A stretch of 64,000 bases of DNA from Chloroflexota bacterium (GCA_005889495.1 VBHA01000065.1:4961-68960); one strand, 5' to 3'; shown: positions 1 through 64,000, counted from the stretch's first letter. The notes: a model not told the origin generated them from the letters alone. Numbers and translations: made by a program.

Positions 1-1824
1 ACGCTGGAGGCCGGCAGCGACTTCGAGCTCCTGGTCGAGTACCTCCGCGACTCGCGCGGATTCGATTTCACGGGCTACAAGCGCGCCAGCCTGATGCGGC
101 GGGTCGCCCAGCGATGCAAGGAGCTCGGGTTCGACGACTTCCGGACCTACCACGACTACCTCCAGGTCCACGCCGACGAGTTCGCGACTCTCTTCGACAA
201 GATCCTGATCAACGTCACCGAGTTCTTCCGGGACCGCGAAAGCTGGGACTACTTGAAAGCCAACGTCGTGCCTCGGATCACGGCCAAGACGGGAGACATC
301 CGGGTCTGGAGCGCCGGGTCGTCTTCGGGAGAGGAGGCCTACTCGGCTGCCATGCTCCTGTGCGACGCGGTGGGGGAGAAGAGCTTTCTCGACCACGTCA
401 AGATCTACGCGACCGACGTCGACGAACAGGCCCTCAGCAAGGCTCGCTACGGCTACTCCTCCAAGGAGATGGCCTCGGTGGAGGAAAGCCTCAGGGAGCG
501 CTACTTCGACCGCGTCGGCGACCGCTTCGTCTTCCGGGCCGCCCTGCGGCGCGCGATCATCTTCGGCCGGCACGACCTCACGCAGGACGCGCCCATCTCC
601 CGGCTCGACCTCCTGATCTGCCGCAACACGCTCATCTATTTCACGGCCGAGACCCAGGGCCGCATCCTGGCGCGTTTTCACTACGCCCTCAACGACGACG
701 GCTACCTGTTTCTGGGCCGGGCGGAGATGCTGCTCACGCATACGGCCCTGTTCAGGCCGGTCGACCTGAAGGAGCGCATCTTCACCAAGGTGGCAAAGCT
801 CCAGCTCCGGGAACGGCTGGTGCTGCTGGCGCAGTCGGGCAGCCTCGAGGCTACGAACCACGTGGCCCGGCAGTTGCGCGTCCGAGAGCTCACCACCGAA
901 GGCACCCCGAACGCGCAGGTCGTCGTCGATGCTCAAGGCATCCTGCTCAGCGCCAACCTTCCGGCACGCGAGCTGTTCGACATCCCCGTCACGGACATCG
1001 GACGCGCGCTGAAAGACCTCGAGCTCTCGTACCGGCCGGTCGACCTGCGAAGCCCGATCGACCGTGTTGGCCGAGACCACCGAACGGTATCGATTCAGAA
1101 CGTCGAGCTGAAGCGCGCCGACGGATCGCTGGGGGTCTTCGACGTCCACGTCGCTCCCCTGAACGATGACGACGGTTCATTGGTGGGTATGGCGATCAAC
1201 TTCGTCGACGTTTCCAACCAGGTCGAGATGCGCCGCGACCTCGATCGGCTGAGGCAGGAGCTCCAGTCGAGCCGAGAGGAGCTCGAGACCACGAACGAGG
1301 AGCTCCAGTCGACTGTGGAGGAGCTGGAGACGACGAACGAGGAGCTTCAGTCGACCAACGAGGAGCTCGAGACGTTGAACGAAGAGCTCGAGTCGACCAA
1401 CTCGGAGCTGCAGAGCATCAACAACGACCTGAGCTCGCGCACAGGCGAGATCGAGCGGCTGAACACGCTATTGCTCGCCATCACGGGCAACATCGAGGTC
1501 GGCGCCGCGGTGCTGGACCGGACCGGACGTGTCCAGGTCTGGAACGAGCGCGCCGCCGACCTGTGGGGAGTCCGCTCCGACGAGGTGGTGGGCAGCTCGT
1601 TCTTCGAGCTCGACATCGGCCTGCCCGCCGAGAAGCTGAGGGGGCTCGTGGAGGCCGGAGCGGGTGGCCGTCCCCGTCACGACGAGCTCGAGGTCGTGGC
1701 GAGGACCCGGAGGGGGCGTCAGATCCGCTGCCGGGTCGTGGCGCACACGCTGGGCGACGGCGAGGCTGCCAGCGGTGTGGTGCTGGTGATGGAGGAGCTG
1801 AAGCCTGACGACCTGGCGGACTAG
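1..1824 (+). CDS. CheR-type protein-glutamate methyltransferase fused to a coiled-coil linker and a PAS-like domain (5' partial)
   Basis: ORF 94..1824 stays open in the same frame back to nt 1 (TLEAGSDFELLVEYLRDSRGFDFTGYKRASL). CheR SAM-methyltransferase motifs are present (EFFRD, VWSAGSSSGEEAYS, LICRNTLIYF). An EELETTNEELQSTNEELE heptad linker and a PAS-like C-terminus follow. Confidence 0.85.
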   Translation, partial: TLEAGSDFELLVEYLRDSRGFDFTGYKRASLMRRVAQRCKELGFDDFRTYHDYLQVHADEFATLFDKILINVTEFFRDRESWDYLKANVVPRITAKTGDIRVWSAGSSSGEEAYSAAMLLCDAVGEKSFLDHVKIYATDVDEQALSKARYGYSSKEMASVEESLRERYFDRVGDRFVFRAALRRAIIFGRHDLTQDAPISRLDLLICRNTLIYFTAETQGRILARFHYALNDDGYLFLGRAEMLLTHTALFRPVDLKERIFTKVAKLQLRERLVLLAQSGSLEATNHVARQLRVRELTTEGTPNAQVVVDAQGILLSANLPARELFDIPVTDIGRALKDLELSYRPVDLRSPIDRVGRDHRTVSIQNVELKRADGSLGVFDVHVAPLNDDDGSLVGMAINFVDVSNQVEMRRDLDRLRQELQSSREELETTNEELQSTVEELETTNEELQSTNEELETLNEELESTNSELQSINNDLSSRTGEIERLNTLLLAITGNIEVGAAVLDRTGRVQVWNERAADLWGVRSDEVVGSSFFELDIGLPAEKLRGLVEAGAGGRPRHDELEVVARTRRGRQIRCRVVAHTLGDGEAASGVVLVMEELKPDDLAD

Positions 1825-2234
1825 GCGACAGGCGTCAACGCGGTTCGAATCGACGCCCGCCATTCGGACCTGAGCTGCTCCAGCATCTCGACCTCCGCCG
1901 CGAGCTCGTATCTCTCAGTCGGGGGCATGTCGCCCGAGGCCTCCCGCAGCGACGTCGACAGCCGGTCGGCAACCTCAGCCAGGCGTTTGTAGGCGACCGG
2001 CCAGTAACCCGGCGTGTTGGGCGAGCCCCAGGCAAGAACCGAGAACGAGTAAGAGTTCTGGGCGGTGCGCGTTTCATTGCGCATGTGCTCGACCCGGTCA
2101 CGCAGCTCTTCGACCGGCTGCTGTCGCATGCGGCGCTCGAGCGTGGCGAGGATCAGGCGTTTTGACTGCAGCAGGGACAGCCTGGCCGAGATCAGGGTCT
2201 CCGCGATCGATGGCCTGGCCGCGATCTGGGTCAT
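1821..2234 (-). CDS. hypothetical helical protein, co-operonic with the upstream winged-helix regulator
   Basis: 137-aa ORF. Its ATG overlaps the stop of gene 2231..2770 (ATGA at 2231-2234). No family recognised. Confidence 0.5.
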   Translation of the reverse strand: MTQIAARPSIAETLISARLSLLQSKRLILATLERRMRQQPVEELRDRVEHMRNETRTAQNSYSFSVLAWGSPNTPGYWPVAYKRLAEVADRLSTSLREASGDMPPTERYELAAEVEMLEQLRSEWRASIRTALTPVA

Positions 2235-2770
2235 GTCTCGGCCACGCCGATGCCCGCGGTGATGCCGTATCCACGGTTCCGGACGACCGTGATCACCTCT
2301 TCCAGGCCGACCTCTCGAAGCCTGCTCCGCAACCTCATGATGTAGGTCCGGACCTGGGCGTCGGAGAGCCGCGAGTTCTGCCAGGCGAGGGTCGCGAGCT
2401 GCTTGCTCGTGAACGGACGGCGCGGGTGGCGCAGGAGGAAGTCGAGAAGGTCGGCCTCACGCCGGGTCAGTCGCAACGCTTTGCCGGCGTAGGTCAGGGT
2501 GTGGTCCTTGCGGTCGATCACGACGCCCGCCAGCTCGGCGTGGCGGTCTCGCCATCGCCCGAGGCGCTCTTCGACCCACTCCAGGTTGCGGTGCAGCTCC
2601 AGGGCCTCGGGCGATCCGTTGGCGCGGGTGATCACGGAGCGGAGGACCGCGGCCATCTCCTCGTAGATCGAGATCCAGCCCGCGACCTCCGGCAGGACCG
2701 AAGTGGTCAGGTCCTCGCCCGGAAAGTCCTTCCAGGCACGGCTCAATTCCGGCTCCACCCTGGCCTCCAT
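2231..2770 (-). CDS. receiver-less OmpR/PhoB-type winged-helix transcriptional regulator
   Basis: The C-terminus reads LTRREADLLDFLLRHPRRPFTSKQL...YIMRLRSRL...RNRGYGI (trans_reg_C-like). The N-terminal ~95 aa is helical and is not a REC domain. It is a paralog of 59352..59894. Confidence 0.75.
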   Translation of the reverse strand: MEARVEPELSRAWKDFPGEDLTTSVLPEVAGWISIYEEMAAVLRSVITRANGSPEALELHRNLEWVEERLGRWRDRHAELAGVVIDRKDHTLTYAGKALRLTRREADLLDFLLRHPRRPFTSKQLATLAWQNSRLSDAQVRTYIMRLRSRLREVGLEEVITVVRNRGYGITAGIGVAET

Positions 2771-2854
2771 GACTCGAATCTACACCCCTCACCCCAATTC
2801 GGCACAGGTTTTTAGACCCCCAATGTTGCGTATGACCTCCTATGGTGACGTCGG

Positions 2855-3122
2855 CATGGCTGCAGGGAGCAGCAGGACTAGTTCACTACGCCGGGGGGCA
2901 ACGACCGGGCAAGGGGCCAAGGTCCGGAGGGAGGGTCTGGCCCCTTTGCCATCTCTGCAGGTCTATGTCCCGGCGATTGACAGCCTGGAAGAGATCTGCG
3001 GGTGGCTCGGAACGTTCCGCGAGAGGCTGCGCCTGGCGCGGACGGAAGATCGCCCCAACGTCGAGGCTGTCGTCCAAGAGCTTGAGGCCCGTTACCAGAT
3101 GAGGCGGGCTGAGCTCTCCTGA
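2855..3122 (+). CDS. possible small hypothetical protein upstream of the response regulator
   Basis: In-frame ATG inside ORF 2703..3122. The C-terminal half (AIDSLEEICGWLGTFRERLRLARTEDRPNVEAVVQELEARYQ) looks protein-like. The stop lies 8 nt before the RR start. Start and reality are both uncertain. Confidence 0.25.
2908..2950 (+). other. strong imperfect hairpin (12 bp stem, 18-nt purine-rich loop)
   Basis: GGCAAGGGGCCA (2908-2919) pairs with TGGCCCCTTTGCC (2938-2950), leaving one bulged T. The loop is aggtccggagggagggtc. Confidence 0.5.
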
Positions 3123-3130
3123 CTCCGGCG

Positions 3131-3820
3131 ATGAGCCAGCTCAAGTCTCCGAAGGCGCCTCCCGCGATCATCTCCGTGGATGGCCATCGCCGGCCGATCC
3201 GCGTGGTCATCGTCGAGAACCATCAGCTGGTTTCCGAGAGCCTCGGACTGCTGCTGGACGGGCAGAGGGACATGGCGGTGGTCGGCCAGGCCGCCTCGGT
3301 CGCCGGCGCCGCGGCGCTGCCGCGCATGCTGGCACCCGACGTGGTCGTCATGGATTTCCATCTCAACGACGGGACGGGACACGACGCCGCCCTGGCGATG
3401 CGCGAGATCTTTCCGAGCACGAGGTTTGTGTTCTTGAGCCGGGACGGCGGCGATGACGCCCGCCTGGCGGCGATCGAAGCCGGCGCCAGCGCCTACGTGC
3501 TGAAGTCCAGCCCGGGGTCCGAGGTCATCGCCGCGATCAGGAACGTGGCCAAGGGTGGAAGCCTCATCCCGCCCGCGATGATCGCCCGGCTCGTCAGCCG
3601 AGGCAAGGACCGCCAGCACATGCGGGGGAGCCTGAGCGCGCGCGAGCGCGAGGTGCTGCAGCTGCTGGCCGACGGCGTGCCGACACGCCAGGTCGCCCAC
3701 CGGCTTGGGATCAGCTACTCGACCGTCCGCACCCACGTCCGGTCGATCAGCGCCAAGCTCGGCACGCATTCTCTTGTGAACACGGTGGTGGCCGCCCGTG
3801 AGCTGGAGCTTGTCAACTAG
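3131..3820 (+). CDS. NarL/FixJ-family response regulator (REC + LuxR HTH), orphan
   Basis: REC features are VVVMDFHLNDGTG (acceptor Asp), FLSRDG and YVLKSS. The LuxR HTH reads LSAREREVLQLLADGVPTRQVAHRLGISYSTVRTHVRSI. No kinase gene is adjacent. Confidence 0.9.
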   Translation: MSQLKSPKAPPAIISVDGHRRPIRVVIVENHQLVSESLGLLLDGQRDMAVVGQAASVAGAAALPRMLAPDVVVMDFHLNDGTGHDAALAMREIFPSTRFVFLSRDGGDDARLAAIEAGASAYVLKSSPGSEVIAAIRNVAKGGSLIPPAMIARLVSRGKDRQHMRGSLSAREREVLQLLADGVPTRQVAHRLGISYSTVRTHVRSISAKLGTHSLVNTVVAARELELVN

Positions 3821-3829
3821 CCCGCGGGC

Positions 3830-4540
3830 CTAGTTGAGGAACGTCCCGATCCGCAACCCGAAGAGGTCGGGGTGCGCCTTCAGTGCACGCAGCAGCGCCA
3901 CGCCACCAAACTCACGGGCGTCGTACTGACAGATGACCACCACCGGATAGCGCTTCGACAGCAGCTCGAACGCCTCCTCATACCGAAGCATCTCGTCCTC
4001 GGACCGGAACATGGTTCGCTCGCACGACATCTCGCCGACGATGCGGAGCGGGGCACCCCTGCCGGCGATGAGCTCCGAAAAGCGGCGCTCCCACTCGGCG
4101 ATGGCCTCCGCGGCGGTCGCGCCGGCGAAAAGGATCGGAGTGATCATCCCATCGGGAGGATCTCCAAGGGCCGCGACGTACCGCGAGAGCAGCGGCTCGG
4201 TGGCCACGAGCAGACAGGGCTGTCCGAGCCTCATGCCGTCTGCCAGGAACGGCACCGACAATCGCAGCCCGCCTTCATCGGTGCTGTAGAACGTCGCGAG
4301 GTGTCCGGGGACAGGCGCCGACGCGCCGCCGATCCTGACCACGCCGTCGGGCCGCGCATCTCGGGAGGCATCAAGCAAAGCCAGGAGGTCGGACTCCTTG
4401 AATCGCCGTTCGCGGCGGCCGCCGACCCGGCTTACCGCAAGCCGTCCTGAGTCTGCCCAGCGCCGAATCGACGCCTGGCTGACACGCAAGAAGCGCGCGG
4501 CCTCCGCAGTGTTCAGCAATCCTTCAGTGGTGTGCTTCAC
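3830..4540 (-). CDS. HTH (MerR/excisionase-type) + MEDS-like sensory domain protein
   Basis: The N-terminus LLNTAEAARFLRVSQASIRRWADSGRL is an excisionase-type HTH. The C-terminal ~160 aa (HLATFYSTDEG...VVICQYD) resembles a MEDS/DcmR domain. Confidence 0.7.
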   Translation of the reverse strand: MKHTTEGLLNTAEAARFLRVSQASIRRWADSGRLAVSRVGGRRERRFKESDLLALLDASRDARPDGVVRIGGASAPVPGHLATFYSTDEGGLRLSVPFLADGMRLGQPCLLVATEPLLSRYVAALGDPPDGMITPILFAGATAAEAIAEWERRFSELIAGRGAPLRIVGEMSCERTMFRSEDEMLRYEEAFELLSKRYPVVVICQYDAREFGGVALLRALKAHPDLFGLRIGTFLN

Positions 4541-4595
4541 TGTAAGTTGTGATACGCAATCCTATCCAGCTGTAGCCTAAAGTCCAGTATGAAAG

Positions 4596-5327
4596 GTGAC
4601 TAAATTCGAGGACAGAACAGCCGCTGAGGCCCTGCCAGGGACGGCCTGGCTCGACTCCGCCCGCGGTCGTGGCATCCTCGGCCGGCTGTCGGATGAGCTG
4701 GTCGCGGCCCTCATCCGAGGCGCGCAGCGTGTGGAGTACCCGGCTGGTTCCGTCGGCCTGCGCTACGACGAGACCCCGAAGGCCGCGATCGTGCTGAATG
4801 GAACGCTGCGTTCGTTCATCTCTTATCCCGACGGCAGTCAGGCGACGACGCGCTACCTCAGGGCTGGGGACCTGACGGGCGTGTTCGCTCCTCGCCGGCC
4901 TGTGCTTGCGAGGGGCGTCCAGGCAATAGCGCAGAGCGAGCTGCTGTTCGTCGCTGCCGAAAGGATCAGGGAGCTAGCCCTCGCGGAGCCGTCATTTGCG
5001 TGGGCCTTGATCGAGGAGCTGACCACCGTTCTGAATCTGACGCAGCGGGCGATGTACCTTCGGGCGTTCGCCACGGTGCGCCAGCGAGTCGTCTGCGCGA
5101 TCGTGGACCGGGCGACCGCGTCAGGTGCTTTGAGGGTGGGCCAGACCGTCGTGGGGACACAGCAGGACCTTGCCATCGCGGTCGGCTCAGTGCGCGAGGT
5201 GGTCGCCACCACCCTGGGCAGCCTGAAGCACGAGGGCCTTGTCGACCTGCGGCGGGGCGGGCTGGTCATCCTGGATCCCGACCGACTCGTCAAAGAGGCG
5301 GATGCCGTCGTCGGCGGTGTCGGCTGA
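4596..5327 (+). CDS. Crp/Fnr-family transcriptional regulator
   Basis: A cNMP-binding-like beta-roll (GTLRSFISYPDGSQATTRYLRAGDLTGVF) is followed by a C-terminal HTH (TQQDLAIAVGSVREVVATTLGSLKHEGLV). GTG start. Confidence 0.85.
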   Translation: MTKFEDRTAAEALPGTAWLDSARGRGILGRLSDELVAALIRGAQRVEYPAGSVGLRYDETPKAAIVLNGTLRSFISYPDGSQATTRYLRAGDLTGVFAPRRPVLARGVQAIAQSELLFVAAERIRELALAEPSFAWALIEELTTVLNLTQRAMYLRAFATVRQRVVCAIVDRATASGALRVGQTVVGTQQDLAIAVGSVREVVATTLGSLKHEGLVDLRRGGLVILDPDRLVKEADAVVGGVG

Positions 5328-5343
5328 CCCCAGCTCGCCCCCG

Positions 5344-5625
5344 CTACGTTTTTCTACCGCCTGGGATCTTGTTGAGCGGTCCTGAACCTGTCCTCCCTGA
5401 CCTCAGCCAGTCGATGCAGTCTGCGCATACGACCTCGGTTGCTTCTCCAGGCGGGCCAAGCGACGATCGCGCGATCCCGCACAGCGACGCCTCCGCCCCG
5501 GCCCGCACCAGGTGCAGGATCCCGCCGCGGGCATCATCACCGGTGCGAATCATGCGGACTCGATACTCGTGTTCGGGCACGACGGAGACAGTGACGGATA
5601 AACGCTGATCCGGCAAGGGTGGCAA
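5344..5625 (-). CDS. small hypothetical Cys-containing protein
   Basis: 93-aa ORF, last in the minus-strand DJ-1/PIG-L/YjbQ gene string. It carries an LCG...VVCADC pattern. Start is uncertain (TTG 5625, or an internal GTG/ATG). Confidence 0.35.
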   Translation of the reverse strand: MPPLPDQRLSVTVSVVPEHEYRVRMIRTGDDARGGILHLVRAGAEASLCGIARSSLGPPGEATEVVCADCIDWLRSGRTGSGPLNKIPGGRKT

Positions 5626-5651
5626 TTACCGAGCCGTGTGATCTATCTCAC

Positions 5652-6053
5652 TCAGACCGCGGAGACGGCCACCTCCACCTGCCTGGTCCGAGGACCGTCC
5701 CATTCGCACAGGAAGATCGCCTGCCAGGTGCCGAGCGCGAGCTTGCCGCCGCGCACCGGGGCCATGCAGGAAGGCCCGACAAGGACTGTCTTGATGTGCG
5801 CGTCCGAATTGCCCTCGGCGTGTTCGAACGCAGCCTCCTTGGGAACGAGCTCCCTCAGGTGGGACTCGATGTCCGCGGCCACGTCGGGGTCGGCGCCCTC
5901 GTTGATGGTCACGCCGGCGGTCGTGTGTGGGACGAAGACGTGGCAGGTCCCGTCAATCACCCCCGCGTTTTCGACGGCCTCCGCGACGCGCGCCGTGATA
6001 TCCACCAGCTGTGCCCGGCGGGCGGTCTTGACCTGGAACGTGAGCCAGCTCAC
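5652..6053 (-). CDS. YjbQ/UPF0047 family protein (secondary thiamine-phosphate synthase-like)
   Basis: Family-typical sequence along the full length (VFVPHTTAGVTINEGADPDV, NSDAHIK, GTWQAIFLCEWDGPR). The GTG start overlaps the upstream stop (GTGA). Confidence 0.9.
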   Translation of the reverse strand: MSWLTFQVKTARRAQLVDITARVAEAVENAGVIDGTCHVFVPHTTAGVTINEGADPDVAADIESHLRELVPKEAAFEHAEGNSDAHIKTVLVGPSCMAPVRGGKLALGTWQAIFLCEWDGPRTRQVEVAVSAV

Positions 6054-6655
6054 TTAATGACCAGGTCCCAGTAACGCTCGGGCTGATAAGCGTCGTCCAA
6101 GAGCCCGCCGAGGCCGTGTACCTGGCTCGCGTAGCAGGTCACCGCGGCGCGCTTGGCATCGGCACTCTCCACCTGCAGCGGCCGGAGGCTATAGCCCGCG
6201 TCCGCCAGGCGTGAGACCACCTCCTCCATGGCTCCCGGCGTGCTCCGGTAGATCGCGTCCTCATAGATGATCCAGCGCACCGAGGGCAGCGAGCGTGCGA
6301 CGTCGAAGCACGCCTGCGCTGTGACCAGGTGGTCTGGGTGCTCGAGCCCCAACGGCGAGGCGACGAGCTCGCCACCGTCGACCGCGGCCCGTATCGCCGC
6401 GGCCACGTCGTCGCGCTCCGGCGGCTTGCCGTCAGCGTACTGGCGGTCGAGGAAGTCCAGCCACAGCGCCGACGCGCCCAGGTGCTCGAGCGCGATCTCG
6501 TCCTCCTGGCGGCGCCGGCCGACCACATCGTCTCCCTCGCTGAAACCGCACCGCCGGTCCCACTCCGTCAGCGGATGAGGGCCGGGACGGCCGGCCGTCA
6601 CGCTTACCACGAGGGCGCCCGGGTGTGCGGCCACAAGGCCTGCGCACCCGAGCAC
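6050..6655 (-). CDS. PIG-L/LmbE-family deacetylase (true start probably upstream of 6655)
   Basis: LmbE-like fold sequence. The conserved N-terminal motif [16 protein letters not shown] is encoded in-frame at 6685..6641, which is partly upstream of the first canonical start (GTG 6655). Confidence 0.8.
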   Translation of the reverse strand: MLGCAGLVAAHPGALVVSVTAGRPGPHPLTEWDRRCGFSEGDDVVGRRRQEDEIALEHLGASALWLDFLDRQYADGKPPERDDVAAAIRAAVDGGELVASPLGLEHPDHLVTAQACFDVARSLPSVRWIIYEDAIYRSTPGAMEEVVSRLADAGYSLRPLQVESADAKRAAVTCYASQVHGLGGLLDDAYQPERYWDLVIK

Positions 6656-6684
6656 GACGTCATCGAGGTGCGGGGAGATTGCGA

Positions 6685-7209
6685 CTAACGGCGGGCGGGG
6701 ACTTGCTCCATGACCTTCAGCGATTCCCTGATGAAAGCAGGTATGTCCGACGGCTGGCGGGAGGTGACCAGGTTGCGGTCGACCACGACCTCCTGGTCGA
6801 CGACGTCGGCGCCCGCCTTCTTCAGGTCTCCCTGGATCGTCTTCCAGGCGGTCATGCGGTGGTTTTTGTGCTGTGCGGCCGTGAGCAGGAGCTGTGGGCC
6901 GTGGCAGATCGCGAGCACAGGCTTGCCCGCCTTCATGAAGCTGTCGACGAAGGCGACGGCCTCATCGTGCGCGCGGAGCTTGTCCGGGCTCGAGCCGCCG
7001 GGGATGAAGAGGGCGTCGAAGTCGTCCGGCTTTACATCTCTGAACGACCGGTCGACGGTGGCCTTGACCTTGCCCTTGTCGCCCTCGAGCTGGGCGCCCG
7101 CCTCCAGGCCGACGATCGTGATCTCATTTCCTGCCTTCCGGAAGGCGTCGTACGGATCTTTGAACTCGGAGTCCTCGAACTTGGGGCCGAGCACACAGGC
7201 GATCTTCAT
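6685..7209 (-). CDS. DJ-1/PfpI-family protein (intracellular protease/amidase type)
   Basis: Nucleophile elbow AICHGPQLL, plus [11 protein letters not shown], and a typical length of 174 aa. Confidence 0.9.
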
Positions 7210-7267
7210 GGCAAAACCTCCTGATTCCTGGTTTCAAAAACCACCTTACGAGGTAGATCAAAGGTGC

Positions 7268-8242
7268 ATGCAAGTCCAATCCTCAGCGTCAGCGTGGCTT
7301 GACGAAGCCGACCGTGCGGACCGGGCGATCTCAGGCGAGGACACGCCCGCCCTCGGCGACGTGCTGTCCGGAATCGAGGAGCGTCCGCGACCGGCAGCCG
7401 ATCCGGCGGAGGCCGATGCCGACGCGCTTGGCGCCTACCTGCGAGAGATCGGCCGCGGCACCCTCCTGACCAAAGAGCAGGAGGTCGAGCTCGCCAAGCA
7501 GATCGAGGCCGGGTCAGATGCGGCGCGCCGCCACATGACCGAGGCGAATCTCCGCCTGGTGGTTTCCATCGCCAAGAAGTACCAGGGCCGAGGCATGCCT
7601 CTGCTCGACCTGATCCAGGAGGGCAACGTCGGCCTGATGCGGGCGGTCGCCAAGTTCGACCACCGGCGGGGCTTCAAGTTCTCCACCTACGCGACGTGGT
7701 GGATTCGCCAGGCCGTGCTGCGCGCCATCGGCGACCAGGCACGGACGATCCGGCTTCCCATCCACATCGGCGACCAGACCAACAAGCTGATCCGCGTCTC
7801 GGACCGGCTTCGCGACTCCCTCGGCCGCCAGGCGACCGACGAGGAGATCGGCGAGGAGCTGGGATTGACGCCCGTCGAGGTCGTAGCCCTTCGCCGGACG
7901 TCGCGTGACACCGTCTCGCTCGAGACCCCGATCGGCGAAGAGGGCGACACCGAGCTCGGGCACCTGATCGAGGATGCGAACGCCGAGTCGCCCGCCGCGG
8001 CGGCGCTGCAAGCCGACCTGAAGGACAGGGTCGACGACGTGCTGCGCGTGCTGGCGCCTCGCGAGCGGCGCGTCATCCAGCTCCGGTTCGGCCTGACGGA
8101 CGGTCACCAGCGGGCGCTCGACGAGGTCGCGCGGCGCATGGGGACCAGCCGGGAGACGGTGCGGCAGCTGGAGCGCATGGCGCTGGACAAGCTGCGCCGC
8201 ACCGGCAGGGCTGCGGCGCTCAGGTCGTACGCCTCCGGCTGA
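7268..8242 (+). CDS. RNA polymerase sigma-70 family factor (RpoD-like, regions 1.2-4)
   Basis: Motifs [63 protein letters not shown] and a region-4 HTH. The first ATG after the DJ-1 gene is 7268. The upstream part of ORF 6710..8242 is antisense to DJ-1. Confidence 0.9.
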
Positions 8243-8255
8243 GTAAGCTGGGCGC

Positions 8256-8942
8256 GTGTTCGGGCTCGCCCAATACGCTGCCTTCGCCGGCGTCTCCCTG
8301 GCGGTCATCTGCACCCCGGGACAGGACACCGCGCTGACCATTCGCAACACGCTCGCCGGCGGGCGCCACGCCGGCGTCGCCACCGCGTTCGGCGTGGCCG
8401 CGGGCCAGGCGACATGGACAGTGGCCACGGGCGCCGGACTCGCGGTCGTGCTCATGGCCTCGGCACCGTTGTTCTTCGTTGTCCGCCTGGCGGGCGCCGC
8501 GTACCTGATCTACCTCGGAACCCGGTCCCTGCTCAGGAGTCTCCCGCCCATTCGTGGGGAGGAGGCTCGTCTTCCCCATCTATGGGGAAGTGGCGCCGTC
8601 AGGCGCCGATGGGGCAGGGCCGCAGGGGCAGGGGCGGCCGGAGCTCGCGGCGCTTTCGCCCAGGGTTATCTCAGCAACCTTTCGAACGCCAAGATGGTTG
8701 CGTTCTTCGTCAGCCTCCTGCCTCCGTTCGCGGGACCGCACCCGAGCTTCATCCTGCTGCTGGCGCTCGGTTTCAACTTCTGCCTTCTGACGCTCGCATG
8801 GCTGACCGCGTACGCGTTCGCCGTGGAACGGATGCGACGATGGCTCGGGCTGTCCACGGTGAGGAAGACGATGGATGGTCTGCTCGGCGCCGTGCTGGTC
8901 GGCCTGGGGCTGCGCGTCGGCTCGGAAGCCCTGGCAGCCTAG
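8256..8942 (+). CDS. LysE/RhtB-family amino-acid exporter with an extended central loop
   Basis: Motifs TPGQDTALTIRNTL, AYLIYLG and GYLSNLSNAKMVAFF. The central loop is about 20 aa longer than I expect for the family, and the extra part coincides with a repeat element. Confidence 0.85.
   Translation: MFGLAQYAAFAGVSLAVICTPGQDTALTIRNTLAGGRHAGVATAFGVAAGQATWTVATGAGLAVVLMASAPLFFVVRLAGAAYLIYLGTRSLLRSLPPIRGEEARLPHLWGSGAVRRRWGRAAGAGAAGARGAFAQGYLSNLSNAKMVAFFVSLLPPFAGPHPSFILLLALGFNFCLLTLAWLTAYAFAVERMRRWLGLSTVRKTMDGLLGAVLVGLGLRVGSEALAA
8541..8625 (+). repeat. tandem-hairpin repeat family 3, copy A (inside the LysE CDS)
   Basis: A degenerate hairpin CTCCCGCCCATTCGTGGGGAGG lies at 8541-8562. It is followed by CTTCCCCAT-CT-ATGGGGAAG (8571-8590), then GGCGCC-GTCA-GGCGCC, then GATGGGGC. 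Related copies lie at 20586-20660 and 37862-37917. Confidence 0.7.
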
Positions 8943-8984
8943 ACTTACCGCCCAAAGGGCCGTTTTTGGACGAGGAGGACAGCG

Positions 8985-9374
8985 ATGCCTAGGGCCAAGC
9001 AGCTGACGCTTTCGGTCGCCGACCGGCCGGGGATGCTCGGAGACATTGCGACCGCGTTGGGCGAGAAGAAGGTCAACATCGTCGGGTTGTGCGCGGCCAC
9101 GCAGGATGGCGGCGGAATGATCTGGATGGTGGTCGACAAGCCGGCCGCAGCCAGGAAGGTCTTCGCCAAGCAGGGCTGGCAGGCGGCTGAGGAGGAAGTC
9201 CTCGCAGTCACCCTCTCGGACTCGCCGGGCTCGCTCGGCCGCTTCGCCTCGAAGCTCGGCAAGGCCGGCGTCAACATCACCTTTGTCTACGCCGGCTCGG
9301 CCGGGAGCGCGCGAAAGCTCAACGCCTACTTCGGGGTTTCGGACCTCAAGGCGGCGCTCAAGGTCAGGCCCTGA
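8985..9374 (+). CDS. ACT-domain protein (two ACT-like repeats)
   Basis: LTLSVADRPGMLGDIATALGEKKVNI and VTLSDSPGSLGRFASKLGKAGVNI are two ACT-type beta-alpha-beta units. Confidence 0.7.
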   Translation: MPRAKQLTLSVADRPGMLGDIATALGEKKVNIVGLCAATQDGGGMIWMVVDKPAAARKVFAKQGWQAAEEEVLAVTLSDSPGSLGRFASKLGKAGVNITFVYAGSAGSARKLNAYFGVSDLKAALKVRP

Positions 9375-9999
9375 TCGCGTAGTCGCCCAGGCCGCGTTCG
9401 AGACGGCCGAAAGCGCGGCGCCCCTGCTTGCGGAAGTCCTCAACCAGCTCCGCCCCGCGGCGGCCGGCCGCGACCCGTGCCCGGGTATGCGCCACCAGGG
9501 CACGATGCGCGGCCATCAAGATCGCCGCGGCGAGGAGCGGTTCGACGTCGTCCGGACTCGATCGAGTCTCCTCGGCGAGCACCTCTGCCAGCCCGCGTGT
9601 GAACTCGTCGACGATCTCACGCTCGCGCGCCCGGAGTGACGGGCTCGAGGCCATCGCCCGGCCCGCGGTGAGAATGGCGTCGATCCGCTGTTTCACAGCC
9701 AGGTTTTCCGCACCTTCCAGCACCCGCCGCCGAAAAGCCTTGAGCGCGCTCTCGCCATGTGTTCGGTCGCGTACGGCCTGGACGAGTCGCTCCTCAAAGA
9801 ACTGCATGCCCGCGTAGAAGAGGTCTTCCTTGGTCGGGAAGTAGTTGAAGACGGTCATGGCCGAGACATCGGCCGCACGCGCGATCGCCGCCACGGTCAC
9901 AGCTTCGAAGCCATGCTTCGCGAAGAGGCGCTGCGAGGCTTCGAAGATCTCCTGGCGCGTCTGCTGCTTCTTCCGTTCTCGCAGCCCGGCTGTCGCCAC
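9364..9999 (-). CDS. TetR-family transcriptional regulator
   Basis: The N-terminal HTH reads RKKQQTRQEIFEASQRLFAKHGFEAVTVAAIARAADVSAMTVFNYFPTKEDLF. GTG start. It is divergent from the membrane protein + MFS pair. Confidence 0.9.
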   Translation of the reverse strand: MATAGLRERKKQQTRQEIFEASQRLFAKHGFEAVTVAAIARAADVSAMTVFNYFPTKEDLFYAGMQFFEERLVQAVRDRTHGESALKAFRRRVLEGAENLAVKQRIDAILTAGRAMASSPSLRAREREIVDEFTRGLAEVLAEETRSSPDDVEPLLAAAILMAAHRALVAHTRARVAAGRRGAELVEDFRKQGRRAFGRLERGLGDYAIRA

Positions 10000-10021
10000 G
10001 CTCCCATGGTAGCCGAAATAG

Positions 10022-10053
10022 CTTTAGTCGCATAATAGTTATAGTCACTAAAG
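10022..10053. promoter_or_regulatory. candidate TetR operator (inverted repeat) in the divergent promoter region
   Basis: CTTTAGTCGC (10022-10031) and GTCACTAAAG (10044-10053) are inverted repeats (8 of 10 positions). They flank an AT-rich core, between the TetR start (9999) and gene 10088. Confidence 0.45.
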
Positions 10054-10087
10054 TTTCCAGACAGAAGGCTGGTTGGAGGTAAGACCG

Positions 10088-10399
10088 ATGAGCTTGTATT
10101 CGGGTCTCTACATGGCGGCGACGGGCCCGGGATGGGCCCCCTGGGCCGGTGTCGGGCTGGTGTCGTATGTCCTGATCGCCGCGGTCGGAGCGTACACGGG
10201 CATCAGCGTCATGCGCGGCCGGATGGCCCCGAGTGCGGCCGCCATCTCGTGGCTCGCCCGGACCGGCATCGCGCTCGGCGTCGTCTTCGACATGACCGTC
10301 AAGCCCGGCCTGGTGGGTTCGATCACGGCGGTGGTGGTGGCGGTTGCGATCGCGCTCATAGCGGCCGTGCCCACCTTGCGCGCGGTGCGCCCTGCATGA
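10088..10399 (+). CDS. small integral membrane protein
   Basis: ATG 10088 lies 7 nt after GGAGGT. Three hydrophobic segments are present. The stop overlaps the MFS start (ATGA). Confidence 0.55.
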   Translation: MSLYSGLYMAATGPGWAPWAGVGLVSYVLIAAVGAYTGISVMRGRMAPSAAAISWLARTGIALGVVFDMTVKPGLVGSITAVVVAVAIALIAAVPTLRAVRPA

Positions 10400-11793
10400 A
10401 CGCGGTCGCGTCGACGCAGGCGGCCGCGCCCAATCGACGCTGGCTGGCGCTCGGCTTCATCGCGCTGGCGCAGCTGCTGATCGCGCTGGATGCCACCATC
10501 GTCAGCATCGCCCTACCGTCGGCGCAGGCGGCCTTCGGCGCCTCTGACGCCGACCGCCAGTGGGTGATCACGGCTTACTCCCTGTCCTTCGCGGGCCTGC
10601 TTCTCCTCGGCGGCCGGATCGCCGACATCGCGGGCCGCAAGCGAGCTTTCATGGTCGGGCTGTTCGGGTTTGCGATCGCGTCCGCCGTGGGCGGCGCGGC
10701 GCCCAGCTTTGCGGTCCTCGTCGCCGCCCGCGCGATGCAGGGCGCGTTCGCCGCGCTGCTGGCACCGGCTGCCCTCTCGCTGCTCGCGGTCACATTCACC
10801 GAGGCCCGCGAGCGGGCGACCGCGTTCGCGGTCTATGGCTCGATCGCCGGCAGCGGGGCGGCGATCGGACTGCTGCTCGGCGGTGCGCTGACCCAGTACT
10901 TCACGTGGCGCTGGTGCCTGTACGCCAGCCTGCCGATCGCGTTGGCGGCCGCCGCGGGCGGTTGGTTTGCCGTGCCGGATTCCACACGCAGGGACCGCTT
11001 CCAGGTCGACGTCGTCGGGGCTCTGCTGGCCACGGCCGGCCTCGCCGCCCTCGTCTACGCTTGCGCCCGCGCATCTTTGCCTTTTGGCGCGCTGAGCGCG
11101 GTCTTGCTTGCGCTCTTCGTGGTCCGGGAAGCGCGGACGCCGGCGCCGCTGCTCCCCCTCCGCATCCTCAACGACCGCACCCGGGCGGGTGTCTACCTGA
11201 CTGTGATCTGCGCCATCGCCGGCATGTTCGGGGCGTTTCTGTTTCTCACGTATTTCATGCAGGTCGTCCTGCGTCTGACCCCGCTGCAGGCGGGCCTCGG
11301 GTTCCTGCCCATGACCGTCGCCTCCCAGGCCGGTTCGTGGCTGATCGCGAGCCGGCTCATGCCCCACGTCGCGCCTCGCGTGCTGATGGCGCCGGGCGCG
11401 CTCGTGGCTGCGGCCGGGATGGCCTGGCTGACCCAGCTGCGGGCCGACGGCTCCTACCCGACGCTGGTGCTGCCGGCCGAGGTCCTGCTCGGCGTCGGCA
11501 CCTCGTGCGTGATGGTTGCCGCCTTCAGCACGGCGACCCAGCGGATCGAGCCCCGCGAGGCTGGGATCGCCTCGGCGACGGTCAACACCGCCCAACAGGT
11601 CGGAGGCTCTCTAGGCGCCGCCCTGCTCAACGCAATCGCGATCGCTGCGAGCGCGGGTTTCACCGGCGCTCGAGCCGCCGGGATCGTGCACGGCTTCGCG
11701 GTCGCCGCAGGTGCGGGAGTCGTGATCCTGGTCGCGGGCGCGTTCTTCGCCGCGCTCCTGATCACCGCCCCGAGGCCCTTGACAAGAGCCTGA
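10396..11793 (+). CDS. MFS transporter, DHA2 (EmrB/QacA-like) drug:H+ antiporter family
   Basis: Motifs LDATIVSIALPS, GGRIADIAGRKRAF and about 14 TM segments. The N-terminal part of ORF 10132..11793 is out-of-context Arg-rich sequence, so the start is placed at ATG 10396. Confidence 0.9.
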   Translation: MNAVASTQAAAPNRRWLALGFIALAQLLIALDATIVSIALPSAQAAFGASDADRQWVITAYSLSFAGLLLLGGRIADIAGRKRAFMVGLFGFAIASAVGGAAPSFAVLVAARAMQGAFAALLAPAALSLLAVTFTEARERATAFAVYGSIAGSGAAIGLLLGGALTQYFTWRWCLYASLPIALAAAAGGWFAVPDSTRRDRFQVDVVGALLATAGLAALVYACARASLPFGALSAVLLALFVVREARTPAPLLPLRILNDRTRAGVYLTVICAIAGMFGAFLFLTYFMQVVLRLTPLQAGLGFLPMTVASQAGSWLIASRLMPHVAPRVLMAPGALVAAAGMAWLTQLRADGSYPTLVLPAEVLLGVGTSCVMVAAFSTATQRIEPREAGIASATVNTAQQVGGSLGAALLNAIAIAASAGFTGARAAGIVHGFAVAAGAGVVILVAGAFFAALLITAPRPLTRA

Positions 11794-11841
11794 CCGGGCG
11801 GTATTCTACCGAGTAGTTAATTAGCCAGGTAGATAAATACG

Positions 11842-12216
11842 ATGACTTCCGATCCCCTGAGCGTCACGTTTGCAGCCCTCGCCGACCCCACGCGGCGAGC
11901 GATCCTGGCCCGTCTCGCCGAGGGTCAGGCTTCGGTCACGGAGCTGGCCAAGCCGTTCGACCTGAGCCTGCCCGGCATCAGCAAACACCTGAAAGTGCTG
12001 CAGCGCGCCGGCCTGATCACTCAGAGCCGCAACGCGCAGTGGCGGCCGTGCCGCCTCGAGGGCGGGCGCCTCAAGGAGGCGTCTGATTGGGTGGGGGAGT
12101 ACCGGCGCTTCTGGGACGAGAGCTTCCAGCGCCTCGACGATGTTCTGCAGGATCTCATTCAAGAGGAGAAGAATCGACATGACGACGCAGGGAGAAAAGA
12201 CGATGCCCAAGACTGA
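11842..12216 (+). CDS. ArsR/SmtB-family transcriptional regulator
   Basis: FAALADPTRRAILARLAEGQASVTELAKPFDLSLPGISKHLKVLQRAGLI. Confidence 0.9.
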   Translation: MTSDPLSVTFAALADPTRRAILARLAEGQASVTELAKPFDLSLPGISKHLKVLQRAGLITQSRNAQWRPCRLEGGRLKEASDWVGEYRRFWDESFQRLDDVLQDLIQEEKNRHDDAGRKDDAQD

Positions 12217-12685
12217 GTATGTGATCGAGCCCGGAAAGATGGACATCACGACGACCACGGTCATCGACGCGCCGCGAGAGCTGGTCTTCAAGGCCTACAC
12301 CGACCCGAAGCTGTTCGCGCGGTGGTGGGGCCCGCGTCGCTACAGGGCCGACATCGAGAAGTTCGAGTCCAGGCCAGGAGGCGAGTGGAGCGTCGCGCAC
12401 GTAGGCGAGGATGGAAGCCGGCACGCGTTCCGAGGCGTCAACCACGACGTGGTGACGCCGGAGCGGATCTGCCAGACCTTCGAGTACCTCGGAGTCCCGG
12501 GGCACGTGGCGCTGCAGACCGCGGCCTTCGAGCCAGTCGGCAACAAGACCAGGATCACGGTCCAGATCGTGTTTCAGTCGGTCATGGACCGAGACGGCAT
12601 GGTCGCCTCGGGCATGGAGTCGGGCGCGGACGAGTCGATGGAGCGGCTGGCCGAGCTGCTCGACGAGATGAAGCCCGGCAAATGA
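12179..12685 (+). CDS. SRPBCC-superfamily protein (AHSA1/Aha1-like)
   Basis: VIDAPRELVFKAYTDPKLFARWWGP is typical of this family. ATG 12179 lies after AAGAGGAGAAG. The ArsR + SRPBCC pairing is typical. Confidence 0.85.
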   Translation: MTTQGEKTMPKTEYVIEPGKMDITTTTVIDAPRELVFKAYTDPKLFARWWGPRRYRADIEKFESRPGGEWSVAHVGEDGSRHAFRGVNHDVVTPERICQTFEYLGVPGHVALQTAAFEPVGNKTRITVQIVFQSVMDRDGMVASGMESGADESMERLAELLDEMKPGK

Positions 12686-13107
12686 CCAGGAACTCAGTCG
12701 ACGCTTACATCGCGGCTGCGCCCAAAGCGGCGCAGCCGCACCTCCGCCAGCTGCGGGCCGTTATCAAAGAGGCGGCCCCGAAGGCCGAGGAGAGGATCAG
12801 CTACGGCATCGTCGGCTACTTCTACCCGACGCGCATGGTCTACTTCGGCGGACATGCGAAGCACGTCGCACTCTATCCCGCCGGCGACGCCAAGGGACTG
12901 GAGAAGTACCTGTACGGGGCGTCGACCCTGCGCTTCCCGCTCGACGAGCCCCTGCCGATAGCCAGGATCAAGTCGCTGGTCAGGGCTCGCGTGAAGGAGC
13001 GCGACGCGAAGGGCTCACGAACTGTGGCAGCCGCTGCCCCTTCGTCGAGTGCTCGGTCAGCAAAGCGAGCCTCCGCTGCCGCGTCTCCTCGCGCTTCGCG
13101 CTCATGA
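12682..13107 (+). CDS. DUF1801 (YdhG-like) domain protein
   Basis: VDAYIAAAPKAAQPHLRQLRAVIKEAAPKAEERISYGIVGY. The ATG overlaps the upstream stop (ATGA). The Ala/Ser/Arg-rich tail overlaps the convergent gene by 128 nt. Confidence 0.7.
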   Translation: MTRNSVDAYIAAAPKAAQPHLRQLRAVIKEAAPKAEERISYGIVGYFYPTRMVYFGGHAKHVALYPAGDAKGLEKYLYGASTLRFPLDEPLPIARIKSLVRARVKERDAKGSRTVAAAAPSSSARSAKRASAAASPRASRS

Positions 13108-13591
13108 CCCAGAACGCCGCCGTCGCGCGATAGGACGGCGGCTGGGCCTCGAAGAACTTCCACGCGGCTTTGCGCTTGCGAAAGGCAGCCGCGGTCGCTG
13201 CGTCGAAGCCTCGTGACCGGTTCTCGTAGGAGTAGATTCGGGAGCGCGACTCGTCGCGCTTCGCGAACGCCGCCCGGCCGCTGGGGTGGACAAGGCTCAT
13301 CTCTTCCAGCTCCTCGAAGCGCTTGATGTTGATGGCGCTCCAGACGCTGCCCTTGCGGCGCGGCGTGATGCGCTGTGCCGAGCTGTCGTCGCCCAGCGAG
13401 TAGCGGACGCTGTCGATCCAGCCGAAGCAGAGCTCCTGGTCGACCACGTCCTGCCAGCTGACCGACGGCCTTCCGGTCCGCTTGCGGTGGTAGCCGACCC
13501 ACAGCTCGGTCGCGGAGGCGTGGTTCGCCTCGAACCACGCGCGCAGGTCGGCGGCCGTCTCGAAAAACGTCACGTTGCGAGGCGTCGGCAT
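12980..13591 (-). CDS. YdeI/OmdA-family (bacteriocin-protection-like) protein
   Basis: MPTPRNVTFFETAADLRAWFEANH...ELWVGYHRK...CFGWIDS. Start taken at the internal ATG 13591. Confidence 0.8.
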   Translation of the reverse strand: MPTPRNVTFFETAADLRAWFEANHASATELWVGYHRKRTGRPSVSWQDVVDQELCFGWIDSVRYSLGDDSSAQRITPRRKGSVWSAINIKRFEELEEMSLVHPSGRAAFAKRDESRSRIYSYENRSRGFDAATAAAFRKRKAAWKFFEAQPPSYRATAAFWVMSAKREETRQRRLALLTEHSTKGQRLPQFVSPSRRAPSREP

Positions 13592-13608
13592 GCCGCGACA
13601 ATCTACGC

Positions 13609-14256
13609 GTGGCCGAGCCGTCCAGCCAGAGCACCTACTACAACGAGATCGCCGGCGCAAGCATCCACCGCCTCGCCGGGATCTCCGACGGGATCTTCGC
13701 CGTGGGCATGACCATCCTCGTGCTGACCCTCGCGGTGCCGGCCGCGAACGAGGTCAGGACCGACTCCGACCTGTGGAAGGCCCTGGTGCACCTGCTCCCG
13801 GGCGTGGTCACGTACTTCATGAGCTTCCTGACGCTGGGCATCTTCTGGGTCGGCCAGCAGACGCAGCTCAGCCAGGTCGAACGCTCCGATCGCGACTACA
13901 CCTGGATCAACCTCGCGTTCCTGCTGTTCGTCACGCTCGTGCCGTTCTCGACGGCCCTGCTGGCGGCTTTCTATCAGTCGCGGATCGCCCTCGTCGAATA
14001 CTGGCTGAACATCCTGGTCCTCGGCGTCCTGATCCTCGCCGGCGCCGAGTACGCGGCTCGGACCCATCTATTCAACGAAGCCCGGCGCACGATCATCATC
14101 CATGCCGTCCGCCGCCGGGTGTACACCGCCCAGGGGCTCTATCTCGCGGCCACCGTGCTGTGCTTCGTGGACACGCGCCTGAGCATCGGCCTGATCGTGC
14201 TCATCCAGCTCAACTACGCAGTGGCGCCGCGGATCCCGTTCCTGCGCCGGCTTTGA
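13609..14256 (+). CDS. TMEM175/DUF1211-family potassium channel
   Basis: The signature RLAGISDGIFAVGMTILVL (RxxxFSD-type helix 1) is present, with six TM segments. Confidence 0.85.
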   Translation: MAEPSSQSTYYNEIAGASIHRLAGISDGIFAVGMTILVLTLAVPAANEVRTDSDLWKALVHLLPGVVTYFMSFLTLGIFWVGQQTQLSQVERSDRDYTWINLAFLLFVTLVPFSTALLAAFYQSRIALVEYWLNILVLGVLILAGAEYAARTHLFNEARRTIIIHAVRRRVYTAQGLYLAATVLCFVDTRLSIGLIVLIQLNYAVAPRIPFLRRL

Positions 14257-14285
14257 CGGCTGAACGAACAAGCCCGATCAATAGA

Positions 14286-15023
14286 ATGCCCGACGTGATG
14301 GCCGCCGACGACCCACTTCCGCGCGGCGCCCTGTCGGGCAAGGTGGCGGTGGTCGTGGGCGGTGCCAGCGGGATGGGAAGGACCGCCGCCAAAGCGCTGG
14401 CCCTCCAGGGGGCGCGGATCGTGATCGCGGATTTCGACCACGCCCGCATGGAGCGGACGGTGGGGGAGATCCTGCACCTCGGCAGCTCTGACGCGGCCCT
14501 CGCCCTGCCCACCGACGTGCGGAACGACCGCTCCGTCGCCTCCATGGCCGGCGATGCCATCAAGGCGATGGGTCAGGTCGACATCCTCCTCAACATGGCG
14601 GGGGTCTTCCTGCAGGGCCCGCTGCAGCGCATCAAGACCGGTGACTGGCGCTGGGTCATCGAGACCAACCTGCTGGGCGCGGTCCGCACCACGACGGCGC
14701 TCGTGCCCCACATGGCCGCGCGCGGCTCCGGCCACATCGTCAACGCCGTGAGCGTCGGCGTCGTCTCGCCGCTGACGATCGCGTACGACTCGTGCTCCGC
14801 CGCCCTGGCGGCGTTCACCAACGCCCTCGCCGAGGAGATGAAAGGAAAGGGTGTGACGGTGTCGCTCTTCCCGATCGGTCCGGGCGGGCCGCGCATCGGC
14901 CAGAACACACGGTCGCGGGGCATGGGACGGTTGCTGCACCCTGCCGGCGATCTCGAAGAGGCCACTGCACCGAATGGGCAGCTCGTCGACCAGCTGATCG
15001 ACCTGCTCCACGTGAGCCGGTGA
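14286..15023 (+). CDS. short-chain dehydrogenase/reductase family protein (atypical active site)
   Basis: VVVGGASGMGRTAA (TGxxxGxG-like), NMAG and NAVS are present. The expected YxxxK reads YDSCS, so there is no Lys. Start at ATG 14286. Confidence 0.85.
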   Translation: MPDVMAADDPLPRGALSGKVAVVVGGASGMGRTAAKALALQGARIVIADFDHARMERTVGEILHLGSSDAALALPTDVRNDRSVASMAGDAIKAMGQVDILLNMAGVFLQGPLQRIKTGDWRWVIETNLLGAVRTTTALVPHMAARGSGHIVNAVSVGVVSPLTIAYDSCSAALAAFTNALAEEMKGKGVTVSLFPIGPGGPRIGQNTRSRGMGRLLHPAGDLEEATAPNGQLVDQLIDLLHVSR

Positions 15024-16759
15024 ACGTTCCGACCGACCTCCTATCGAGCATCGGCATATGCGTCGGCGCGGCGGCGTTGATCGCCGCGGTCACCTGGCGC
15101 TTCAAGCAGCCGCTGATCATCGCCTACCTCGCGACGGGCGTGATCATCGGCCCGCACATCGGGCTGCGTTGGATCACCAACGACGAGAGCATCCGCACCG
15201 TCGCCGAGATCGGGCTGATCCTGCTCCTGTTCGTCATCGGGCTCGAGATCGACCTGCGGAAGATGGCGTCGGGCGGACCGGCGGTGCTCCTGACGGGAGC
15301 TCTGCAGGTCCCGATCTGTGCCGCGCTTGGGCTCGGCTTCTTCGCTCTGCTCGGTGTCGGCAACTCGGCCGGCAACTACGCGCTGCTCTACCTGGCCGCG
15401 TGCATGAGCCTGTCGAGCACCCTGGTCGTCGTCAAGATCCTCAACGACAAGTTCGAGCTCGACACGCTGCCGGGCCGGATCACCCTCGGCGTGCTGGTCA
15501 TCCAGGACCTGTGGGCGGTGGGGATGCTTGCGGTCCAACCGAACATCCTGAATCCGAACTTCGTCCCTCTCCTCGGCTCGCTGTGGCGCGGCGCTGTGCT
15601 CGTGGTCGCCGGCTTCGCGCTCGCCAAGTACGCGCTTCCTTACCTGTTCCGGACGGTGGCCAAGGCGCCCGAGCTCGTGCTCGTCTCGGCCCTCGGCTGG
15701 TGCTTCTTCCTCGCCGGCGCGGCGAGCCTGATCGGCCTGTCGCGGGAGATGGGCGCCCTGATCGCGGGCGTGAGCCTCTCCACCTTCCCCTACAACGTGG
15801 ACGTGGCCGCCAAGGCGGTCAGCATCCGCGACTTCTTCGTCACCCTCTTCTTCGTCGCGCTAGGGATGCAGATCACGATCCCGAGCATCCAGGTGCTGGA
15901 GCTCTCGCTTGCTGCATCCGTCTTCGTGATCGTGAGCCGTGTTGTGGTCGTGCCAATCCTCTACGCGCTCCGGCTGGGATTGCGGACGAGCATCGTCCCC
16001 GCGATCAACCTGGCCCAGGTGAGCGAGTTCTCGATCGTCATCGCGTCGCTCGGCGTGACGCTGCACCAGATCAACCAGGATGTGCTGACGGTCGTGATCA
16101 TCTCGTTCGCGGTGACCTCGGTCGTCTCCACCTACATGATCAACGCCAGTCACTGGATCCAGCATTTGCTGGCGACCGGCTTCAAGGCGTTGGGGCTTAA
16201 GGACCTCGACTCCGCGGCGGGCCGCGACGAGGAGGCCGCGGTCCATCAGCCGGTGATCTTCCTCGGCTTCTTCCGGGACGCCAGCTCCATCCTCTATGAG
16301 TTCGAGCACGAGGGCTCGGTCGAGGAGGCAAAGCAGTTCATCGACAAGATCCTCGTGATCGACTTCAACCCGACGGTCATGCGGGAGCTGCGGAGGCGGA
16401 ACATCAAGTGCGTCTACGGCGACATCGCGCACGCTGACACGCTGCGCCACGCCGGCGTCGAGCACGCCCAGCTGGTCGTCTCGAGCATCACCGACGACGT
16501 GCTGCGCGGGACGAGCAACCTGCGCCTGATGAACAGCGTCCACACCCATGCTCCAAACGCGCGCGTGGTGCTGACCTCCGACCACATTCCCCAGGCGTTG
16601 CGCTTCTACGAGGAGGGCGCCGATTTCGTCTTCGTGCCGCGGCTGTACTCCGCCGCCGCCTGCGCCCGGATCCTGCGCAAGGGCCTGAACGGGGGCTTCG
16701 AAGAGATCCGTTCCCAGGCGATCGAGCATCTCTCGCACCGGCAAGAAGTCCTGGCCTGA
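15020..16759 (+). CDS. CPA2-family cation:proton antiporter with C-terminal RCK/TrkA-N domain
   Basis: GTG 15020 overlaps the SDR stop (GTGA). The N-terminus PLIIAYLATGVIIGPH is followed by ~12 TM segments and a Rossmann-like region (VIFLGFFRDASSILYEF...CVYGDIAHADTL). Confidence 0.9.
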   Translation: MNVPTDLLSSIGICVGAAALIAAVTWRFKQPLIIAYLATGVIIGPHIGLRWITNDESIRTVAEIGLILLLFVIGLEIDLRKMASGGPAVLLTGALQVPICAALGLGFFALLGVGNSAGNYALLYLAACMSLSSTLVVVKILNDKFELDTLPGRITLGVLVIQDLWAVGMLAVQPNILNPNFVPLLGSLWRGAVLVVAGFALAKYALPYLFRTVAKAPELVLVSALGWCFFLAGAASLIGLSREMGALIAGVSLSTFPYNVDVAAKAVSIRDFFVTLFFVALGMQITIPSIQVLELSLAASVFVIVSRVVVVPILYALRLGLRTSIVPAINLAQVSEFSIVIASLGVTLHQINQDVLTVVIISFAVTSVVSTYMINASHWIQHLLATGFKALGLKDLDSAAGRDEEAAVHQPVIFLGFFRDASSILYEFEHEGSVEEAKQFIDKILVIDFNPTVMRELRRRNIKCVYGDIAHADTLRHAGVEHAQLVVSSITDDVLRGTSNLRLMNSVHTHAPNARVVLTSDHIPQALRFYEEGADFVFVPRLYSAAACARILRKGLNGGFEEIRSQAIEHLSHRQEVLA

Positions 16760-16763
16760 CCCC

Positions 16764-16823
16764 GGATAGTCCGGACTATCCTGCGGTGTCCGGGCCCAAA
16801 AGTGTGGACAGTCCAGACTATCC
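16764..16823. repeat. palindromic doublet repeat family 1, copy a
   Basis: The perfect 18-bp palindrome GGATAGTCCGGACTATCC lies at 16764-16781. GGACAGTCCAGACTATCC lies at 16806-16823, with starts 42 bp apart. The element sits in the 89-nt gap between the antiporter and MpaB genes. Confidence 0.85.
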
Positions 16824-16848
16824 GCCGTCTCGGTATCGTGGCGATGCG

Positions 16849-17715
16849 ATGGAGGCAGCGCGCCGGCTCAGTCCCCTGGAGCCGCTGGCGCGCATCTACC
16901 TGCGGGCGGTGCCCGAGCACCCGGCCGACGACGGCCTCTTCGGCCCGAAGAGCATCGTCTGGCGCGTCAACCGCGACCGGTGCTTCCCCCTCGCGGGCAT
17001 GCGCTCGCTGATGGTCCAGGCCCTGCACCCGCTGGCGATGGCCGGTGTCGCCCAGCACAGCACCTGGAAGCAAGACCCCTTCGGCCGGCTCGCGGCCACG
17101 AGCGGCTACCTGCTGACCACGACCTACGGCGACACCGCCTCAGCGCTGGCGGCCGCCGCGGCGGTGCGCAGGATCCACGTCCATGTGCGTGGCGTCGACC
17201 CGCAGACCGGGTTGCCGTACAGCGCTGAGGACCCGGCGCTGCTGCTGTGGGTGCATGCCGGCATGGTCGAATCGATCGTCACCGTCGTCCAGCGGTACGG
17301 CCGGAGCCTCGAGCCAGACGGCGCCGACCGCTACGTGGCCGAGATGGTGCGGTCCGCCGAGATCGTCGGCGTGCCTCGCGAGGACGTCCCGACCACGGTC
17401 GACTCGCTGCGCCGGTACATCGAGACAGTCGAGCTCCGGCAGGCGACCCCGGCGGCGAAAGAGGCGATCGCGATCGTGCTCGATCCGCCCGACCTCGAGG
17501 ACGAGATGCGGGACCTCTGGCGCGACCTCGGCCAGATCGCTGTGGGCACGCTTCCCGAATGGGCGCGCGAGATGTACGGCTTTCCCGCGCCTCCGGCCGA
17601 GTTGATGGAACGCGAGCCCGTGCGCCAGCTGCTCGGCGCGCTCGACCTCGCCTTCGAGTCCCTCCCGGGCGTGCTCGAGGCCCGGCAGCGCCTCGAGCTC
17701 CGCATCCGGGCTTGA
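16849..17715 (+). CDS. oxygenase MpaB/DUF2236-family protein
   Basis: SIVWRVNRDRCFPLAGMRSLMVQALHPLAMAGV...RIHVHVRG...LLLWVHA. Start taken at ATG 16849, downstream of the repeat. Confidence 0.8.
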   Translation: MEAARRLSPLEPLARIYLRAVPEHPADDGLFGPKSIVWRVNRDRCFPLAGMRSLMVQALHPLAMAGVAQHSTWKQDPFGRLAATSGYLLTTTYGDTASALAAAAAVRRIHVHVRGVDPQTGLPYSAEDPALLLWVHAGMVESIVTVVQRYGRSLEPDGADRYVAEMVRSAEIVGVPREDVPTTVDSLRRYIETVELRQATPAAKEAIAIVLDPPDLEDEMRDLWRDLGQIAVGTLPEWAREMYGFPAPPAELMEREPVRQLLGALDLAFESLPGVLEARQRLELRIRA

Positions 17716-19100
17716 GCGCATCCACCTCGGCCGTCCGGGTATCCCGGGTCGGCCGCGGCGCAGCCCTCGCCCGCCTCGCGCTGCGCATCGGCGGGCGCTA
17801 CGTCGCGCGCTCGCCGAGGCTGCTGTTCGCGTCGGTCGAGCGCCGGGGCGAGCTGCGGCACGACCTGGCGCTGCGCTCCGCGGACGAGGTCGCGGAAGAG
17901 CTGGGCGCGATGAAGGGCGTGCTGATGAAGCTCGGCCAGATGGCCAGCTACATCTACGAGGACATGCCGGCGACCTTTCGCGCCTCGATGTCGCGCCTGC
18001 AGCACAGGGCGCCGCCCATGACCCCGGCGCTCGCCGCGGCCGTCATCGCCGAGGAGCTTGGCGGGCCGCCCGAGCGGGTTTTCGCCGAGTGGGACCCGCT
18101 GCCATTTGCGGCCGCATCGATCGGCCAGGTCCACAGGGCGATCACGCACGACGGCCGCGCGGTCGCGGTCAAGGTCCAGTACCCGGGCATCGCGCGCAGC
18201 ATCACCTCGGACCTGCGCAACGTGGGGCTGCTCAGGCGAATCGTGGGCGCCGCGTTTCCCGGTCTCGACACCCGGTCGCTGGTCGAGGAGCTCGGCGACC
18301 GGCTCCGGGAGGAGGTCGACTACATCCGCGAGGCCGAGAGCCAGGAGCTGTTCGCCGGCTACTACGACGGCCACCCGTACATCCGGGTGCCTCACGTGCT
18401 CCGGGAGCTGAGCACCTCGCGCGTGCTCACGAGCGAGCTCGTCTACGGCGCCGAGTTCGACGAGCTGGCCGGCTGGGACCAGCACGAGAAAGACCTCGCC
18501 GCGGAGACGATCCACCGGTTCGTGTTTCGCAGCCTGTACCGGCTGCATGCCTTCAACGGCGACCCGCACCCTGGCAACTACCTGTTCCACCGCGGCGGCC
18601 GGGTCACGTTCCTGGACTTCGGCCTCACCAAGCTCTTCACCGACGACGACCTGGCGCCCCTGATCGACGCCGTGCGCTTCCTCGTCTTCGAGCAGGACTA
18701 CGAGGCCTTTCGGGCCGCCCTGGAGCGCGCCGGCTTTCTCAGGCCGGGAGCGCCGGTGCCCACCCAGACGGTGGTCGACCGGTTCGGCCAGTTCTACGGG
18801 ACCGTGCTCCGGGACGCGCCGATGACGATCACGCCCGCGTACGCCTCCGCGATCGTGCGCCGGTTCTTCGACGCCCGGGGCCCGCTCGCGCCGTACTCGG
18901 ACGTGCCGCGGGCCTACGTGATCATGCAGCGGATCAACCTGGGCCTCTACGCCGTGCTGGGCAGCCTGGACGCGACCGCCAACTGGCGCCGGATCGCGGA
19001 GGAGATCTGGCCCTTCCGTAATGGGCCCCCGTCGACCCCGATCGGGGAGGCCGAGGCGGCCTGGCTGAGCAAAAAATCTCAAAAAGTGCTAAAGAATTAA
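17712..19100 (+). CDS. ABC1/UbiB(AarF)-family atypical kinase
   Basis: Motifs [32 protein letters not shown] and FLDFG. TTG 17712 overlaps the MpaB stop (TTGA). Confidence 0.85.
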
Positions 19101-19139
19101 GTAGCTGTAGGGGCTTTATCCAGCTTCATCTGGGGGGAT

Positions 19140-20567
19140 GTGAGTATGTCGAGTACCGCAGGAACCGCTGCGTTGTCTGCCATGCCGCCCGAGGAACGGC
19201 GGCGGAACATGTTGAAGGCGGTGGTGGCCAGCACCGTCGGGACCTCGATCGAGTGGTACGACTACTTCCTCTTCGGCACGATGGCCGGGCTCGTTTTCCC
19301 GCACCTGTTCTTTCCCAAGTCCGACGCCCTGGCCGGGACACTGAACAGCTACGCGATCTTTTTCGTGGGCTTCCTGGCCCGCCCGATCGGCGCCTGGCTG
19401 TTCGGCACCTATGGCGACCGGATCGGCCGCAAGGCGACCCTGATCGCAACGCTGCTCGTCATGGGGATCGCCACGTTCCTGATCGGCGTCATGCCCACCT
19501 ACACGAGCATCGGGTTGTGGGCGGCGGTCGTCCTGGTCGTCCTTCGCGCCTGCCAGGGCATCGGCGTGGGCGGCGAATGGGGTGGCTCGGTGCTGATGTC
19601 GATGGAATGGGGCAGCCGCAAGCGAAAGGGCTGGCTGGGCAGCTGGCCCCAGTTCGGAGTCCCCATCGGCCTCGTCCTTTCCAACGGCATCACGGCGGTG
19701 ACGGTGACCCTCGCCGGGACGGCGACCTTCGACTCGTGGGCGTGGCGAATCCCGTTCCTGCTCAGCATCGTGCTGGTTGCAATCGGTCTCTACATCCGCC
19801 TCGGCGTGCTCGAGACCCCGGTGTTCAAGGCCCTCGCCGAGCAGAACCGCCTCGAGCAGCGCCCGGTCACGGAAGTCGTGCGGCGCAACTGGCGGGAGAT
19901 CATCCTCAGCGCCCTGCTGCGTTTGCCCGAGCAGGCGCCGTTCTACCTCTTCACCGTCTTTGTCTTCACCTTCGGCGCGGCCGCGACCAAGCTCGACAAG
20001 CCCTTCCTGACGTGGGCGGTGAGCGTCGCGGGCCTCGTTTCGTTCATCACGATCCCGCTGTTCGGCTATCTCTCCGACGTGATCGGCCGGAAGACGATGT
20101 ACATGCTCGGCATCGCGGTGATGGCGGTGTGGGGATTCGTCTACTTCGGCCTCTACGCGACAGCCGTTCCCATCATCGTGTTCATCGCGATCGCGGTCTC
20201 GCTGATCCCGCATGACATGCAGTACGGGCCCCAGGCGTCCCTGATCGCCGAGAGCTTCACCGGGAGGTTGCGCTACAGCGGCGCGTCGCTCGGCTACCAG
20301 TTCGCCTCGATCATCGCCGGTGGTCCGGCGCCGAGCATCGCTCTCGGGATCTGGACGGGATTTCTGTTCATCGGACCCTGGAAGGTGCTCTCGCCGCTTC
20401 CCGCCAAGAACGCCTACATGATCAGCGTCTACATCCTTGCCTGCTGCGTGATCGGTTTCATCGCCACGGCCCTGCTGAAAGAGCGGTCCGCGCTCGACCA
20501 CACTGTGGAGTACGACGAGCAGGAGCCGATGGAGGCCGAAGGGGTCAGGCGCCCCGCCATGGGCTGA
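19140..20567 (+). CDS. MFS transporter, metabolite:H+ symporter (MHS) family
   Basis: Motifs TSIEWYDYFLFG, GDRIGRKATLIATLLVMG and 12 TM segments. Confidence 0.9.
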   Translation: MSMSSTAGTAALSAMPPEERRRNMLKAVVASTVGTSIEWYDYFLFGTMAGLVFPHLFFPKSDALAGTLNSYAIFFVGFLARPIGAWLFGTYGDRIGRKATLIATLLVMGIATFLIGVMPTYTSIGLWAAVVLVVLRACQGIGVGGEWGGSVLMSMEWGSRKRKGWLGSWPQFGVPIGLVLSNGITAVTVTLAGTATFDSWAWRIPFLLSIVLVAIGLYIRLGVLETPVFKALAEQNRLEQRPVTEVVRRNWREIILSALLRLPEQAPFYLFTVFVFTFGAAATKLDKPFLTWAVSVAGLVSFITIPLFGYLSDVIGRKTMYMLGIAVMAVWGFVYFGLYATAVPIIVFIAIAVSLIPHDMQYGPQASLIAESFTGRLRYSGASLGYQFASIIAGGPAPSIALGIWTGFLFIGPWKVLSPLPAKNAYMISVYILACCVIGFIATALLKERSALDHTVEYDEQEPMEAEGVRRPAMG

Positions 20568-20585
20568 CACGTTTCCCTTCCTCGA

Positions 20586-20660
20586 GAGGCGTCGCCATGT
20601 GGCGGCGCCTCTGTTCCCCATTCATGGGGAAGTACCTCGCCGATGGCGAGGGGATGGGCG
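20586..20660 (+). repeat. tandem-hairpin repeat family 3, copy B (preceded by a 12-bp GC hairpin)
   Basis: GAGGCGTCGCCA/TGGCGGCGCCTC lies at 20586-20611. It is followed by TTCCCCAT-TC-ATGGGGAA (20614-20631), then CCTCGCC-GAT-GGCGAGG, then GGATGGGC. Confidence 0.7.
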
Positions 20661-20899
20661 ACTTTTCCGAGGAGCCGGGCGCGCCTCGGCGTTTACGGGG
20701 TGAACCCGTGCGCGTGCTCACTGTCGTCAACCTGGTCATGTGGGTCGTCCTGTTCGCGGCCTGGATTCCGTATACGGCCGCGGTCGGGCCGGCCGACCCG
20801 ATAAGCGTCGAGGTCAGGTCGATCCTGGCGGCCACCGCGGTCCTCATGGGGCTGCTCGCGGTGGTCAGGATCAGAAGGCGGCGCCCGATCCTGGGATAG
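20597..20899 (+). CDS. small two-TM membrane protein (start uncertain)
   Basis: The C-terminal 65 aa (VLTVVNLVMWVVLFAAWIPY...ILAATAVLMGLLAVV) forms two TM helices. The N-terminal part overlaps the repeat element, so the real start may be at 20654 or ~20708. Confidence 0.4.
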   Translation: MWRRLCSPFMGKYLADGEGMGDFSEEPGAPRRLRGEPVRVLTVVNLVMWVVLFAAWIPYTAAVGPADPISVEVRSILAATAVLMGLLAVVRIRRRRPILG

Positions 20900-20906
20900 T
20901 GTCCGC

Positions 20907-21302
20907 ATAGCGGACCCGCTCGTCCTTCTCTTCGACGGGACTTGAGGCGTTTGAACGCGGATGGCGCGCTGGGTCCGCCGGCGCGACCAGGCCGGCCGTG
21001 TGCTGGCCGTCGCCAACCAGAAGCCCGGTGTGCTGGAGCGCTTCGGGCTGACCCGAGAGGAGGTCGACCGCGCCGCCTGGACTGTCGACCCCAGCGGCGG
21101 CAGGCTGCAAGGCGCCGCCGCCATCAACCGCGTGCTGGATGAGGTCGGCGGCGGCTGGCGCGCCCTCGCGGCGCTCTACCGGGTCCGGCCGATCGCCGCG
21201 ATGGAGGAAGCCTTCTACAGCCGGTTCGCGCGCAATCGTTCTCGGTTCCACCGCTTCGGCGTGAAGCCGGAATGTGACGAACCGGACGCGGACTGCGGAT
21301 GA
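20907..21302 (+). CDS. DCC-family (DUF393) thiol-disulfide oxidoreductase with two in-frame TGA codons at the CxxC positions; candidate selenoprotein or pseudogene
   Basis: The frame of ORF 20961..21302 read upstream gives IADPLVLLFDGT*GV*TRMARWVRRRDQAGRV. The family motif as I recall it is FDGxCxxC...RD, and the stops at 20943-45 and 20952-54 fall on the two Cys positions. There is no ATG/GTG/TTG upstream in frame; only ATA at 20907. Confidence 0.55.
20962..20989 (+). promoter_or_regulatory. SECIS-like hairpin downstream of the two TGA codons
   Basis: The stem CGCGCUGG (20965-72) pairs with CCGGCGCG (20978-85), including one G-U pair. The apical loop is GUCCG (20973-77). Three further pairs form after a bulged A. 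Confidence 0.35.
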
Positions 21303-21997
21303 GCGGCCTGGTCGCGACCGAGCACGTCGGCGCGGTGGTGGTGATCGCGGTCGCGACCGCGGTCCTCGTCGTGCTCGCGCGACGCGGGCCGGGGCCCTGG
21401 CTGAAGGTGCTTGCCCTGGTCCTGGTCCTGGACGAGGTGAGCTGGTGGGTGTACCTGCTGGCCGGGGGACAGCCCGGCAGCGTGCTCGCTCAGTCGCTTC
21501 CGCTGCAGCTCTGCGACGTCGCGATCTTCGTCACCGCCGCGGCGTTGTGGGCTCGAGCGCCGCTGCTGGTCGAGGTCACCTACTTCTGGGGCCTGGCGGG
21601 AACCCTCCAGGCGCTCCTCACGCCTGACCTGCCCCAGCATTTTCCGAGCTATCCCTACTTCCAGTACTACATCGCCCATGGCGGCGTCGTGGCGTCGGCG
21701 CTTCTGCTGGTGGTCGGCCTTCGCATCCATCCCCGGCCAGGCTCGCTGCTGAGGATCGCGGCCGTCACGCTCGCGTACGTCGCCCTGGTCGGCGTGGTGG
21801 ATGCGATCACGGGCGCCGACTACATGTACCTCCGGGCCAAGCCCCCGAGCGCGACGCTGCTGGACGTGCTCGGTCCATGGCCCTGGTACCTGCTCGGGGC
21901 GACCGCGATCGGCCTGGTCTTGTTCGCGGTCCTCGACGCGCCGTTTCGGATCAGCCGACAGGCTGTCCGAAGCGCTCCGCTGACACGACCTCGCTGA
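21299..21997 (+). CDS. integral membrane protein, TIGR02206 (YwaF-like) family
   Basis: LPLQLCDVAIFV and YFQYYIAHGGVV are present, with ~7 TM segments. The ATG overlaps the DCC stop (ATGA). Confidence 0.75.
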   Translation: MSGLVATEHVGAVVVIAVATAVLVVLARRGPGPWLKVLALVLVLDEVSWWVYLLAGGQPGSVLAQSLPLQLCDVAIFVTAAALWARAPLLVEVTYFWGLAGTLQALLTPDLPQHFPSYPYFQYYIAHGGVVASALLLVVGLRIHPRPGSLLRIAAVTLAYVALVGVVDAITGADYMYLRAKPPSATLLDVLGPWPWYLLGATAIGLVLFAVLDAPFRISRQAVRSAPLTRPR

Positions 21998-22466
21998 GCG
22001 GCTTCCGCTTCTTCTTTCCGGAGATCTTGCGCCGGGGATAGCCGAGGGGAACGACCGCGAGCACGTCGTACGCCTCCGGGATGGCGAACTCCTCGCGGAC
22101 GTTCTCGAGCCCCCCAAAGCCGGTCCAGTTGGAGCCGACGCCCTCGCCCCAGGCGACCAGCAGCATCGTCTGAATGGCGCGGCTGGCGTCCGAGAGGCCG
22201 TACTGCCCGGTCGACTTCTCGTAAGCGACGATGATCGCGGCGGCCGCGTTTGCCGTGTACGGGCCGGTGCGCACCAGGGACCCGAGCTTGCGCAGCCCGT
22301 CGCGCTCGCGCACGACCACGAAGTGCCACGGCTGTCCGTTGCGCGCGCTCGCGGTGAGCCTGCCCGCCTCCAGGATTCGGCCGAGGACGTCGTCCGGCAC
22401 CGGCCGCTCCTCGAACTCCCGCACCGCCAGAATCGTCCGCGCAGCTTCAAATACCTCGTTCGACAC
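21951..22466 (-). CDS. nitroreductase-family protein
   Basis: RTILAVREFEERPVPDDVLGRILEAGRLTASARNGQPWHFVVV. Start taken at GTG 22466; the longer ORF N-terminus is low-complexity. Confidence 0.85.
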   Translation of the reverse strand: MSNEVFEAARTILAVREFEERPVPDDVLGRILEAGRLTASARNGQPWHFVVVRERDGLRKLGSLVRTGPYTANAAAAIIVAYEKSTGQYGLSDASRAIQTMLLVAWGEGVGSNWTGFGGLENVREEFAIPEAYDVLAVVPLGYPRRKISGKKKRKPLSEVVSAERFGQPVG

Positions 22467-22497
22467 GCAGCCAATTGTCTTAGGTTTATGCCTCGGG

Positions 22498-23052
22498 ATG
22501 GAGTCGACGAAGACGGACGAGCCCAGGCACGAGCGCCGGATCAGCAGCAGGGAGCACCGCGCGGCGTTCGCAGCCGCGAAGGAGTCGCCCGCAGAGCACA
22601 AGCCGCGCCTCATCACGTCCCGGTCTGTGGCGCCCGCCATCCACGGCGGGGGTTCGGTCGGGAGGTTCAACAGCTGGCTTGCGGTCCACGTCACTCGCGC
22701 GGTGGGCACCATGTGGGCGGCTTATGTCTTCGTGCTCATCTCGCTGGTCTCGTTCCCGCAGGCGTTGCACGCATTCCTCACCGGCGACACCTACGTCGGA
22801 ATCGCGTGGCTCAGCCAGTCGTTCTTACAGCTGGTGCTGCTTCCCATCATCATCGTCGGCCAGAACGTGATCTCCGCGAGCCAGGACGCGCGCGCCGAGG
22901 CGGACCACATCACGCTCACGACGCTGCACGCGATCAACGTGCAGCAGCTGAAGATGCTCGAACAGCAGCGGGAGATGCTGCGGCAGCAGCGCGAGATCCT
23001 GGACCTTCTCCAGAGGAAGGGCCTGTCGCAGACACCGGGCACCGCGGACTGA
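22498..23052 (+). CDS. membrane protein with C-terminal coiled coil (DUF1003 / low-affinity iron permease-like)
   Basis: ATG 22498. Two TM helices (MWAAYVFVLISLV, LQLVLLPIIIVGQN) are followed by QQLKMLEQQREMLRQQREILDLL. The family assignment is tentative. Confidence 0.5.
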   Translation: MESTKTDEPRHERRISSREHRAAFAAAKESPAEHKPRLITSRSVAPAIHGGGSVGRFNSWLAVHVTRAVGTMWAAYVFVLISLVSFPQALHAFLTGDTYVGIAWLSQSFLQLVLLPIIIVGQNVISASQDARAEADHITLTTLHAINVQQLKMLEQQREMLRQQREILDLLQRKGLSQTPGTAD

Positions 23053-23067
23053 GGTGGTGGTGATCCC

Positions 23068-24048
23068 TTGAGCGTGCCGGAGCTGTGCCTGGGATTCGTC
23101 CTGCTGGCGGTGACCGCGTACGACCTGTTTCAGTCCGTCGTCCTGCCCGGCCCCCTCGGCCTGCTCGTCCTGTTCGCGATCTGGGGTTTTTCCCTGATCG
23201 TCGGCTACGGCCTGATCATCGACGCGGTCCGCGACGAGTTCCGGCCACACCTCAACGACTTCCTGACCTCGTTCTACGTCTCGGCGACGACGTTGGTGCC
23301 GCTCGCATATGGCGACTTCGTCCCCGAAGAAGGGCTGGCCCGAGCGGTGATCTTCTTCGAGAGCGCGAGCGGCGTCGGCATCGCCGCCCTCGCCATCACA
23401 CTGCTGTTCGAGCTGTACGGCTCGTTCCGCGAGCGCGAGGAGAAAGTGGTCGCCCTCGATGCGCTCGCGGGGGCGCCCGCGTCCGCGTTGCAGCTGCTCG
23501 AGACGGCAGCGGCGCCAGGCATGGACGGGGCGTTGAAGGAGACTTTCGACGAGTGGCGAGCGTGGTCGGCGATGGTCCTGGAGAGTCACCTCGCGTACCC
23601 CTTGCTCATCTATTTCCGATCCAGCCATGACAACGAGGCGTGGATCAACTCATTTGGCGCCGTCATGGATGCGGGCGCGCTCGTCATCAGCTCGATGGAA
23701 GGCCAGCCTTCCGCGGGCGCGGCGAAGCTGATGCTGACGATCGGCAACCACTTCGTCGAGGACATCGCGTGGCTGCTGCGCTTCCAGCAGACTCCCGACC
23801 CGATCATCGAGCGGAGCGAATACGCGGCGGCGATCGAGCGATTGAAGGCGGCCGGCTACCAGGCGCACGACGGCGACGCGCACTGGCAGAAGTTCGCCGC
23901 GATTCGCTCCAAATACGCGACGACCCTCAACCAGATCGCCCAGTTGCTGTCGGCGCCGCCGGCCCCATGGGTGGGCGACCGATCGTACCTCCCCCACCGG
24001 CAGCGGCAGCGCCGGCGCCGGGCCGTCGCCCCGAAACCCGCTAGTTGA
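23068..24048 (+). CDS. two-TM potassium-channel-family protein with a cytoplasmic C-terminal domain
   Basis: The pore/selectivity-filter-like segment SFYVSATTLVPLAYGDFVP is flanked by TM helices. TTG start. Confidence 0.75.
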   Translation: MSVPELCLGFVLLAVTAYDLFQSVVLPGPLGLLVLFAIWGFSLIVGYGLIIDAVRDEFRPHLNDFLTSFYVSATTLVPLAYGDFVPEEGLARAVIFFESASGVGIAALAITLLFELYGSFREREEKVVALDALAGAPASALQLLETAAAPGMDGALKETFDEWRAWSAMVLESHLAYPLLIYFRSSHDNEAWINSFGAVMDAGALVISSMEGQPSAGAAKLMLTIGNHFVEDIAWLLRFQQTPDPIIERSEYAAAIERLKAAGYQAHDGDAHWQKFAAIRSKYATTLNQIAQLLSAPPAPWVGDRSYLPHRQRQRRRRAVAPKPAS

Positions 24049-24727
24049 TCAACCCGAGCTCGCGGGCCTTGATGATGGCCTCGAGCTTGGAGTGGACCGC
24101 CAGCTTGCTGCCCAGGCTGCGGATGTGTGTCCGCACGGTGGTGTAGCTGATCCCGAGCTGGGCGGCGATCGCCCGGCTCGGATGGCCCTCGGCCATCAGC
24201 CTGAGGACCTCCTTCTCGCGCGGGGTCAACCGTTCCAGCTGGGCCTCAAGGGCGCGTCGCTTGGCGAGCAGCGTGGCGATGGTACGCGGCGTGATGAGGA
24301 TCTTCCCGCGGGCGACGTCCCGGATCGCCGCCACCACCTCGGCCGCGGCCCTCGACTTGTGCAGAAACGCGCTGGCGCCCGACTGCACGGCGGCGAACCG
24401 CGCCCCCTCGGTGTCCTCGCGCGTCAGGAAGATCATCTTCGCCGCCGGACGCACACCTCGGATCGCCGCGGCCGCGTCCGGACCAGTGCCGTCGGGCAGG
24501 TGGAAGTCGAGCAGCACGATGTCGGGGTTGAGCTCGGTCGCCGCGGTCACGCTCTCGGCGACGGTGCCTACGTTCCCGACGACCTTCATGTCGGCCTGGT
24601 CGTTGATGAGCGCGGACAGGCCCTCCGCCACGACGCGGTGATCCTCGACGATCAGGACGCGGGTCGGCTCGTCCTCGCCATCGTGTCGAGGCTGCTCCGG
24701 CGTCGCTGCATGTTCGGCGGGGGGCAC
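24041..24727 (-). CDS. NarL/FixJ-family response regulator, orphan
   Basis: Motifs VLIVEDH, IVLLDFHLPDGTG and FLHKS, plus the LuxR HTH LTPREKEVLRLMAEGHPSRAIAAQLGISYTTVRTHIRSL. It is a paralog of 3131..3820. Confidence 0.9.
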   Translation of the reverse strand: MPPAEHAATPEQPRHDGEDEPTRVLIVEDHRVVAEGLSALINDQADMKVVGNVGTVAESVTAATELNPDIVLLDFHLPDGTGPDAAAAIRGVRPAAKMIFLTREDTEGARFAAVQSGASAFLHKSRAAAEVVAAIRDVARGKILITPRTIATLLAKRRALEAQLERLTPREKEVLRLMAEGHPSRAIAAQLGISYTTVRTHIRSLGSKLAVHSKLEAIIKARELGLIN

Positions 24728-24785
24728 ATTGCTTTAACCCACCCCAACGCGGCAGTACTCACGAAAAGCGGGCCCGAACGGGTGC

Positions 24786-24817
24786 AGAAAAATCAAAGGG
24801 CCGGCACCGGCCGGCCC
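24786..24817 (-). terminator. rho-independent terminator after the BNR-repeat gene
   Basis: On the minus strand, GGGCCGG-CCGGTG-CCGGCCC (24817-24798) is followed by TTTGATTTTT. Confidence 0.7.
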
Positions 24818-24845
24818 TGTAGTAGTTGCGCCTACCGCGATTGAG

Positions 24846-27800
24846 TTAACCGAAGAACGCGTAGACCCTGTTGATGAGGTCCGTCCGCTGGGCGGCCGAT
24901 CCGTAGCCCTCGAACGGGAACGCAAGGAACACAACGTTGTAGGTGCCGCTGAACGAGAGCCCGTCAGGCTGCGCGTTGTCGTCGGTGAAGATCACCTGCG
25001 CGGAGCCGTTGGGCGTGATCTCGTCCTCGAAGTCGTTGCCGAGCACGGAGTGGTTGTAAGGCACGGTGCCCACACCCGCGGTCAGCGTGCCGGGGACTCC
25101 GCGGACGTTTGCCGTCGCCTTGTCGTTCTGCGTCTCGCTGCCGTCCCACGTGACGTGGAGATAGTCATGGACGAATGTCGTGGTGCCCCCGGACTGGTCC
25201 AGCAGGTCCTGTCCCGAGACAAACAGGTTGCCGGCGCCGTCGAGGTATGACTTGAGCTCCCTCTCATATGGCGCCAGTGGGCTCGGGTAGCTGTTGCCCG
25301 TGAACCACACGACGTACTTGAACGACTTGAGGTAGTTGAGCGGGAGGTTCTTGTCGTTGCCCAGGTCCCAGACCTGGAAAGACTTGCCGGCCGAAGTGAG
25401 CGCGTCCGTGTAGTACTTCTGCACGTCCACAGGCGATGTGGCAAAGGAGTCATCGTCGACGACGAGCGTGTCCACGGCGACGGCCTTTGTGATCACCGTC
25501 CCGGAGGCGCTCACGGCCGAGCTGCCCGCGGACGTCCCCGTCACCGTGGCCGTGCTGGTGGCGCCGTCGGCGGCGCTTGCCGGCACATCCACCTTCACGC
25601 ACACGCTGGTCGATCCACCGGAGGCCACGCTTCCGGTCGTCGTCAAAGGCGTGGCGCAGGTCGCGTCGAAGAAGCTGACCGGGAACGTGCCGCCACTCGA
25701 CGACATCTTGTAGCTGTCGGCGCTGAACCCGGTGTTGTCGAGGGTCACGTTGTAGGTCACGCTCTTGCCTACGTGGGCGCCGTCGAGCTGGCTCGCCGGC
25801 GTGAGCGTGACCCTGTAGAGCGGCGCTATCGGCGTGATCGTCTGCGAACCGCTGGTCGACGGACCCTGGGCCGAAGTCGCCTCGACGCCGTCGTCGACGA
25901 TCGATTGCACGCCGGACTTGAGGCCTGGGTCGATCTTCACCTTCAGATGCACCACGACGCTGCCGGCCGAGGGGACCGACAGGCCTGACCACTTTGCCGT
26001 CCCGCCGGCGTTCACGCCGCCGCTGTCCGCCGAGACGAAGCTGGTGTTGGCGGGGATGGGGTCGCTGATCGTCACACCGGTGGCGGTGGCGTTGCCGATG
26101 TTGCGGAGGGTGATGGTGTAGTCGATGTTGCTTCCGCCCCGGACGAGTGCGCCGGAGTCGACCTTGGAGACCACCAGCCCTGGGACGCTGTGCGAGTCCG
26201 TGACGCTCCACGCGCCGCGACCATGCGTTCCCGCCGCGATCACGCGGTCGTATGTGTCGAGGTCGACCTGGTCGACGGCGACCGCCGGGATGCCTGCACC
26301 CAGCGGTCCCCAGTGCGCGCCGCCGTCGTAGGTCACGAGCGGACCGACGTCGGTCGCGGCGTACAGGGTGTTGGGATACGAGGGGTCGATGGTGAGCGAG
26401 TTGACCGGGTTGTCGGGCAGGTTGCCGCTGATGTCGGTCCAGCTCTGGCCGGCGTCGGTGGTCTTGAAGACGTGGCCGGGCTGGTGCGGCGTCGCTGCGT
26501 TGTAGCCGTTGTATCCGACGTACGCGATCCGGTCGTTGCTCCGGTCGACCGCGATCCACGCGACCGGCCGGTTCGGCAGCGAGTGCTTGTCACCCGCGCC
26601 CAGGCTGTGCTGGTCGACCCGGGTCCAGGTCGGCGTGTCCGTCACCATGGCGTCAGGGCTGAAGTAGACGAGCCCATCGTCCGAGCCGGTGTACACGCCG
26701 GTTCCGCCCCCGATGCCGATCGCGGAGATGAAGCAGCCGCGCGCGCCGTTGGGCGCGGCCCCAGTGCATCCACTCGTCAGGTCGCCGCTGATCGCCTTGA
26801 ACTGCACGTCCGCGGCGTTGGGCGCCTTGGCGTTGTCGGTGCGGTACAGGCGGTAGGTGGCGGTGAAGAGCTGGTTCGTGCTGAGCTGGTTGAGCGCGAC
26901 CGGGATGTAGAACTCCGAGCGGTCGCCGGTGTTGATGCCGGTCAGGATCGGCCGGCGGGTGAAGAACCCGGCGCCGCCATCCGTGATCCGGTAAAGCGAG
27001 ACGCCGAAGAAAGTGCCGTAGACGAAGCAGGCGCCAAACCCACAGGAGTTGTTATCGGTCTGGTCGACCACGACCTGGCCGCCGTCGCCGGAGGTCATGT
27101 CGAAGAACGTCTGCGAGTTGACCGACTTGCGCAGCGTGCCGTTGTCCTGGGTGCCGCCCCAGTAACGGAGGCTCTGCGCGCCCGCCGGAACGAGCATCGA
27201 TGGCACGACCGCGACCGAGGTGAACTGGCCGATCTGGAGGTTGGTGCGGCCCGTGACGGCTCCGTTCGAGGGGGCGACCGACCCGTTCAGGTTCTGCCAC
27301 GTGACCGCCTTCAGGGCGTCTCCGGCGTTGTTGCGGCCGCCACGGCTCGTGCTGTAGTACACACCGCCGTCGTTGCCGATGAGGATCTTCGCCGGGTCGT
27401 TGGGGTCGAAGGCGAGCGCGTGGAAGTCCGGGTGAAGGTCCCAGCCAAGGTTCTTCCAGGTCGCGCCGCCGTCGGTCGAGCGGTAGATGCCGCCCGAAGG
27501 CGGGGAGAGGTTGTAGCCGAACGAGCCCGCCGCGAACACGACGTTCGGGTCGTTTGGGTCAGCCTCGATGACGTTGTCGTAGAAGCACTGAGTGCCGCAG
27601 TAGTCGACGACGCTGTCGATCCCGGTACCGTGCCCGGCCTCGACCCAGGAGGCACCCTCGTCGGTCGACTTGAAGAGCCGGCCGGCATGGTGATGGTGGG
27701 CCGTGTCCACCCAGTCGAAGCCGGTGTAGAGGACCGCCCCCTGGCCGGCCGGGTGGGAGATGGCGATGTTGAACCGCGTCAGGCCCGCCGCGAAGTCCGC

Positions 27801-28814
27801 GTCGGCCGGAAGGCCGCTCATGATCGGGTTCCACGAGGCGCCGCCGTCGGAGCTCTTGTAGATCTTGTCGCTCCAGAACGAGGCATAGATGGTCAATGGG
27901 TTCTGTGGGTCGAGTCGGATGTCGGTCGCGCCGAGGGAGACCGCGGGGGCGGCCTTCAGCAGCGTCCACGTGACCGCGCCGTCGTGCGACTCCCAGATTC
28001 CGAACGTGGAGTGGACCGGGGGCGAGACCCTGCGGTCGCCGCCGCGGCCGCGCAGGATGGCCGCGTACACGTGGTTCGAGTCGTTGGGGTCGACCGCCAG
28101 GCGGGCCGTCGAGACGCCGAGGAAGAAGTCACCCGAGACGTGGGTCCAGGTAGCGCCGCCGTCCGTCGACCGGAGGATGCCGTTGCCGAAGTAGCTGTCA
28201 CCGGACAGCGCGCCTTCGCCCGTGCCCGCGTAGACGATGTTGTCGTCCTTGGGGGCGACGGCGAGAGCGCCGATCGCGGTCGAGGGAAGGTTGTCGGTCC
28301 TGGGCGACCAGGTCTTGCTCGTCGGGTTCCACAGCCAGATGCCGCCCTGCGCGGCGCCGAGGATGAACGTGCCGTCCTTGCGGATCGCCAGCGCGCCGAT
28401 GCGGCCGCTCTGCGCCGCGAACGCGCTGTCACTGCGCTGGACCTGGACGATCGGGTTTGGTCCGAGGGGAGACCAGTTGCCGGAGAAGGTGGTCGGTCCG
28501 GCGGGAGGCGGGTTCTTCAGCACCCTGGCCTGGTCGGCCGCCGCCTTGCGAAGGGCAACCGCCTGGTCGACGCTGAGCGGAGCGCTCCCGGCGAGGCGCC
28601 CGCTGATGAACGCCTGGTCGCGCAGCAGCAGCTGCGACTCCAGCTCGTCGTTCTGCTCCGGGACAACCGTTCCCGGGGCCAGCGTGGCCGTGTCCTCGCC
28701 TGCGGTCGATCCCGACGGCGCGGGCGTGTCCGCAAAGCCAGGAGCGGCCGCGGCAAGCGCCACGGCGAGAGTGACAACGAGTGCGCTGAGCGCACGCCAA
28801 CCACGCTTCCCCAT
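24846..28814 (-). CDS. large secreted BNR/Asp-box beta-propeller protein with Ig-like (DUF11/CARDB-type) domains and an unassigned C-terminal domain
   Basis: ATG 28814 lies after GGGGAAGGAAG. The signal peptide is MGKRGWRALSALVVTLAVALAAAAPGFA. At least 7 Asp-boxes are present (STDGGATW x2, SHDGAVTW, SSDGGASW, STDEGASW, TTDAGQSW, TYDGGAHW). A DUF11-like segment reads YTITLRNIGNATATGVTISDPIP. Confidence 0.85.
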   Translation of the reverse strand: MGKRGWRALSALVVTLAVALAAAAPGFADTPAPSGSTAGEDTATLAPGTVVPEQNDELESQLLLRDQAFISGRLAGSAPLSVDQAVALRKAAADQARVLKNPPPAGPTTFSGNWSPLGPNPIVQVQRSDSAFAAQSGRIGALAIRKDGTFILGAAQGGIWLWNPTSKTWSPRTDNLPSTAIGALAVAPKDDNIVYAGTGEGALSGDSYFGNGILRSTDGGATWTHVSGDFFLGVSTARLAVDPNDSNHVYAAILRGRGGDRRVSPPVHSTFGIWESHDGAVTWTLLKAAPAVSLGATDIRLDPQNPLTIYASFWSDKIYKSSDGGASWNPIMSGLPADADFAAGLTRFNIAISHPAGQGAVLYTGFDWVDTAHHHHAGRLFKSTDEGASWVEAGHGTGIDSVVDYCGTQCFYDNVIEADPNDPNVVFAAGSFGYNLSPPSGGIYRSTDGGATWKNLGWDLHPDFHALAFDPNDPAKILIGNDGGVYYSTSRGGRNNAGDALKAVTWQNLNGSVAPSNGAVTGRTNLQIGQFTSVAVVPSMLVPAGAQSLRYWGGTQDNGTLRKSVNSQTFFDMTSGDGGQVVVDQTDNNSCGFGACFVYGTFFGVSLYRITDGGAGFFTRRPILTGINTGDRSEFYIPVALNQLSTNQLFTATYRLYRTDNAKAPNAADVQFKAISGDLTSGCTGAAPNGARGCFISAIGIGGGTGVYTGSDDGLVYFSPDAMVTDTPTWTRVDQHSLGAGDKHSLPNRPVAWIAVDRSNDRIAYVGYNGYNAATPHQPGHVFKTTDAGQSWTDISGNLPDNPVNSLTIDPSYPNTLYAATDVGPLVTYDGGAHWGPLGAGIPAVAVDQVDLDTYDRVIAAGTHGRGAWSVTDSHSVPGLVVSKVDSGALVRGGSNIDYTITLRNIGNATATGVTISDPIPANTSFVSADSGGVNAGGTAKWSGLSVPSAGSVVVHLKVKIDPGLKSGVQSIVDDGVEATSAQGPSTSGSQTITPIAPLYRVTLTPASQLDGAHVGKSVTYNVTLDNTGFSADSYKMSSSGGTFPVSFFDATCATPLTTTGSVASGGSTSVCVKVDVPASAADGATSTATVTGTSAGSSAVSASGTVITKAVAVDTLVVDDDSFATSPVDVQKYYTDALTSAGKSFQVWDLGNDKNLPLNYLKSFKYVVWFTGNSYPSPLAPYERELKSYLDGAGNLFVSGQDLLDQSGGTTTFVHDYLHVTWDGSETQNDKATANVRGVPGTLTAGVGTVPYNHSVLGNDFEDEITPNGSAQVIFTDDNAQPDGLSFSGTYNVVFLAFPFEGYGSAAQRTDLINRVYAFFG

Positions 28815-29088
28815 CTTCCTTCCCCTCATGTGTTGCTGACGAGATCCGACGTCACCGGCCGAGACGGACCCACAAGGAGAGGTCCAGGGCCCAGAAGACA
28901 CCCAACCCCATCAACTTCTCCAGCGGCGTAGCGCCTGAATCGGCGGCCTGTATCCGCGGCCGCCTTCGAAGCCGAACTACTTTGGCGTAGCCAGGGCGGA
29001 AAAGTCAAGCGAGCCTTCAGGTGCCCTTCAGCAAACCAGCTTTGTGGAGCGCGTCCTGGCCCTGGCCTAACGTTTATCTCATCGCCCG

Positions 29089-31305
29089 ATGAAAGAGCAC
29101 GCCATGACGCCCTGGCGGACGTTGATCACCGCCGTCCATCCGCATCCCTCCGTGAAGATCAACCACGGGGCGACCTTTCTCGTCACCGACCAGCAAGGGG
29201 CAGTCCCTGCAGGCTCCGAGGGCGAGTACGGCCTCTACTCGTCCGACACGCGCTACCTCTCGCGCCACGAGCTGAGGCTGAACGGCAAGAGGCCCGAGTC
29301 GGTCGCTTCGGTCCGACTTTCGTTTCGCCACGCGAGGTGGCACGCGGTCGTCGACAGCATCGCCGGGCCGGGCGGCGACATGCGCGAGGCCCGGGTGGCG
29401 GTGACGATCGACCGGCTCATCAACCTGCACCAGATGCACGAGGACCTGACGCTGCACACGTACGCGCGGGCGCCCCAGACCGTGCTGCTGGAGATCGCGA
29501 TGGAGAGCGATTTCGCGGACCTGTTCGAGGTCCGCTACCGCTCCTGGCAGCGCCGGGCCGACCTGAACACCTGGTGGGTGGGGCCGGCCAGCCTCGAGAC
29601 CCGATACCAGAACGAGGACTTCGTCCGCCGCTGCCTGGTCCGAGCTCTGAGCCAGGTGAGCGGGATCACGTACGCGAACGGCGCGCTGCGAATCCCTGCC
29701 GACCTGGTCCCGGGCAAGGAGTGGAAGCTCTGCCTGCAGTACGACCTCCTCACGTCGGACGACGAGATGCCCGAGATGGCCCCGCGGTGCGTGTTCGCCC
29801 CGGGTGAGGACGACCCGATGCGCCTGGCGCGTGGCTGGCAGATGTCGGTGGCGCATGTTCAGCCGGCCGACGTCCGCCTGCAGTTCGCCTACGAGCGCGC
29901 GCTCGAAGACTTCGCGGCGCTGCGGCTGCACGAGCAGGAAGCCTCATTCGACCGCTGGATGCCCGCCGCAGGCCTGCCGTGGTTCATGGCCCTGTTCGGC
30001 CGGGACTCGCTGATCGCGTCGCTGCAGGCGATGGTCGCGCAGCCCTCGGTGGCGATGGGCACGTTGGAGAACCTGGCGCGCTGGCAGTCGACGGTGGACG
30101 ACCCTGAGCGCGACGCCGAGCCGGGCAAGATGCCCCACGAGCTCCGCGTCGGCGAGTGGGCCCACTTCGGAGTGGTGCCGCACCGGCCGTACTACGGCAC
30201 GGCCGACGCCACTCCTTTATATCTGCTGCTCCTGGCCGAGAGCTACCGGTGGACGGGCGACGCATCCGGCCTGGCCGGATTCCGGCAGGCGGCGGAGCGA
30301 TGTCTGGAGTGGGTGGACAGGCACGGGGACCGTGACGGCGACGGGTTCCAGGAGTACGCGCCTCGCACGCCGCGCGGGTATCGCAACCAGGGCTGGCGCG
30401 ACGCGCACGACGGCGTGCTCGACGAAGCAGGCGTCTTTCCCGAGCTCCCGATCGCGACGTCGGAGATGCAGGCCTACGTTTACGGCGCCAAGAGCCGGAT
30501 CGCGCCGCTGTTCGAAGCGTGGGGGGACGCCGCGACGGCGTTGCGGCTGCGCAGCGAGGCCGCGGAGCTTCGGCGCCGGTTCATCGACCGCTTCTGGATC
30601 GCCGAGACCGGCGAGCTCGCGTTCTTGCTCGACGGCTCGAAGAAGCCGGTCCGGACGGTGGTGTCGAACTCCGGGCACTGCATGTGGATGGGGATACTGG
30701 ACGAGGAGCGTGGTCGTGCCGCGGGCCGGAGGCTGATGCAGCCCGACATGTTCACGGGTTGGGGCCTGCGTGTCCTGTCCGATCAGCATCCTTCGTACGA
30801 CCCTCACTCCTACCAGCGCGGATCTGTCTGGCCCCATGACAGCGTGATCGCGGCCGCGGGACTGCGCCGGTACGGGATGACCGAAGAAGCCTGGACGATC
30901 CTCGACGGCCTGCTCGCGGCGGTGATGTGCTTCGACGACATCCAGATGCCGGAGCTCTTCGCGGGCCTGCCGAAGAACGAGTTCGCGGTGCCGGTGCCGT
31001 ACCGGATGGCGAACGTCCCCCAGGCGTGGGCCGCGGGGTCGGTGCTGCACATGGTGCGGATCCTGTTGGGGCTGGAGCCGGACCTTCCGGCGGGGCGGAT
31101 CTACCTGGACCCGGCGCTGCCCGCGTGGTGCTCGAGGCTGGAGCTGAAGGGGCTGAAGCTTGGGCGGCACCAGGTGAGGTTGGTGGTGGAGAGGAGGCCT
31201 GATGGGCGGCATTCGGTCGACGCGGAGGCGGACGGCCTGGAGGTCATGCGTGGCGTGCCGCCGTGGATGGAGATCGCGGCCGACCAGGTACTCAGCGGCG
31301 GGTGA
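29089..31305 (+). CDS. amylo-alpha-1,6-glucosidase / glycogen-debranching-like protein (GDE N-terminal + GDE_C)
   Basis: Motifs LFGRDSLIA, GKMPHE, YYGTADATPLY, GYRNQGWRDAHD and YQRGSVWPHD. Confidence 0.85.
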   Translation: MKEHAMTPWRTLITAVHPHPSVKINHGATFLVTDQQGAVPAGSEGEYGLYSSDTRYLSRHELRLNGKRPESVASVRLSFRHARWHAVVDSIAGPGGDMREARVAVTIDRLINLHQMHEDLTLHTYARAPQTVLLEIAMESDFADLFEVRYRSWQRRADLNTWWVGPASLETRYQNEDFVRRCLVRALSQVSGITYANGALRIPADLVPGKEWKLCLQYDLLTSDDEMPEMAPRCVFAPGEDDPMRLARGWQMSVAHVQPADVRLQFAYERALEDFAALRLHEQEASFDRWMPAAGLPWFMALFGRDSLIASLQAMVAQPSVAMGTLENLARWQSTVDDPERDAEPGKMPHELRVGEWAHFGVVPHRPYYGTADATPLYLLLLAESYRWTGDASGLAGFRQAAERCLEWVDRHGDRDGDGFQEYAPRTPRGYRNQGWRDAHDGVLDEAGVFPELPIATSEMQAYVYGAKSRIAPLFEAWGDAATALRLRSEAAELRRRFIDRFWIAETGELAFLLDGSKKPVRTVVSNSGHCMWMGILDEERGRAAGRRLMQPDMFTGWGLRVLSDQHPSYDPHSYQRGSVWPHDSVIAAAGLRRYGMTEEAWTILDGLLAAVMCFDDIQMPELFAGLPKNEFAVPVPYRMANVPQAWAAGSVLHMVRILLGLEPDLPAGRIYLDPALPAWCSRLELKGLKLGRHQVRLVVERRPDGRHSVDAEADGLEVMRGVPPWMEIAADQVLSGG

Positions 31306-31308
31306 ACG

Positions 31309-32427
31309 TTGTTGCGTCCTTGCCAGACCTCGTCGGTTGTATCCATAGTGGAGTCCCGGCGGATCGCGCTCATCGTCAGCCCGTGGTACCCCGTTCCCCC
31401 GACGGGCTACGGCGGCATCGAGCTCGTGGCCTACAACCTCGCCAGGGAGCTCACCGCCCAGGGTCACAAAGTGACCGTCCTCGGGCGCCAGGGATCCCAC
31501 GGGCCGTTTGAGACCGTCGCGCTAGCCCCCGAAAGCTGGCAGAAAGACCTGGGCAACCAGAACGGCATACCCCGCCACAACCTCTTTCTCTATCGCAGCT
31601 ACGAGACGGTGCGCCGGCGTTCGTTCGACGTCATCCACGACCACTCGGGCCTCATGGGCATCCTGGTCGCCTCGCAGGCCCGGCTGCAGGCGCCGGTCGC
31701 GGCCACGTTGCATGGGGCGCTCACCGAGGCCGAGGGGGACTTCCTCCGCGCGGTCGCGCGCCAGGTCAACCTGGTCGCCATCAGTCATGCCCAGCAGGCG
31801 ACCGTCGCCGGGGTGGAGTGGCGGGCCGTCGTGCACAACGCGATCGACCCGAACCAGTACCGCCCGATCACCAACGTGGCCGAGAAGGACGACTACCTGA
31901 TCGAGCTCGCCCGGATCAACCCCGACAAGGGACAACACATCGCCATCGAGGTGGCAAAGCGACTCAAGCGCCGGCTCGTGCTTGCGGGCAAGGTCGACCC
32001 CGAGGCGCAGGACTACTTCGAAGAGAGAATCAAGCCGAATCTCAACGGCCAGGTCGTCTGGCGCGAAAACGTGAAGGGCAAGGAAAAGGCGCAGCTCCTG
32101 GCGAAGGCGCGGGCGCTGATCTTTCCCATCCAGTGGGAGGAGCCTTTCGGCATGGCGATGGTCGAGGCGATGGTCAGCGGGACGCCGGTGATCGCTTTCC
32201 GGCACGGCGCCGCCGCGGAGCTGGTCGAACCCGGCGTCACCGGTTTCCTGGCCGACGACGTGGAAGGGATGCTGGATGCCTTTGAGCGCCTCGACGAGAT
32301 CGACCTGAAACGCTGCGCCGAGGTGGCGGCGGAACGCTTCGGACCGGCGCGCATGGCCGAGGGCTACATGAACGTCTACGAGCGAGCGATCGAGCAGGCT
32401 CAGTACAGCGAACCGCCCCTTAGCTGA
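31309..32427 (+). CDS. GT4-family glycosyltransferase
   Basis: The N-terminus reads IALIVSPWYPVPPTGYGGIE. The C-terminus reads EEPFGMAMVEAMVSGTPVIA (E-x7-E). The start may be GTG 31348. Confidence 0.85.
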   Translation: MLRPCQTSSVVSIVESRRIALIVSPWYPVPPTGYGGIELVAYNLARELTAQGHKVTVLGRQGSHGPFETVALAPESWQKDLGNQNGIPRHNLFLYRSYETVRRRSFDVIHDHSGLMGILVASQARLQAPVAATLHGALTEAEGDFLRAVARQVNLVAISHAQQATVAGVEWRAVVHNAIDPNQYRPITNVAEKDDYLIELARINPDKGQHIAIEVAKRLKRRLVLAGKVDPEAQDYFEERIKPNLNGQVVWRENVKGKEKAQLLAKARALIFPIQWEEPFGMAMVEAMVSGTPVIAFRHGAAAELVEPGVTGFLADDVEGMLDAFERLDEIDLKRCAEVAAERFGPARMAEGYMNVYERAIEQAQYSEPPLS

Positions 32428-34393
32428 TTCGTACTCCGACAGGCAGGCGGCCGGCTTTCACCTTCGTCCCTTCGACGGCAAACTCGAGCCGCTGGCCCGC
32501 GAAGTGGAGGCCGGTCACCTCGATCCGATTCCACATGCGCGTCTCGATGGGCGCGATCCGCAGCGTCTTCCGCCGGTGATCGGCCTCCAGGCCGAGGATC
32601 GATGCGACGCAGGTGAACATCGCGGCCGCCGACCACAGCTGCGGCGTGCAGGTGTTCCAGTACTCCGTGGGCGGCTCTTTGGGCGTGCGCTCATCGCCGC
32701 AGAAAAGTTCTGGGGGCCGGCGCATCGGAAACTCGATCGAAGCCTCGACGAGGGCCCTGGCGACGCGCTCGGCCTCGGCCGCAAAACCGTACTGGCGCAT
32801 CCCGGCCACCGCCAGCGCGGTGTCGAACGGCCACACAGAGCCGTTGTGGTAGCTGCGCGGGTCGTAGTTGGCGGCACGCTCGGAGAGGGTCCTGATGCCC
32901 CAACCCGAGAACATGTCGGGTGCGACGAGGCGCCGCGTCACCAGCTCGGCCTTCGTCCGGTCGAGGATCCGCATCCACAGGCAGTGTCCAGGGTTGGACG
33001 TGATCGCCTTGACCTGGTGCTTGTGACCGTCGAGCGCCTGGGCGATGAATTTTGCGTCCGGCATCCAGAAGTCGTGGTTGAAGCGGCGCTTCAGAGCCGC
33101 CGCGTGCTCCCGAAGCTCCGGCTTGCGGCGCGACATTCCGACCAGACCGCGATGCAGATAGGCCTGGACCTCGCACAGGGCGGCGGGTCGCAGCGCGTCG
33201 GTGCCGTCGGAGTTGGTCAGGGAGTCGTCGGAGTCCTTCCATCCCTGGTTGCGCGCCCTGCCGCCGCGGTACTCGATGTAGCCGTCGCCGTCGGAGTCTC
33301 CATACCTGGTGCACCACTCGAGCGCGGCGGCCGCCGCCGGCCACATCTCGTCCGCGAAACGGCGGTCGTGGGTCCAGTTCTCGGTTTCCGTCATCGCGCA
33401 CAGAAACAGCGCGGTGGCGTCGATCGTGCCGTAGAGGATGTGCGGCCACAACCCGCGCTCGACGACCTCGCCGTCGCGGACCTCGTGCAGGATCTTTCCG
33501 GGCTGCTCCTCGCTGCCCTCGTCGACCCGCGCGCCCTGGTGCGCGGCGAGGTAGCGCAGCACGCCGCGGGCGATGTCCGGGTTGACGTGGAGAAGAAGGA
33601 TCGAGCTGATGAGGGCGTCGCGGCCGAACGGGACCGCGAACCAGGGAAGCCCGGCTGCTGGGTAGAGGCCGCTCTCATGGCGGCCGCACAGGAACCGGAT
33701 GTCCTGGGTCGCCTGCTCGAGGACCTCGTTGAGCGCGGCGTTGTCGGTTCGCACCGACATGCACTCGGCCGCCCAGCGCGGGTAGACCTCCTTGGCCTCC
33801 TCGAGCCCCGCGACGAAATCGACGACCGGGCGGTCCGACTCCGGGACGACGTCGAGGCGGAGCGTGAACTCGTCGCCGGGCAGGAGGCGGAGCTGGTGCT
33901 TCAGACCTTCTGGAAAGGCGATCACCCGCGTGGCCCGCCGGTCGCGGACGAAACGCACGCCCTCCACGGTCTTCGTCGGCATGGCCTCGTCGGGGCTGGC
34001 CAGCTCAGGCACGGCGCCCCGGATCCCGAGCATGGCAGCGAAGTCGGTCGCCACCTCGATCTCCATCACCGCGTCGGCGATCGCCGCGCCCGAGTTCGTG
34101 ACGGTGATCCGCTCGTGCAGGCCCGACTCGACGAAGCGGACCCTGCTCACATGCACACTGCCGCCGTCGAGCTCGAACGTGGCGCTGCTGTCGTCGGCCT
34201 GGAAACCGATCACCGCGGGCTCGACGCCGTTGATCAAGAGCCGCAGCCGGGAAAGGATGCGGGTGTCGCCGTCCCAGACGCCGTCGCCATGGAACTCGCC
34301 CGGGTTGATCGATCCGTCGCGAGCGGAGACGACAAAAAAGCGGTCGCGCTTGAGCATGACGCGCTCGGATATGAGTTGTCCGGACGAGATCAA
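32420..34393 (-). CDS. amylo-alpha-1,6-glucosidase / glycogen-debranching-like protein, second paralog
   Basis: Motifs PFGRDALIS, GKILHEV, YGTIDATALF, ARNQGWKDSDD and YHNGSVWPFD. It is convergent with GT4, with an 8-nt overlap. Confidence 0.85.
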   Translation of the reverse strand: MISSGQLISERVMLKRDRFFVVSARDGSINPGEFHGDGVWDGDTRILSRLRLLINGVEPAVIGFQADDSSATFELDGGSVHVSRVRFVESGLHERITVTNSGAAIADAVMEIEVATDFAAMLGIRGAVPELASPDEAMPTKTVEGVRFVRDRRATRVIAFPEGLKHQLRLLPGDEFTLRLDVVPESDRPVVDFVAGLEEAKEVYPRWAAECMSVRTDNAALNEVLEQATQDIRFLCGRHESGLYPAAGLPWFAVPFGRDALISSILLLHVNPDIARGVLRYLAAHQGARVDEGSEEQPGKILHEVRDGEVVERGLWPHILYGTIDATALFLCAMTETENWTHDRRFADEMWPAAAAALEWCTRYGDSDGDGYIEYRGGRARNQGWKDSDDSLTNSDGTDALRPAALCEVQAYLHRGLVGMSRRKPELREHAAALKRRFNHDFWMPDAKFIAQALDGHKHQVKAITSNPGHCLWMRILDRTKAELVTRRLVAPDMFSGWGIRTLSERAANYDPRSYHNGSVWPFDTALAVAGMRQYGFAAEAERVARALVEASIEFPMRRPPELFCGDERTPKEPPTEYWNTCTPQLWSAAAMFTCVASILGLEADHRRKTLRIAPIETRMWNRIEVTGLHFAGQRLEFAVEGTKVKAGRLPVGVRIS

Positions 34394-34423
34394 ACCGGCC
34401 GCGCAGTTTGCAGTACGGGAGCG

Positions 34424-37400
34424 CTAGGTCGCCGTGCTTATCGCGGTTGTTTTTGCCGACGCTTCGAATGCAGGCCGTGAACCGAGTGCGTAGCTCGTCG
34501 ACTCGTTCCGAGCGAGCAGCTCGACCGCCATCGCTTCGAGGTCCCGCACGCGCTGGTTGGCGCGGATCGCCTCCCGGATCGACAGGATCCCGACGGCCGG
34601 GTGGCGCTTCTCGATCACGTGGCGAAGCATGTTGAGGTGCGCGTTGTCGGGCACGCCCGGCTCGCGGATCCGGCGGACCGCGGCGCGCACGGTGGCCTGC
34701 GTACCGTCGATCGCCTCACCCTTGCCGAAGTCGAACTTGTAGCTCGGGCTCCTGCCGGCCGCGCGCTTCTCGCCGCTGAGCTTGATCCACTTCGCGTTCT
34801 CGGCACCCTTGCCGACGTCGATCACCAGACGCACCGACCGGCCCCGGTAATCGAAATGCGCGTTCATCCGCGCGTAGCTCTCGCGCTGCCCGGTCAGGCC
34901 CTCGTGCCGGCCGATGAGAAGCGGCGCGTCGGCGTCGAGCTTGATGCGGTCGATCGGCGTGAGCAGCGAGATGATCGCGAATGCGTGGGGGATGAGGTCG
35001 GCGATGACGCCGATGTCTGCGGCGGCGCCGGTGAGCGGCTGCTCCTCGAGGATCTCGATGCGAATCTCCTCCACGCTGTCCAGGAAGTTGCGCAGCGTGC
35101 GTTCCTCCGTCAGCAGCATCGCCAGCAGGCGGACCTCGAGCTTGAAGTAGTAGTGGTCCGCGGCGACGATCTCGACGCCGCCCTGGGCGCTGTCGAGGAA
35201 CCTCCGGTACTCGTCGGGCGGAGCGCCCAGCGGCTTCTCGATCAGGACCACGTCGCTGAGGTCGTAGTAGCGCTGGAGCGTAGGCAGGTGCGTGGCCGCG
35301 GGCGTCGCGATGTAGGTGATGACATACGAGCTCGACTCCAGCTCGCGCTCCAGCTGGTCGCGTGCCGGCGACGAGTGGCTGTCCCAGTAGAAGGAGTCGC
35401 CATGCGTCCTCACCTCTTCCTCCTTGACCCCGAGCCGGTCGCGGGAGCCGGGCGAGTCCTGCTCGACCACGAGGGTGCGGAAGTTGAAGAACTGCTTGAG
35501 CGTGAGCAGGTGCTGGTACGCCTTCTGGCCCCACTGGCCGAAGCCGATGAGGACGAAGTCCTTCTGCAGGTGTCGCTCCTCCTCGGCGAGTGCGTGGAGG
35601 CGCGCGTTCTTGATCGCCACCGCGGCCTGCACCGCCAGCGCTTGCGCCCGCTGCACCTCCTCGGGCCGGAACGCGCGGGTCCGATTGCGTTCCGCGAGCA
35701 CCGCCGCGCCGATCGCCTGGTCGTCGGCGATGAGGGGCAGGGCCATCAGCGAGCGCACGCCAAAGGTGCGCACGTACGCGGGGTCGACCTCCGAGCTGGC
35801 GGATGCGTCCTCGATGACGACCGGCTGCTCGCGGTCGAGGACCTCGAAAAGGAAGGAGGCTTGCGACCGTTCGCCGTGCTGGCGCCGCCACAGCTCCTCG
35901 AGGTCGGACGCGGCCGCGCCGTACCACCCCTGGCGGTCCTCTTCATACAGCGCGATCTGGCAGAGCGATGCGTCGACCAGGCGGGCCATGTTGTGGGCGA
36001 CCAGGGTGAGCGTCTGGTCGAGGTCGATCGAGCTGGCGATCGCCTTGCTGACATCCGCCACCAGCTCGAGCTGCTCCGCATGCCGTTGGGCCTCTTCGTA
36101 CAGCCGCGCCGTCTCGACGGCCACCGCCAGCTGGCCCGCCGCGGCCCGCAGAGCCTCGACCTGGCCCCAATCGGGACGCCGCTGGTCGGAGCGGTGGTAG
36201 CCGACCTCGAGCACACCGGTGGCCCGGCGTGACTGGTCGCTGCCGAACGGCACGAAGACCCGCACCAGGTCCTTGTGGCCGCCACGCTCGAAGACCTCGC
36301 CCGCCAGGGTGAAGGGAGGCTGGTCGCTCGCGTGCGCCTTCTCGCCGATGAGGCACGCGAGCACCTGGCCTTTCACCATCCCGTCGCCGTACACGACCGG
36401 GACCTCGGTCCAGGCCGAGGCGACCGGGATACCGCCGGCGATCACGTCGGCGTGCTCGCCCGACGGCATCGGCCCGACGATGACCGGCTGCCAGGACCGC
36501 GCCACGTACACCAGCACGTCCTCCTCCGCCAGGACGCGGTTCTCGTCCATGGCCCAGCGCGGGACCTTTTTTCCGGGATGGGCCGAGCTCCCCGACTCGA
36601 TCGCCGCGGCGGTCGCTGCGCCCGCGGCCATGCGCACCGCGGTGGCCCCGTCGTCTCGCTCCTCGAGCAGGTAGACGGTCGCGAAGTTGAAGTCGAACTC
36701 GGGCACCTGCGAATCGGTGAGGTGCCCCACCACCGCGTCGATGACCTGGTGCCGGGAGGCTCCCGGCTTGAGCATCGCGGCGGTCATGTCGCCGAGGGCG
36801 CTTAGCAGGCGGTTGCTGTTCTCGAGGTCGGCGATCAGGCGCTGGGAGGCGAGTGCCCCGCCGATGAGCTGCGCCCCCGCCTTGAGCATCTCGTCGGTCG
36901 AGGGAGCGCGCCGCACCGTCGCGAGCCGGTCGCGGCTCAGGAGGACCAGGTAGCCGTGAGGCTCGTCCTGCTTTCCGAGCGCATAGCTGGCGACCGGGTG
37001 CAGGTCGGACTCGGCGGTCGCCTCCCCGATCGTCTTCTCGAGCGCCTTCTCCCATGGGGTGGACGGGTCGCCGCGGTCGACGCGTGTGGGCGCGGCGACG
37101 CGCAGGTGGGCGGTGACGAGCTCGAGGTGCGAGCGCTGGTGGCCGAACTGGTAGATCGCCGCGCCGTCCAGGTTGCTCGCCATCAACAGGTCTGCAAGCG
37201 CGATGGAGAGCAGCCGGCGCAGCTCCTTGGCGTCGGTCCGCGCGTCGCCGACGGGCGTGGTCAGCAAAGACGTGAGCCTGGACAGCCCGTCGAGCGCGGC
37301 TCGCTCGGCGCCTTCCAGCGCGTCCTGGATCAGCCCGGCCGCCGTGGCCGCGCGGCGTTCCAGCTCGCGCAGGCGGCTGTCGTCCGGCGCCTTCTCCTTG

Positions 37401-37906
37401 TTCCTGTAGTTCAGGTAGATCAAGCCGAGCAGCCGGTCGCCCGCGAGCAGGGGCAGGCCGAGCGTCGACTGGACCTGGTAGCGCCGGATGAAGGTCGAGT
37501 CGATCTCCGCGGGCGCATTGCGAGCGACCAGGCGCTGGCGCGTCACCGTCAGCCAGACCGTGGATCCGTACTGGTGCACCCCCAGCTCGTCCGGGACCTT
37601 GCCCTGCTTCTCGTCGGAGAGGTAGCGGGTGAGCTGCTCGTGCATGTCGGTCAGGGAGTCGAGCAGGCTCTCCTGCGGCTGGCCGGTGGCGAACGGCGCG
37701 TAGTAGGTGTGGGTCGACTCCTCGTAGAGGAAGATCGAGACGATGTCCGCGCTCGAGGCGTGCTGAAAGTCCGCGATCACGCCGCGGAGGACCGCGGCGA
37801 GGCCTGAGTTGGCTTCGACTGGCGGGCGAATCAATTCGGCATTGGGATCATCACACGGATTCCACCACCCGAGCGGCCCCTCCGGCGCTGCGCGCCACCT
37901 CCCCAT
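34424..37906 (-). CDS. multi-GAF (about 4) sensor protein fused to a C-terminal G6PD/Gfo-Idh-MocA-like Rossmann dehydrogenase domain
   Basis: Repeated GAF-like modules end in ...LLGLIYLNY, ...GYLVLLS, ...TGVLEVGY and ...AIGAAVLAE. These are followed by VLIGFGQWGQKAYQHL, VVLIEKPLG, VAADHYYFKLEV and GVIADLIPHAF. The start is uncertain (ATG 37906 inside a repeat, or TTG 37834). Confidence 0.8.
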   Translation of the reverse strand: MGRWRAAPEGPLGWWNPCDDPNAELIRPPVEANSGLAAVLRGVIADFQHASSADIVSIFLYEESTHTYYAPFATGQPQESLLDSLTDMHEQLTRYLSDEKQGKVPDELGVHQYGSTVWLTVTRQRLVARNAPAEIDSTFIRRYQVQSTLGLPLLAGDRLLGLIYLNYRNKEKAPDDSRLRELERRAATAAGLIQDALEGAERAALDGLSRLTSLLTTPVGDARTDAKELRRLLSIALADLLMASNLDGAAIYQFGHQRSHLELVTAHLRVAAPTRVDRGDPSTPWEKALEKTIGEATAESDLHPVASYALGKQDEPHGYLVLLSRDRLATVRRAPSTDEMLKAGAQLIGGALASQRLIADLENSNRLLSALGDMTAAMLKPGASRHQVIDAVVGHLTDSQVPEFDFNFATVYLLEERDDGATAVRMAAGAATAAAIESGSSAHPGKKVPRWAMDENRVLAEEDVLVYVARSWQPVIVGPMPSGEHADVIAGGIPVASAWTEVPVVYGDGMVKGQVLACLIGEKAHASDQPPFTLAGEVFERGGHKDLVRVFVPFGSDQSRRATGVLEVGYHRSDQRRPDWGQVEALRAAAGQLAVAVETARLYEEAQRHAEQLELVADVSKAIASSIDLDQTLTLVAHNMARLVDASLCQIALYEEDRQGWYGAAASDLEELWRRQHGERSQASFLFEVLDREQPVVIEDASASSEVDPAYVRTFGVRSLMALPLIADDQAIGAAVLAERNRTRAFRPEEVQRAQALAVQAAVAIKNARLHALAEEERHLQKDFVLIGFGQWGQKAYQHLLTLKQFFNFRTLVVEQDSPGSRDRLGVKEEEVRTHGDSFYWDSHSSPARDQLERELESSSYVITYIATPAATHLPTLQRYYDLSDVVLIEKPLGAPPDEYRRFLDSAQGGVEIVAADHYYFKLEVRLLAMLLTEERTLRNFLDSVEEIRIEILEEQPLTGAAADIGVIADLIPHAFAIISLLTPIDRIKLDADAPLLIGRHEGLTGQRESYARMNAHFDYRGRSVRLVIDVGKGAENAKWIKLSGEKRAAGRSPSYKFDFGKGEAIDGTQATVRAAVRRIREPGVPDNAHLNMLRHVIEKRHPAVGILSIREAIRANQRVRDLEAMAVELLARNESTSYALGSRPAFEASAKTTAISTAT

Positions 37907-39125
37907 GAATGGGGAGGAGCCTAGATTTCGCGACGGCGCCGAGCCAGGAGGCGCTGGATCGGGGGTGGCGGGTGAAGGTCTGGCGGTCCACCGCGACCAG
38001 GCCGAACGTCGGGGCGTAGCCCAGCGCCCACTCGAAGTTGTCGAGCAGCGACCAGTAGAGGTAACCCCGGACGTCGATGCCCTCGGCCATGCATGCAAGC
38101 GTCTCGCGCAGCGCGACGTCGATGTAGGCGATCCGCTTTTCGTCGTTGGAGGTGGCGATCCCGTTCTCGGTCACCAGGATGGGCACACCCGGACAGCTAT
38201 GGTGGGCACGCCGGATCGCCCCGCCCAGGGCCTTGGGGTGGAACTCGTAGCCCATCTGGGTCGTCGCGTCCGTCTCCTCCAGCTCGCGGTCCATGTCACT
38301 CCAGTCGGAGCCGGGGCTCCGCGACCCCTCGGGGCCGAAGCGGAAACGCGTGTAGGTCTGGACGCCGATGAAGTCATCCTGTCGCGCGAGCTCGAAGAAC
38401 CAGTCGTTGACGCGCGACTCGAGCTCGAGGGATGAGCTGCCGGGTTGGGCCCCGTCCTCGTACTGGAGGTCTGGCAGGGCCAGCGTCACGCCGGTCGGGA
38501 CGCCGGCCCGCGAGCGGATCGCCGCGGCGCCGCGACGGTGCGCCTCCAGGAGGTTGTCGACCGCCCGCTGCGCGCCGTCCCTGTCGTCGGTGTGGCCCGG
38601 CGGGTTGATTCCGAGCAACCATCCGCTCGACCCCAGGCCCTGAGGCTCGTTGATCGTGCACGCGTACGCGATCCGGTCTCCGAGCGCAGCCGCCACCCGG
38701 TCGCAGTAGCGCTCGAACAGGCTCGGGAAGCTCTCGGCGGCGATCCCGCCCTGCTCGTGCAGCCAGCGCGGGACGGTGAAGTGGTGAAGGGTGACGATCG
38801 GCGCCACGCCGTGCTCGTGGCATGCGTCGAGCATCCGCCGGTAGTGCGCCAGCTCGGCCCGCGAGAACTCGCCCTCGGCCGGCTCGATGCGTGCCCACTC
38901 GAGCCCAAAGCGAAAGCACTGCAGCCCGAAGCCCGCCAGCATCGCCACATCGTCGCGATAGCGGTGATAGAAGTCACACGCATCTCCCGAGGGTTCGCGG
39001 CATGGCGTCGAGGCGATGTGCTCCCACCACCACCAGTCGCTGTTGGTGTTGCCGCCCTCGGTCTGGTAGGCGGAGATCGAGGCGCCGAACAGGAAGCCGT
39101 CGGGAAACCGCAAGGGCTCGTTCAT
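37851..39125 (-). CDS. GH1-family beta-glucosidase
   Basis: Motifs FPDGFLFGASISAYQTEGG, TINEPQ and LVTENG. Start at ATG 39125. The last ~20 codons run into repeat copy C. Confidence 0.9.
   Translation of the reverse strand: MNEPLRFPDGFLFGASISAYQTEGGNTNSDWWWWEHIASTPCREPSGDACDFYHRYRDDVAMLAGFGLQCFRFGLEWARIEPAEGEFSRAELAHYRRMLDACHEHGVAPIVTLHHFTVPRWLHEQGGIAAESFPSLFERYCDRVAAALGDRIAYACTINEPQGLGSSGWLLGINPPGHTDDRDGAQRAVDNLLEAHRRGAAAIRSRAGVPTGVTLALPDLQYEDGAQPGSSSLELESRVNDWFFELARQDDFIGVQTYTRFRFGPEGSRSPGSDWSDMDRELEETDATTQMGYEFHPKALGGAIRRAHHSCPGVPILVTENGIATSNDEKRIAYIDVALRETLACMAEGIDVRGYLYWSLLDNFEWALGYAPTFGLVAVDRQTFTRHPRSSASWLGAVAKSRLLPIHGEVARSAGGAARVVESV
37862..37917 (-). repeat. tandem-hairpin repeat family 3, copy C
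   Basis: The minus strand reads CCTCCCCAT-TC-ATGGGGAGG (37917-37898), then GGCGC-GCA-GCGCC (37896-37884), then GGAGGGGC. It overlaps the GH1 3' end and the possible start of the GAF gene. Confidence 0.7.
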
Positions 39126-39184
39126 CCGGCCGAGTCTAGCCACGCATGAGCGGGCTCTGCGCGCGCCCGGCGACAAAGCCAAAG

Positions 39185-39213
39185 TTGACAACCTTTCGGG
39201 AGCGAACTAGTAT
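39185..39213 (+). promoter_or_regulatory. sigma-70-like promoter for the ABC sugar-uptake operon
   Basis: TTGACA (39185-90), a 17-nt spacer, then TAGTAT (39208-13), about 120 nt upstream of ATG 39334. Confidence 0.5.
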
Positions 39214-39229
39214 CCGAACGTTAGCCAAG

Positions 39230-39241
39230 GCGAACGTTCGC
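39230..39241. promoter_or_regulatory. candidate LacI-family operator GCGAACGTTCGC
   Basis: A perfect 12-bp palindrome lies just downstream of the -10 box. The related half-site CCGAACGTTAGC lies at 39214-25. An identical palindrome lies at 50130-50141. Confidence 0.55.
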
Positions 39242-39333
39242 GTTGGCGTGTCGCCAAGCGGGCCGATGCCCCCCGGCATTGGGGTTGTTCGGGGCCCCCG
39301 GGCAGGGACAAGTTTTTGGGAGGAACGCACAGC

Positions 39334-40683
39334 ATGCCCGAGGTCTTTAGAAGGCTGAGCTCCAGGGCGATCGCGCTGAGTCTCGGCACGTTACTTCTCG
39401 CGGCCGCCTGTTCTTCGGGCGGGAACAACAACAACAGCCAGGGCGCGTCGTCGACCGACGTCACGGTCTGGACCGCCTGGGGTGGCGCGGAGCTCAAGGC
39501 GTTCAAAGACGTCCTGGCGCCGTTCGAGGCGAGCCAGCACATCAAGGTCCACATCACCACCAACCGCGACTCGACCAACCAGATCGCCAACGGCATCGCC
39601 GCCGGGACCGACCTGCCTGACATCGCCCCCGGACCGACCGACCCGACCCAGGTCAAGAGCTGGGTCAGCAAGGGCGCCATCAAGCCGGTTGAGACCGCGC
39701 TCGGCGACCAGTTCAGCTCCTACATCTCGAACACGTATCCCGCGCTGACCACGGCGCCCGGCGGCGCCACCGACGACCCCTACATCGGCATCATCGGCGG
39801 CAAGCACTACGAGCTGATGATCAAGACCCAGGTCAAGGGTCTGCTCTGGTACAACAAGAAGGTCTTCACCGGTCAGGCTCCGACGAGCTTCGACCAGCTG
39901 CTTGCGATCAACCCCTCGCAGTACAAGGCCAAGAACCTGTTCTGCGCCGGGTTCGAGTCCGGAGCCGCGTCGGGCTGGCCGGCCAGCGACCAGATCGACA
40001 ACATCATCATGCGGCAGTCCGGCGACCAGGTCTACACCAACTGGATCCAGGGCAAGGTCAAGTTCACCTCGAACGAGATCAAGCTCGGCTACCAGACCTT
40101 CCTCAAGGAAGTGTCTGACCAGACCGTCTACGGTGGCCGCAACACGGCCCTGTCGACGAACTTCGCCAAGGCCGGCGACCCACTCTTCAAGCAGCCGTCG
40201 GGGTGTCTGTTCCTGGAGCAGGCGACGTTCATCACCTCGTTCTTCCAGCAGGACTTCCCGAGCCAGAACCTGAAGGCCGGCACGGACTTCGACTTCTTCG
40301 CCCACCCGAGCATGGGCAACTCGCAGTACGACGGCAACGTCAACGGCTTCTACGACAATTTCGCGATGTACAACGACACGCCGGCGGCGCGCGCGCTGAT
40401 GAAGTACATGGCCACGAAGGACGCGCAGCAGATCTGGGCGAACGACGGTGGCACGCTGGGCGCGATCAAGTCCCTGAACTACACCGACCCGATCTTCAAG
40501 CGCGCGGCCGACGTGGCCGCCAGCGCCAAGAACCTGCTCGTCACGGCGGGCGACTTCATGCCCTCCGACATGCAGAAAGCCTTCTGGCAGTCGCTGCTCA
40601 ACGTGACCCGCGACCCGTCGAGCCTGGATTCGCAGCTGAGGCACCTGGACCAGGTGCAAGCAGCGTCGTACACGGCCAGCTAG
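39334..40683 (+). CDS. ABC transporter sugar-binding lipoprotein (solute-binding family 1)
   Basis: ATG 39334 lies after GGGAGGA. The lipobox is LLLAAAC-SSGG. Its length and composition fit sugar SBPs. Confidence 0.9.
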   Translation: MPEVFRRLSSRAIALSLGTLLLAAACSSGGNNNNSQGASSTDVTVWTAWGGAELKAFKDVLAPFEASQHIKVHITTNRDSTNQIANGIAAGTDLPDIAPGPTDPTQVKSWVSKGAIKPVETALGDQFSSYISNTYPALTTAPGGATDDPYIGIIGGKHYELMIKTQVKGLLWYNKKVFTGQAPTSFDQLLAINPSQYKAKNLFCAGFESGAASGWPASDQIDNIIMRQSGDQVYTNWIQGKVKFTSNEIKLGYQTFLKEVSDQTVYGGRNTALSTNFAKAGDPLFKQPSGCLFLEQATFITSFFQQDFPSQNLKAGTDFDFFAHPSMGNSQYDGNVNGFYDNFAMYNDTPAARALMKYMATKDAQQIWANDGGTLGAIKSLNYTDPIFKRAADVAASAKNLLVTAGDFMPSDMQKAFWQSLLNVTRDPSSLDSQLRHLDQVQAASYTAS

Positions 40684-40699
40684 CTCGGTTTTGATCGGT

Positions 40700-40731
40700 C
40701 GGGGCGGAGCGTTTCCGCCCCGGCCGCTTTT
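40700..40731 (+). terminator. intra-operon stem-loop / partial terminator after the SBP gene
   Basis: CGGGGCGGA-GCGTT-TCCGCCCCG (40700-40722) is followed by GCCGCTTTT. Confidence 0.5.
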
Positions 40732-40755
40732 GGCTCTGACAAGGAGATAGGCGGG

Positions 40756-41721
40756 GTGGATCAGATCATCACAGCGGTGGTCGCCGTGGTCGGCGTTCCG
40801 CTCGTGCTTCTCGGCTACATCATCCTGGGCGAGCAGGTCATCGAGAGGTTGCCCGACAAGCTCCAGGAGTCGATCCGGCCGTATTTCTGGGCCCTTCCGG
40901 CGATCGGGTTCGCGACGGTTTTCATGGTCTACCCGGTCGTACGCACCGTCGTCATCAGCTTCCGCAACAGCGACGACACGGACTGGATCGGCCTCGCCAA
41001 CTACAAGTACTTCGTCACGTTCCCAGACACGCTGACGGCGCTCCGCAACAGCCTTCTGTGGCTGGTGTTCTACACCTCGATCAGCGTCTTCCTGGGCCTG
41101 GTCATCGCCATCCTGCTCGACCGCGTGCGTTACGAGTCCCTGGCCAAGATCGCGATCTTCCTGCCGGTCCCGATCAGCGCGGTCGCGGCTTCGATCATCT
41201 GGAAGTTCATGTTCGACTACCAGCCTCCCGGAACGCCCCAGACCGGGACCTTGAACGCCATCCTCGGGTTGGCCGGGCGCGATCCGGTGGCATGGCTGGT
41301 CAACTCGACCACCAACAACGCGGCCCTCATCTTCGTCGGCATATGGACCATCACCGGGTTCTGCATGGTGATCATCTCGGCGAGCCTCAAAGCGATCAGC
41401 TCCGAGGTCCTCGAGGCGGCGAGAATCGATGGCGCGAACGAGTTTCAGATCGTCCGTCTCGTCATCACGCCGCTGCTGTGGCCGACCATCACCGTCGTCG
41501 GCACCACGATGATCATCAACGCGCTGAAGACGTTCGACATCGTCTATGTGATGACGAACGGCGCCTATGACACCGACGTCATCGCGACCCGGATGTTCAG
41601 CCAGCTGCAGAGCGCGCACTACGGTCGCGCGGCCGCCGTCGGCGTGGTCCTGTTCATCGCCATCGTTCCGCTCTTGATAGTCAACATCCGTCGCTTCCAG
41701 CAGCAGGAGGAGCAGCGATGA
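40756..41721 (+). CDS. ABC sugar transporter permease (MalF/UgpA-like)
   Basis: Six TM segments and the EAA-type loop SSEVLEAARIDGANEFQIVRLVITPLL. Confidence 0.9.
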   Translation: MDQIITAVVAVVGVPLVLLGYIILGEQVIERLPDKLQESIRPYFWALPAIGFATVFMVYPVVRTVVISFRNSDDTDWIGLANYKYFVTFPDTLTALRNSLLWLVFYTSISVFLGLVIAILLDRVRYESLAKIAIFLPVPISAVAASIIWKFMFDYQPPGTPQTGTLNAILGLAGRDPVAWLVNSTTNNAALIFVGIWTITGFCMVIISASLKAISSEVLEAARIDGANEFQIVRLVITPLLWPTITVVGTTMIINALKTFDIVYVMTNGAYDTDVIATRMFSQLQSAHYGRAAAVGVVLFIAIVPLLIVNIRRFQQQEEQR

Positions 41722-42623
41722 GCGCAGAGCAGGTGACGACTCGTCGCGAATCCGCCGTCGGGGCCGGTGTGTCCACCCTGGACCGGATCGGTTACCGCCT
41801 GCAGCGCCTGCCGCTGCACCTGGTGATCATCATCCTGTGCGCCATCTGGCTCGTGCCCACGGTCGGCATGATCATCAACTCGTTCCGCTCAGTCCAGGAC
41901 ATGGGCCAGTCAGGATGGTGGACCACCCTGTTTCCGCCTCACGGGTTCACGCTCGACAGCTACAAACAGGTGCTCAACATCGAAGGCGTCGCGCCGTCGA
42001 TCCTCTACAGCATCCTGATCACGATCCCGGCCACGGTCATCCAGCTCGCGATCGCGACCATGGGCGCTTACGCGTTTGCGTGGATGAAGTTTCCAGGCAG
42101 GAACCTCTTCTTCATCGTCATCGTCGGCCTGATGGTGGTTCCGATCCAGATGACGCTGATCCCGGTGCTGCAGATCTTCAAGCTGATCCACATCAGCGGC
42201 ACCATTCCGGCCGTCTGGCTCGCCCACTCGGGCTACGGCCTTCCCTTCGAGGTCTTCCTGCTGAGGAACTATCTGGGCGGACTGCCCCGCGAGATCTTCG
42301 AGTCCGCGGAGGTCGACGGCGCCGGCCACGCGGTGCGGTTCCTGCGCATCGCCGTCCCGATGACCATCCCGGCGATCGCCTCGCTGACCATCTTCGTGTT
42401 CCTGGGCATCTGGAACGACCTCCTGGTCGCCCTGACCTTCCTGGGAGTGAGCCCATACCGTCCTTTCACGGTCGTGATCACCGGGCTGGTGACCTCGTTC
42501 GGCGGCGGCTGGCAGTTCCTCACCGCCGCGGCCGTGCTGCAGATGTCGCTTCCGCTCGCCGTCTTCATCTTCCTGCAGCGCTACTTCGTGCGAGGCATCA
42601 CCAGCGGATCGGTCAAGGGTTAG
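41718..42623 (+). CDS. ABC sugar transporter permease (MalG/UgpE-like)
   Basis: The EAA-type loop is IFESAEVDGAGHAVRFLRIAVPM. It overlaps the upstream permease by 4 nt. Confidence 0.9.
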   Translation: MSAEQVTTRRESAVGAGVSTLDRIGYRLQRLPLHLVIIILCAIWLVPTVGMIINSFRSVQDMGQSGWWTTLFPPHGFTLDSYKQVLNIEGVAPSILYSILITIPATVIQLAIATMGAYAFAWMKFPGRNLFFIVIVGLMVVPIQMTLIPVLQIFKLIHISGTIPAVWLAHSGYGLPFEVFLLRNYLGGLPREIFESAEVDGAGHAVRFLRIAVPMTIPAIASLTIFVFLGIWNDLLVALTFLGVSPYRPFTVVITGLVTSFGGGWQFLTAAAVLQMSLPLAVFIFLQRYFVRGITSGSVKG

Positions 42624-42632
42624 CAAAGGTCC

Positions 42633-42690
42633 CACTGCCGGCACTCGCGTGAAATTCCGGGCGAAATCAGCGCCGAGTGCCGGCATTCGG
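42633..42690. repeat. TGCCGGCA-box doublet repeat family 2, copy a
   Basis: CACTGCCGGCACTCGCG lies at 42633-49 and GAGTGCCGGCATTCGG at 42675-90. The TGCCGGCA cores are exactly 42 bp apart. The element sits in the 72-nt gap between the permease and sulfatase genes. Confidence 0.8.
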
Positions 42691-42695
42691 GCAAT

Positions 42696-43910
42696 TTGAC
42701 CGTCGCTCGCGACGTGGTCGTCATGACCACGCACGACATCGGCCGGCACCTCCATTCGTACGGCCGCACCGGTGTGAGGAGCCCGAACCTGGACGCGCTC
42801 GCGGCCGGCGGTGTGCTGTTCGCGCAAGCATTCGCCACGGCTCCGCAGTGCAGTCCCAGCCGCGCGAGCCTTGCAAGCGGGATGTATCCGCACAACAACG
42901 GGGTGATGGGTCTTGCCCATCGCGGGTTCGACTGGGACCTGGCCGTGCCGCACGTGGCGGCCGTTTTCGTGGGCAACGGCTTTCAGAGCCATCTGTTCGT
43001 GGGCCAGCACGTCTCCCAGCACCCAGAGCGTCTGGGGTTCGGGCACATCCATGCGGATGCGGCGCTCGACGAGGTGTTGGCGACCCCTGATCGGCTCTAT
43101 CTCGAGATCAACTTCGAAGAGACGCACAGGCCCTATCCGCCGGCCGGCAAACCCCCGGCCGGGCTCGTCATTCCCGGGTACCTGCCTGACATCCCGGAGG
43201 CGCTGGAGGAGATGGCGGCCGCAGAACAGACCATCGCCGCGATGGACCTGGCGGTGGGGAGGGTTCTGGAGGCGCTCGAGCGGGCAGGCCGCGCCCGCGA
43301 CGCGCTCGTGATCTTCACGACCGACCACGGGCTGGCCATGCCCCGGGCCAAGTGCACTCTCTACGATCCCGGGCTCGAGGTGGCGCTGATTGCGCGCTGG
43401 CCTGGAGGGGGCGTTTCGGGCGGCATGGTGCGCGAGGAGATGGTGAGCAACCTGGATGTCCTGCCGACTCTGCTCGAGGCTGCGGGCCTGGCGGTGCCAA
43501 AAGAGGTGCAAGGCCACTCCCTGCTGTCCGCCGGCGGTCGCGACGCGATCTTCGCGGAGAAGACCTTTCACAGCTACTACGACCCCATGCGCTGCGTGCG
43601 CACGCGCCGCCACAAGCTCATCCGCAACTTCGAGATGGCATTCGCGGTCGAGGTGCCGGGCGACATCCAGGCCGGCCCGATCTTTCGCGCTGACCCGACG
43701 CGATACTCGAAGGACCGCGCCAGCCTGGTGGAGCTGTATGACCTCGAGGCCGACCCGCTCGAGCAGCGAAATCTCGCGGGCACGAAAGATGTTGCAGGCA
43801 TCGAGGAGCGACTCAGCGCCGAGCTCTGGAGATGGATGCGGGAAACGAACGACCCCTTGCTGAACGGACCGATCGCCTCGCCGCGCTATCGACTGGCGAT
43901 GGAGTCCTAG
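42696..43910 (+). CDS. Cys-type sulfatase family protein
   Basis: APQCSPSRASLASGMYPHNNG carries the C-x-P-x-R formylglycine motif. FTTDHG is also present. Confidence 0.9.
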   Translation: MTVARDVVVMTTHDIGRHLHSYGRTGVRSPNLDALAAGGVLFAQAFATAPQCSPSRASLASGMYPHNNGVMGLAHRGFDWDLAVPHVAAVFVGNGFQSHLFVGQHVSQHPERLGFGHIHADAALDEVLATPDRLYLEINFEETHRPYPPAGKPPAGLVIPGYLPDIPEALEEMAAAEQTIAAMDLAVGRVLEALERAGRARDALVIFTTDHGLAMPRAKCTLYDPGLEVALIARWPGGGVSGGMVREEMVSNLDVLPTLLEAAGLAVPKEVQGHSLLSAGGRDAIFAEKTFHSYYDPMRCVRTRRHKLIRNFEMAFAVEVPGDIQAGPIFRADPTRYSKDRASLVELYDLEADPLEQRNLAGTKDVAGIEERLSAELWRWMRETNDPLLNGPIASPRYRLAMES

Positions 43911-43939
43911 GCCGGCGTTCGATCAAGCCCTCCTGATCC

Positions 43940-45070
43940 TTGACCGAAATCACGATGCGACCCAGCCCGGTCCGGCTGACCGTGCCTGCGATCGCCTCCA
44001 TCGCGGCGGCATTCCTGCTCATGGGCATGGTCGTCGCGGGGTACGGCCCCCTGTTCGAGCACCTGAGCCGGCGCTTCGGTGTCAGCCTCCCGGTCGCGGG
44101 CGCGACGATCAGCGTCTACTTCGCGGGCTCGCTGCCGGGGGTGCTCATCGCCATGCGCTCATTCGAGCGGCTTTCCGCCCGCCTGATCGTGACGGTGGCG
44201 ATGGCGGTCTCGAGCCTCGGCCTCGTGGCCGCGGCGCTGGCCTTCGTCTGGCCGCTCTATCTCGCGGCGGTGTTCGTGGTCGGCCTCGGCTTCGGCGCCC
44301 TCGTCCTCGGCCTGAACCAGCTCGTCGCCTACAGCGAGGGCCGCAGGCGGGCGGCGTTGCTCAACGCGCTCAACAGCTGCTACTCGGCCGGAGCGGTCGC
44401 CGGCCCGGTGCTCGTCGCCGCATTCGCGTCGGCTCACTTTTCCGTCCTGTACCTGGTGGCCGCGGCCGCCTGGCTGGCGCTCATCCCCGGCGCGGCCGGG
44501 ATCTCGGGGCGGCTGCCGGTGAGCGTGGGCACGCCCGCGCGCCCCGCCGCCCTGGTGGGCATCTTCATCCTGGCGTTCGTGCTGTACGTCGGACTCGAGA
44601 ACGGGACGGGCGGATGGATGACCTCGCACCTCGAGTCGACCGGCCTGCAGTCGAGCACCGCTGCGACCGTCACGTCCGGCTTCTGGCTCGCGCTGGTCAC
44701 GGGCCGGCTCCTCATGCTGCTCGTGCCGTCCTCCGTCTCGGAAGCCCAGATCGTCCTGGCTGGGTCGGTGCTCTGCACGCTGGCCCTGCTGGTGGCCACG
44801 GTCGGCTCTGCGGCGCCCGTGGCCTACGTCGTCGCCGGGTTTGCGATGGCCCCGATCTTTCCGACCGGAATCGTCTGGCTCGCCAGGCTCAGGCCCGGCG
44901 ACTCGCGGGCCACGTCGTGGCTCTTCCCGGCGGCGTCGATCGGCGGCACCGCCGGTCCGGGCCTGATCGGGATCGTCATCGCCAACGCCGGCGTGGCCTG
45001 GGCCCCTGCCGTGCTTGCGCTGGTTGCCCTCGGCATGCTCGCCGCCTTCGTCGTGGCGGCTAGACGATGA
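43940..45070 (+). CDS. MFS transporter
   Basis: Twelve hydrophobic segments. The start is TTG 43940 or ATG 43955. Confidence 0.8.
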   Translation: MTEITMRPSPVRLTVPAIASIAAAFLLMGMVVAGYGPLFEHLSRRFGVSLPVAGATISVYFAGSLPGVLIAMRSFERLSARLIVTVAMAVSSLGLVAAALAFVWPLYLAAVFVVGLGFGALVLGLNQLVAYSEGRRRAALLNALNSCYSAGAVAGPVLVAAFASAHFSVLYLVAAAAWLALIPGAAGISGRLPVSVGTPARPAALVGIFILAFVLYVGLENGTGGWMTSHLESTGLQSSTAATVTSGFWLALVTGRLLMLLVPSSVSEAQIVLAGSVLCTLALLVATVGSAAPVAYVVAGFAMAPIFPTGIVWLARLRPGDSRATSWLFPAASIGGTAGPGLIGIVIANAGVAWAPAVLALVALGMLAAFVVAARR

Positions 45071-45968
45071 GCGGGCGGAGGGTATCCCGCGCGAGCAAGA
45101 AGCCGCGCCGGACGAGCTCGAGGTCGCCCTCGAAGCGGCGGTCCTCGTGCTCGATCGAGACCACCCAGTCATAGCCGATCGCGTAGAGCGAGCTCAAAAA
45201 GCGGTCCCACCGCACCTCGCCCAGGCCGGGAAGACGCGGGACCTGCCAGCCCTTGCCTAGCGAGAGCACCCCCTGCTCGTAGAGTCCCTCGCGATCCACC
45301 TCCATGTCCTTGGCGTGGACGTGGAAGATGCGCGGCGCAAACTCGCGCACCGCGCGCGTGTAGTCGATGAACTGCCACACCAGGTGCGAGGGGTCGAAGT
45401 TGAGGCCGAAATTCTCGTCCGGTATGGCCTCGAACATGCGCCGCCACGACGCGGGCGAGTAGGCGAGGTTGCGTCCCCCGGGCCACTCGTCGTCGGAAAA
45501 GATCATCGGGCAGTTCTCGATCGCGATCCGGACCCCGCGCTCGCGAGCGAAGCGGACTAGAGGCGGCCAGACCCGCTCGAAGTCCTTGAAGCTCTCGGCG
45601 ACGGTGCGGTGCTGGTCGCGGCCGACGAAAGTGCCGACGATCCCGACCTCCAGGCGCTGCGCGGCTTCGATGACGCGGCGGAGATGGTCATTCGCGGCCT
45701 CGCGCGTCGCACCGTCGGGGTCGAGGTTGTTCGGGTAGTAGGCGAGCGAGGAGATCTCGAGGTTGTAGCGCGCGAGCAGCTTGCGAACGGCCTTGGGGTC
45801 GAAGTCCTCGACGTCGATGTGACACACCCCGGCATAACGGCGCCGCTCGCCCGCGCTCGACGGCCAGCATGCGATCTCGAGCGCCTCGAAGGAGCTCTCG
45901 TGCGCCCAGCGCGCGACCTCCTCCAGGCTCGAATCGGGGAAGGCGGCGGTGAGCAGCCCGAGCTTCAA
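45060..45968 (-). CDS. sugar phosphate isomerase/epimerase (xylose isomerase-like TIM barrel)
   Basis: Motifs IAIENCP, FDPSHL, HVHAKD and SIEHED. TTG 45968 overlaps the upstream stop (TTGA). Confidence 0.85.
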
Positions 45969-47080
45969 TTCGCCACCCCGACCGAGCGCCGCCCAACCTC
46001 GGTCCAGCGCTGCTCCCGGGAGCTGAGCGCGACCGCCTCGCAGACCAGCATCGCGTCGTGCCCATCGGCGAACGTCGGGTAGCCGCGGCCCGGCTTGCCG
46101 GCCGCGACCGCTTGATACACGGCCGCGTAGAGCGCGCGGAACGTGTCCGCAAAGCCTTCCGCGTGGCCACCGGGCAGGTAGGTGCCGCGGCGGCCGTCCT
46201 CGTTCAGGATCGCCGGGTCGCGCAGGAGCAGCTCGTTGTTGCGCCCGCGGTGGCCGATCCACAGCTCGTCGGGGCGCTCCGAGTTCCAGGCCGCGGCCGA
46301 GGTCGAGCCGTCGAGCTCGTAGGCAAGGGAGTTCTTGCGGCCGGGGCTGACCTGGGAAACGGTCAGCGCGCCTCGCGCCCCGCCCTCGTAGCGGAGAAGG
46401 ATCGTCGCCGCGTCCTCAGTCCTGACTTCCTGTCCTCGCCTCTGCTTGACGAAGGTCGACAGGTCGGCCATCACCGAGACGATGTTCCTGCCCGTCAGGA
46501 AGGAGGTCATGTCCATCCAGTGCGAACCGATGTCCGCGACCGCGCGCAGGTCGCCGCCGAGGGCGGGGTCGAGCCGCCAGTTCCAGTCGGTGTCGAGGAG
46601 GAGCCAGTCCTGGAGGTAGTGCCCAGAGACCAGGCGCACGTCACCCAGCTCGCCCGCCGCGACCATGCCGTGCACATGCTGGCAGAGAGGGTAGAAGCGC
46701 AGGTTGTAGTTGACGGCGTGCACCCGACCACCGCCCTCAGCGATCCGAAGGAGGTCGGCCGTCTCGGCCGAGGTCATGGCGAGGGGCTTCTCGCAGACGA
46801 CGTGCTTGCCCGCTTCGAGCGCGGCCTTCGCCTGCTCGTGGTGGAGGTGGTTCGGCGAGGTGATGTGGACGACGTCCACCCGCCGGTCGTCGAGCATGGC
46901 CTGGAAGCTCTCATACGCGGGCGGCAGGCCGAGCTCGCGCGCCCGTGCGGCGGCCCGCTCATGGCTCGATCCGACCACCCCGTGGACCTCCACACCGAGG
47001 CGTCGGAGCGCGTCCACGTGCACGACGCCGATGAAACCGGTGCCGACCACGGCGGCGCCGATCTCTCCAATGGCCTTCAC
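45965..47080 (-). CDS. Gfo/Idh/MocA-family oxidoreductase
   Basis: Motifs [24 protein letters not shown] and [12 protein letters not shown] 47080 overlaps the ThuA stop (GTGA). Confidence 0.9.
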
Positions 47081-47832
47081 ATATACCAGTTTCGCTGGCG
47101 GTTGCCCTCGCGTGCCGAAGGCTGATCGTTGGGGCTCGCCGCGCCCCCGCACCACGCGACTGCATTGGCGATGACCCGCTGCACCTCACGCTGGTGATAC
47201 ACGGGGTACTCCTGGTCCCCCGGGCTGAAGTAGAACACCCGCCCGGCGCCGCGGTAGTAGCAGCACCCGCCCCGAAACACCTCGCCGCCTTCGAACGAGC
47301 TGATGAAGACGAGCTCGTCGGGAGGCGGGATATCGAAGAACTCGCCGTACATCTCCTGGTGCGGGATGACGATCGGCTGCGGGACGCCGGCAGCGATTGG
47401 ATGGGAGGGGTTCACGGTCCAGACCAGCTCGCGCTCGCCGCCCTCGTCGGAGCGCCAGATCAGCGAGCAGGTGGTGCCCATCAGGCGCCGAAAGATCTTC
47501 GAGTAATGGGCCGAGTGGAGGAGCACGATGCCCATGCCCTCGAGCACCCGCGCGTGCACCCGCTCCACGACCTCGTCGGAGACTTCGTCGTGCGCCGCAT
47601 GCCCCCACCAGGTCATGACGTCGGTGCCCGCGAGGACCTCCGGCGTCAGGCCATGGTCGTGCTCGTTCAGCGTGGCGACGCGGACGGAGACTTCTCCCGC
47701 GAGCTCGCGCCGCAGCCCTTCGACGATCGGCGCGTGCATGCCGTCGGGATAGATCTTCGTGACCGACGGCTCGCGCCGCTCGTGGACATGCTCGTTCCAG
47801 ACGGTGACGTTGAGGTGTCGCCCCACCGCCAT
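47077..47832 (-). CDS. thuA: ThuA-domain (trehalose-utilisation-like) protein
   Basis: Full-length ThuA-like sequence ([32 protein letters not shown]). Confidence 0.85.
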
Positions 47833-47844
47833 CTACTGGGGCAT

Positions 47845-48891
47845 TCAGACGGCCAGCGCTTCGCCGGTCCGGTAGATCGATACGGGCTCGTGCACCGTCG
47901 CCGACTCGACGGCGGCGGCGACGAACGCGACAGTGCCGAGGTTGTGGCGACCAGACGTTTCCGGCTCGCGCCCTGTCCGCACGGCGTCGGCAAACTCGGT
48001 GACAGTCGCCCAGGGCCCCGTGCGCGCCATCGGGCGCAGCGTCGCCGAGCGAGGCCTGCCGGAGCGCGGCCGGATCACCACCTTGTCGTGGGCCATGTCA
48101 TCGTCGCGGTTGGTCCAGAAGACCTCCCCGTGCTCGAACTCGAGGCTCCACTGCCCGCCCCACGGGGTCACGGGCCCGGCGCTGATCCAGCTGCCGCGGT
48201 AGCCGACGACGAGCCCAGGGAACACGATCGAGGCGACTGTTGCCGACGGACCGCTGAACGCGGTCCACTTCGGGTTCCACGCCTCGCAGTAGATCCTCTC
48301 CGGCTCGCTGTTGACGATCATTCGCAGCAGGTCGAAGTGGTGGATCGACATGTCCACCAGCAGCGGCTGCTCTTCCAGGTGGTGGCGGCCGCGGCCGTTG
48401 GGGCCAATCGTCGAGTAGCGCCGGAAGTCGATCGAGACCTCGTGCAGCCTTCCTAGCGACTGCTCGCGTACGAGCGCCGCGATCGCGCGCGGGGCTGGGA
48501 AATAGCGGTAGTTCTGGCTGACCATCAACACCAGGCCGGCGCGGGCGGCCACGTCCACGAGCTCCTGGGCGGCGCCGATGCTGGGCGCGAACGGCTTCTC
48601 GACCAGGACGTGCAGCCCCGCCTCGAGCGCGGCCCGCGTCACGGGCACGTGGCCCGGCAGCGCCGTGGTATTGAGGATCGCCTCCGGTTTCGTCGCGGTG
48701 ATCGCCTCCCTCAGCGACTCGAAGACCATGCCCGGCCGGGGATTGAGCTCCTGGCGCAAGAGGTCGAGCGCGTGGGGGTCGGAGTCGACGTAGGCTACGA
48801 GCTCGACCTCGCCTACGTCTGGGATCACCCGCCTGGCCCAACCGCGGCCGTGCGTGCCCAGGCCGACCTGCGCGATTCGCAGCGGATTCAC
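47845..48891 (-). CDS. Gfo/Idh/MocA-family oxidoreductase (ThuB-like position)
   Basis: IAQVGLGTHGRGW and HVLVEKPFA are present. Start taken at GTG 48891; the ORF extends to 48984. Confidence 0.85.
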   Translation of the reverse strand: MNPLRIAQVGLGTHGRGWARRVIPDVGEVELVAYVDSDPHALDLLRQELNPRPGMVFESLREAITATKPEAILNTTALPGHVPVTRAALEAGLHVLVEKPFAPSIGAAQELVDVAARAGLVLMVSQNYRYFPAPRAIAALVREQSLGRLHEVSIDFRRYSTIGPNGRGRHHLEEQPLLVDMSIHHFDLLRMIVNSEPERIYCEAWNPKWTAFSGPSATVASIVFPGLVVGYRGSWISAGPVTPWGGQWSLEFEHGEVFWTNRDDDMAHDKVVIRPRSGRPRSATLRPMARTGPWATVTEFADAVRTGREPETSGRHNLGTVAFVAAAVESATVHEPVSIYRTGEALAV

Positions 48892-49029
48892 GGCCGAAAT
48901 GATGCGTGAGCGCTCCGCGATTTCATCCCGGTTAGAACGAGAATCGCAGCGATGGGTTTCGTCCAGGTCGACGAGGTTTCGCACGATGCCGGAAACCCCG
49001 CCGACGTCTACGCGGAGTCTTACGACGGG

Positions 49030-50106
49030 TCAGGTTCTCGGGCGACCGGCTCGGCGAGCTCGACGCTCGCGGCCTGGAGCTGACGAAGCGGGCGCTGTCG
49101 ATCCGCGCGTGATCAGGTGCACCGGCAGCACGACCATGGTCGTCCTCGGGCGACCGCCGTCGACGAGCTTGAGAAGGAGGCGCATCGCCTCGGCGCCGAT
49201 CTCGTAGAACGGCACGCGCACGGTCGTCAACGGGGGCGTTGTGTACGCGGCGCTGTCCAGGCCGTCGCACCCGACCACCGAGCACTCCTCCGGCAGCCGT
49301 CTTCCTGTCGCGCGGAGCGCTGCCAGCGCGCCGACGGCAACCAGGTCGTGCTGGCAGAAGATGGCGGTGACGTCCGGCCGCCGCTCGAGCAGTCGGGGCA
49401 GCACCGCGAGACCGCCGGCGACCTCGGCGCCCGCCTCCTCCACGAGGCTGTCCGATGTCTCCAGGCCCGACTCCTCGAGCGCCCTCCGGTACCCAGCCTC
49501 GCGGCTCTGCGTCAGGCGGTGGCCGCGCAAACCGGTCAAAGCGCCTATCACACGATGGCCTAGCTCGACGAGGTGACGGGTCGCCAGGTATCCGGCCTGC
49601 TCGTCATCGGGGCAGACCGTCGTCACGGGGTCGCCGGCGATGTGGTTCAGGCTCACCACGGGCAGCGTGCGGTCGAGGACGTGGCTCAGCGCACTGTCCT
49701 CCTCCATCTGCGGGGCGGCCAGAAGGATGCCGTCCACGCGGCGCTCCATCATCGCCGGCAGCGCGTACTCGGTCCCCGAGCCCTCGGGCTCGACGCTGGT
49801 CAGCATCAGCCCGTACCCCTGCCGGCGCGCCTCCTGCTCCGCTCCCGCGAGACACCGGCTGAGGCCCGGGTCGCTGAAATCGCCGGTGATCAGGCCGATG
49901 GTGCGCGTGCGCTGCATGACCAGGCTGCGGGCCTGGAGGTTGGGGACATAGCCGAGGTCGCTCGCGGCCCGGATGATTCGCGCCCTGGTCGCCTCCGACA
50001 CGGACCCGCCACCGTTCAGCACCTTGCTGGTGGTCTGGAAGCTGACCCCGGAGCGGGCCGCCACGTCCTTGACGGAGACGTGCCTCGTGGGCCTGCGCAC
50101 CCTCAC
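49030..50106 (-). CDS. LacI-family transcriptional regulator
   Basis: The HTH is VSVKDVAARSGVSFQTTSKVLNG, followed by a periplasmic-binding-fold core. The likely start is GTG 50106 or 50100. The ORF maximum (TTG 50145) would run through the operator. Confidence 0.9.
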   Translation of the reverse strand: MRVRRPTRHVSVKDVAARSGVSFQTTSKVLNGGGSVSEATRARIIRAASDLGYVPNLQARSLVMQRTRTIGLITGDFSDPGLSRCLAGAEQEARRQGYGLMLTSVEPEGSGTEYALPAMMERRVDGILLAAPQMEEDSALSHVLDRTLPVVSLNHIAGDPVTTVCPDDEQAGYLATRHLVELGHRVIGALTGLRGHRLTQSREAGYRRALEESGLETSDSLVEEAGAEVAGGLAVLPRLLERRPDVTAIFCQHDLVAVGALAALRATGRRLPEECSVVGCDGLDSAAYTTPPLTTVRVPFYEIGAEAMRLLLKLVDGGRPRTTMVVLPVHLITRGSTAPASSAPGRERRARRAGRPRT

Positions 50107-50129
50107 GCTCCGGGTATTATGCGCGGGCA

Positions 50130-50141
50130 GCGAACGTTCGC
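50130..50141. promoter_or_regulatory. candidate LacI-family operator GCGAACGTTCGC (second copy)
   Basis: A perfect 12-bp palindrome lies between the divergent LacI gene (start ~50106) and GH2 (start 50170). It is identical to 39230-39241. Confidence 0.55.
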
Positions 50142-50169
50142 CCAACCGTCGATTCGGTGGAGGTGAAGC

Positions 50170-51792
50170 GTGGGATCCCGGACCCAGTACCCCCGGCCCA
50201 GCCTCCGGCGAGAGGCCTGGGCGAGCCTCGACGGCGAGTGGGAATTCGGCGCGGGCGAGCGGCCGGAGTTCGACCGGAGGATCGAGGTCCCTTTCTGTCC
50301 CGAGTCAGAGCTGTCGGGGATCGGCGAGAGGGTGGGCGACGTGGTCTGGTATCGCAGGCGCTTCGACGCCCCGCCGGCCGAACGGCTGCTCCTCCATTTC
50401 GGCGCGGTGGACTACTGGGCGACTGTGTGGGTCAACGACGTCGAGGTCGCGCGCCACGAGGGCGGCCACAGCCCCTTTACCGCCGACATCACCGGCGCCG
50501 TCCATGCGCGCGACAACCTGGTCGTTGTCCGCTCCGAGGACTCACTCGGCGACAGGACGATCCCGCGGGGCAAGCAGTACTGGAAGGAGGAGCCCGAGGG
50601 GATCTTCTACACCGCCACGACGGGGATCTGGCAGAGCGTGTGGCTCGAGCCGCTGCCTGAGCGCCACGTCACCCAACTGGCATTGACGCCTGACCTGCCG
50701 CACAGGTTCGTCGACTTCCAGGTCGACGCCGGGGCCGTCATCGTCGTGCGCTTCGAGGGCGACGTGGTGGGAAGGTCGACCGGCGAGCCGCTTGGCCGCA
50801 TCGCGCTCGAGCGCGTCGAGCCATGGCATCCAGGCTCGCCGCGCCTGTACGACGTCGAGGTCACCTACCGCGGCGACCGGGTGGAAACGTACTTCGGCCT
50901 GCGCTCCGTCGAGGCTCGCGACGGGCGGTTCTGGCTCAACGGCGAGCCCTTCGTCCAGAGGCTCGTGCTCGACCAGGGGTACTTTCCGGGCGGGCTCTTG
51001 ACCGCGGCCACGGACGACGACCTCCGCCGCGACATCGAGCTGGCGAAGGCCCTCGGCTTCGACGGGGCCCGCAAGCACCAGAAGGCCGAGGACCCGCGCT
51101 GGCTCTATTGGGCGGACCGGCTGGGCTTCCTCGTTTGGGCGGAGATGCCGAGCTTCTACGAGCACACACCGATGGCCGAGAACCGGCTGGTAACCGAATG
51201 GAGCCGGCTCGTACACCGCGACCTCCACCATCCGTGCGTGGTCGCGTGGGTGGTGGCCAACGAGAGCTTTGGCCTGGACGGTGACCCGCCTGAGCACCGC
51301 TCCAGGCTCACCGAGCAGATGTATCGCCTCACCCACGCGATGGACCCCTCCAGGCCGGTTGTGTCCAACGACGGCTGGGAGCACTCCCGAAGTGACCTGT
51401 GCACGATCCATGACTATTCGCCTCCGGCGGACCTGGCGCGGCGCTACCGCACCCTCGAGACCGCGCTCGACGGAACCGCCGCCGGCCACCCGATCTACGA
51501 CCCCCCTCACGGCCACCACGGCGAGCCCGTCATCGTCAGCGAGTTCGGCGGCCTTCGGCAAGCAGGTTCGGGTGGCTGGGGCTGGCTCGAGGTCGCGGAC
51601 GAGAGGGAGTTCGTGAGCTCGTACCGGAGCCTGGTCCAGGCACTGATGGATCCTGGACCGGTCGAGGGCTTCTGCTACACCCAACTCACCGACGTCGAGC
51701 AGGAGCAGAACGGGCTGCTGACGGCCGACCGCAAACCGAAGGTCGACCCCTCATCATTGCGGCCCATCACCGAGCTCGCCAAGCGCAGATGA
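50170..51792 (+). CDS. GH2-family glycoside hydrolase
   Basis: GTG 50170 lies after GGTGGAGGTGAAG. Motifs WYRRRF, VWVNDVEVARHEGGHSPF, VANESFG and VSEFGG are present. Confidence 0.85.
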   Translation: MGSRTQYPRPSLRREAWASLDGEWEFGAGERPEFDRRIEVPFCPESELSGIGERVGDVVWYRRRFDAPPAERLLLHFGAVDYWATVWVNDVEVARHEGGHSPFTADITGAVHARDNLVVVRSEDSLGDRTIPRGKQYWKEEPEGIFYTATTGIWQSVWLEPLPERHVTQLALTPDLPHRFVDFQVDAGAVIVVRFEGDVVGRSTGEPLGRIALERVEPWHPGSPRLYDVEVTYRGDRVETYFGLRSVEARDGRFWLNGEPFVQRLVLDQGYFPGGLLTAATDDDLRRDIELAKALGFDGARKHQKAEDPRWLYWADRLGFLVWAEMPSFYEHTPMAENRLVTEWSRLVHRDLHHPCVVAWVVANESFGLDGDPPEHRSRLTEQMYRLTHAMDPSRPVVSNDGWEHSRSDLCTIHDYSPPADLARRYRTLETALDGTAAGHPIYDPPHGHHGEPVIVSEFGGLRQAGSGGWGWLEVADEREFVSSYRSLVQALMDPGPVEGFCYTQLTDVEQEQNGLLTADRKPKVDPSSLRPITELAKRR

Positions 51793-51953
51793 AACTGCAA
51801 CCGCCGCCGCCGGCCGAAGAGGAAGACGAGTCCGCGTCCCGGAGATCGGACCTGGACAAAGCGCTGAGGGCGCTGCTCGTGGACGAGGCCCGGGTGAAGA
51901 TCGACCCCGCGACGGGGGAGATCCTCAGCAGCGACGGCGAAAATCGGCCTTGA
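51789..51953 (+). CDS. possible 54-aa small protein coupled to GH2
   Basis: I translated it by hand as MKLQPPPPAEEEDESASRRSDLDKALRALLVDEARVKIDPATGEILSSDGENRP. The ATG overlaps the GH2 stop (ATGA). It is below the ORF-track size cutoff. Confidence 0.25.
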   Translation: MKLQPPPPAEEEDESASRRSDLDKALRALLVDEARVKIDPATGEILSSDGENRP

Positions 51954-51983
51954 CAGATCATCAGGACCCTCTTACGATCGGAT

Positions 51984-52006
51984 AAACCGCTTTACTAAAG
52001 CGGTTT
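51984..52006. promoter_or_regulatory. candidate LacI-family operator AAACCGCTTTA-C-TAAAGCGGTTT
   Basis: Perfect 11-bp inverted arms lie about 40 nt upstream of the second LacI gene. Confidence 0.55.
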
Positions 52007-52045
52007 TCGAGGGGAGCGGCTAACCGATGCCTGGAGCCTTCTTGG

Positions 52046-53077
52046 GTGTCCCGGGTCACCATCGCTGACGTGGCCAGCGCGGCCGGCGTTTCCAAGACGG
52101 CCGTGTCCTTCGCCTTCAACAGCCCCGGACGCCTCGGCCACGCCACGCTGGAGCGAGTCCTCGGCGTCGCCCATGACCTCGGCTACGCGCCCCACCCGGC
52201 GGCGCGCGCGCTCTCGATGCGCCGGAGCGGCACGATCGGGGTGCTCATCCCTCAGCGGCTGTCGGCCGTCTTCGCGAACCCCTTCATGAGCGAGCTCATC
52301 CAGGGCCTCGGCGAGCTGTGCGAGGAGCACGACCTGACCCTGCTGCTGGTGCCCCCGCTGGACGGCTCGCTCGAAAGCGCCATCCGCCACGCGTCGGTCG
52401 ACGGTTTCATAAGCCTCGGCCTCAGCCCCGACGACCGGGCGCTCGAGGTCCTGGACGGCATCGGCATCCCGACAGTGCTGATCGACTCCGACGAGTCGTC
52501 GACGCACCCGGTCGTCAACGTCGACGACAGGGGCGGGGCCCACGCCGCCGCGAGCCATCTCCTGGGGTTGGGCCATAGGCAGCTGGCGATCGTCGTCCTG
52601 CCGCCCGCACGTGCCCAGATGAGCTACACGCCGACCGCGACCCGGCGGCTGGCCGGGTACAACGCGGCCATCGAAGCAGCCGGGATGCCTCCGCCGCGGC
52701 CGGTCACCGCGGGCATCTCGGTCGCCGCCGGCATCCGCGCCTTCGAATCGCTGCCCGTCGGCAAGCGCCGGCCGACCGGCGTGTTGGTGATGAGCGACAT
52801 GGCGGCGATCGGCGTCATGAACGCGGCCCGCACGGCGGGCATGCGCGTGCCCGACGACCTGTCGGTCGTCGGCTTCGACGATCTACCGTTCTCCGCATGG
52901 ACCAATCCGCCGCTGACGACCGTCCGCCAGCCGATCGTGGAGAAGGGGCGCATGGCCGCCCGGATGTTGATCGACCGCATGAAAGGCAAGGGCATCGACT
53001 CGCCCGCGCCGCTGGGCACCACGCTCGTGGTCCGAGCCTCGACGTCGGAAAGTGGCAAACTCGGATTTGCCAATTAG
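52046..53077 (+). CDS. LacI-family transcriptional regulator
   Basis: The HTH is VTIADVASAAGVSKTAVSFAFNSPGRL, followed by a sugar-binding core. Confidence 0.9.
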   Translation: MSRVTIADVASAAGVSKTAVSFAFNSPGRLGHATLERVLGVAHDLGYAPHPAARALSMRRSGTIGVLIPQRLSAVFANPFMSELIQGLGELCEEHDLTLLLVPPLDGSLESAIRHASVDGFISLGLSPDDRALEVLDGIGIPTVLIDSDESSTHPVVNVDDRGGAHAAASHLLGLGHRQLAIVVLPPARAQMSYTPTATRRLAGYNAAIEAAGMPPPRPVTAGISVAAGIRAFESLPVGKRRPTGVLVMSDMAAIGVMNAARTAGMRVPDDLSVVGFDDLPFSAWTNPPLTTVRQPIVEKGRMAARMLIDRMKGKGIDSPAPLGTTLVVRASTSESGKLGFAN

Positions 53078-53155
53078 GAGGAGGTAAATAGAATTGTTGT
53101 GGGGTAGGGCCCGCGCACGCGGCATTGAGGTGGTACTTGGTGAAGGGATAAAGAG

Positions 53156-54214
<1,059 letters not shown>

Positions 54215-54241
54215 CCCGGGTCCCTCGCAGCCTGGTCGCTG

Positions 54242-55135
54242 TTGGGCGTAGAGCGCATACGCGCGATCCAGGACTTCGACTCCGCGCGCGCGCGGGCATT
54301 CCGGCGCAGCCTGCGCACGATCCTGACCGGCCGGGTGCCGCGCCTCCGCTCGATGGAACCGGTGCTGAAGGCGGCCGGCATCGAGGCTCGGGCCGCCGGC
54401 GGGGTGCAGGAGATTCCCATCGACAAGATCGTCGGCTCGGTCGCGCCGGACGCCAAGGCGGGCGAGTTCGACCCCGGATTTCTTCCGCTCAACCGGCGGA
54501 TGCGCGAGCGCTGGACGCGGATCTATCGGGAGATGGTCGAGGGCGACGAGCTGCCGCCGATCGACGTCTACAAGGTCGATGACAAGTACTACCTGATCGA
54601 CGGACACCACCGCGTGTCGGTCGCCCGAAACCTCGGTCGCCCGGCGCTCAATGCTCGTGTCATCAACGTCAGGACGCGGGCCCCGCTGCCGCCCGGAGCC
54701 GACCCGGCTTCGCTGCTGCGGGCAGCCGAGTATGCCGCCTTCCTCGAAACGACCCAGCTTCACCGGACGCGTCCCCAGGCGCGCCTGGAGTGCAGCCGTC
54801 TCGGGCGCTACGACGAGATCCTCAACCACATCCTGGGGCACGCCTACTTCCTGTCCCTCGAGCAGCACCGCGAGGTCCCGCTGCAGGAGGCGGCGGCCAG
54901 CTGGTACGACCACGTCTACCACCCGATCGCGGAGGCGATCCGCAAGCACAAGGTGCTCGAACAGCTGCCGGGCTGGACCGAGGCGGACGTCTACGCCGAG
55001 GTGACCAAGCGATGGCTCGATCTCAGCAAGGAGGGCGAGCCCGCGGGGCCCGACCCCGCGGTCGAGGCGCTGCTGGCCGAGCATGCGCGTCGCTGGTGGC
55101 GCCGGCGGCGCAAGATCCAGCTGGCAGGGCAATGA
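54242..55135 (+). CDS. ParB/Srx-like N-terminal domain protein (DUF4032-type C-terminus)
   Basis: LPPIDVYKVDDKYYLIDGHHRVSVAR. TTG start. Confidence 0.65.
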   Translation: MGVERIRAIQDFDSARARAFRRSLRTILTGRVPRLRSMEPVLKAAGIEARAAGGVQEIPIDKIVGSVAPDAKAGEFDPGFLPLNRRMRERWTRIYREMVEGDELPPIDVYKVDDKYYLIDGHHRVSVARNLGRPALNARVINVRTRAPLPPGADPASLLRAAEYAAFLETTQLHRTRPQARLECSRLGRYDEILNHILGHAYFLSLEQHREVPLQEAAASWYDHVYHPIAEAIRKHKVLEQLPGWTEADVYAEVTKRWLDLSKEGEPAGPDPAVEALLAEHARRWWRRRRKIQLAGQ

Positions 55136-55158
55136 TCGGGAGTCGACCGGAGACATCC

Positions 55159-55217
55159 CATTGCCGGCATTCGCACCTTTGGGGGGCACTCGAAACGATC
55201 CACTGCCGGCACTCGCG
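55159..55217. repeat. TGCCGGCA-box doublet repeat family 2, copy b
   Basis: CATTGCCGGCATTCGCA lies at 55159-75 and CACTGCCGGCACTCGCG at 55201-17. The cores are exactly 42 bp apart. The element sits in the 91-nt gap upstream of adk. Confidence 0.8.
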
Positions 55218-55226
55218 AGTGAGCCA

Positions 55227-55805
55227 TTGATCGGAATCATCTTCGGACCACCGGGTAGCGGGAAGGGCACCCAGGCCGCGCGCCTGGAGAAGGACCTGGG
55301 AATCCACCACCTGTCCACCGGCGACATCCTTCGCGGAGAGGTGGCGAAGGGCACGCCGCTCGGCAAGGAGGTCGGCCGGATCATGGCCGCGGGTGACCTC
55401 GTGCCCGACGGGCTGATCGTCGACGTGGTCAGGTCGAGGTTGCCAGACGCGGAGCAGGGCGTCGGCGCGCTGCTCGACGGCTTCCCCCGGACCGTGGCGC
55501 AGGCGCGTGCGCTCGACTCCATGCTGTCGGACGAGGGGCACAGGGTGAACTTCATCGTCGCCCTGGACGTGCCCGAGGAGCTGCTCGTGGACCGGTTGCT
55601 GCACCGTGCTCAGGTCGAAGGCCGGACGGACGACACGCGCGAGGTCATCGCCGAACGGATGCGTGAGTACCACAAGCTGACCGAGGCAGTGCTCGACCAT
55701 TATCGAAAGCAAGGGGTCCGGATCCACGAGGTCGACGGAACCGGAAGCCCCGACGAGGTCTTCGACCGCATCCATGCGGCGATCAGCGGAATATCCTCTC
55801 GTTAG
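55227..55805 (+). CDS. adk: adenylate kinase (short type, no zinc lid)
   Basis: Motifs GPPGSGKGTQA, LSTGDILR, LDGFPRT and RTDD. The TTG start at 55227 is the only in-frame start just before the P-loop. Confidence 0.9.
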   Translation: MIGIIFGPPGSGKGTQAARLEKDLGIHHLSTGDILRGEVAKGTPLGKEVGRIMAAGDLVPDGLIVDVVRSRLPDAEQGVGALLDGFPRTVAQARALDSMLSDEGHRVNFIVALDVPEELLVDRLLHRAQVEGRTDDTREVIAERMREYHKLTEAVLDHYRKQGVRIHEVDGTGSPDEVFDRIHAAISGISSR

Positions 55806-55851
55806 GAGATCCGTGGCCCGCAAAGCCCGCCCTGGCGACCTCGGCCAGTCC

Positions 55852-57843
55852 ATGCCGTCCACAGCCAACGGCGACGGCCACCTGCCCGTCACCGAGGTCG
55901 CCCCGCCGATGGTCGAGCCGCGGGTCGCGAGCCCGTTTCCGCCCATCGCCGAGTACGCCTTCCTCTCCGACTGCGAGGTCAACTGCCTGATCGCGCCCTC
56001 CGGCCGGGTGGAGTGGATGTGCCTGCCGCGACCGGACAGCCCGAGCGTGTTCGCCGCGATCCTCGACCGCGGGGCCGGCAGCTTCGCCTTCGGCCCAACC
56101 GGTGTCCAGGTCCCGGCCGGCCGCCGCTACCTGCCGGGCACGCTCGTCATGGAGACCACATGGCGCACCCGCACGGGGTGGCTGATCGTCCGCGACGCCA
56201 TGTGCATCGGGCCCTGGTACCACAGCCAGCGCCGCTCGGGCACCTATCGCCGCCCGCCCTCCGACTACGAAGCGCAGCACATCCTCCTGCGCACAGCGCG
56301 CTGCGTCGTCGGCCAGGTCGAGCTGACGCTCGACTGCCAGCCGGTCTTCGACTACGGCCAGACCGAGGCGAAATGGGAGTACGCCGGGAAGGGGTACAAC
56401 GAGGCACTCGCGAGCGGCGGCCAGGAGGAGGTGCCGATCAAGCTGGTCACGGACCTGCGTGTCGGCTTCGAGGGGCCGGGCGCCCATGCCACGAAGACGC
56501 TGCGCCAGGGGGAGCGCGCGTACGTGGCCATGGTGTGGACGCGGTCCAGGCATTCGACCGGCAAGGAGTACTGGGCCGAACACCCCGCGCCCGGGTCCGT
56601 CGAAGAGGCCTTCGAGCGGGTGGAGAAGACGGCCGACTTCTGGCGCGAGTGGATCAACCGCGGCGAGTTCCCCGAGCACCCGTGGCAGAGCTACCTGCAG
56701 CGGAGCGCGCTGACGCTCAAGGGCCTGACATACAGCCCGACCGGCGCCCTGCTGGCCGCACCCACGACCTCGCTGCCGGAGACGATCGGCGGCGAGCGCA
56801 ACTGGGACTACCGCTACACGTGGATCCGCGACGGGACCTTCATGCTGTGGGGTCTTTACACACTCGGATTTGCGCGCGAGGCGAACGACTTCTTCTACTT
56901 CATCGCCGACGCGGCCTCCGGCAAGAAAGACCTTCAGATCATGTACGGAATCGGCGGCGAGCAGCAGCTCGTCGAGAAGACGCTCGACCACCTGAGCGGC
57001 TATGAGGCGTCGCGGCCCGTGCGAATTGGAAACGGCGCTTTCAACCAGAAGCAGCACGACGTCTGGGGCGCGGTCCTCGACTCGGTCTATCTCCACACCA
57101 GGTCGCGCGACTACCTGCCCGAGGTCGTGTGGCCGATCCTCAAGCGCGGCGTGGAGTGCGCGATCGAGAACTGGAAGACCCCGGACCGCGGCATCTGGGA
57201 GGTGCGCGGCGAGCCGCAGCACTTCACCTCTTCGAAGCTGATGTGCTGGGTCGCGCTCGACCGGGGCGCGCGCCTCGCCGAGATGCATGGAGACCTTGTG
57301 CTCGCCAGGACGTGGCAGGACGTGGCCGATGAGATGAAGTCCGACATCTGCGAGCACGGTGTCGACGAGCGCGGCGTGTTCGTCCAGCGCTACGGGTCGA
57401 AAGCGCTCGACGCCTCAGTCCTGCTGATTCCCCTCGTCCGCTTCCTGCCGCCCGACGACCCGCGGGTGCGCGCCACCGTGCTCGCGATCGCCGACGAGCT
57501 CACCGTCGACGGGATGGTGCTGCGCTATCGCACCGACGAGACCGACGACGGGCTGAAGGGCGAAGAGGGGACCTTCACGATCTGCTCGTTCTGGCTCGTC
57601 TCGGCGCTGGTCGAGATCGGCGAGCTGGACCGCGCACGCGAGCTGTGCGAGAAGCTGCTCTCGTACGCGAGCCCGCTTCAGCTCTACGCCGAAGAGATCG
57701 ACCCGCGGAGCGGCCGCCACCTCGGCAACTTCCCGCAGGCCTTTTCGCACCTGGCGCTGATCAACGCGGTGATGCATGTGATCCACGCCGAGACCGGGGC
57801 GACGCACCGGTTCAGCGTCGCGCCACCGTCACCGCAGCCTTAG
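55852..57843 (+). CDS. GH15-family glycoside hydrolase (glucoamylase/trehalase-like)
   Basis: IAEYAFLSDCEVNCLIAPSGRVEWMCLPR, NWDYRYTWIRDGTF and ICSFWLV are present. Start at ATG 55852. Confidence 0.9.
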   Translation: MPSTANGDGHLPVTEVAPPMVEPRVASPFPPIAEYAFLSDCEVNCLIAPSGRVEWMCLPRPDSPSVFAAILDRGAGSFAFGPTGVQVPAGRRYLPGTLVMETTWRTRTGWLIVRDAMCIGPWYHSQRRSGTYRRPPSDYEAQHILLRTARCVVGQVELTLDCQPVFDYGQTEAKWEYAGKGYNEALASGGQEEVPIKLVTDLRVGFEGPGAHATKTLRQGERAYVAMVWTRSRHSTGKEYWAEHPAPGSVEEAFERVEKTADFWREWINRGEFPEHPWQSYLQRSALTLKGLTYSPTGALLAAPTTSLPETIGGERNWDYRYTWIRDGTFMLWGLYTLGFAREANDFFYFIADAASGKKDLQIMYGIGGEQQLVEKTLDHLSGYEASRPVRIGNGAFNQKQHDVWGAVLDSVYLHTRSRDYLPEVVWPILKRGVECAIENWKTPDRGIWEVRGEPQHFTSSKLMCWVALDRGARLAEMHGDLVLARTWQDVADEMKSDICEHGVDERGVFVQRYGSKALDASVLLIPLVRFLPPDDPRVRATVLAIADELTVDGMVLRYRTDETDDGLKGEEGTFTICSFWLVSALVEIGELDRARELCEKLLSYASPLQLYAEEIDPRSGRHLGNFPQAFSHLALINAVMHVIHAETGATHRFSVAPPSPQP

Positions 57844-58172
57844 CCAAACATTCCCTTCCCGCCGAGCAACGTACCGGCCACCCCGGTGGCGACAGTTATC
57901 GCAATCATCGCAATACCGTGCCATGTCTGGCCTTTGATGATGTTCGTGATCCCGAGACCAACGCCTGCCTGCACCAACAGTCCGGGGAAAACAAAGAACG
58001 GCAGCACGGCAAAAATGTAGCCCACCACCAGCAAACGTCTGTCGAGCGGGTCCATGCGTTGTTTTTCGTCCTGGCGGTGGTACTCGGAAATTGGCCGCCA
58101 CTGCTGCCCGTTCCACCACCATTGGCCGTCAGGAGAGATCTTTGGTCGCTTCTCCAGCAGGACGTCTTGCAC
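57840..58172 (-). CDS. small membrane protein
   Basis: 110-aa ORF. The N-terminus is Trp-rich (DGQWWWNGQQWRP). Two TM helices follow. It lies in the lower-GC stretch. Confidence 0.5.
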   Translation of the reverse strand: MQDVLLEKRPKISPDGQWWWNGQQWRPISEYHRQDEKQRMDPLDRRLLVVGYIFAVLPFFVFPGLLVQAGVGLGITNIIKGQTWHGIAMIAITVATGVAGTLLGGKGMFG

Positions 58173-58297
58173 TTGCCCACCTCCAGTCGATGGCCCCTTC
58201 CCTTGCTTGCTGGCGGCTGAGAGGCATCTTGAGCGCTACCAGCGCCGGCGCGCTGCCGGCACGAACATCCAAAATCGTTTCCCGGCGAAGACCTCAG

Positions 58298-59317
58298 CTA
58301 CTGTCCAAACAAGAAGCCCGCATAGAGCGGTTCGGACCATGTGTCGCACTTGATTCCGCTCAGCAATCCAACGTTCAACCACTTCACGCGCTGAGCTGAA
58401 GTTCCGTGCGCATTGGCGCTCGGAGCGAACAATGCCAACGGATTGATGGCGTCGTCGCCAACCGCATCTGTAATGGTGGCTGCTTCGTTGAGGTCGTTCT
58501 GGCTGATCAATTTCGCATCCCACTCGTGTCTGGCCCACGCTCCAGCCATACAATCCGCTTGAAGCTCCAGGTCCTGACTCCACCACGCAGCGTCCGTGTT
58601 GTCGCCAGCCTGCCTGTTCGTCATGATGTATCCCTTCACGGGCCCGAGGATATTCGTGATGTCCTGGATGTAGTGACCGAACTCGTGTGCAATTACCTCT
58701 GCTTCTGCGAACTCGCCATAACTCGGGATGGTTCTGCTGCCGATGCTAAAGATGCTTTGTAGGGGCCAGTAGATGACTCGCTTCCCTGACCCGTTGAATG
58801 GACAATAGAATGGGCCGATCACAGTCACGTCCAGCATCCCGGGCGCGTCCTGTTTGTCAGAGGAGGCGCAAGGCACTGGATTGTTGGTCGCGTCGACTGG
58901 CTGGAACGTAACCATGACATCGGTTCCCGTCTGGAAACCGACTCTGGTCATCAACGGCGTCCAGTAGCCGGCGATCTGGTGAAATGCCCACCGATCGAAC
59001 GTGGCCTCGCTTGCATCGCCTCGTGATGGATCGGCCGGCGCGCCTGCGAGTCCATTGAAGCCGGACGCGGCTGGCGGCGTCAACGGGATGCGGTCGACGT
59101 TCTGCTGACCTGGAATGCGGATCGGCTTGTTGTTCGCTTGGGCGGTGGCGGTCGCCACCGACGGCGACGGTGAAACGGTTGGTCCTACATCTCCGCCGCA
59201 CGCCATCAAGACCGTTGCAAGCCCGAACCACAGAGCCGATCGCCCGACGACCCGCACATCCCGAGGCCAGGCTGACCGCCTCAGCGATTGCAATTCTCCA
59301 GGCAGCATCCAACACAT
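58298..59317 (-). CDS. YpfJ-like neutral zinc metallopeptidase, probable lipoprotein
   Basis: HEFGHYIQ (HExxH), ELQADCMAGAW and the lipobox-like segment VLMACGG. Confidence 0.8.
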   Translation of the reverse strand: MCWMLPGELQSLRRSAWPRDVRVVGRSALWFGLATVLMACGGDVGPTVSPSPSVATATAQANNKPIRIPGQQNVDRIPLTPPAASGFNGLAGAPADPSRGDASEATFDRWAFHQIAGYWTPLMTRVGFQTGTDVMVTFQPVDATNNPVPCASSDKQDAPGMLDVTVIGPFYCPFNGSGKRVIYWPLQSIFSIGSRTIPSYGEFAEAEVIAHEFGHYIQDITNILGPVKGYIMTNRQAGDNTDAAWWSQDLELQADCMAGAWARHEWDAKLISQNDLNEAATITDAVGDDAINPLALFAPSANAHGTSAQRVKWLNVGLLSGIKCDTWSEPLYAGFLFGQ

Positions 59318-59351
59318 CGTCTGCTGCCTTCATAACAAAGTCAGTAACAGG

Positions 59352-59894
59352 CTATGGGCGAAACATCAAGGAATAACCCACGTGCGGACGGTTTACGAGA
59401 TCGCACGGGATGTCGAGCTCGGCAAGGATCCTCCGGACCCGCCGAACGTAGTTCCTTACCTCATCGGTGAAAAGCGCCGGCTCGGCCCAGGCCCGATCCT
59501 TGATCTGGTCTGCCGTAAAGAATCTATGCGGGTGATCGAGCAGGAACTTGAGCAGTTGGAACTCGCGTTTGGTGAGGTGGGCTTCGTGGGCCTGATGGCG
59601 AACCATGCTGCGGTCTTCTTCGACCCACAGACCTTTCAACTGCCAGATTCGCTCATACCAGAGGTCTAGCCGCTCCTGATAACCCTCCATCTGCTCGACG
59701 ATGATTGCCAGGTCGGCCGCCGCAGCGTTTCGCGCCACCACGTTCAACCCCGCGAGGTCGCGCTGGATCCGATCGAGCAAGCCACGTTTGAATCGAAGTA
59801 GATCGCTGTAAATGCTGATCCAATGGCGAGCGTCCTCCCAGTGAGACGTAGAGATGTCCTCGCCCTCCAACGGCTCTGGTCGTGGTCGTCTCAT
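59352..59894 (-). CDS. receiver-less OmpR/PhoB-type winged-helix regulator (paralog of 2231..2770)
   Basis: Start at the internal ATG 59894; the upstream part of ORF 59352..60218 is low-complexity. The sequence reads HWISIYSDLL...LTKREFQLLKFLLDHPHRFFTADQI...YVRRVRRIL...HVGYSL. Confidence 0.75.
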   Translation of the reverse strand: MRRPRPEPLEGEDISTSHWEDARHWISIYSDLLRFKRGLLDRIQRDLAGLNVVARNAAAADLAIIVEQMEGYQERLDLWYERIWQLKGLWVEEDRSMVRHQAHEAHLTKREFQLLKFLLDHPHRFFTADQIKDRAWAEPALFTDEVRNYVRRVRRILAELDIPCDLVNRPHVGYSLMFRP

Positions 59895-59979
59895 CGAATC
59901 GGAGCCCTCGAGCACCCTCGATCGGGTTCGTCTTACAAAGAGCCTACCGGAGCTCGTCGGCTCGACGTTTGTGACAACC

Positions 59980-60624
59980 TCAGCTGACGGAGCAGGTGAC
60001 CAGGGCGCCGCACGCGACCTGGACCGGGATGCCCAGCGAGAGAGCTTCGACTCCGTTGCCGACCAGCTTCGCCGACGCGACCGCCAGCACCCGACCCTGC
60101 TCGTCCACCACCGGCCCGCCGCTGTTGCCCGGGCTGATGGGCGCCGAGAACTGCATGTAGTCGCTGCCCTCGAGGCTGCGGTAGCCGGAGGCGACGTGGA
60201 TGACCGCGAGGTCGTCATTGCGGTCCACGCGCACGATGGTGCCGGTCACCGTCCGGTCCTTGTGCCGGACCTGGACCGTGGACGTGCCCGCGGAGTACGC
60301 GTCCGCGACGACGTGGTAGTTGGTGATGAGGTCCGAGCCGCCGGCGTCGGCATGGGCGACCCAGGCCGAGCCCTGGACGTCGCCCGAGCCGATCGTCACG
60401 ACCGACGGCTCAACCGCCGCCGCGACCGCGCTCCAGTCCACCTCCGCCGCCTGGCCTGACTCGAGCGAGGTGACCTTCTTCTGCAGCGCCGCGATCGCGA
60501 GCTGCTGAGAAGTCAGCTGTGCGTTCAGCGACACGGCAGACCGCCACCCCAGGAGCAACCCGGCCACGGCGACGGTCGCGATGACCGCCGCCGACACCAG
60601 CCGGATGAATCGGGTTCGGATCAC
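59980..60624 (-). CDS. membrane-anchored trypsin-like (S1) serine protease
   Basis: GTG 60624 overlaps the upstream stop (GTGA). The TM anchor is LVSAAVIATVAVAGLLLGW. The triad context is TNYHVV / NDDLAVI / GNSGGPV. Confidence 0.85.
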   Translation of the reverse strand: MIRTRFIRLVSAAVIATVAVAGLLLGWRSAVSLNAQLTSQQLAIAALQKKVTSLESGQAAEVDWSAVAAAVEPSVVTIGSGDVQGSAWVAHADAGGSDLITNYHVVADAYSAGTSTVQVRHKDRTVTGTIVRVDRNDDLAVIHVASGYRSLEGSDYMQFSAPISPGNSGGPVVDEQGRVLAVASAKLVGNGVEALSLGIPVQVACGALVTCSVS

Positions 60625-61271
60625 TGAAGACCGTTGCCCAGCGCGATCTGCGCCTTGGCCAGGTTCAGCATCGCCGCGTCGAGCTTGTGCAGGCCGTCCT
60701 TGACCTTGTTCACGCTGAACGTGTCCATCCCGTCGATGAACTCCTGGTCGGCCGCGATCGCCGCACTGAGGGCGTCGCCCAGGCTTGCATCCGCCGCGCT
60801 CAGGCTGCTCGGGACGATCGCCCTGGAGCGGTCGGCCTGGAACTTCTGCAGGTCGTTGAGCAGGTCCTGGCCCGCCGTGCGGCACGCGCCGTACGAATTG
60901 CAGGCCTGGACGTTCTGGTAGTCGAGCTGGACCTTGCCCTGGTCGAGCACATAGACGGCCGCGTAGTTCGCGGTGACTTTCTTGCTCGCCGCGTCGGCCT
61001 GGGCCAGCGTGAGGGTGTTGTCGGTGGCGACCAGGGTCGCCCTGGTGCCGACGAACGCGTCGTAGGCGGCGTTGCGCTGCTGGGCCGCCGAGTACGAGAC
61101 ATAGCCGAGGGAGCCGGTGGCGATCAGTGCCACCCCTCCGACCAGGGCGGTCGAAAGCCACCGGGGCTTCGCGCGCCGCACCCTGACCGCAGGGACTGCC
61201 GGCTCTTCGCTCGAGGGCGCCTCGAGCCCGGGCAAGGCGACGATTCCTTCCATCTCGGGGTTGGCTGCCAT
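60621..61271 (-). CDS. single-pass membrane protein with an extracytoplasmic helical domain
   Basis: ATG 61271 lies after AGGAGGAGGA. The TM helix is LSTALVGGVALIATGSLGYV. A CNSYGAC pair is present. No family recognised. Confidence 0.6.
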   Translation of the reverse strand: MAANPEMEGIVALPGLEAPSSEEPAVPAVRVRRAKPRWLSTALVGGVALIATGSLGYVSYSAAQQRNAAYDAFVGTRATLVATDNTLTLAQADAASKKVTANYAAVYVLDQGKVQLDYQNVQACNSYGACRTAGQDLLNDLQKFQADRSRAIVPSSLSAADASLGDALSAAIAADQEFIDGMDTFSVNKVKDGLHKLDAAMLNLAKAQIALGNGLQ

Positions 61272-61406
61272 TGGGGATCCTCCTCCTGGAACCCGAAATT
61301 GACGGCGACGTCGCCAACTGTTCCCCGGATCCGGTCTCACCCGCAGTCTCAGGCCGGTGTCGAAACAGGTCTCAAAACCGAGTTATGGTTTGGCCGGGTT
61401 GGAGGC

Positions 61407-62855
61407 GTGAAGCTCGTGCGCAGGTTCATCGAGGATCCGCGGGCCGTCGATGCGGTCGTGGTCGTGCTGGCGACGTGGTTCGTCCTCGGCGGCTACGTCA
61501 CGGCGTTTGCGTACGTGAGCGAGAGCGGCCATGTTCTCGAAGGCTTCAAGAGGGCCGGTTTCACGGCGGTCACGGCGTCATGGTCCCTGCTGACCCTGTA
61601 CCTGTTCGCCGGCTTTGCGGCCGGGCTCCGCGAGGGCCGCCCGTGGAATCGCGCCCTGCCCGACGGGCAGACCGGAACCTTCGCCGCGGCGTTGATCTTC
61701 GGCGCGGCCTGGATCGTCGACCAGGCGTTCTGGGCGCCGATCTTCGTCACCAACGGCATCGGTCTCGACGCGCTGTTCACCCCGCCGCACCTGGTCGAGA
61801 TGGGGGCGGCGGCGGTGATGGTCAGCGGTCCCTTGCGTGCCGCGGCCCGGCGCGGCGAGACGACCGCCGGCCCTGTGACGCTGACCTCCGCGGCCCTGCT
61901 CCTCTCCGTGCTGACATTCGCGACTCAGTTCATACATCCGCTGATCGACCCGTGGGCCGCCGGGAACTACGAGTTCCGCGCCGTGATCGCCAACGGGACG
62001 TGGCTCGGCGAGAACATCGGCGTGGCGTCGATCCTCGCCCAGGCCGTGATCCTGGCCGGGACGGGGTTGCTGCTGAACAGCGGGTTCAAGCTTCGGCCTG
62101 GATCGCTGACCTTCGTGTTCACGATCAACGGCCTCCTGGTCACGATCACCAAGTCGCACTTCTACCTGGTCCCGGTCGCGGTCGCCACCGGCGTCGCGGC
62201 CGACGCGTGGATCGCCTGGACCGGTCGCAGGTCCGGAAAGCCGTCGGCGTCTCTGTGTGCGGTGATCGGCGGGGCGTTCGCGGCGTCTTACCTGCTCGAG
62301 GTTGCGCTGCTCCCGAGCGGGACGACGTGGGACCTGTCCCTGTCGCTGGGCGCGATCATCGGGGCGACGATGCTGACCTGGATGATGGGCAGGCTGCTGC
62401 GAGCCGGCCTTCCGGGAGCGGTGTTCGAGCCCTACGAGGTCCTGGTGAAGGAGCCAGAGGCGGACCACTGGACGCTCGACCCCGACAGCGCCGTCCGGGA
62501 GCAGCTGGTCAGGTCCGCCCTCGACGACCTGGGTACGCCAGAGGCGCTCGGCCGGAACCCGTTGGCGAGGCTGCCAGGCGTGTCGAAGGGGGGCAGCGGG
62601 GCTCGAGAGCTGCGCGAGGTGCTGGTCGATGTGATCGGGGAGCTCGCGGGTGCGAGCGCGCCGCGCGACGCGGAGTGCGGCCGGGTGCTCCTCGACTACT
62701 ACGTGCGCAGGGTCGGAAGCCATGAGGTGGTGATGGAGCGCCTGTACCTCACGCGGCCGACCTACTACCGCCGGCTGCACCACGGCTTTCTGCTGGTGGC
62801 GAACCGACTCGACGAGCTGAGCCTGGCCGCACACGCCACCTCGACGCCGGGATGA
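61407..62855 (+). CDS. polytopic membrane protein with a C-terminal HTH-like (sigma region-4-like) domain
   Basis: About 10 TM segments are followed by a soluble tail, RVLLDYYVRRVGSHEVVMERLYLTRPTYYRRLHHGFLLVANRL. The start is GTG 61407 or GTG 61416, after GGAGG. Confidence 0.6.
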   Translation: MKLVRRFIEDPRAVDAVVVVLATWFVLGGYVTAFAYVSESGHVLEGFKRAGFTAVTASWSLLTLYLFAGFAAGLREGRPWNRALPDGQTGTFAAALIFGAAWIVDQAFWAPIFVTNGIGLDALFTPPHLVEMGAAAVMVSGPLRAAARRGETTAGPVTLTSAALLLSVLTFATQFIHPLIDPWAAGNYEFRAVIANGTWLGENIGVASILAQAVILAGTGLLLNSGFKLRPGSLTFVFTINGLLVTITKSHFYLVPVAVATGVAADAWIAWTGRRSGKPSASLCAVIGGAFAASYLLEVALLPSGTTWDLSLSLGAIIGATMLTWMMGRLLRAGLPGAVFEPYEVLVKEPEADHWTLDPDSAVREQLVRSALDDLGTPEALGRNPLARLPGVSKGGSGARELREVLVDVIGELAGASAPRDAECGRVLLDYYVRRVGSHEVVMERLYLTRPTYYRRLHHGFLLVANRLDELSLAAHATSTPG

Positions 62856-63523
62856 GCAGGTTCATCGAGGTCTCGCATCCGGTCGTCGCCGGGATGAAGA
62901 CCTATCCAGGTCTACCCGAGCCGGCGGTCGAGGTGAATCTCGACTACGACGCCTCGCATGAGCGCTACCAGGGTCAGGCGGAGTTCTTCATCGCGTCGCT
63001 GCACCTGTGCGGCAACACCGGGACGTATGTCGATTCGCCGGTGCACCGCTACCGTGACGGCGTCGACCTGGCCTCAGTGCCGCTGGAGCGGCTGGCCGAC
63101 CTGGAGACGGTGGTCATCGACTGCACCGGCGGCGAGCGGTCGATCGGGGCTGATGCCCTGGCCGACGTCGAGCTTCGCTATCGCGCGGTGCTGGTCCGGA
63201 CCGACTTCTCTCTGCACTGGGGGAAGCCTGAGTACTTCGGCGAGAACCCGTTCCTGACCGCGGATGCGTGCGAGCTGCTCGTGCGGTCGGGGGCGCTGTT
63301 CGTGGGCATCGACTCGCTGAACATCGACGACACCGCGAACCCGGCGCGGCCCGCGCATACGATCCTGCTCGGGGCGGGGATTCCGGTGTGCGAGCACATG
63401 ACAAACCTGGCGGCCGCGCCGGCGTCGGGCGGACGACTGCACGCCGTGCCGATCGCGTGGGTGGGAGGGGCCTCGTTCCCGGTGCGGGCGTACGTCATTT
63501 CCCCTGATCTCCGTGCGTGTTGA
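62852..63523 (+). CDS. cyclase-family protein (kynurenine formamidase-like fold)
   Basis: CGNTGTYVDSPVH and GIDSLNID are present. The ATG overlaps the upstream stop (ATGA). Confidence 0.8.
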   Translation: MSRFIEVSHPVVAGMKTYPGLPEPAVEVNLDYDASHERYQGQAEFFIASLHLCGNTGTYVDSPVHRYRDGVDLASVPLERLADLETVVIDCTGGERSIGADALADVELRYRAVLVRTDFSLHWGKPEYFGENPFLTADACELLVRSGALFVGIDSLNIDDTANPARPAHTILLGAGIPVCEHMTNLAAAPASGGRLHAVPIAWVGGASFPVRAYVISPDLRAC

Positions 63524-63544
63524 TCCCTCGCCCTCGCCGATGCC

Positions 63545-63604
63545 GGATAGTCCGGACTATCCGGAGTCTGGACCGGGCTTGTTGCCGGACAGTCCGGACT
63601 ATCC
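63545..63604. repeat. palindromic doublet repeat family 1, copy b
   Basis: GGATAGTCCGGACTATCC lies at 63545-62 and GGACAGTCCGGACTATCC at 63587-604, 42 bp apart. The second box contains the glgB stop codon. Confidence 0.85.
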
Positions 63605-64000
63605 GAAGGTTTCCGGTCCGCCGTCCCCCGGCTCGGGTTTGAGGAACAGCGCCGCCAGCGGCGGCAGCGTCAGCGTCACGCTGTGCGAGTGCCCGTGCAT
63701 CGCCACCGGCACCGCGTCGACCCCGCCCATGTTGCCCATCCCGCTCCCTCCGTACAGCGGCGCGTCGCCGTTGAGCAGCTCGCGCCACCTCCCTGCCGAC
63801 GGGATGCCGATCTGGTAGTTGTCCCTCGGCACCGGCGTGAAGTTGAACACCGCGACCACGACGTCCGCTGGCGAGCTGCCCCGACGGATCAGCGAGACCA
63901 CGCTGTGGTCCGCGTCGGTGACATCGATCCACTGAAACCCGGCCGGCTCGAAGTCCAGCTCGTGCAGCGCCTTCTCCTCGCGCAGGATCCGGTTCAGGTC
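63599..64000 (-). CDS. glgB: 1,4-alpha-glucan branching enzyme, C-terminal part (5' end outside the window)
   Basis: The frame is open to nt 64000. It reads DLNRILREEKALHELDFEPAGFQWIDVTDADHSV...VFNFTPVPRDNYQIGIP...YGGSGMGN...LTLPPLAALFL. Confidence 0.9.
   Translation of the reverse strand, partial: DLNRILREEKALHELDFEPAGFQWIDVTDADHSVVSLIRRGSSPADVVVAVFNFTPVPRDNYQIGIPSAGRWRELLNGDAPLYGGSGMGNMGGVDAVPVAMHGHSHSVTLTLPPLAALFLKPEPGDGGPETFG

Follow-up and report, generated by a model that had tools for sequence, protein, structure and literature searches.

What is a sugar-dehydrogenase fold doing at the end of a string of sensor domains? The question is raised by one gene in a 64,000-nucleotide stretch of DNA from a Chloroflexota bacterium (the window), which a sequence-only reading had described as a direct fusion of GAF domains to a dehydrogenase, and for which it had offered either ligand control of a sugar oxidation step or recruitment of the fold as a sensor. 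That observation is confirmed as a whole by the present analysis, and its interpretation is supported. By analogy with known GAF-regulated enzymes, we consider the protein to be probably an NAD(P)-dependent dehydrogenase of sugars or sugar phosphates that acts as a dimer and is allosterically regulated by its own GAF array, a reading to which we assign a probability of roughly 0.55.

The minus-strand frame 34424..38098 is a single ORF without interruption, and the coordinates given by the sequence-only reading proved right except for the start codon.

34424-37906, minus strand: complete ORF with its stop codon; 1160 aa if translated from ATG 37906

Initiation at this ATG creates an overlap of 56 nt with the upstream GH1 gene, whereas a TTG at 37834, which follows the GH1 stop codon (37851-37853) after 16 nt, yields a protein of 1136 aa. 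Because the latter equals the length of the closest homologues, TTG 37834 is more likely to be the true start; homologues range from 1122 to 1147 aa with 97-98% coverage. Residue numbers throughout refer to the 1160-aa version. The protein opens with an array of four modules, spaced by long helices, after which come an invariant helix and a C-terminal domain of ~380 aa:

37307-37801, minus strand: module 1, GAF domain (aa 36-200), from PF01590 and hhalign to module 4
36842-37231, minus strand: module 2, GAF-sized alpha/beta module (aa 226-355), with long flanking helices as in the other modules
36107-36754, minus strand: module 3, probable GAF with insertions (aa 385-600), from a sub-threshold GAF_2 match and the model
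35606-36028, minus strand: module 4, GAF domain (aa 627-767), from PF13185, PF01590 and Foldseek
35558-35665, minus strand: connecting helix (aa 748-783), from the model and invariant columns
35162-35557, minus strand: Rossmann half, dinucleotide-binding (aa 784-915), from near-threshold PF01408, Gfo/Idh/MocA and G6PD alignments and the model
34502-35161, minus strand: beta/alpha substrate half (aa 916-1135), from HMM alignment to 8i37, hhalign to the relatives' profile and invariance

About four GAF-like modules had been proposed. Four modules are indeed present, but only two of them, modules 1 and 4, score above a curated GAF cut-off (PF01590/PF13185/PF13492), so that GAF identity is certain for these, probable for module 3 and unverified for module 2. 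Module 1 scores 30.3 bits against PF01590 (cut-off 22.4), aligns with module 4 by hhalign at a probability of 95% and is modelled with a pLDDT of ~80. Module 4, scanned alone, reaches 61.1 bits with PF13185 and 59.6 bits with PF01590, and the whole-protein PF13185 scan gives 86.7 bits over two stretches, the better of which covers aa 627-765. This module most resembles the GAFs of PtsP and NifA, to whose N-terminal regions it has weak NCBIfam matches, and it superposes on the single-GAF structures 3trc and 3ci6 with a Foldseek TM of 0.82. Module 3 falls under the cut-off (GAF_2, 22.9 bits, E=1e-4), its modelled order of strands and helices is GAF-like (pLDDT 70-88), and one relative of 914 aa (P0243) does without it. 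For module 2, neither Pfam and PDB sequence searches nor hhalign against the other three modules gave a match, and it forms a low-confidence part of the model (pLDDT 25-56) that is too poor for its fold to be judged.

By Foldseek, the tandem-GAF regulatory parts of PDE5A, PDE2A, PDE6 and CyaB2 match the full-length model at E=1e-13 to 1e-11, with the alignments to PDE5A, PDE2A and CyaB2 spanning 420-510 columns (E=1e-13 to 5e-11). Outside the poorly modelled module 2, the secondary-structure pattern of the model agrees with a tandem GAF fold with connecting helices. Together with the Pfam matches, this bears out the claim that GAF domains are fused directly to the dehydrogenase. In the model, helix 748-778 leads from the fourth GAF straight to strand 784-787, the first of the Rossmann fold, and the motif NARxHAxxEEExHxQKD at its end (columns N767-D783) is invariant in homologues down to 49% identity. 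Domain order, linker helices, Foldseek matches and the invariant linker all fit the layout of GAF-regulated enzymes such as PDE2/5/6/10/11, CyaB1/CyaB2 and PtsP (EI-Ntr), in which long helices connect N-terminal GAFs with a catalytic domain at the C-terminus (predicted in the present case). The protein differs from these enzymes in having four modules rather than one or two, and a sugar-dehydrogenase fold as output where theirs is a nucleotide-signalling or phosphotransfer enzyme. Unlike the cNMP-binding GAFs of PDEs and CyaB, the array carries no NKFDE-type motif, since a regular expression for it (N[KR]x[DE][EDQ]) found none over aa 1-780. As the full-length model is poor overall (pLDDT 62, pTM 0.35), communication between the domains is not readable from it.

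The C-terminal ~380 aa form a dehydrogenase with a Rossmann and a beta/alpha part that belongs to the G6PD / Gfo-Idh-MocA superfamily, an assignment made from sequence at the outset and on which the family profile, Foldseek, the relatives' profile and hhalign now agree. Profile searches assigned no common signalling output to this region, and Pfam and NCBIfam scans of the protein contained no kinase, cyclase, HTH or other output domain. The closest PDB match of the AF2 model of the domain (pLDDT 79, pTM 0.70) is H. pylori G6PD (E=1.1e-18, TM 0.74), followed by Leishmania G6PD (3.5e-17) and then by Gfo/Idh/MocA enzymes (~1e-14), with scyllo-inositol and L-glucose dehydrogenase at ~1e-13. A profile of the domain also reached H. 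pylori G6PD (8i37, E=0.0084) across EKPLG, DHY and IG..D..PH, a direct sequence link of only borderline strength. A strong connection to G6PD runs via the profile of intermediate relatives, which contains some true G6PD-like proteins: the family profile aligns with a profile of 50 remote relatives at a probability of 100% (hhalign, E=1.6e-44, 345 columns), and this in turn finds G6PDs along their whole length at E=1e-27, while its best Gfo/Idh/MocA match reaches 2e-11, and places the motifs on DHYLGK, E239, D258/H263 and GK360 of human G6PD.

The HMM searches that the sequence-only reading had proposed left both families below the Pfam threshold, with PF01408 the nearest. G6PD_N and G6PD_C (PF00479 and PF02781) did not match the window protein at E<=1; G6PD_N matched weakly in three of 21 family members (E=0.016) and G6PD_C in none of them. 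PF01408 gave 20.3 bits with the full-length protein and 22.0 bits with the isolated domain (gathering score 24) and weak matches in 20 of the 21 members (best E=2e-5), a few homologues bear a precomputed match to it, and PF02894 and PF22725 matched no member at E<=1. The nearest relatives outside the family stand equally close to Gfo/Idh/MocA. Judged by its sequence, the domain is a separate branch of the superfamily and not a canonical G6PD.

The motifs and residues of note in the two halves lie at the following positions:

35528-35545, minus strand: GFGQWG, Rossmann half
35462-35464, minus strand: E815, end of strand 2, Rossmann half
35288-35308, minus strand: ATPAATH, Rossmann half
35231-35239, minus strand: EKP, Rossmann half
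35141-35158, minus strand: DHYYFK, beta/alpha half
35045-35047, minus strand: E954, beta/alpha half
34985-35011, minus strand: GVIADLIPH, beta/alpha half
34871-34882, minus strand: ESYA, beta/alpha half
34805-34813, minus strand: GKG, beta/alpha half

All four strings previously singled out are there, namely VLIGFGQWGQKAYQHL (aa 785-800), VVLIEKPLG (aa 886-894), VAADHYYFKLEV (aa 914-925) and GVIADLIPHAF (aa 966-976), and the profile search aligns them to G6PD. The likeness exceeds chance, as that alignment, the G6PD matches of the model (Foldseek E=1e-18) and the retention of the motifs in related loci show. The likening of the first string to the GATGDLAxRK motif of G6PD holds in part: the region aligns through the relatives' profile, but GFGQWGQ is a GxGxxG loop rather than the GxxGDLx coenzyme fingerprint, with Gln replacing Asp. 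ADHYYFKLE (aa 916-924), which HMMER aligns to RIDHYLGK of 8i37, keeps the D, H, Y and K of the RIDHYLGKE signature in register and is invariant in the family, as is IEKPLG (aa 889-894), which aligns to EKPLG of the same structure. In the HMMER alignment, H974 falls on the His of the QNHLLQ motif and D970 on the Asp before it, but the spacing is D-x3-H rather than D-x4-H, which takes a one-residue gap. The G6PD signatures follow the definitions of PMC6862599, in which G6P is held, by its phosphate and its sugar, through DHYxxK and the GK lysine. EKP (aa 890-892) and G966-x3-D970-x3-H974 equally match the EKP and D..H motifs defined for Gfo/Idh/MocA proteins, represented by K106, D191 and H195 in scyllo-inositol dehydrogenase (PMC5969746).

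The domain thus mixes signatures, DHYxxK and GK being G6PD-like and GxGxxG and D-x3-H being Gfo/Idh/MocA-like. With G6PD (Zwf; 8i37 of H. pylori, 2bhl of human, 1dpg of L. mesenteroides) it shares the two-lobed Rossmann plus beta/alpha fold, EKPxG, DHYxxK, the GK lysine and, at a different spacing, an Asp/His pair whose His aligns to the catalytic His. It differs from G6PD in its identity of ~12-15%, in the lack of a Pfam G6PD match above threshold, in the glycine loop and Asp-His spacing, in being ~100 residues shorter and, from the NADP-dependent enzymes, in an acidic residue at their Arg position. We know of no G6PD that bears a GAF array, which here occupies 780 aa. With Gfo/Idh/MocA proteins (PF01408 plus PF02894/PF22725; 5ya8, 4fb5) it has in common the fold, EKP, D-x3-H, GxGxxG and a weak PF01408 score, yet that score stays at 20-22 bits against a cut-off of 24, no C-terminal model matched, GAF domains are fused, and DHYxxK and the GK lysine are present, both of which are, to our knowledge, absent from Gfo/Idh/MocA proteins. 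The remote G6PD-like relatives (alignment A2) show the same motif set (GxG, (I/V)EKP, DHYxxK, GxIxDxxPH, ETxA, VGKG); they are at most ~20% identical, none has GAF domains, and their partner domains and gene neighbourhoods are different. They include the P0261/P0264 clade, cupin-PGI fusions of Ca. Hadarchaeum, and fusions to 6PGL and to HAD, under public names that run from 'Gfo/Idh/MocA family oxidoreductase' to 'glucose-6-phosphate 1-dehydrogenase'.

The fusion occurs with all motifs retained in at least 128 species-level genomes, most of them labelled Dormibacterota or Chloroflexi, which excludes an assembly artefact. Dormibacterota (Candidatus) are an uncultured soil phylum. The motifs are retained in 81-82 of the 82 related loci examined, and median identity is 89% in the catalytic domain versus 76% in the sensor region. 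Architecture, fold, motif retention and phylum-wide conservation are shown by these data. The layout that had seemed unfamiliar is common within one phylum, yet homologues are publicly annotated merely as "GAF domain-containing protein", and no description of a GAF plus G6PD-like dehydrogenase fusion was found in the literature and sources searched.

From these features we infer catalytic activity and its substrate, cofactor, dimerisation, allostery and ligand, as follows. The protein would be a cytoplasmic multi-domain enzyme in which the invariant helix links four GAF-type modules, themselves strung on long helices, with an NAD(P)-dependent dehydrogenase of two lobes. Oxidation of a sugar at C1 to the lactone is predicted because the glycine loop, the EKP lysine, DHYxxK, the Asp-x3-His pair and the GK lysine are all retained; in G6PD, catalysis by the His/Asp pair and binding of the sugar phosphate fall to the counterpart residues. 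With the acidic E815 closing strand 2, NAD+ appears likelier than NADP+ as cofactor. A sugar phosphate such as glucose-6-phosphate appears the most plausible substrate, and sugar-phosphate chemistry is hinted at for the wider clade by the fusion of remote relatives to 6-phosphogluconolactonase, HAD phosphatase and cupin-type G6P-isomerase-like parts; the Gfo-type Asp-His spacing and glycine loop would fit a non-phosphorylated sugar equally well. By analogy with PDE2/5/6 and CyaB1/2, a small ligand on at least one GAF module could displace the helices in a parallel dimer and so open or close the active site.

The identity of the sugar bears on the first alternative, for which the gene neighbourhood is relevant:

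37851-39191, minus strand: GH1 beta-glucosidase-family gene, upstream (PF00232, E=2.6e-76)
32420-34393, minus strand: GDE/MGH1-like glycoside hydrolase gene, downstream (PF14742, PF22422, PF06202)
29089-31305, plus strand: second GDE/MGH1-like gene (Pfam)
31309-32427, plus strand: GT4 glycosyltransferase (Pfam)
39316-42623, plus strand: sugar ABC importer, solute-binding protein and two permeases, divergent (PF13416, PF00528)

Pfam corroborates GH1 upstream and the GDE-like and GT4 genes downstream, as first described. The adjoining GDE/MGH1-like gene begins 30 nt past the target stop on the same strand, and the second one forms with GT4 a pair (29089..32427) convergent with the target cluster. 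A same-strand GH1 gene lies immediately upstream in 36 of 61 related loci with sufficient flank and a same-strand GDE/MGH1-like gene immediately downstream in 45 of 69; the convergent neighbours are kept in many related loci, and in related loci the importer is retained upstream of GH1.

It is possible, though we think it considerably less probable, that the enzyme is a GAF-regulated dehydrogenase of Gfo/Idh/MocA type whose substrate is a sugar without phosphate, an inositol or a glycoside, for example glucose or a beta-glucoside that the GH1 and GDE-like enzymes release and the adjoining ABC system takes up, instead of a sugar phosphate. The close packing of these genes beside the importer is consistent with such a role, as are the G966-x3-D970-x3-H974 spacing, the GxGxxG loop, the structural matches to scyllo-inositol and L-glucose dehydrogenase, and GFO_IDH_MocA being the only Pfam family that the domain reached. 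However, the DHYxxK block and GK lysine are signatures of G6PD, G6PDs lead the structural matches, and the relatives' profile favours G6PD by 16 orders of magnitude. The GH1/GDE synteny, moreover, belongs to one sub-lineage and is not phylum-wide, and deeper branches (L076, L077, L079, L002) keep the gene intact without it.

A second and unlikely alternative gives the fold no catalytic role: with it as a sensor or interaction module, the protein would read NAD(P)(H) or a sugar phosphate along with the GAF ligands and act by protein-protein contacts. Regulatory recruitment has precedents in Gal80, NmrA and OpcA, a partner of G6PD. Gal80, the same fold recruited for regulation, is among the structural matches, as is the G6PD-OpcA complex 9emm, although the matched chain is G6PD and not OpcA; the very highly conserved tail (aa 1080-1125) could serve as an interaction surface, and no signalling output is recognisable in the protein. 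Pseudoenzymes, however, usually lose some catalytic residues, whereas all expected catalytic and cofactor-binding residues are invariant here across at least 80 species, and no partner gene stays with this one throughout the phylum. The invariance of every catalytic-type residue favours regulated sugar oxidation over a fold serving as a sensor.

Finally, a bilin-related enzyme, combining a biliverdin-reductase-like domain (biliverdin reductase shares the Gfo/Idh/MocA fold) with phytochrome-style bilin-binding GAFs, is very improbable, for although Synechocystis biliverdin reductase (E ~3e-12) and phytochrome GAF-PHY modules appear among the matches of the domain and of the full-length model, respectively, they rank far below G6PD and the sugar dehydrogenases, the GAF modules look like PtsP/NifA and PDE types, Pfam and NCBIfam scans of the protein show no PAS or PHY domain, and we know of no role for DHYxxK and GK in biliverdin reductase.

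In summary, this fusion, conserved across the Dormibacterota, suggests a sugar-oxidising enzyme whose activity may be turned on or off when a metabolite binds.

The C-terminal domain (residues ~784-1135, numbered from the ATG at 37906) of the minus-strand protein at 34424-37906 genuinely belongs to the G6PD / Gfo-Idh-MocA superfamily, since the evidence from profiles, structure prediction and remote relatives converges. Searched as a single sequence against the PDB, the domain reached E ~0.3 at best, to Gfo/Idh/MocA structures, and PF01408 scored 20-22 bits on the protein, just below its cut-off of 24. A single sequence was insufficient for the PDB link, which required a profile of 21 family members (A1). 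The top match of this profile was H. pylori G6PD (8i37, E=0.0084), followed by Gfo/Idh/MocA entries over the Rossmann part (E ~0.09). The sequence-only reading had quoted four strings from this region as lining up with G6PD; all four are present, and the alignment to 8i37 runs in the same order through EKPLG, DHY and IG..D..PH. An AlphaFold model of the domain (pLDDT 79.4, pTM 0.70) matched 8i37 at E=1.1e-18 (TM 0.74) and Leishmania G6PD at 3.5e-17, with Gfo/Idh/MocA enzymes (4fb5, scyllo-inositol dehydrogenase) behind the G6PDs at ~1e-14 to 1e-13.

A word-indexed search with the C-terminal domain returned the target family only, and remote relatives were retrieved solely by searching 1.84 billion representative proteins exhaustively with a profile, which gave 163 matches at E<=1e-3. 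Among the 150 matches listed, ~30 belong to the target family and the rest are remote relatives, with E-values from 1e-14 upward. Invariant G..G, EKP, DH and D...H columns are held in common by an alignment of 50 remote relatives (A2), in which Pfam recognized GFO_IDH_MocA in 36, G6PD_N in 20 and G6PD_C in 2, and whose profile reached E=1e-27 on G6PDs, aligned along their whole length, and no better than 2e-11 on Gfo/Idh/MocA entries. When A1 and A2 were compared by hhalign, they aligned over 345 columns with all motifs in register (100% probability, E=1.6e-44). The clade nearest to the target family (A4) is approximately equidistant from G6PD and Gfo/Idh/MocA: through the Rossmann/EKP part it matches 1tlt at E=0.003, and through EKP..DHY..PH it matches 8i37 at E=0.009. 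By threshold, the domain falls in neither Pfam family and its signature is mixed; it is an uncharacterised branch between the two classic families.

The signatures of G6PD are RIDHYLGKE, EKPxG and GxxGDLx (PMC6862599), and the motif residues of Gfo/Idh/MocA enzymes are K106 of EKP, D191 and H195 (PMC5969746). With G6PD the target domain has DHYxxK and GK in common, and with Gfo/Idh/MocA the GxGxxG loop and the D-x3-H spacing. Aligned through the A2 profile, its motifs correspond to D200/H201/Y202/K205, E239, D258/H263 and K360 of human G6PD. E815 sits where strand 2 ends, a position occupied by arginine in NADP-dependent G6PDs, and by general Rossmann-fold rules this suggests a preference for NAD+. 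Pfam and NCBIfam scans show no kinase, cyclase, HTH or similar domain, which rules out a common signalling output at the C-terminus, and a weak HEPN_STY4199 match (E ~0.01-0.03, 35 residues) was put down to chance.

The N-terminal half had been described as about four GAF-like modules; the analysis places four modules at residues 36-200, 226-355, 385-600 and 627-767. The earlier description stands for modules 1 and 4, which are proven GAF domains, is probable for module 3, and reduces to a GAF-sized region for module 2. Pfam found strong GAF matches in the whole protein, the best over residues 627-765, and the region was also scanned in four pieces, one per module. Module 1 matched PF01590 at 30.3 bits (cut-off 22.4), module 3 gave as its sole Pfam signal a sub-threshold match to GAF_2 (22.9 bits, E=1e-4), and module 2 had no match when scanned alone. 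Among the four modules, hhalign paired module 1 with module 4 at 95% probability and paired modules 2 and 3 with no other; the module 2 profile had no match in the PDB, nor did any of eight module-2 sequences have one in Pfam. AlphaFold's model of the full-length protein is of middling quality (pLDDT 62, pTM 0.35) and contains four alpha/beta modules with long helices between them (176-216, 337-378, 580-625 and 748-778); pLDDT is 70-90 for modules 1, 3 and 4 and 25-56 for module 2, too poor to judge the GAF identity of the latter. The best PDB matches of this model were tandem-GAF segments of PDE5A, PDE2A, PDE6 and CyaB2 (E=1e-13 to 5e-11, 420-510 columns), and single PtsP GAFs matched it at TM 0.82. 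Profile searches and modelling thus support the structural interpretation first proposed, a GAF array joined to a G6PD / Gfo-Idh-MocA fold. A motif search of the sensor region found no NKFDE-type cyclic-nucleotide motif. The number of modules varies, since the 914-aa relative P0243 is without module 3.

The full-length protein has 362 database homologues, of which the best 120 share 79-92% identity and span 1110-1166 aa; these come from Candidatus Dormibacteraeota MAGs under the name 'GAF domain-containing protein', with 'GAF domain-containing protein/predicted dehydrogenase' as an occasional variant. In a scan of one genome per species, the gene was found in at least 128 genomes. Soil MAGs labelled Dormibacterota or 'Chloroflexi bacterium' make up most of the 80 listed, with Ca. 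Dormiibacter spiritus and Ca. D. inghamiae among them, and the few with other taxon labels are presumably mis-binned. Recurrence of the same full-length ORF in all these proteins and species genomes rules out an assembly or gene-fusion artefact, and the fusion is kept in the distant members P0242 and P0243 (49-57% identity). Median identity is 89% in the catalytic half versus 76% in the sensor half. The helix leading from GAF 4 to the first Rossmann strand is invariant (NARxHAxxEEExHxQKD), which argues that the two halves work together. In the long-read-style contig at L002:8079-11785, the homologue is broken into several called ORFs and many of its neighbours are fragmented too, a pattern indicative of assembly frameshifts; P0182 (594 aa) is accordingly a fragment rather than a short isoform.

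A single minus-strand ORF spans 34424..38098. The ATG at 37906, directly followed by GGGAGGTGG, yields 1160 aa and makes the gene share 56 nt with the 3' end of GH1 upstream. The TTG at 37834 lies 16 nt past the GH1 stop and, because the resulting 1136 aa equal the length of the closest database homologues, is more likely to be the true start; the start-codon survey saw no obvious ribosome-binding site upstream of it. The surrounding genes are as follows:

Sugar ABC importer, divergent from the GH1-target-GDE set
GH1 gene, minus strand, stop codon at 37851-37853
34424-37906, minus strand, GAF-array dehydrogenase gene, 16 nt after GH1 (from the TTG)
32420-34393, minus strand, GDE/MGH1-like glycoside hydrolase, starting 30 nt past the target stop
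GT4 glycosyltransferase, convergent with the GH1-target-GDE set
29089-31305, plus strand, second GDE-like gene, convergent with the GH1-target-GDE set

The Pfam assignments of these neighbours agree with the placement between GH1 and GDE/GT4 genes noted earlier. The hydrolases flanking GT4, at 29089-31305 and 32420-34393, are paralogues (GDE_N_bis / MGH1-like, ~32% identity), and the second of this pair is missing from some related genomes (e.g., L001), where the convergent GT4 directly follows the target. Elsewhere in the window (G+C ~67%), a 1351-aa protein with BNR/Sortilin-Vps10-type repeats and a DUF11 domain (24846-28901, minus strand) is probably a large secreted or surface protein, and its gene adjoins that of a LuxR/GerE-type response regulator (24041-24727, minus strand). 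The stretch at 57850-60250, with G+C of 0.59 versus ~0.68 elsewhere, may be acquired DNA; it holds minus-strand ORFs of 339 aa (58298-59317, with an HEFGH zinc-peptidase motif) and 288 aa (59352-60218, with an OmpR-type winged-helix C-terminus). Within the whole 64-kb window (1-64000), there were no tRNA genes and no Rfam families at gathering threshold.

GAF domains are absent from all remote relatives examined. The fusion partners of these relatives are cupin-type G6P-isomerase-like parts, 6-phosphogluconolactonase, HAD phosphatase and radical-SAM domains, which hints at sugar-phosphate chemistry in the wider clade. P0274, P0286, P0289, P0307 and P0322 (700-825 aa, one from Ca. Hadarchaeum) join a cupin-type glucose-6-phosphate isomerase-like N-terminus, matched weakly by PF06560 in one member and judged by eye from sequence in the others, to the G6PD-like domain; P0324 joins that domain to 6-phosphogluconolactonase and P0279 to a HAD phosphatase. 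Such proteins may be uncharacterised sugar-phosphate oxidation modules. P0264, an A4-type nearest relative (gene at 2353-3840 of L083:950-11840), lies amid a ParE toxin, a PD-(D/E)XK protein, RadC and a UvrD-type helicase/nuclease, in what looks like a mobile or defence island, and its sister P0261 (L084) has an ordinary metabolic context. An anti-phage role for the target was considered on account of P0264 and rejected, as PADLOC returned nothing for the target or its relatives, P0264 included, and the target's own neighbourhood is metabolic.

Our preferred reading, with a probability of about 0.55, is that the protein is an NAD(P)-dependent dehydrogenase under ligand control that oxidises C1 of a sugar or sugar phosphate. 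As predicted substrate we favour a sugar phosphate, given the DHYxxK and GK motifs and the fusions of the relatives. The GAF array would bind one or more small molecules and, by analogy with PDE2/5/6 and CyaB1/2, the signal would travel along the helices of a presumed dimer into the Rossmann fold. A Gfo-type dehydrogenase acting, in connection with the GH1/GDE/ABC cluster, on free sugars or glycosides is less probable. Of the related loci whose flanks are long enough, 36 of 61 have GH1 immediately before the target gene and in its orientation, 45 of 69 have a GDE2-type gene immediately after it, likewise on its strand, and in 16 of 69 the convergent neighbour is GT4. Neighbours in deeper branches are unrelated to this context: Ca. 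Dormiibacter (L076/L077) has an ABC-2 transporter, an alpha/beta hydrolase and an amino-acid kinase, L079 has a LacI regulator and a metallophosphoesterase, and L002 has an HD-domain gene, so the glycan context is a lineage-level association and not a defining one, and it is no proof of substrate. A non-catalytic sensor, Gal80- or OpcA-like, is distinctly improbable; the motifs are retained in 81-82 of 82 loci. A biliverdin-reductase-like bilin enzyme is very improbable indeed.

Both building blocks, and GAF-regulated enzymes as a principle, are already known. A literature search turned up no description of a GAF-G6PD or GAF-dehydrogenase fusion, and no paper on this protein in Dormibacterota, and the database naming of the family is generic only, in keeping with the initial impression that the architecture was not a known one. 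Signalling enzymes known to be gated by GAF domains include phosphodiesterases, cyclases, kinases and the phosphotransferase PtsP; if a sugar dehydrogenase is likewise under direct GAF control, this regulatory logic would extend to core carbon metabolism. Characterising one member would aid the annotation of the Dormibacterota proteins (362 database matches, at least 128 species genomes) and of scattered archaeal and bacterial relatives, which are now inconsistently labelled.

Dormibacterota are abundant, uncultured bacteria of soils and Antarctic deserts, and storage carbohydrates are believed to underlie their persistence there. A highly conserved, putative ligand-gated sugar-oxidising enzyme beside glucan-processing genes offers an expressible handle on their physiology. 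In a more speculative and rather unlikely extension, the protein would be the entry enzyme of Dormibacterota oxidative sugar-phosphate catabolism, possibly replacing canonical Zwf, with the four-module array tying carbon flow from stored or imported glucans to a metabolite or second messenger. If so, it would be the first GAF-gated dehydrogenase of central metabolism, the founding characterised member of a third branch between G6PD and Gfo/Idh/MocA, and a one-protein metabolic switch into and out of dormancy in oligotrophic soil bacteria.
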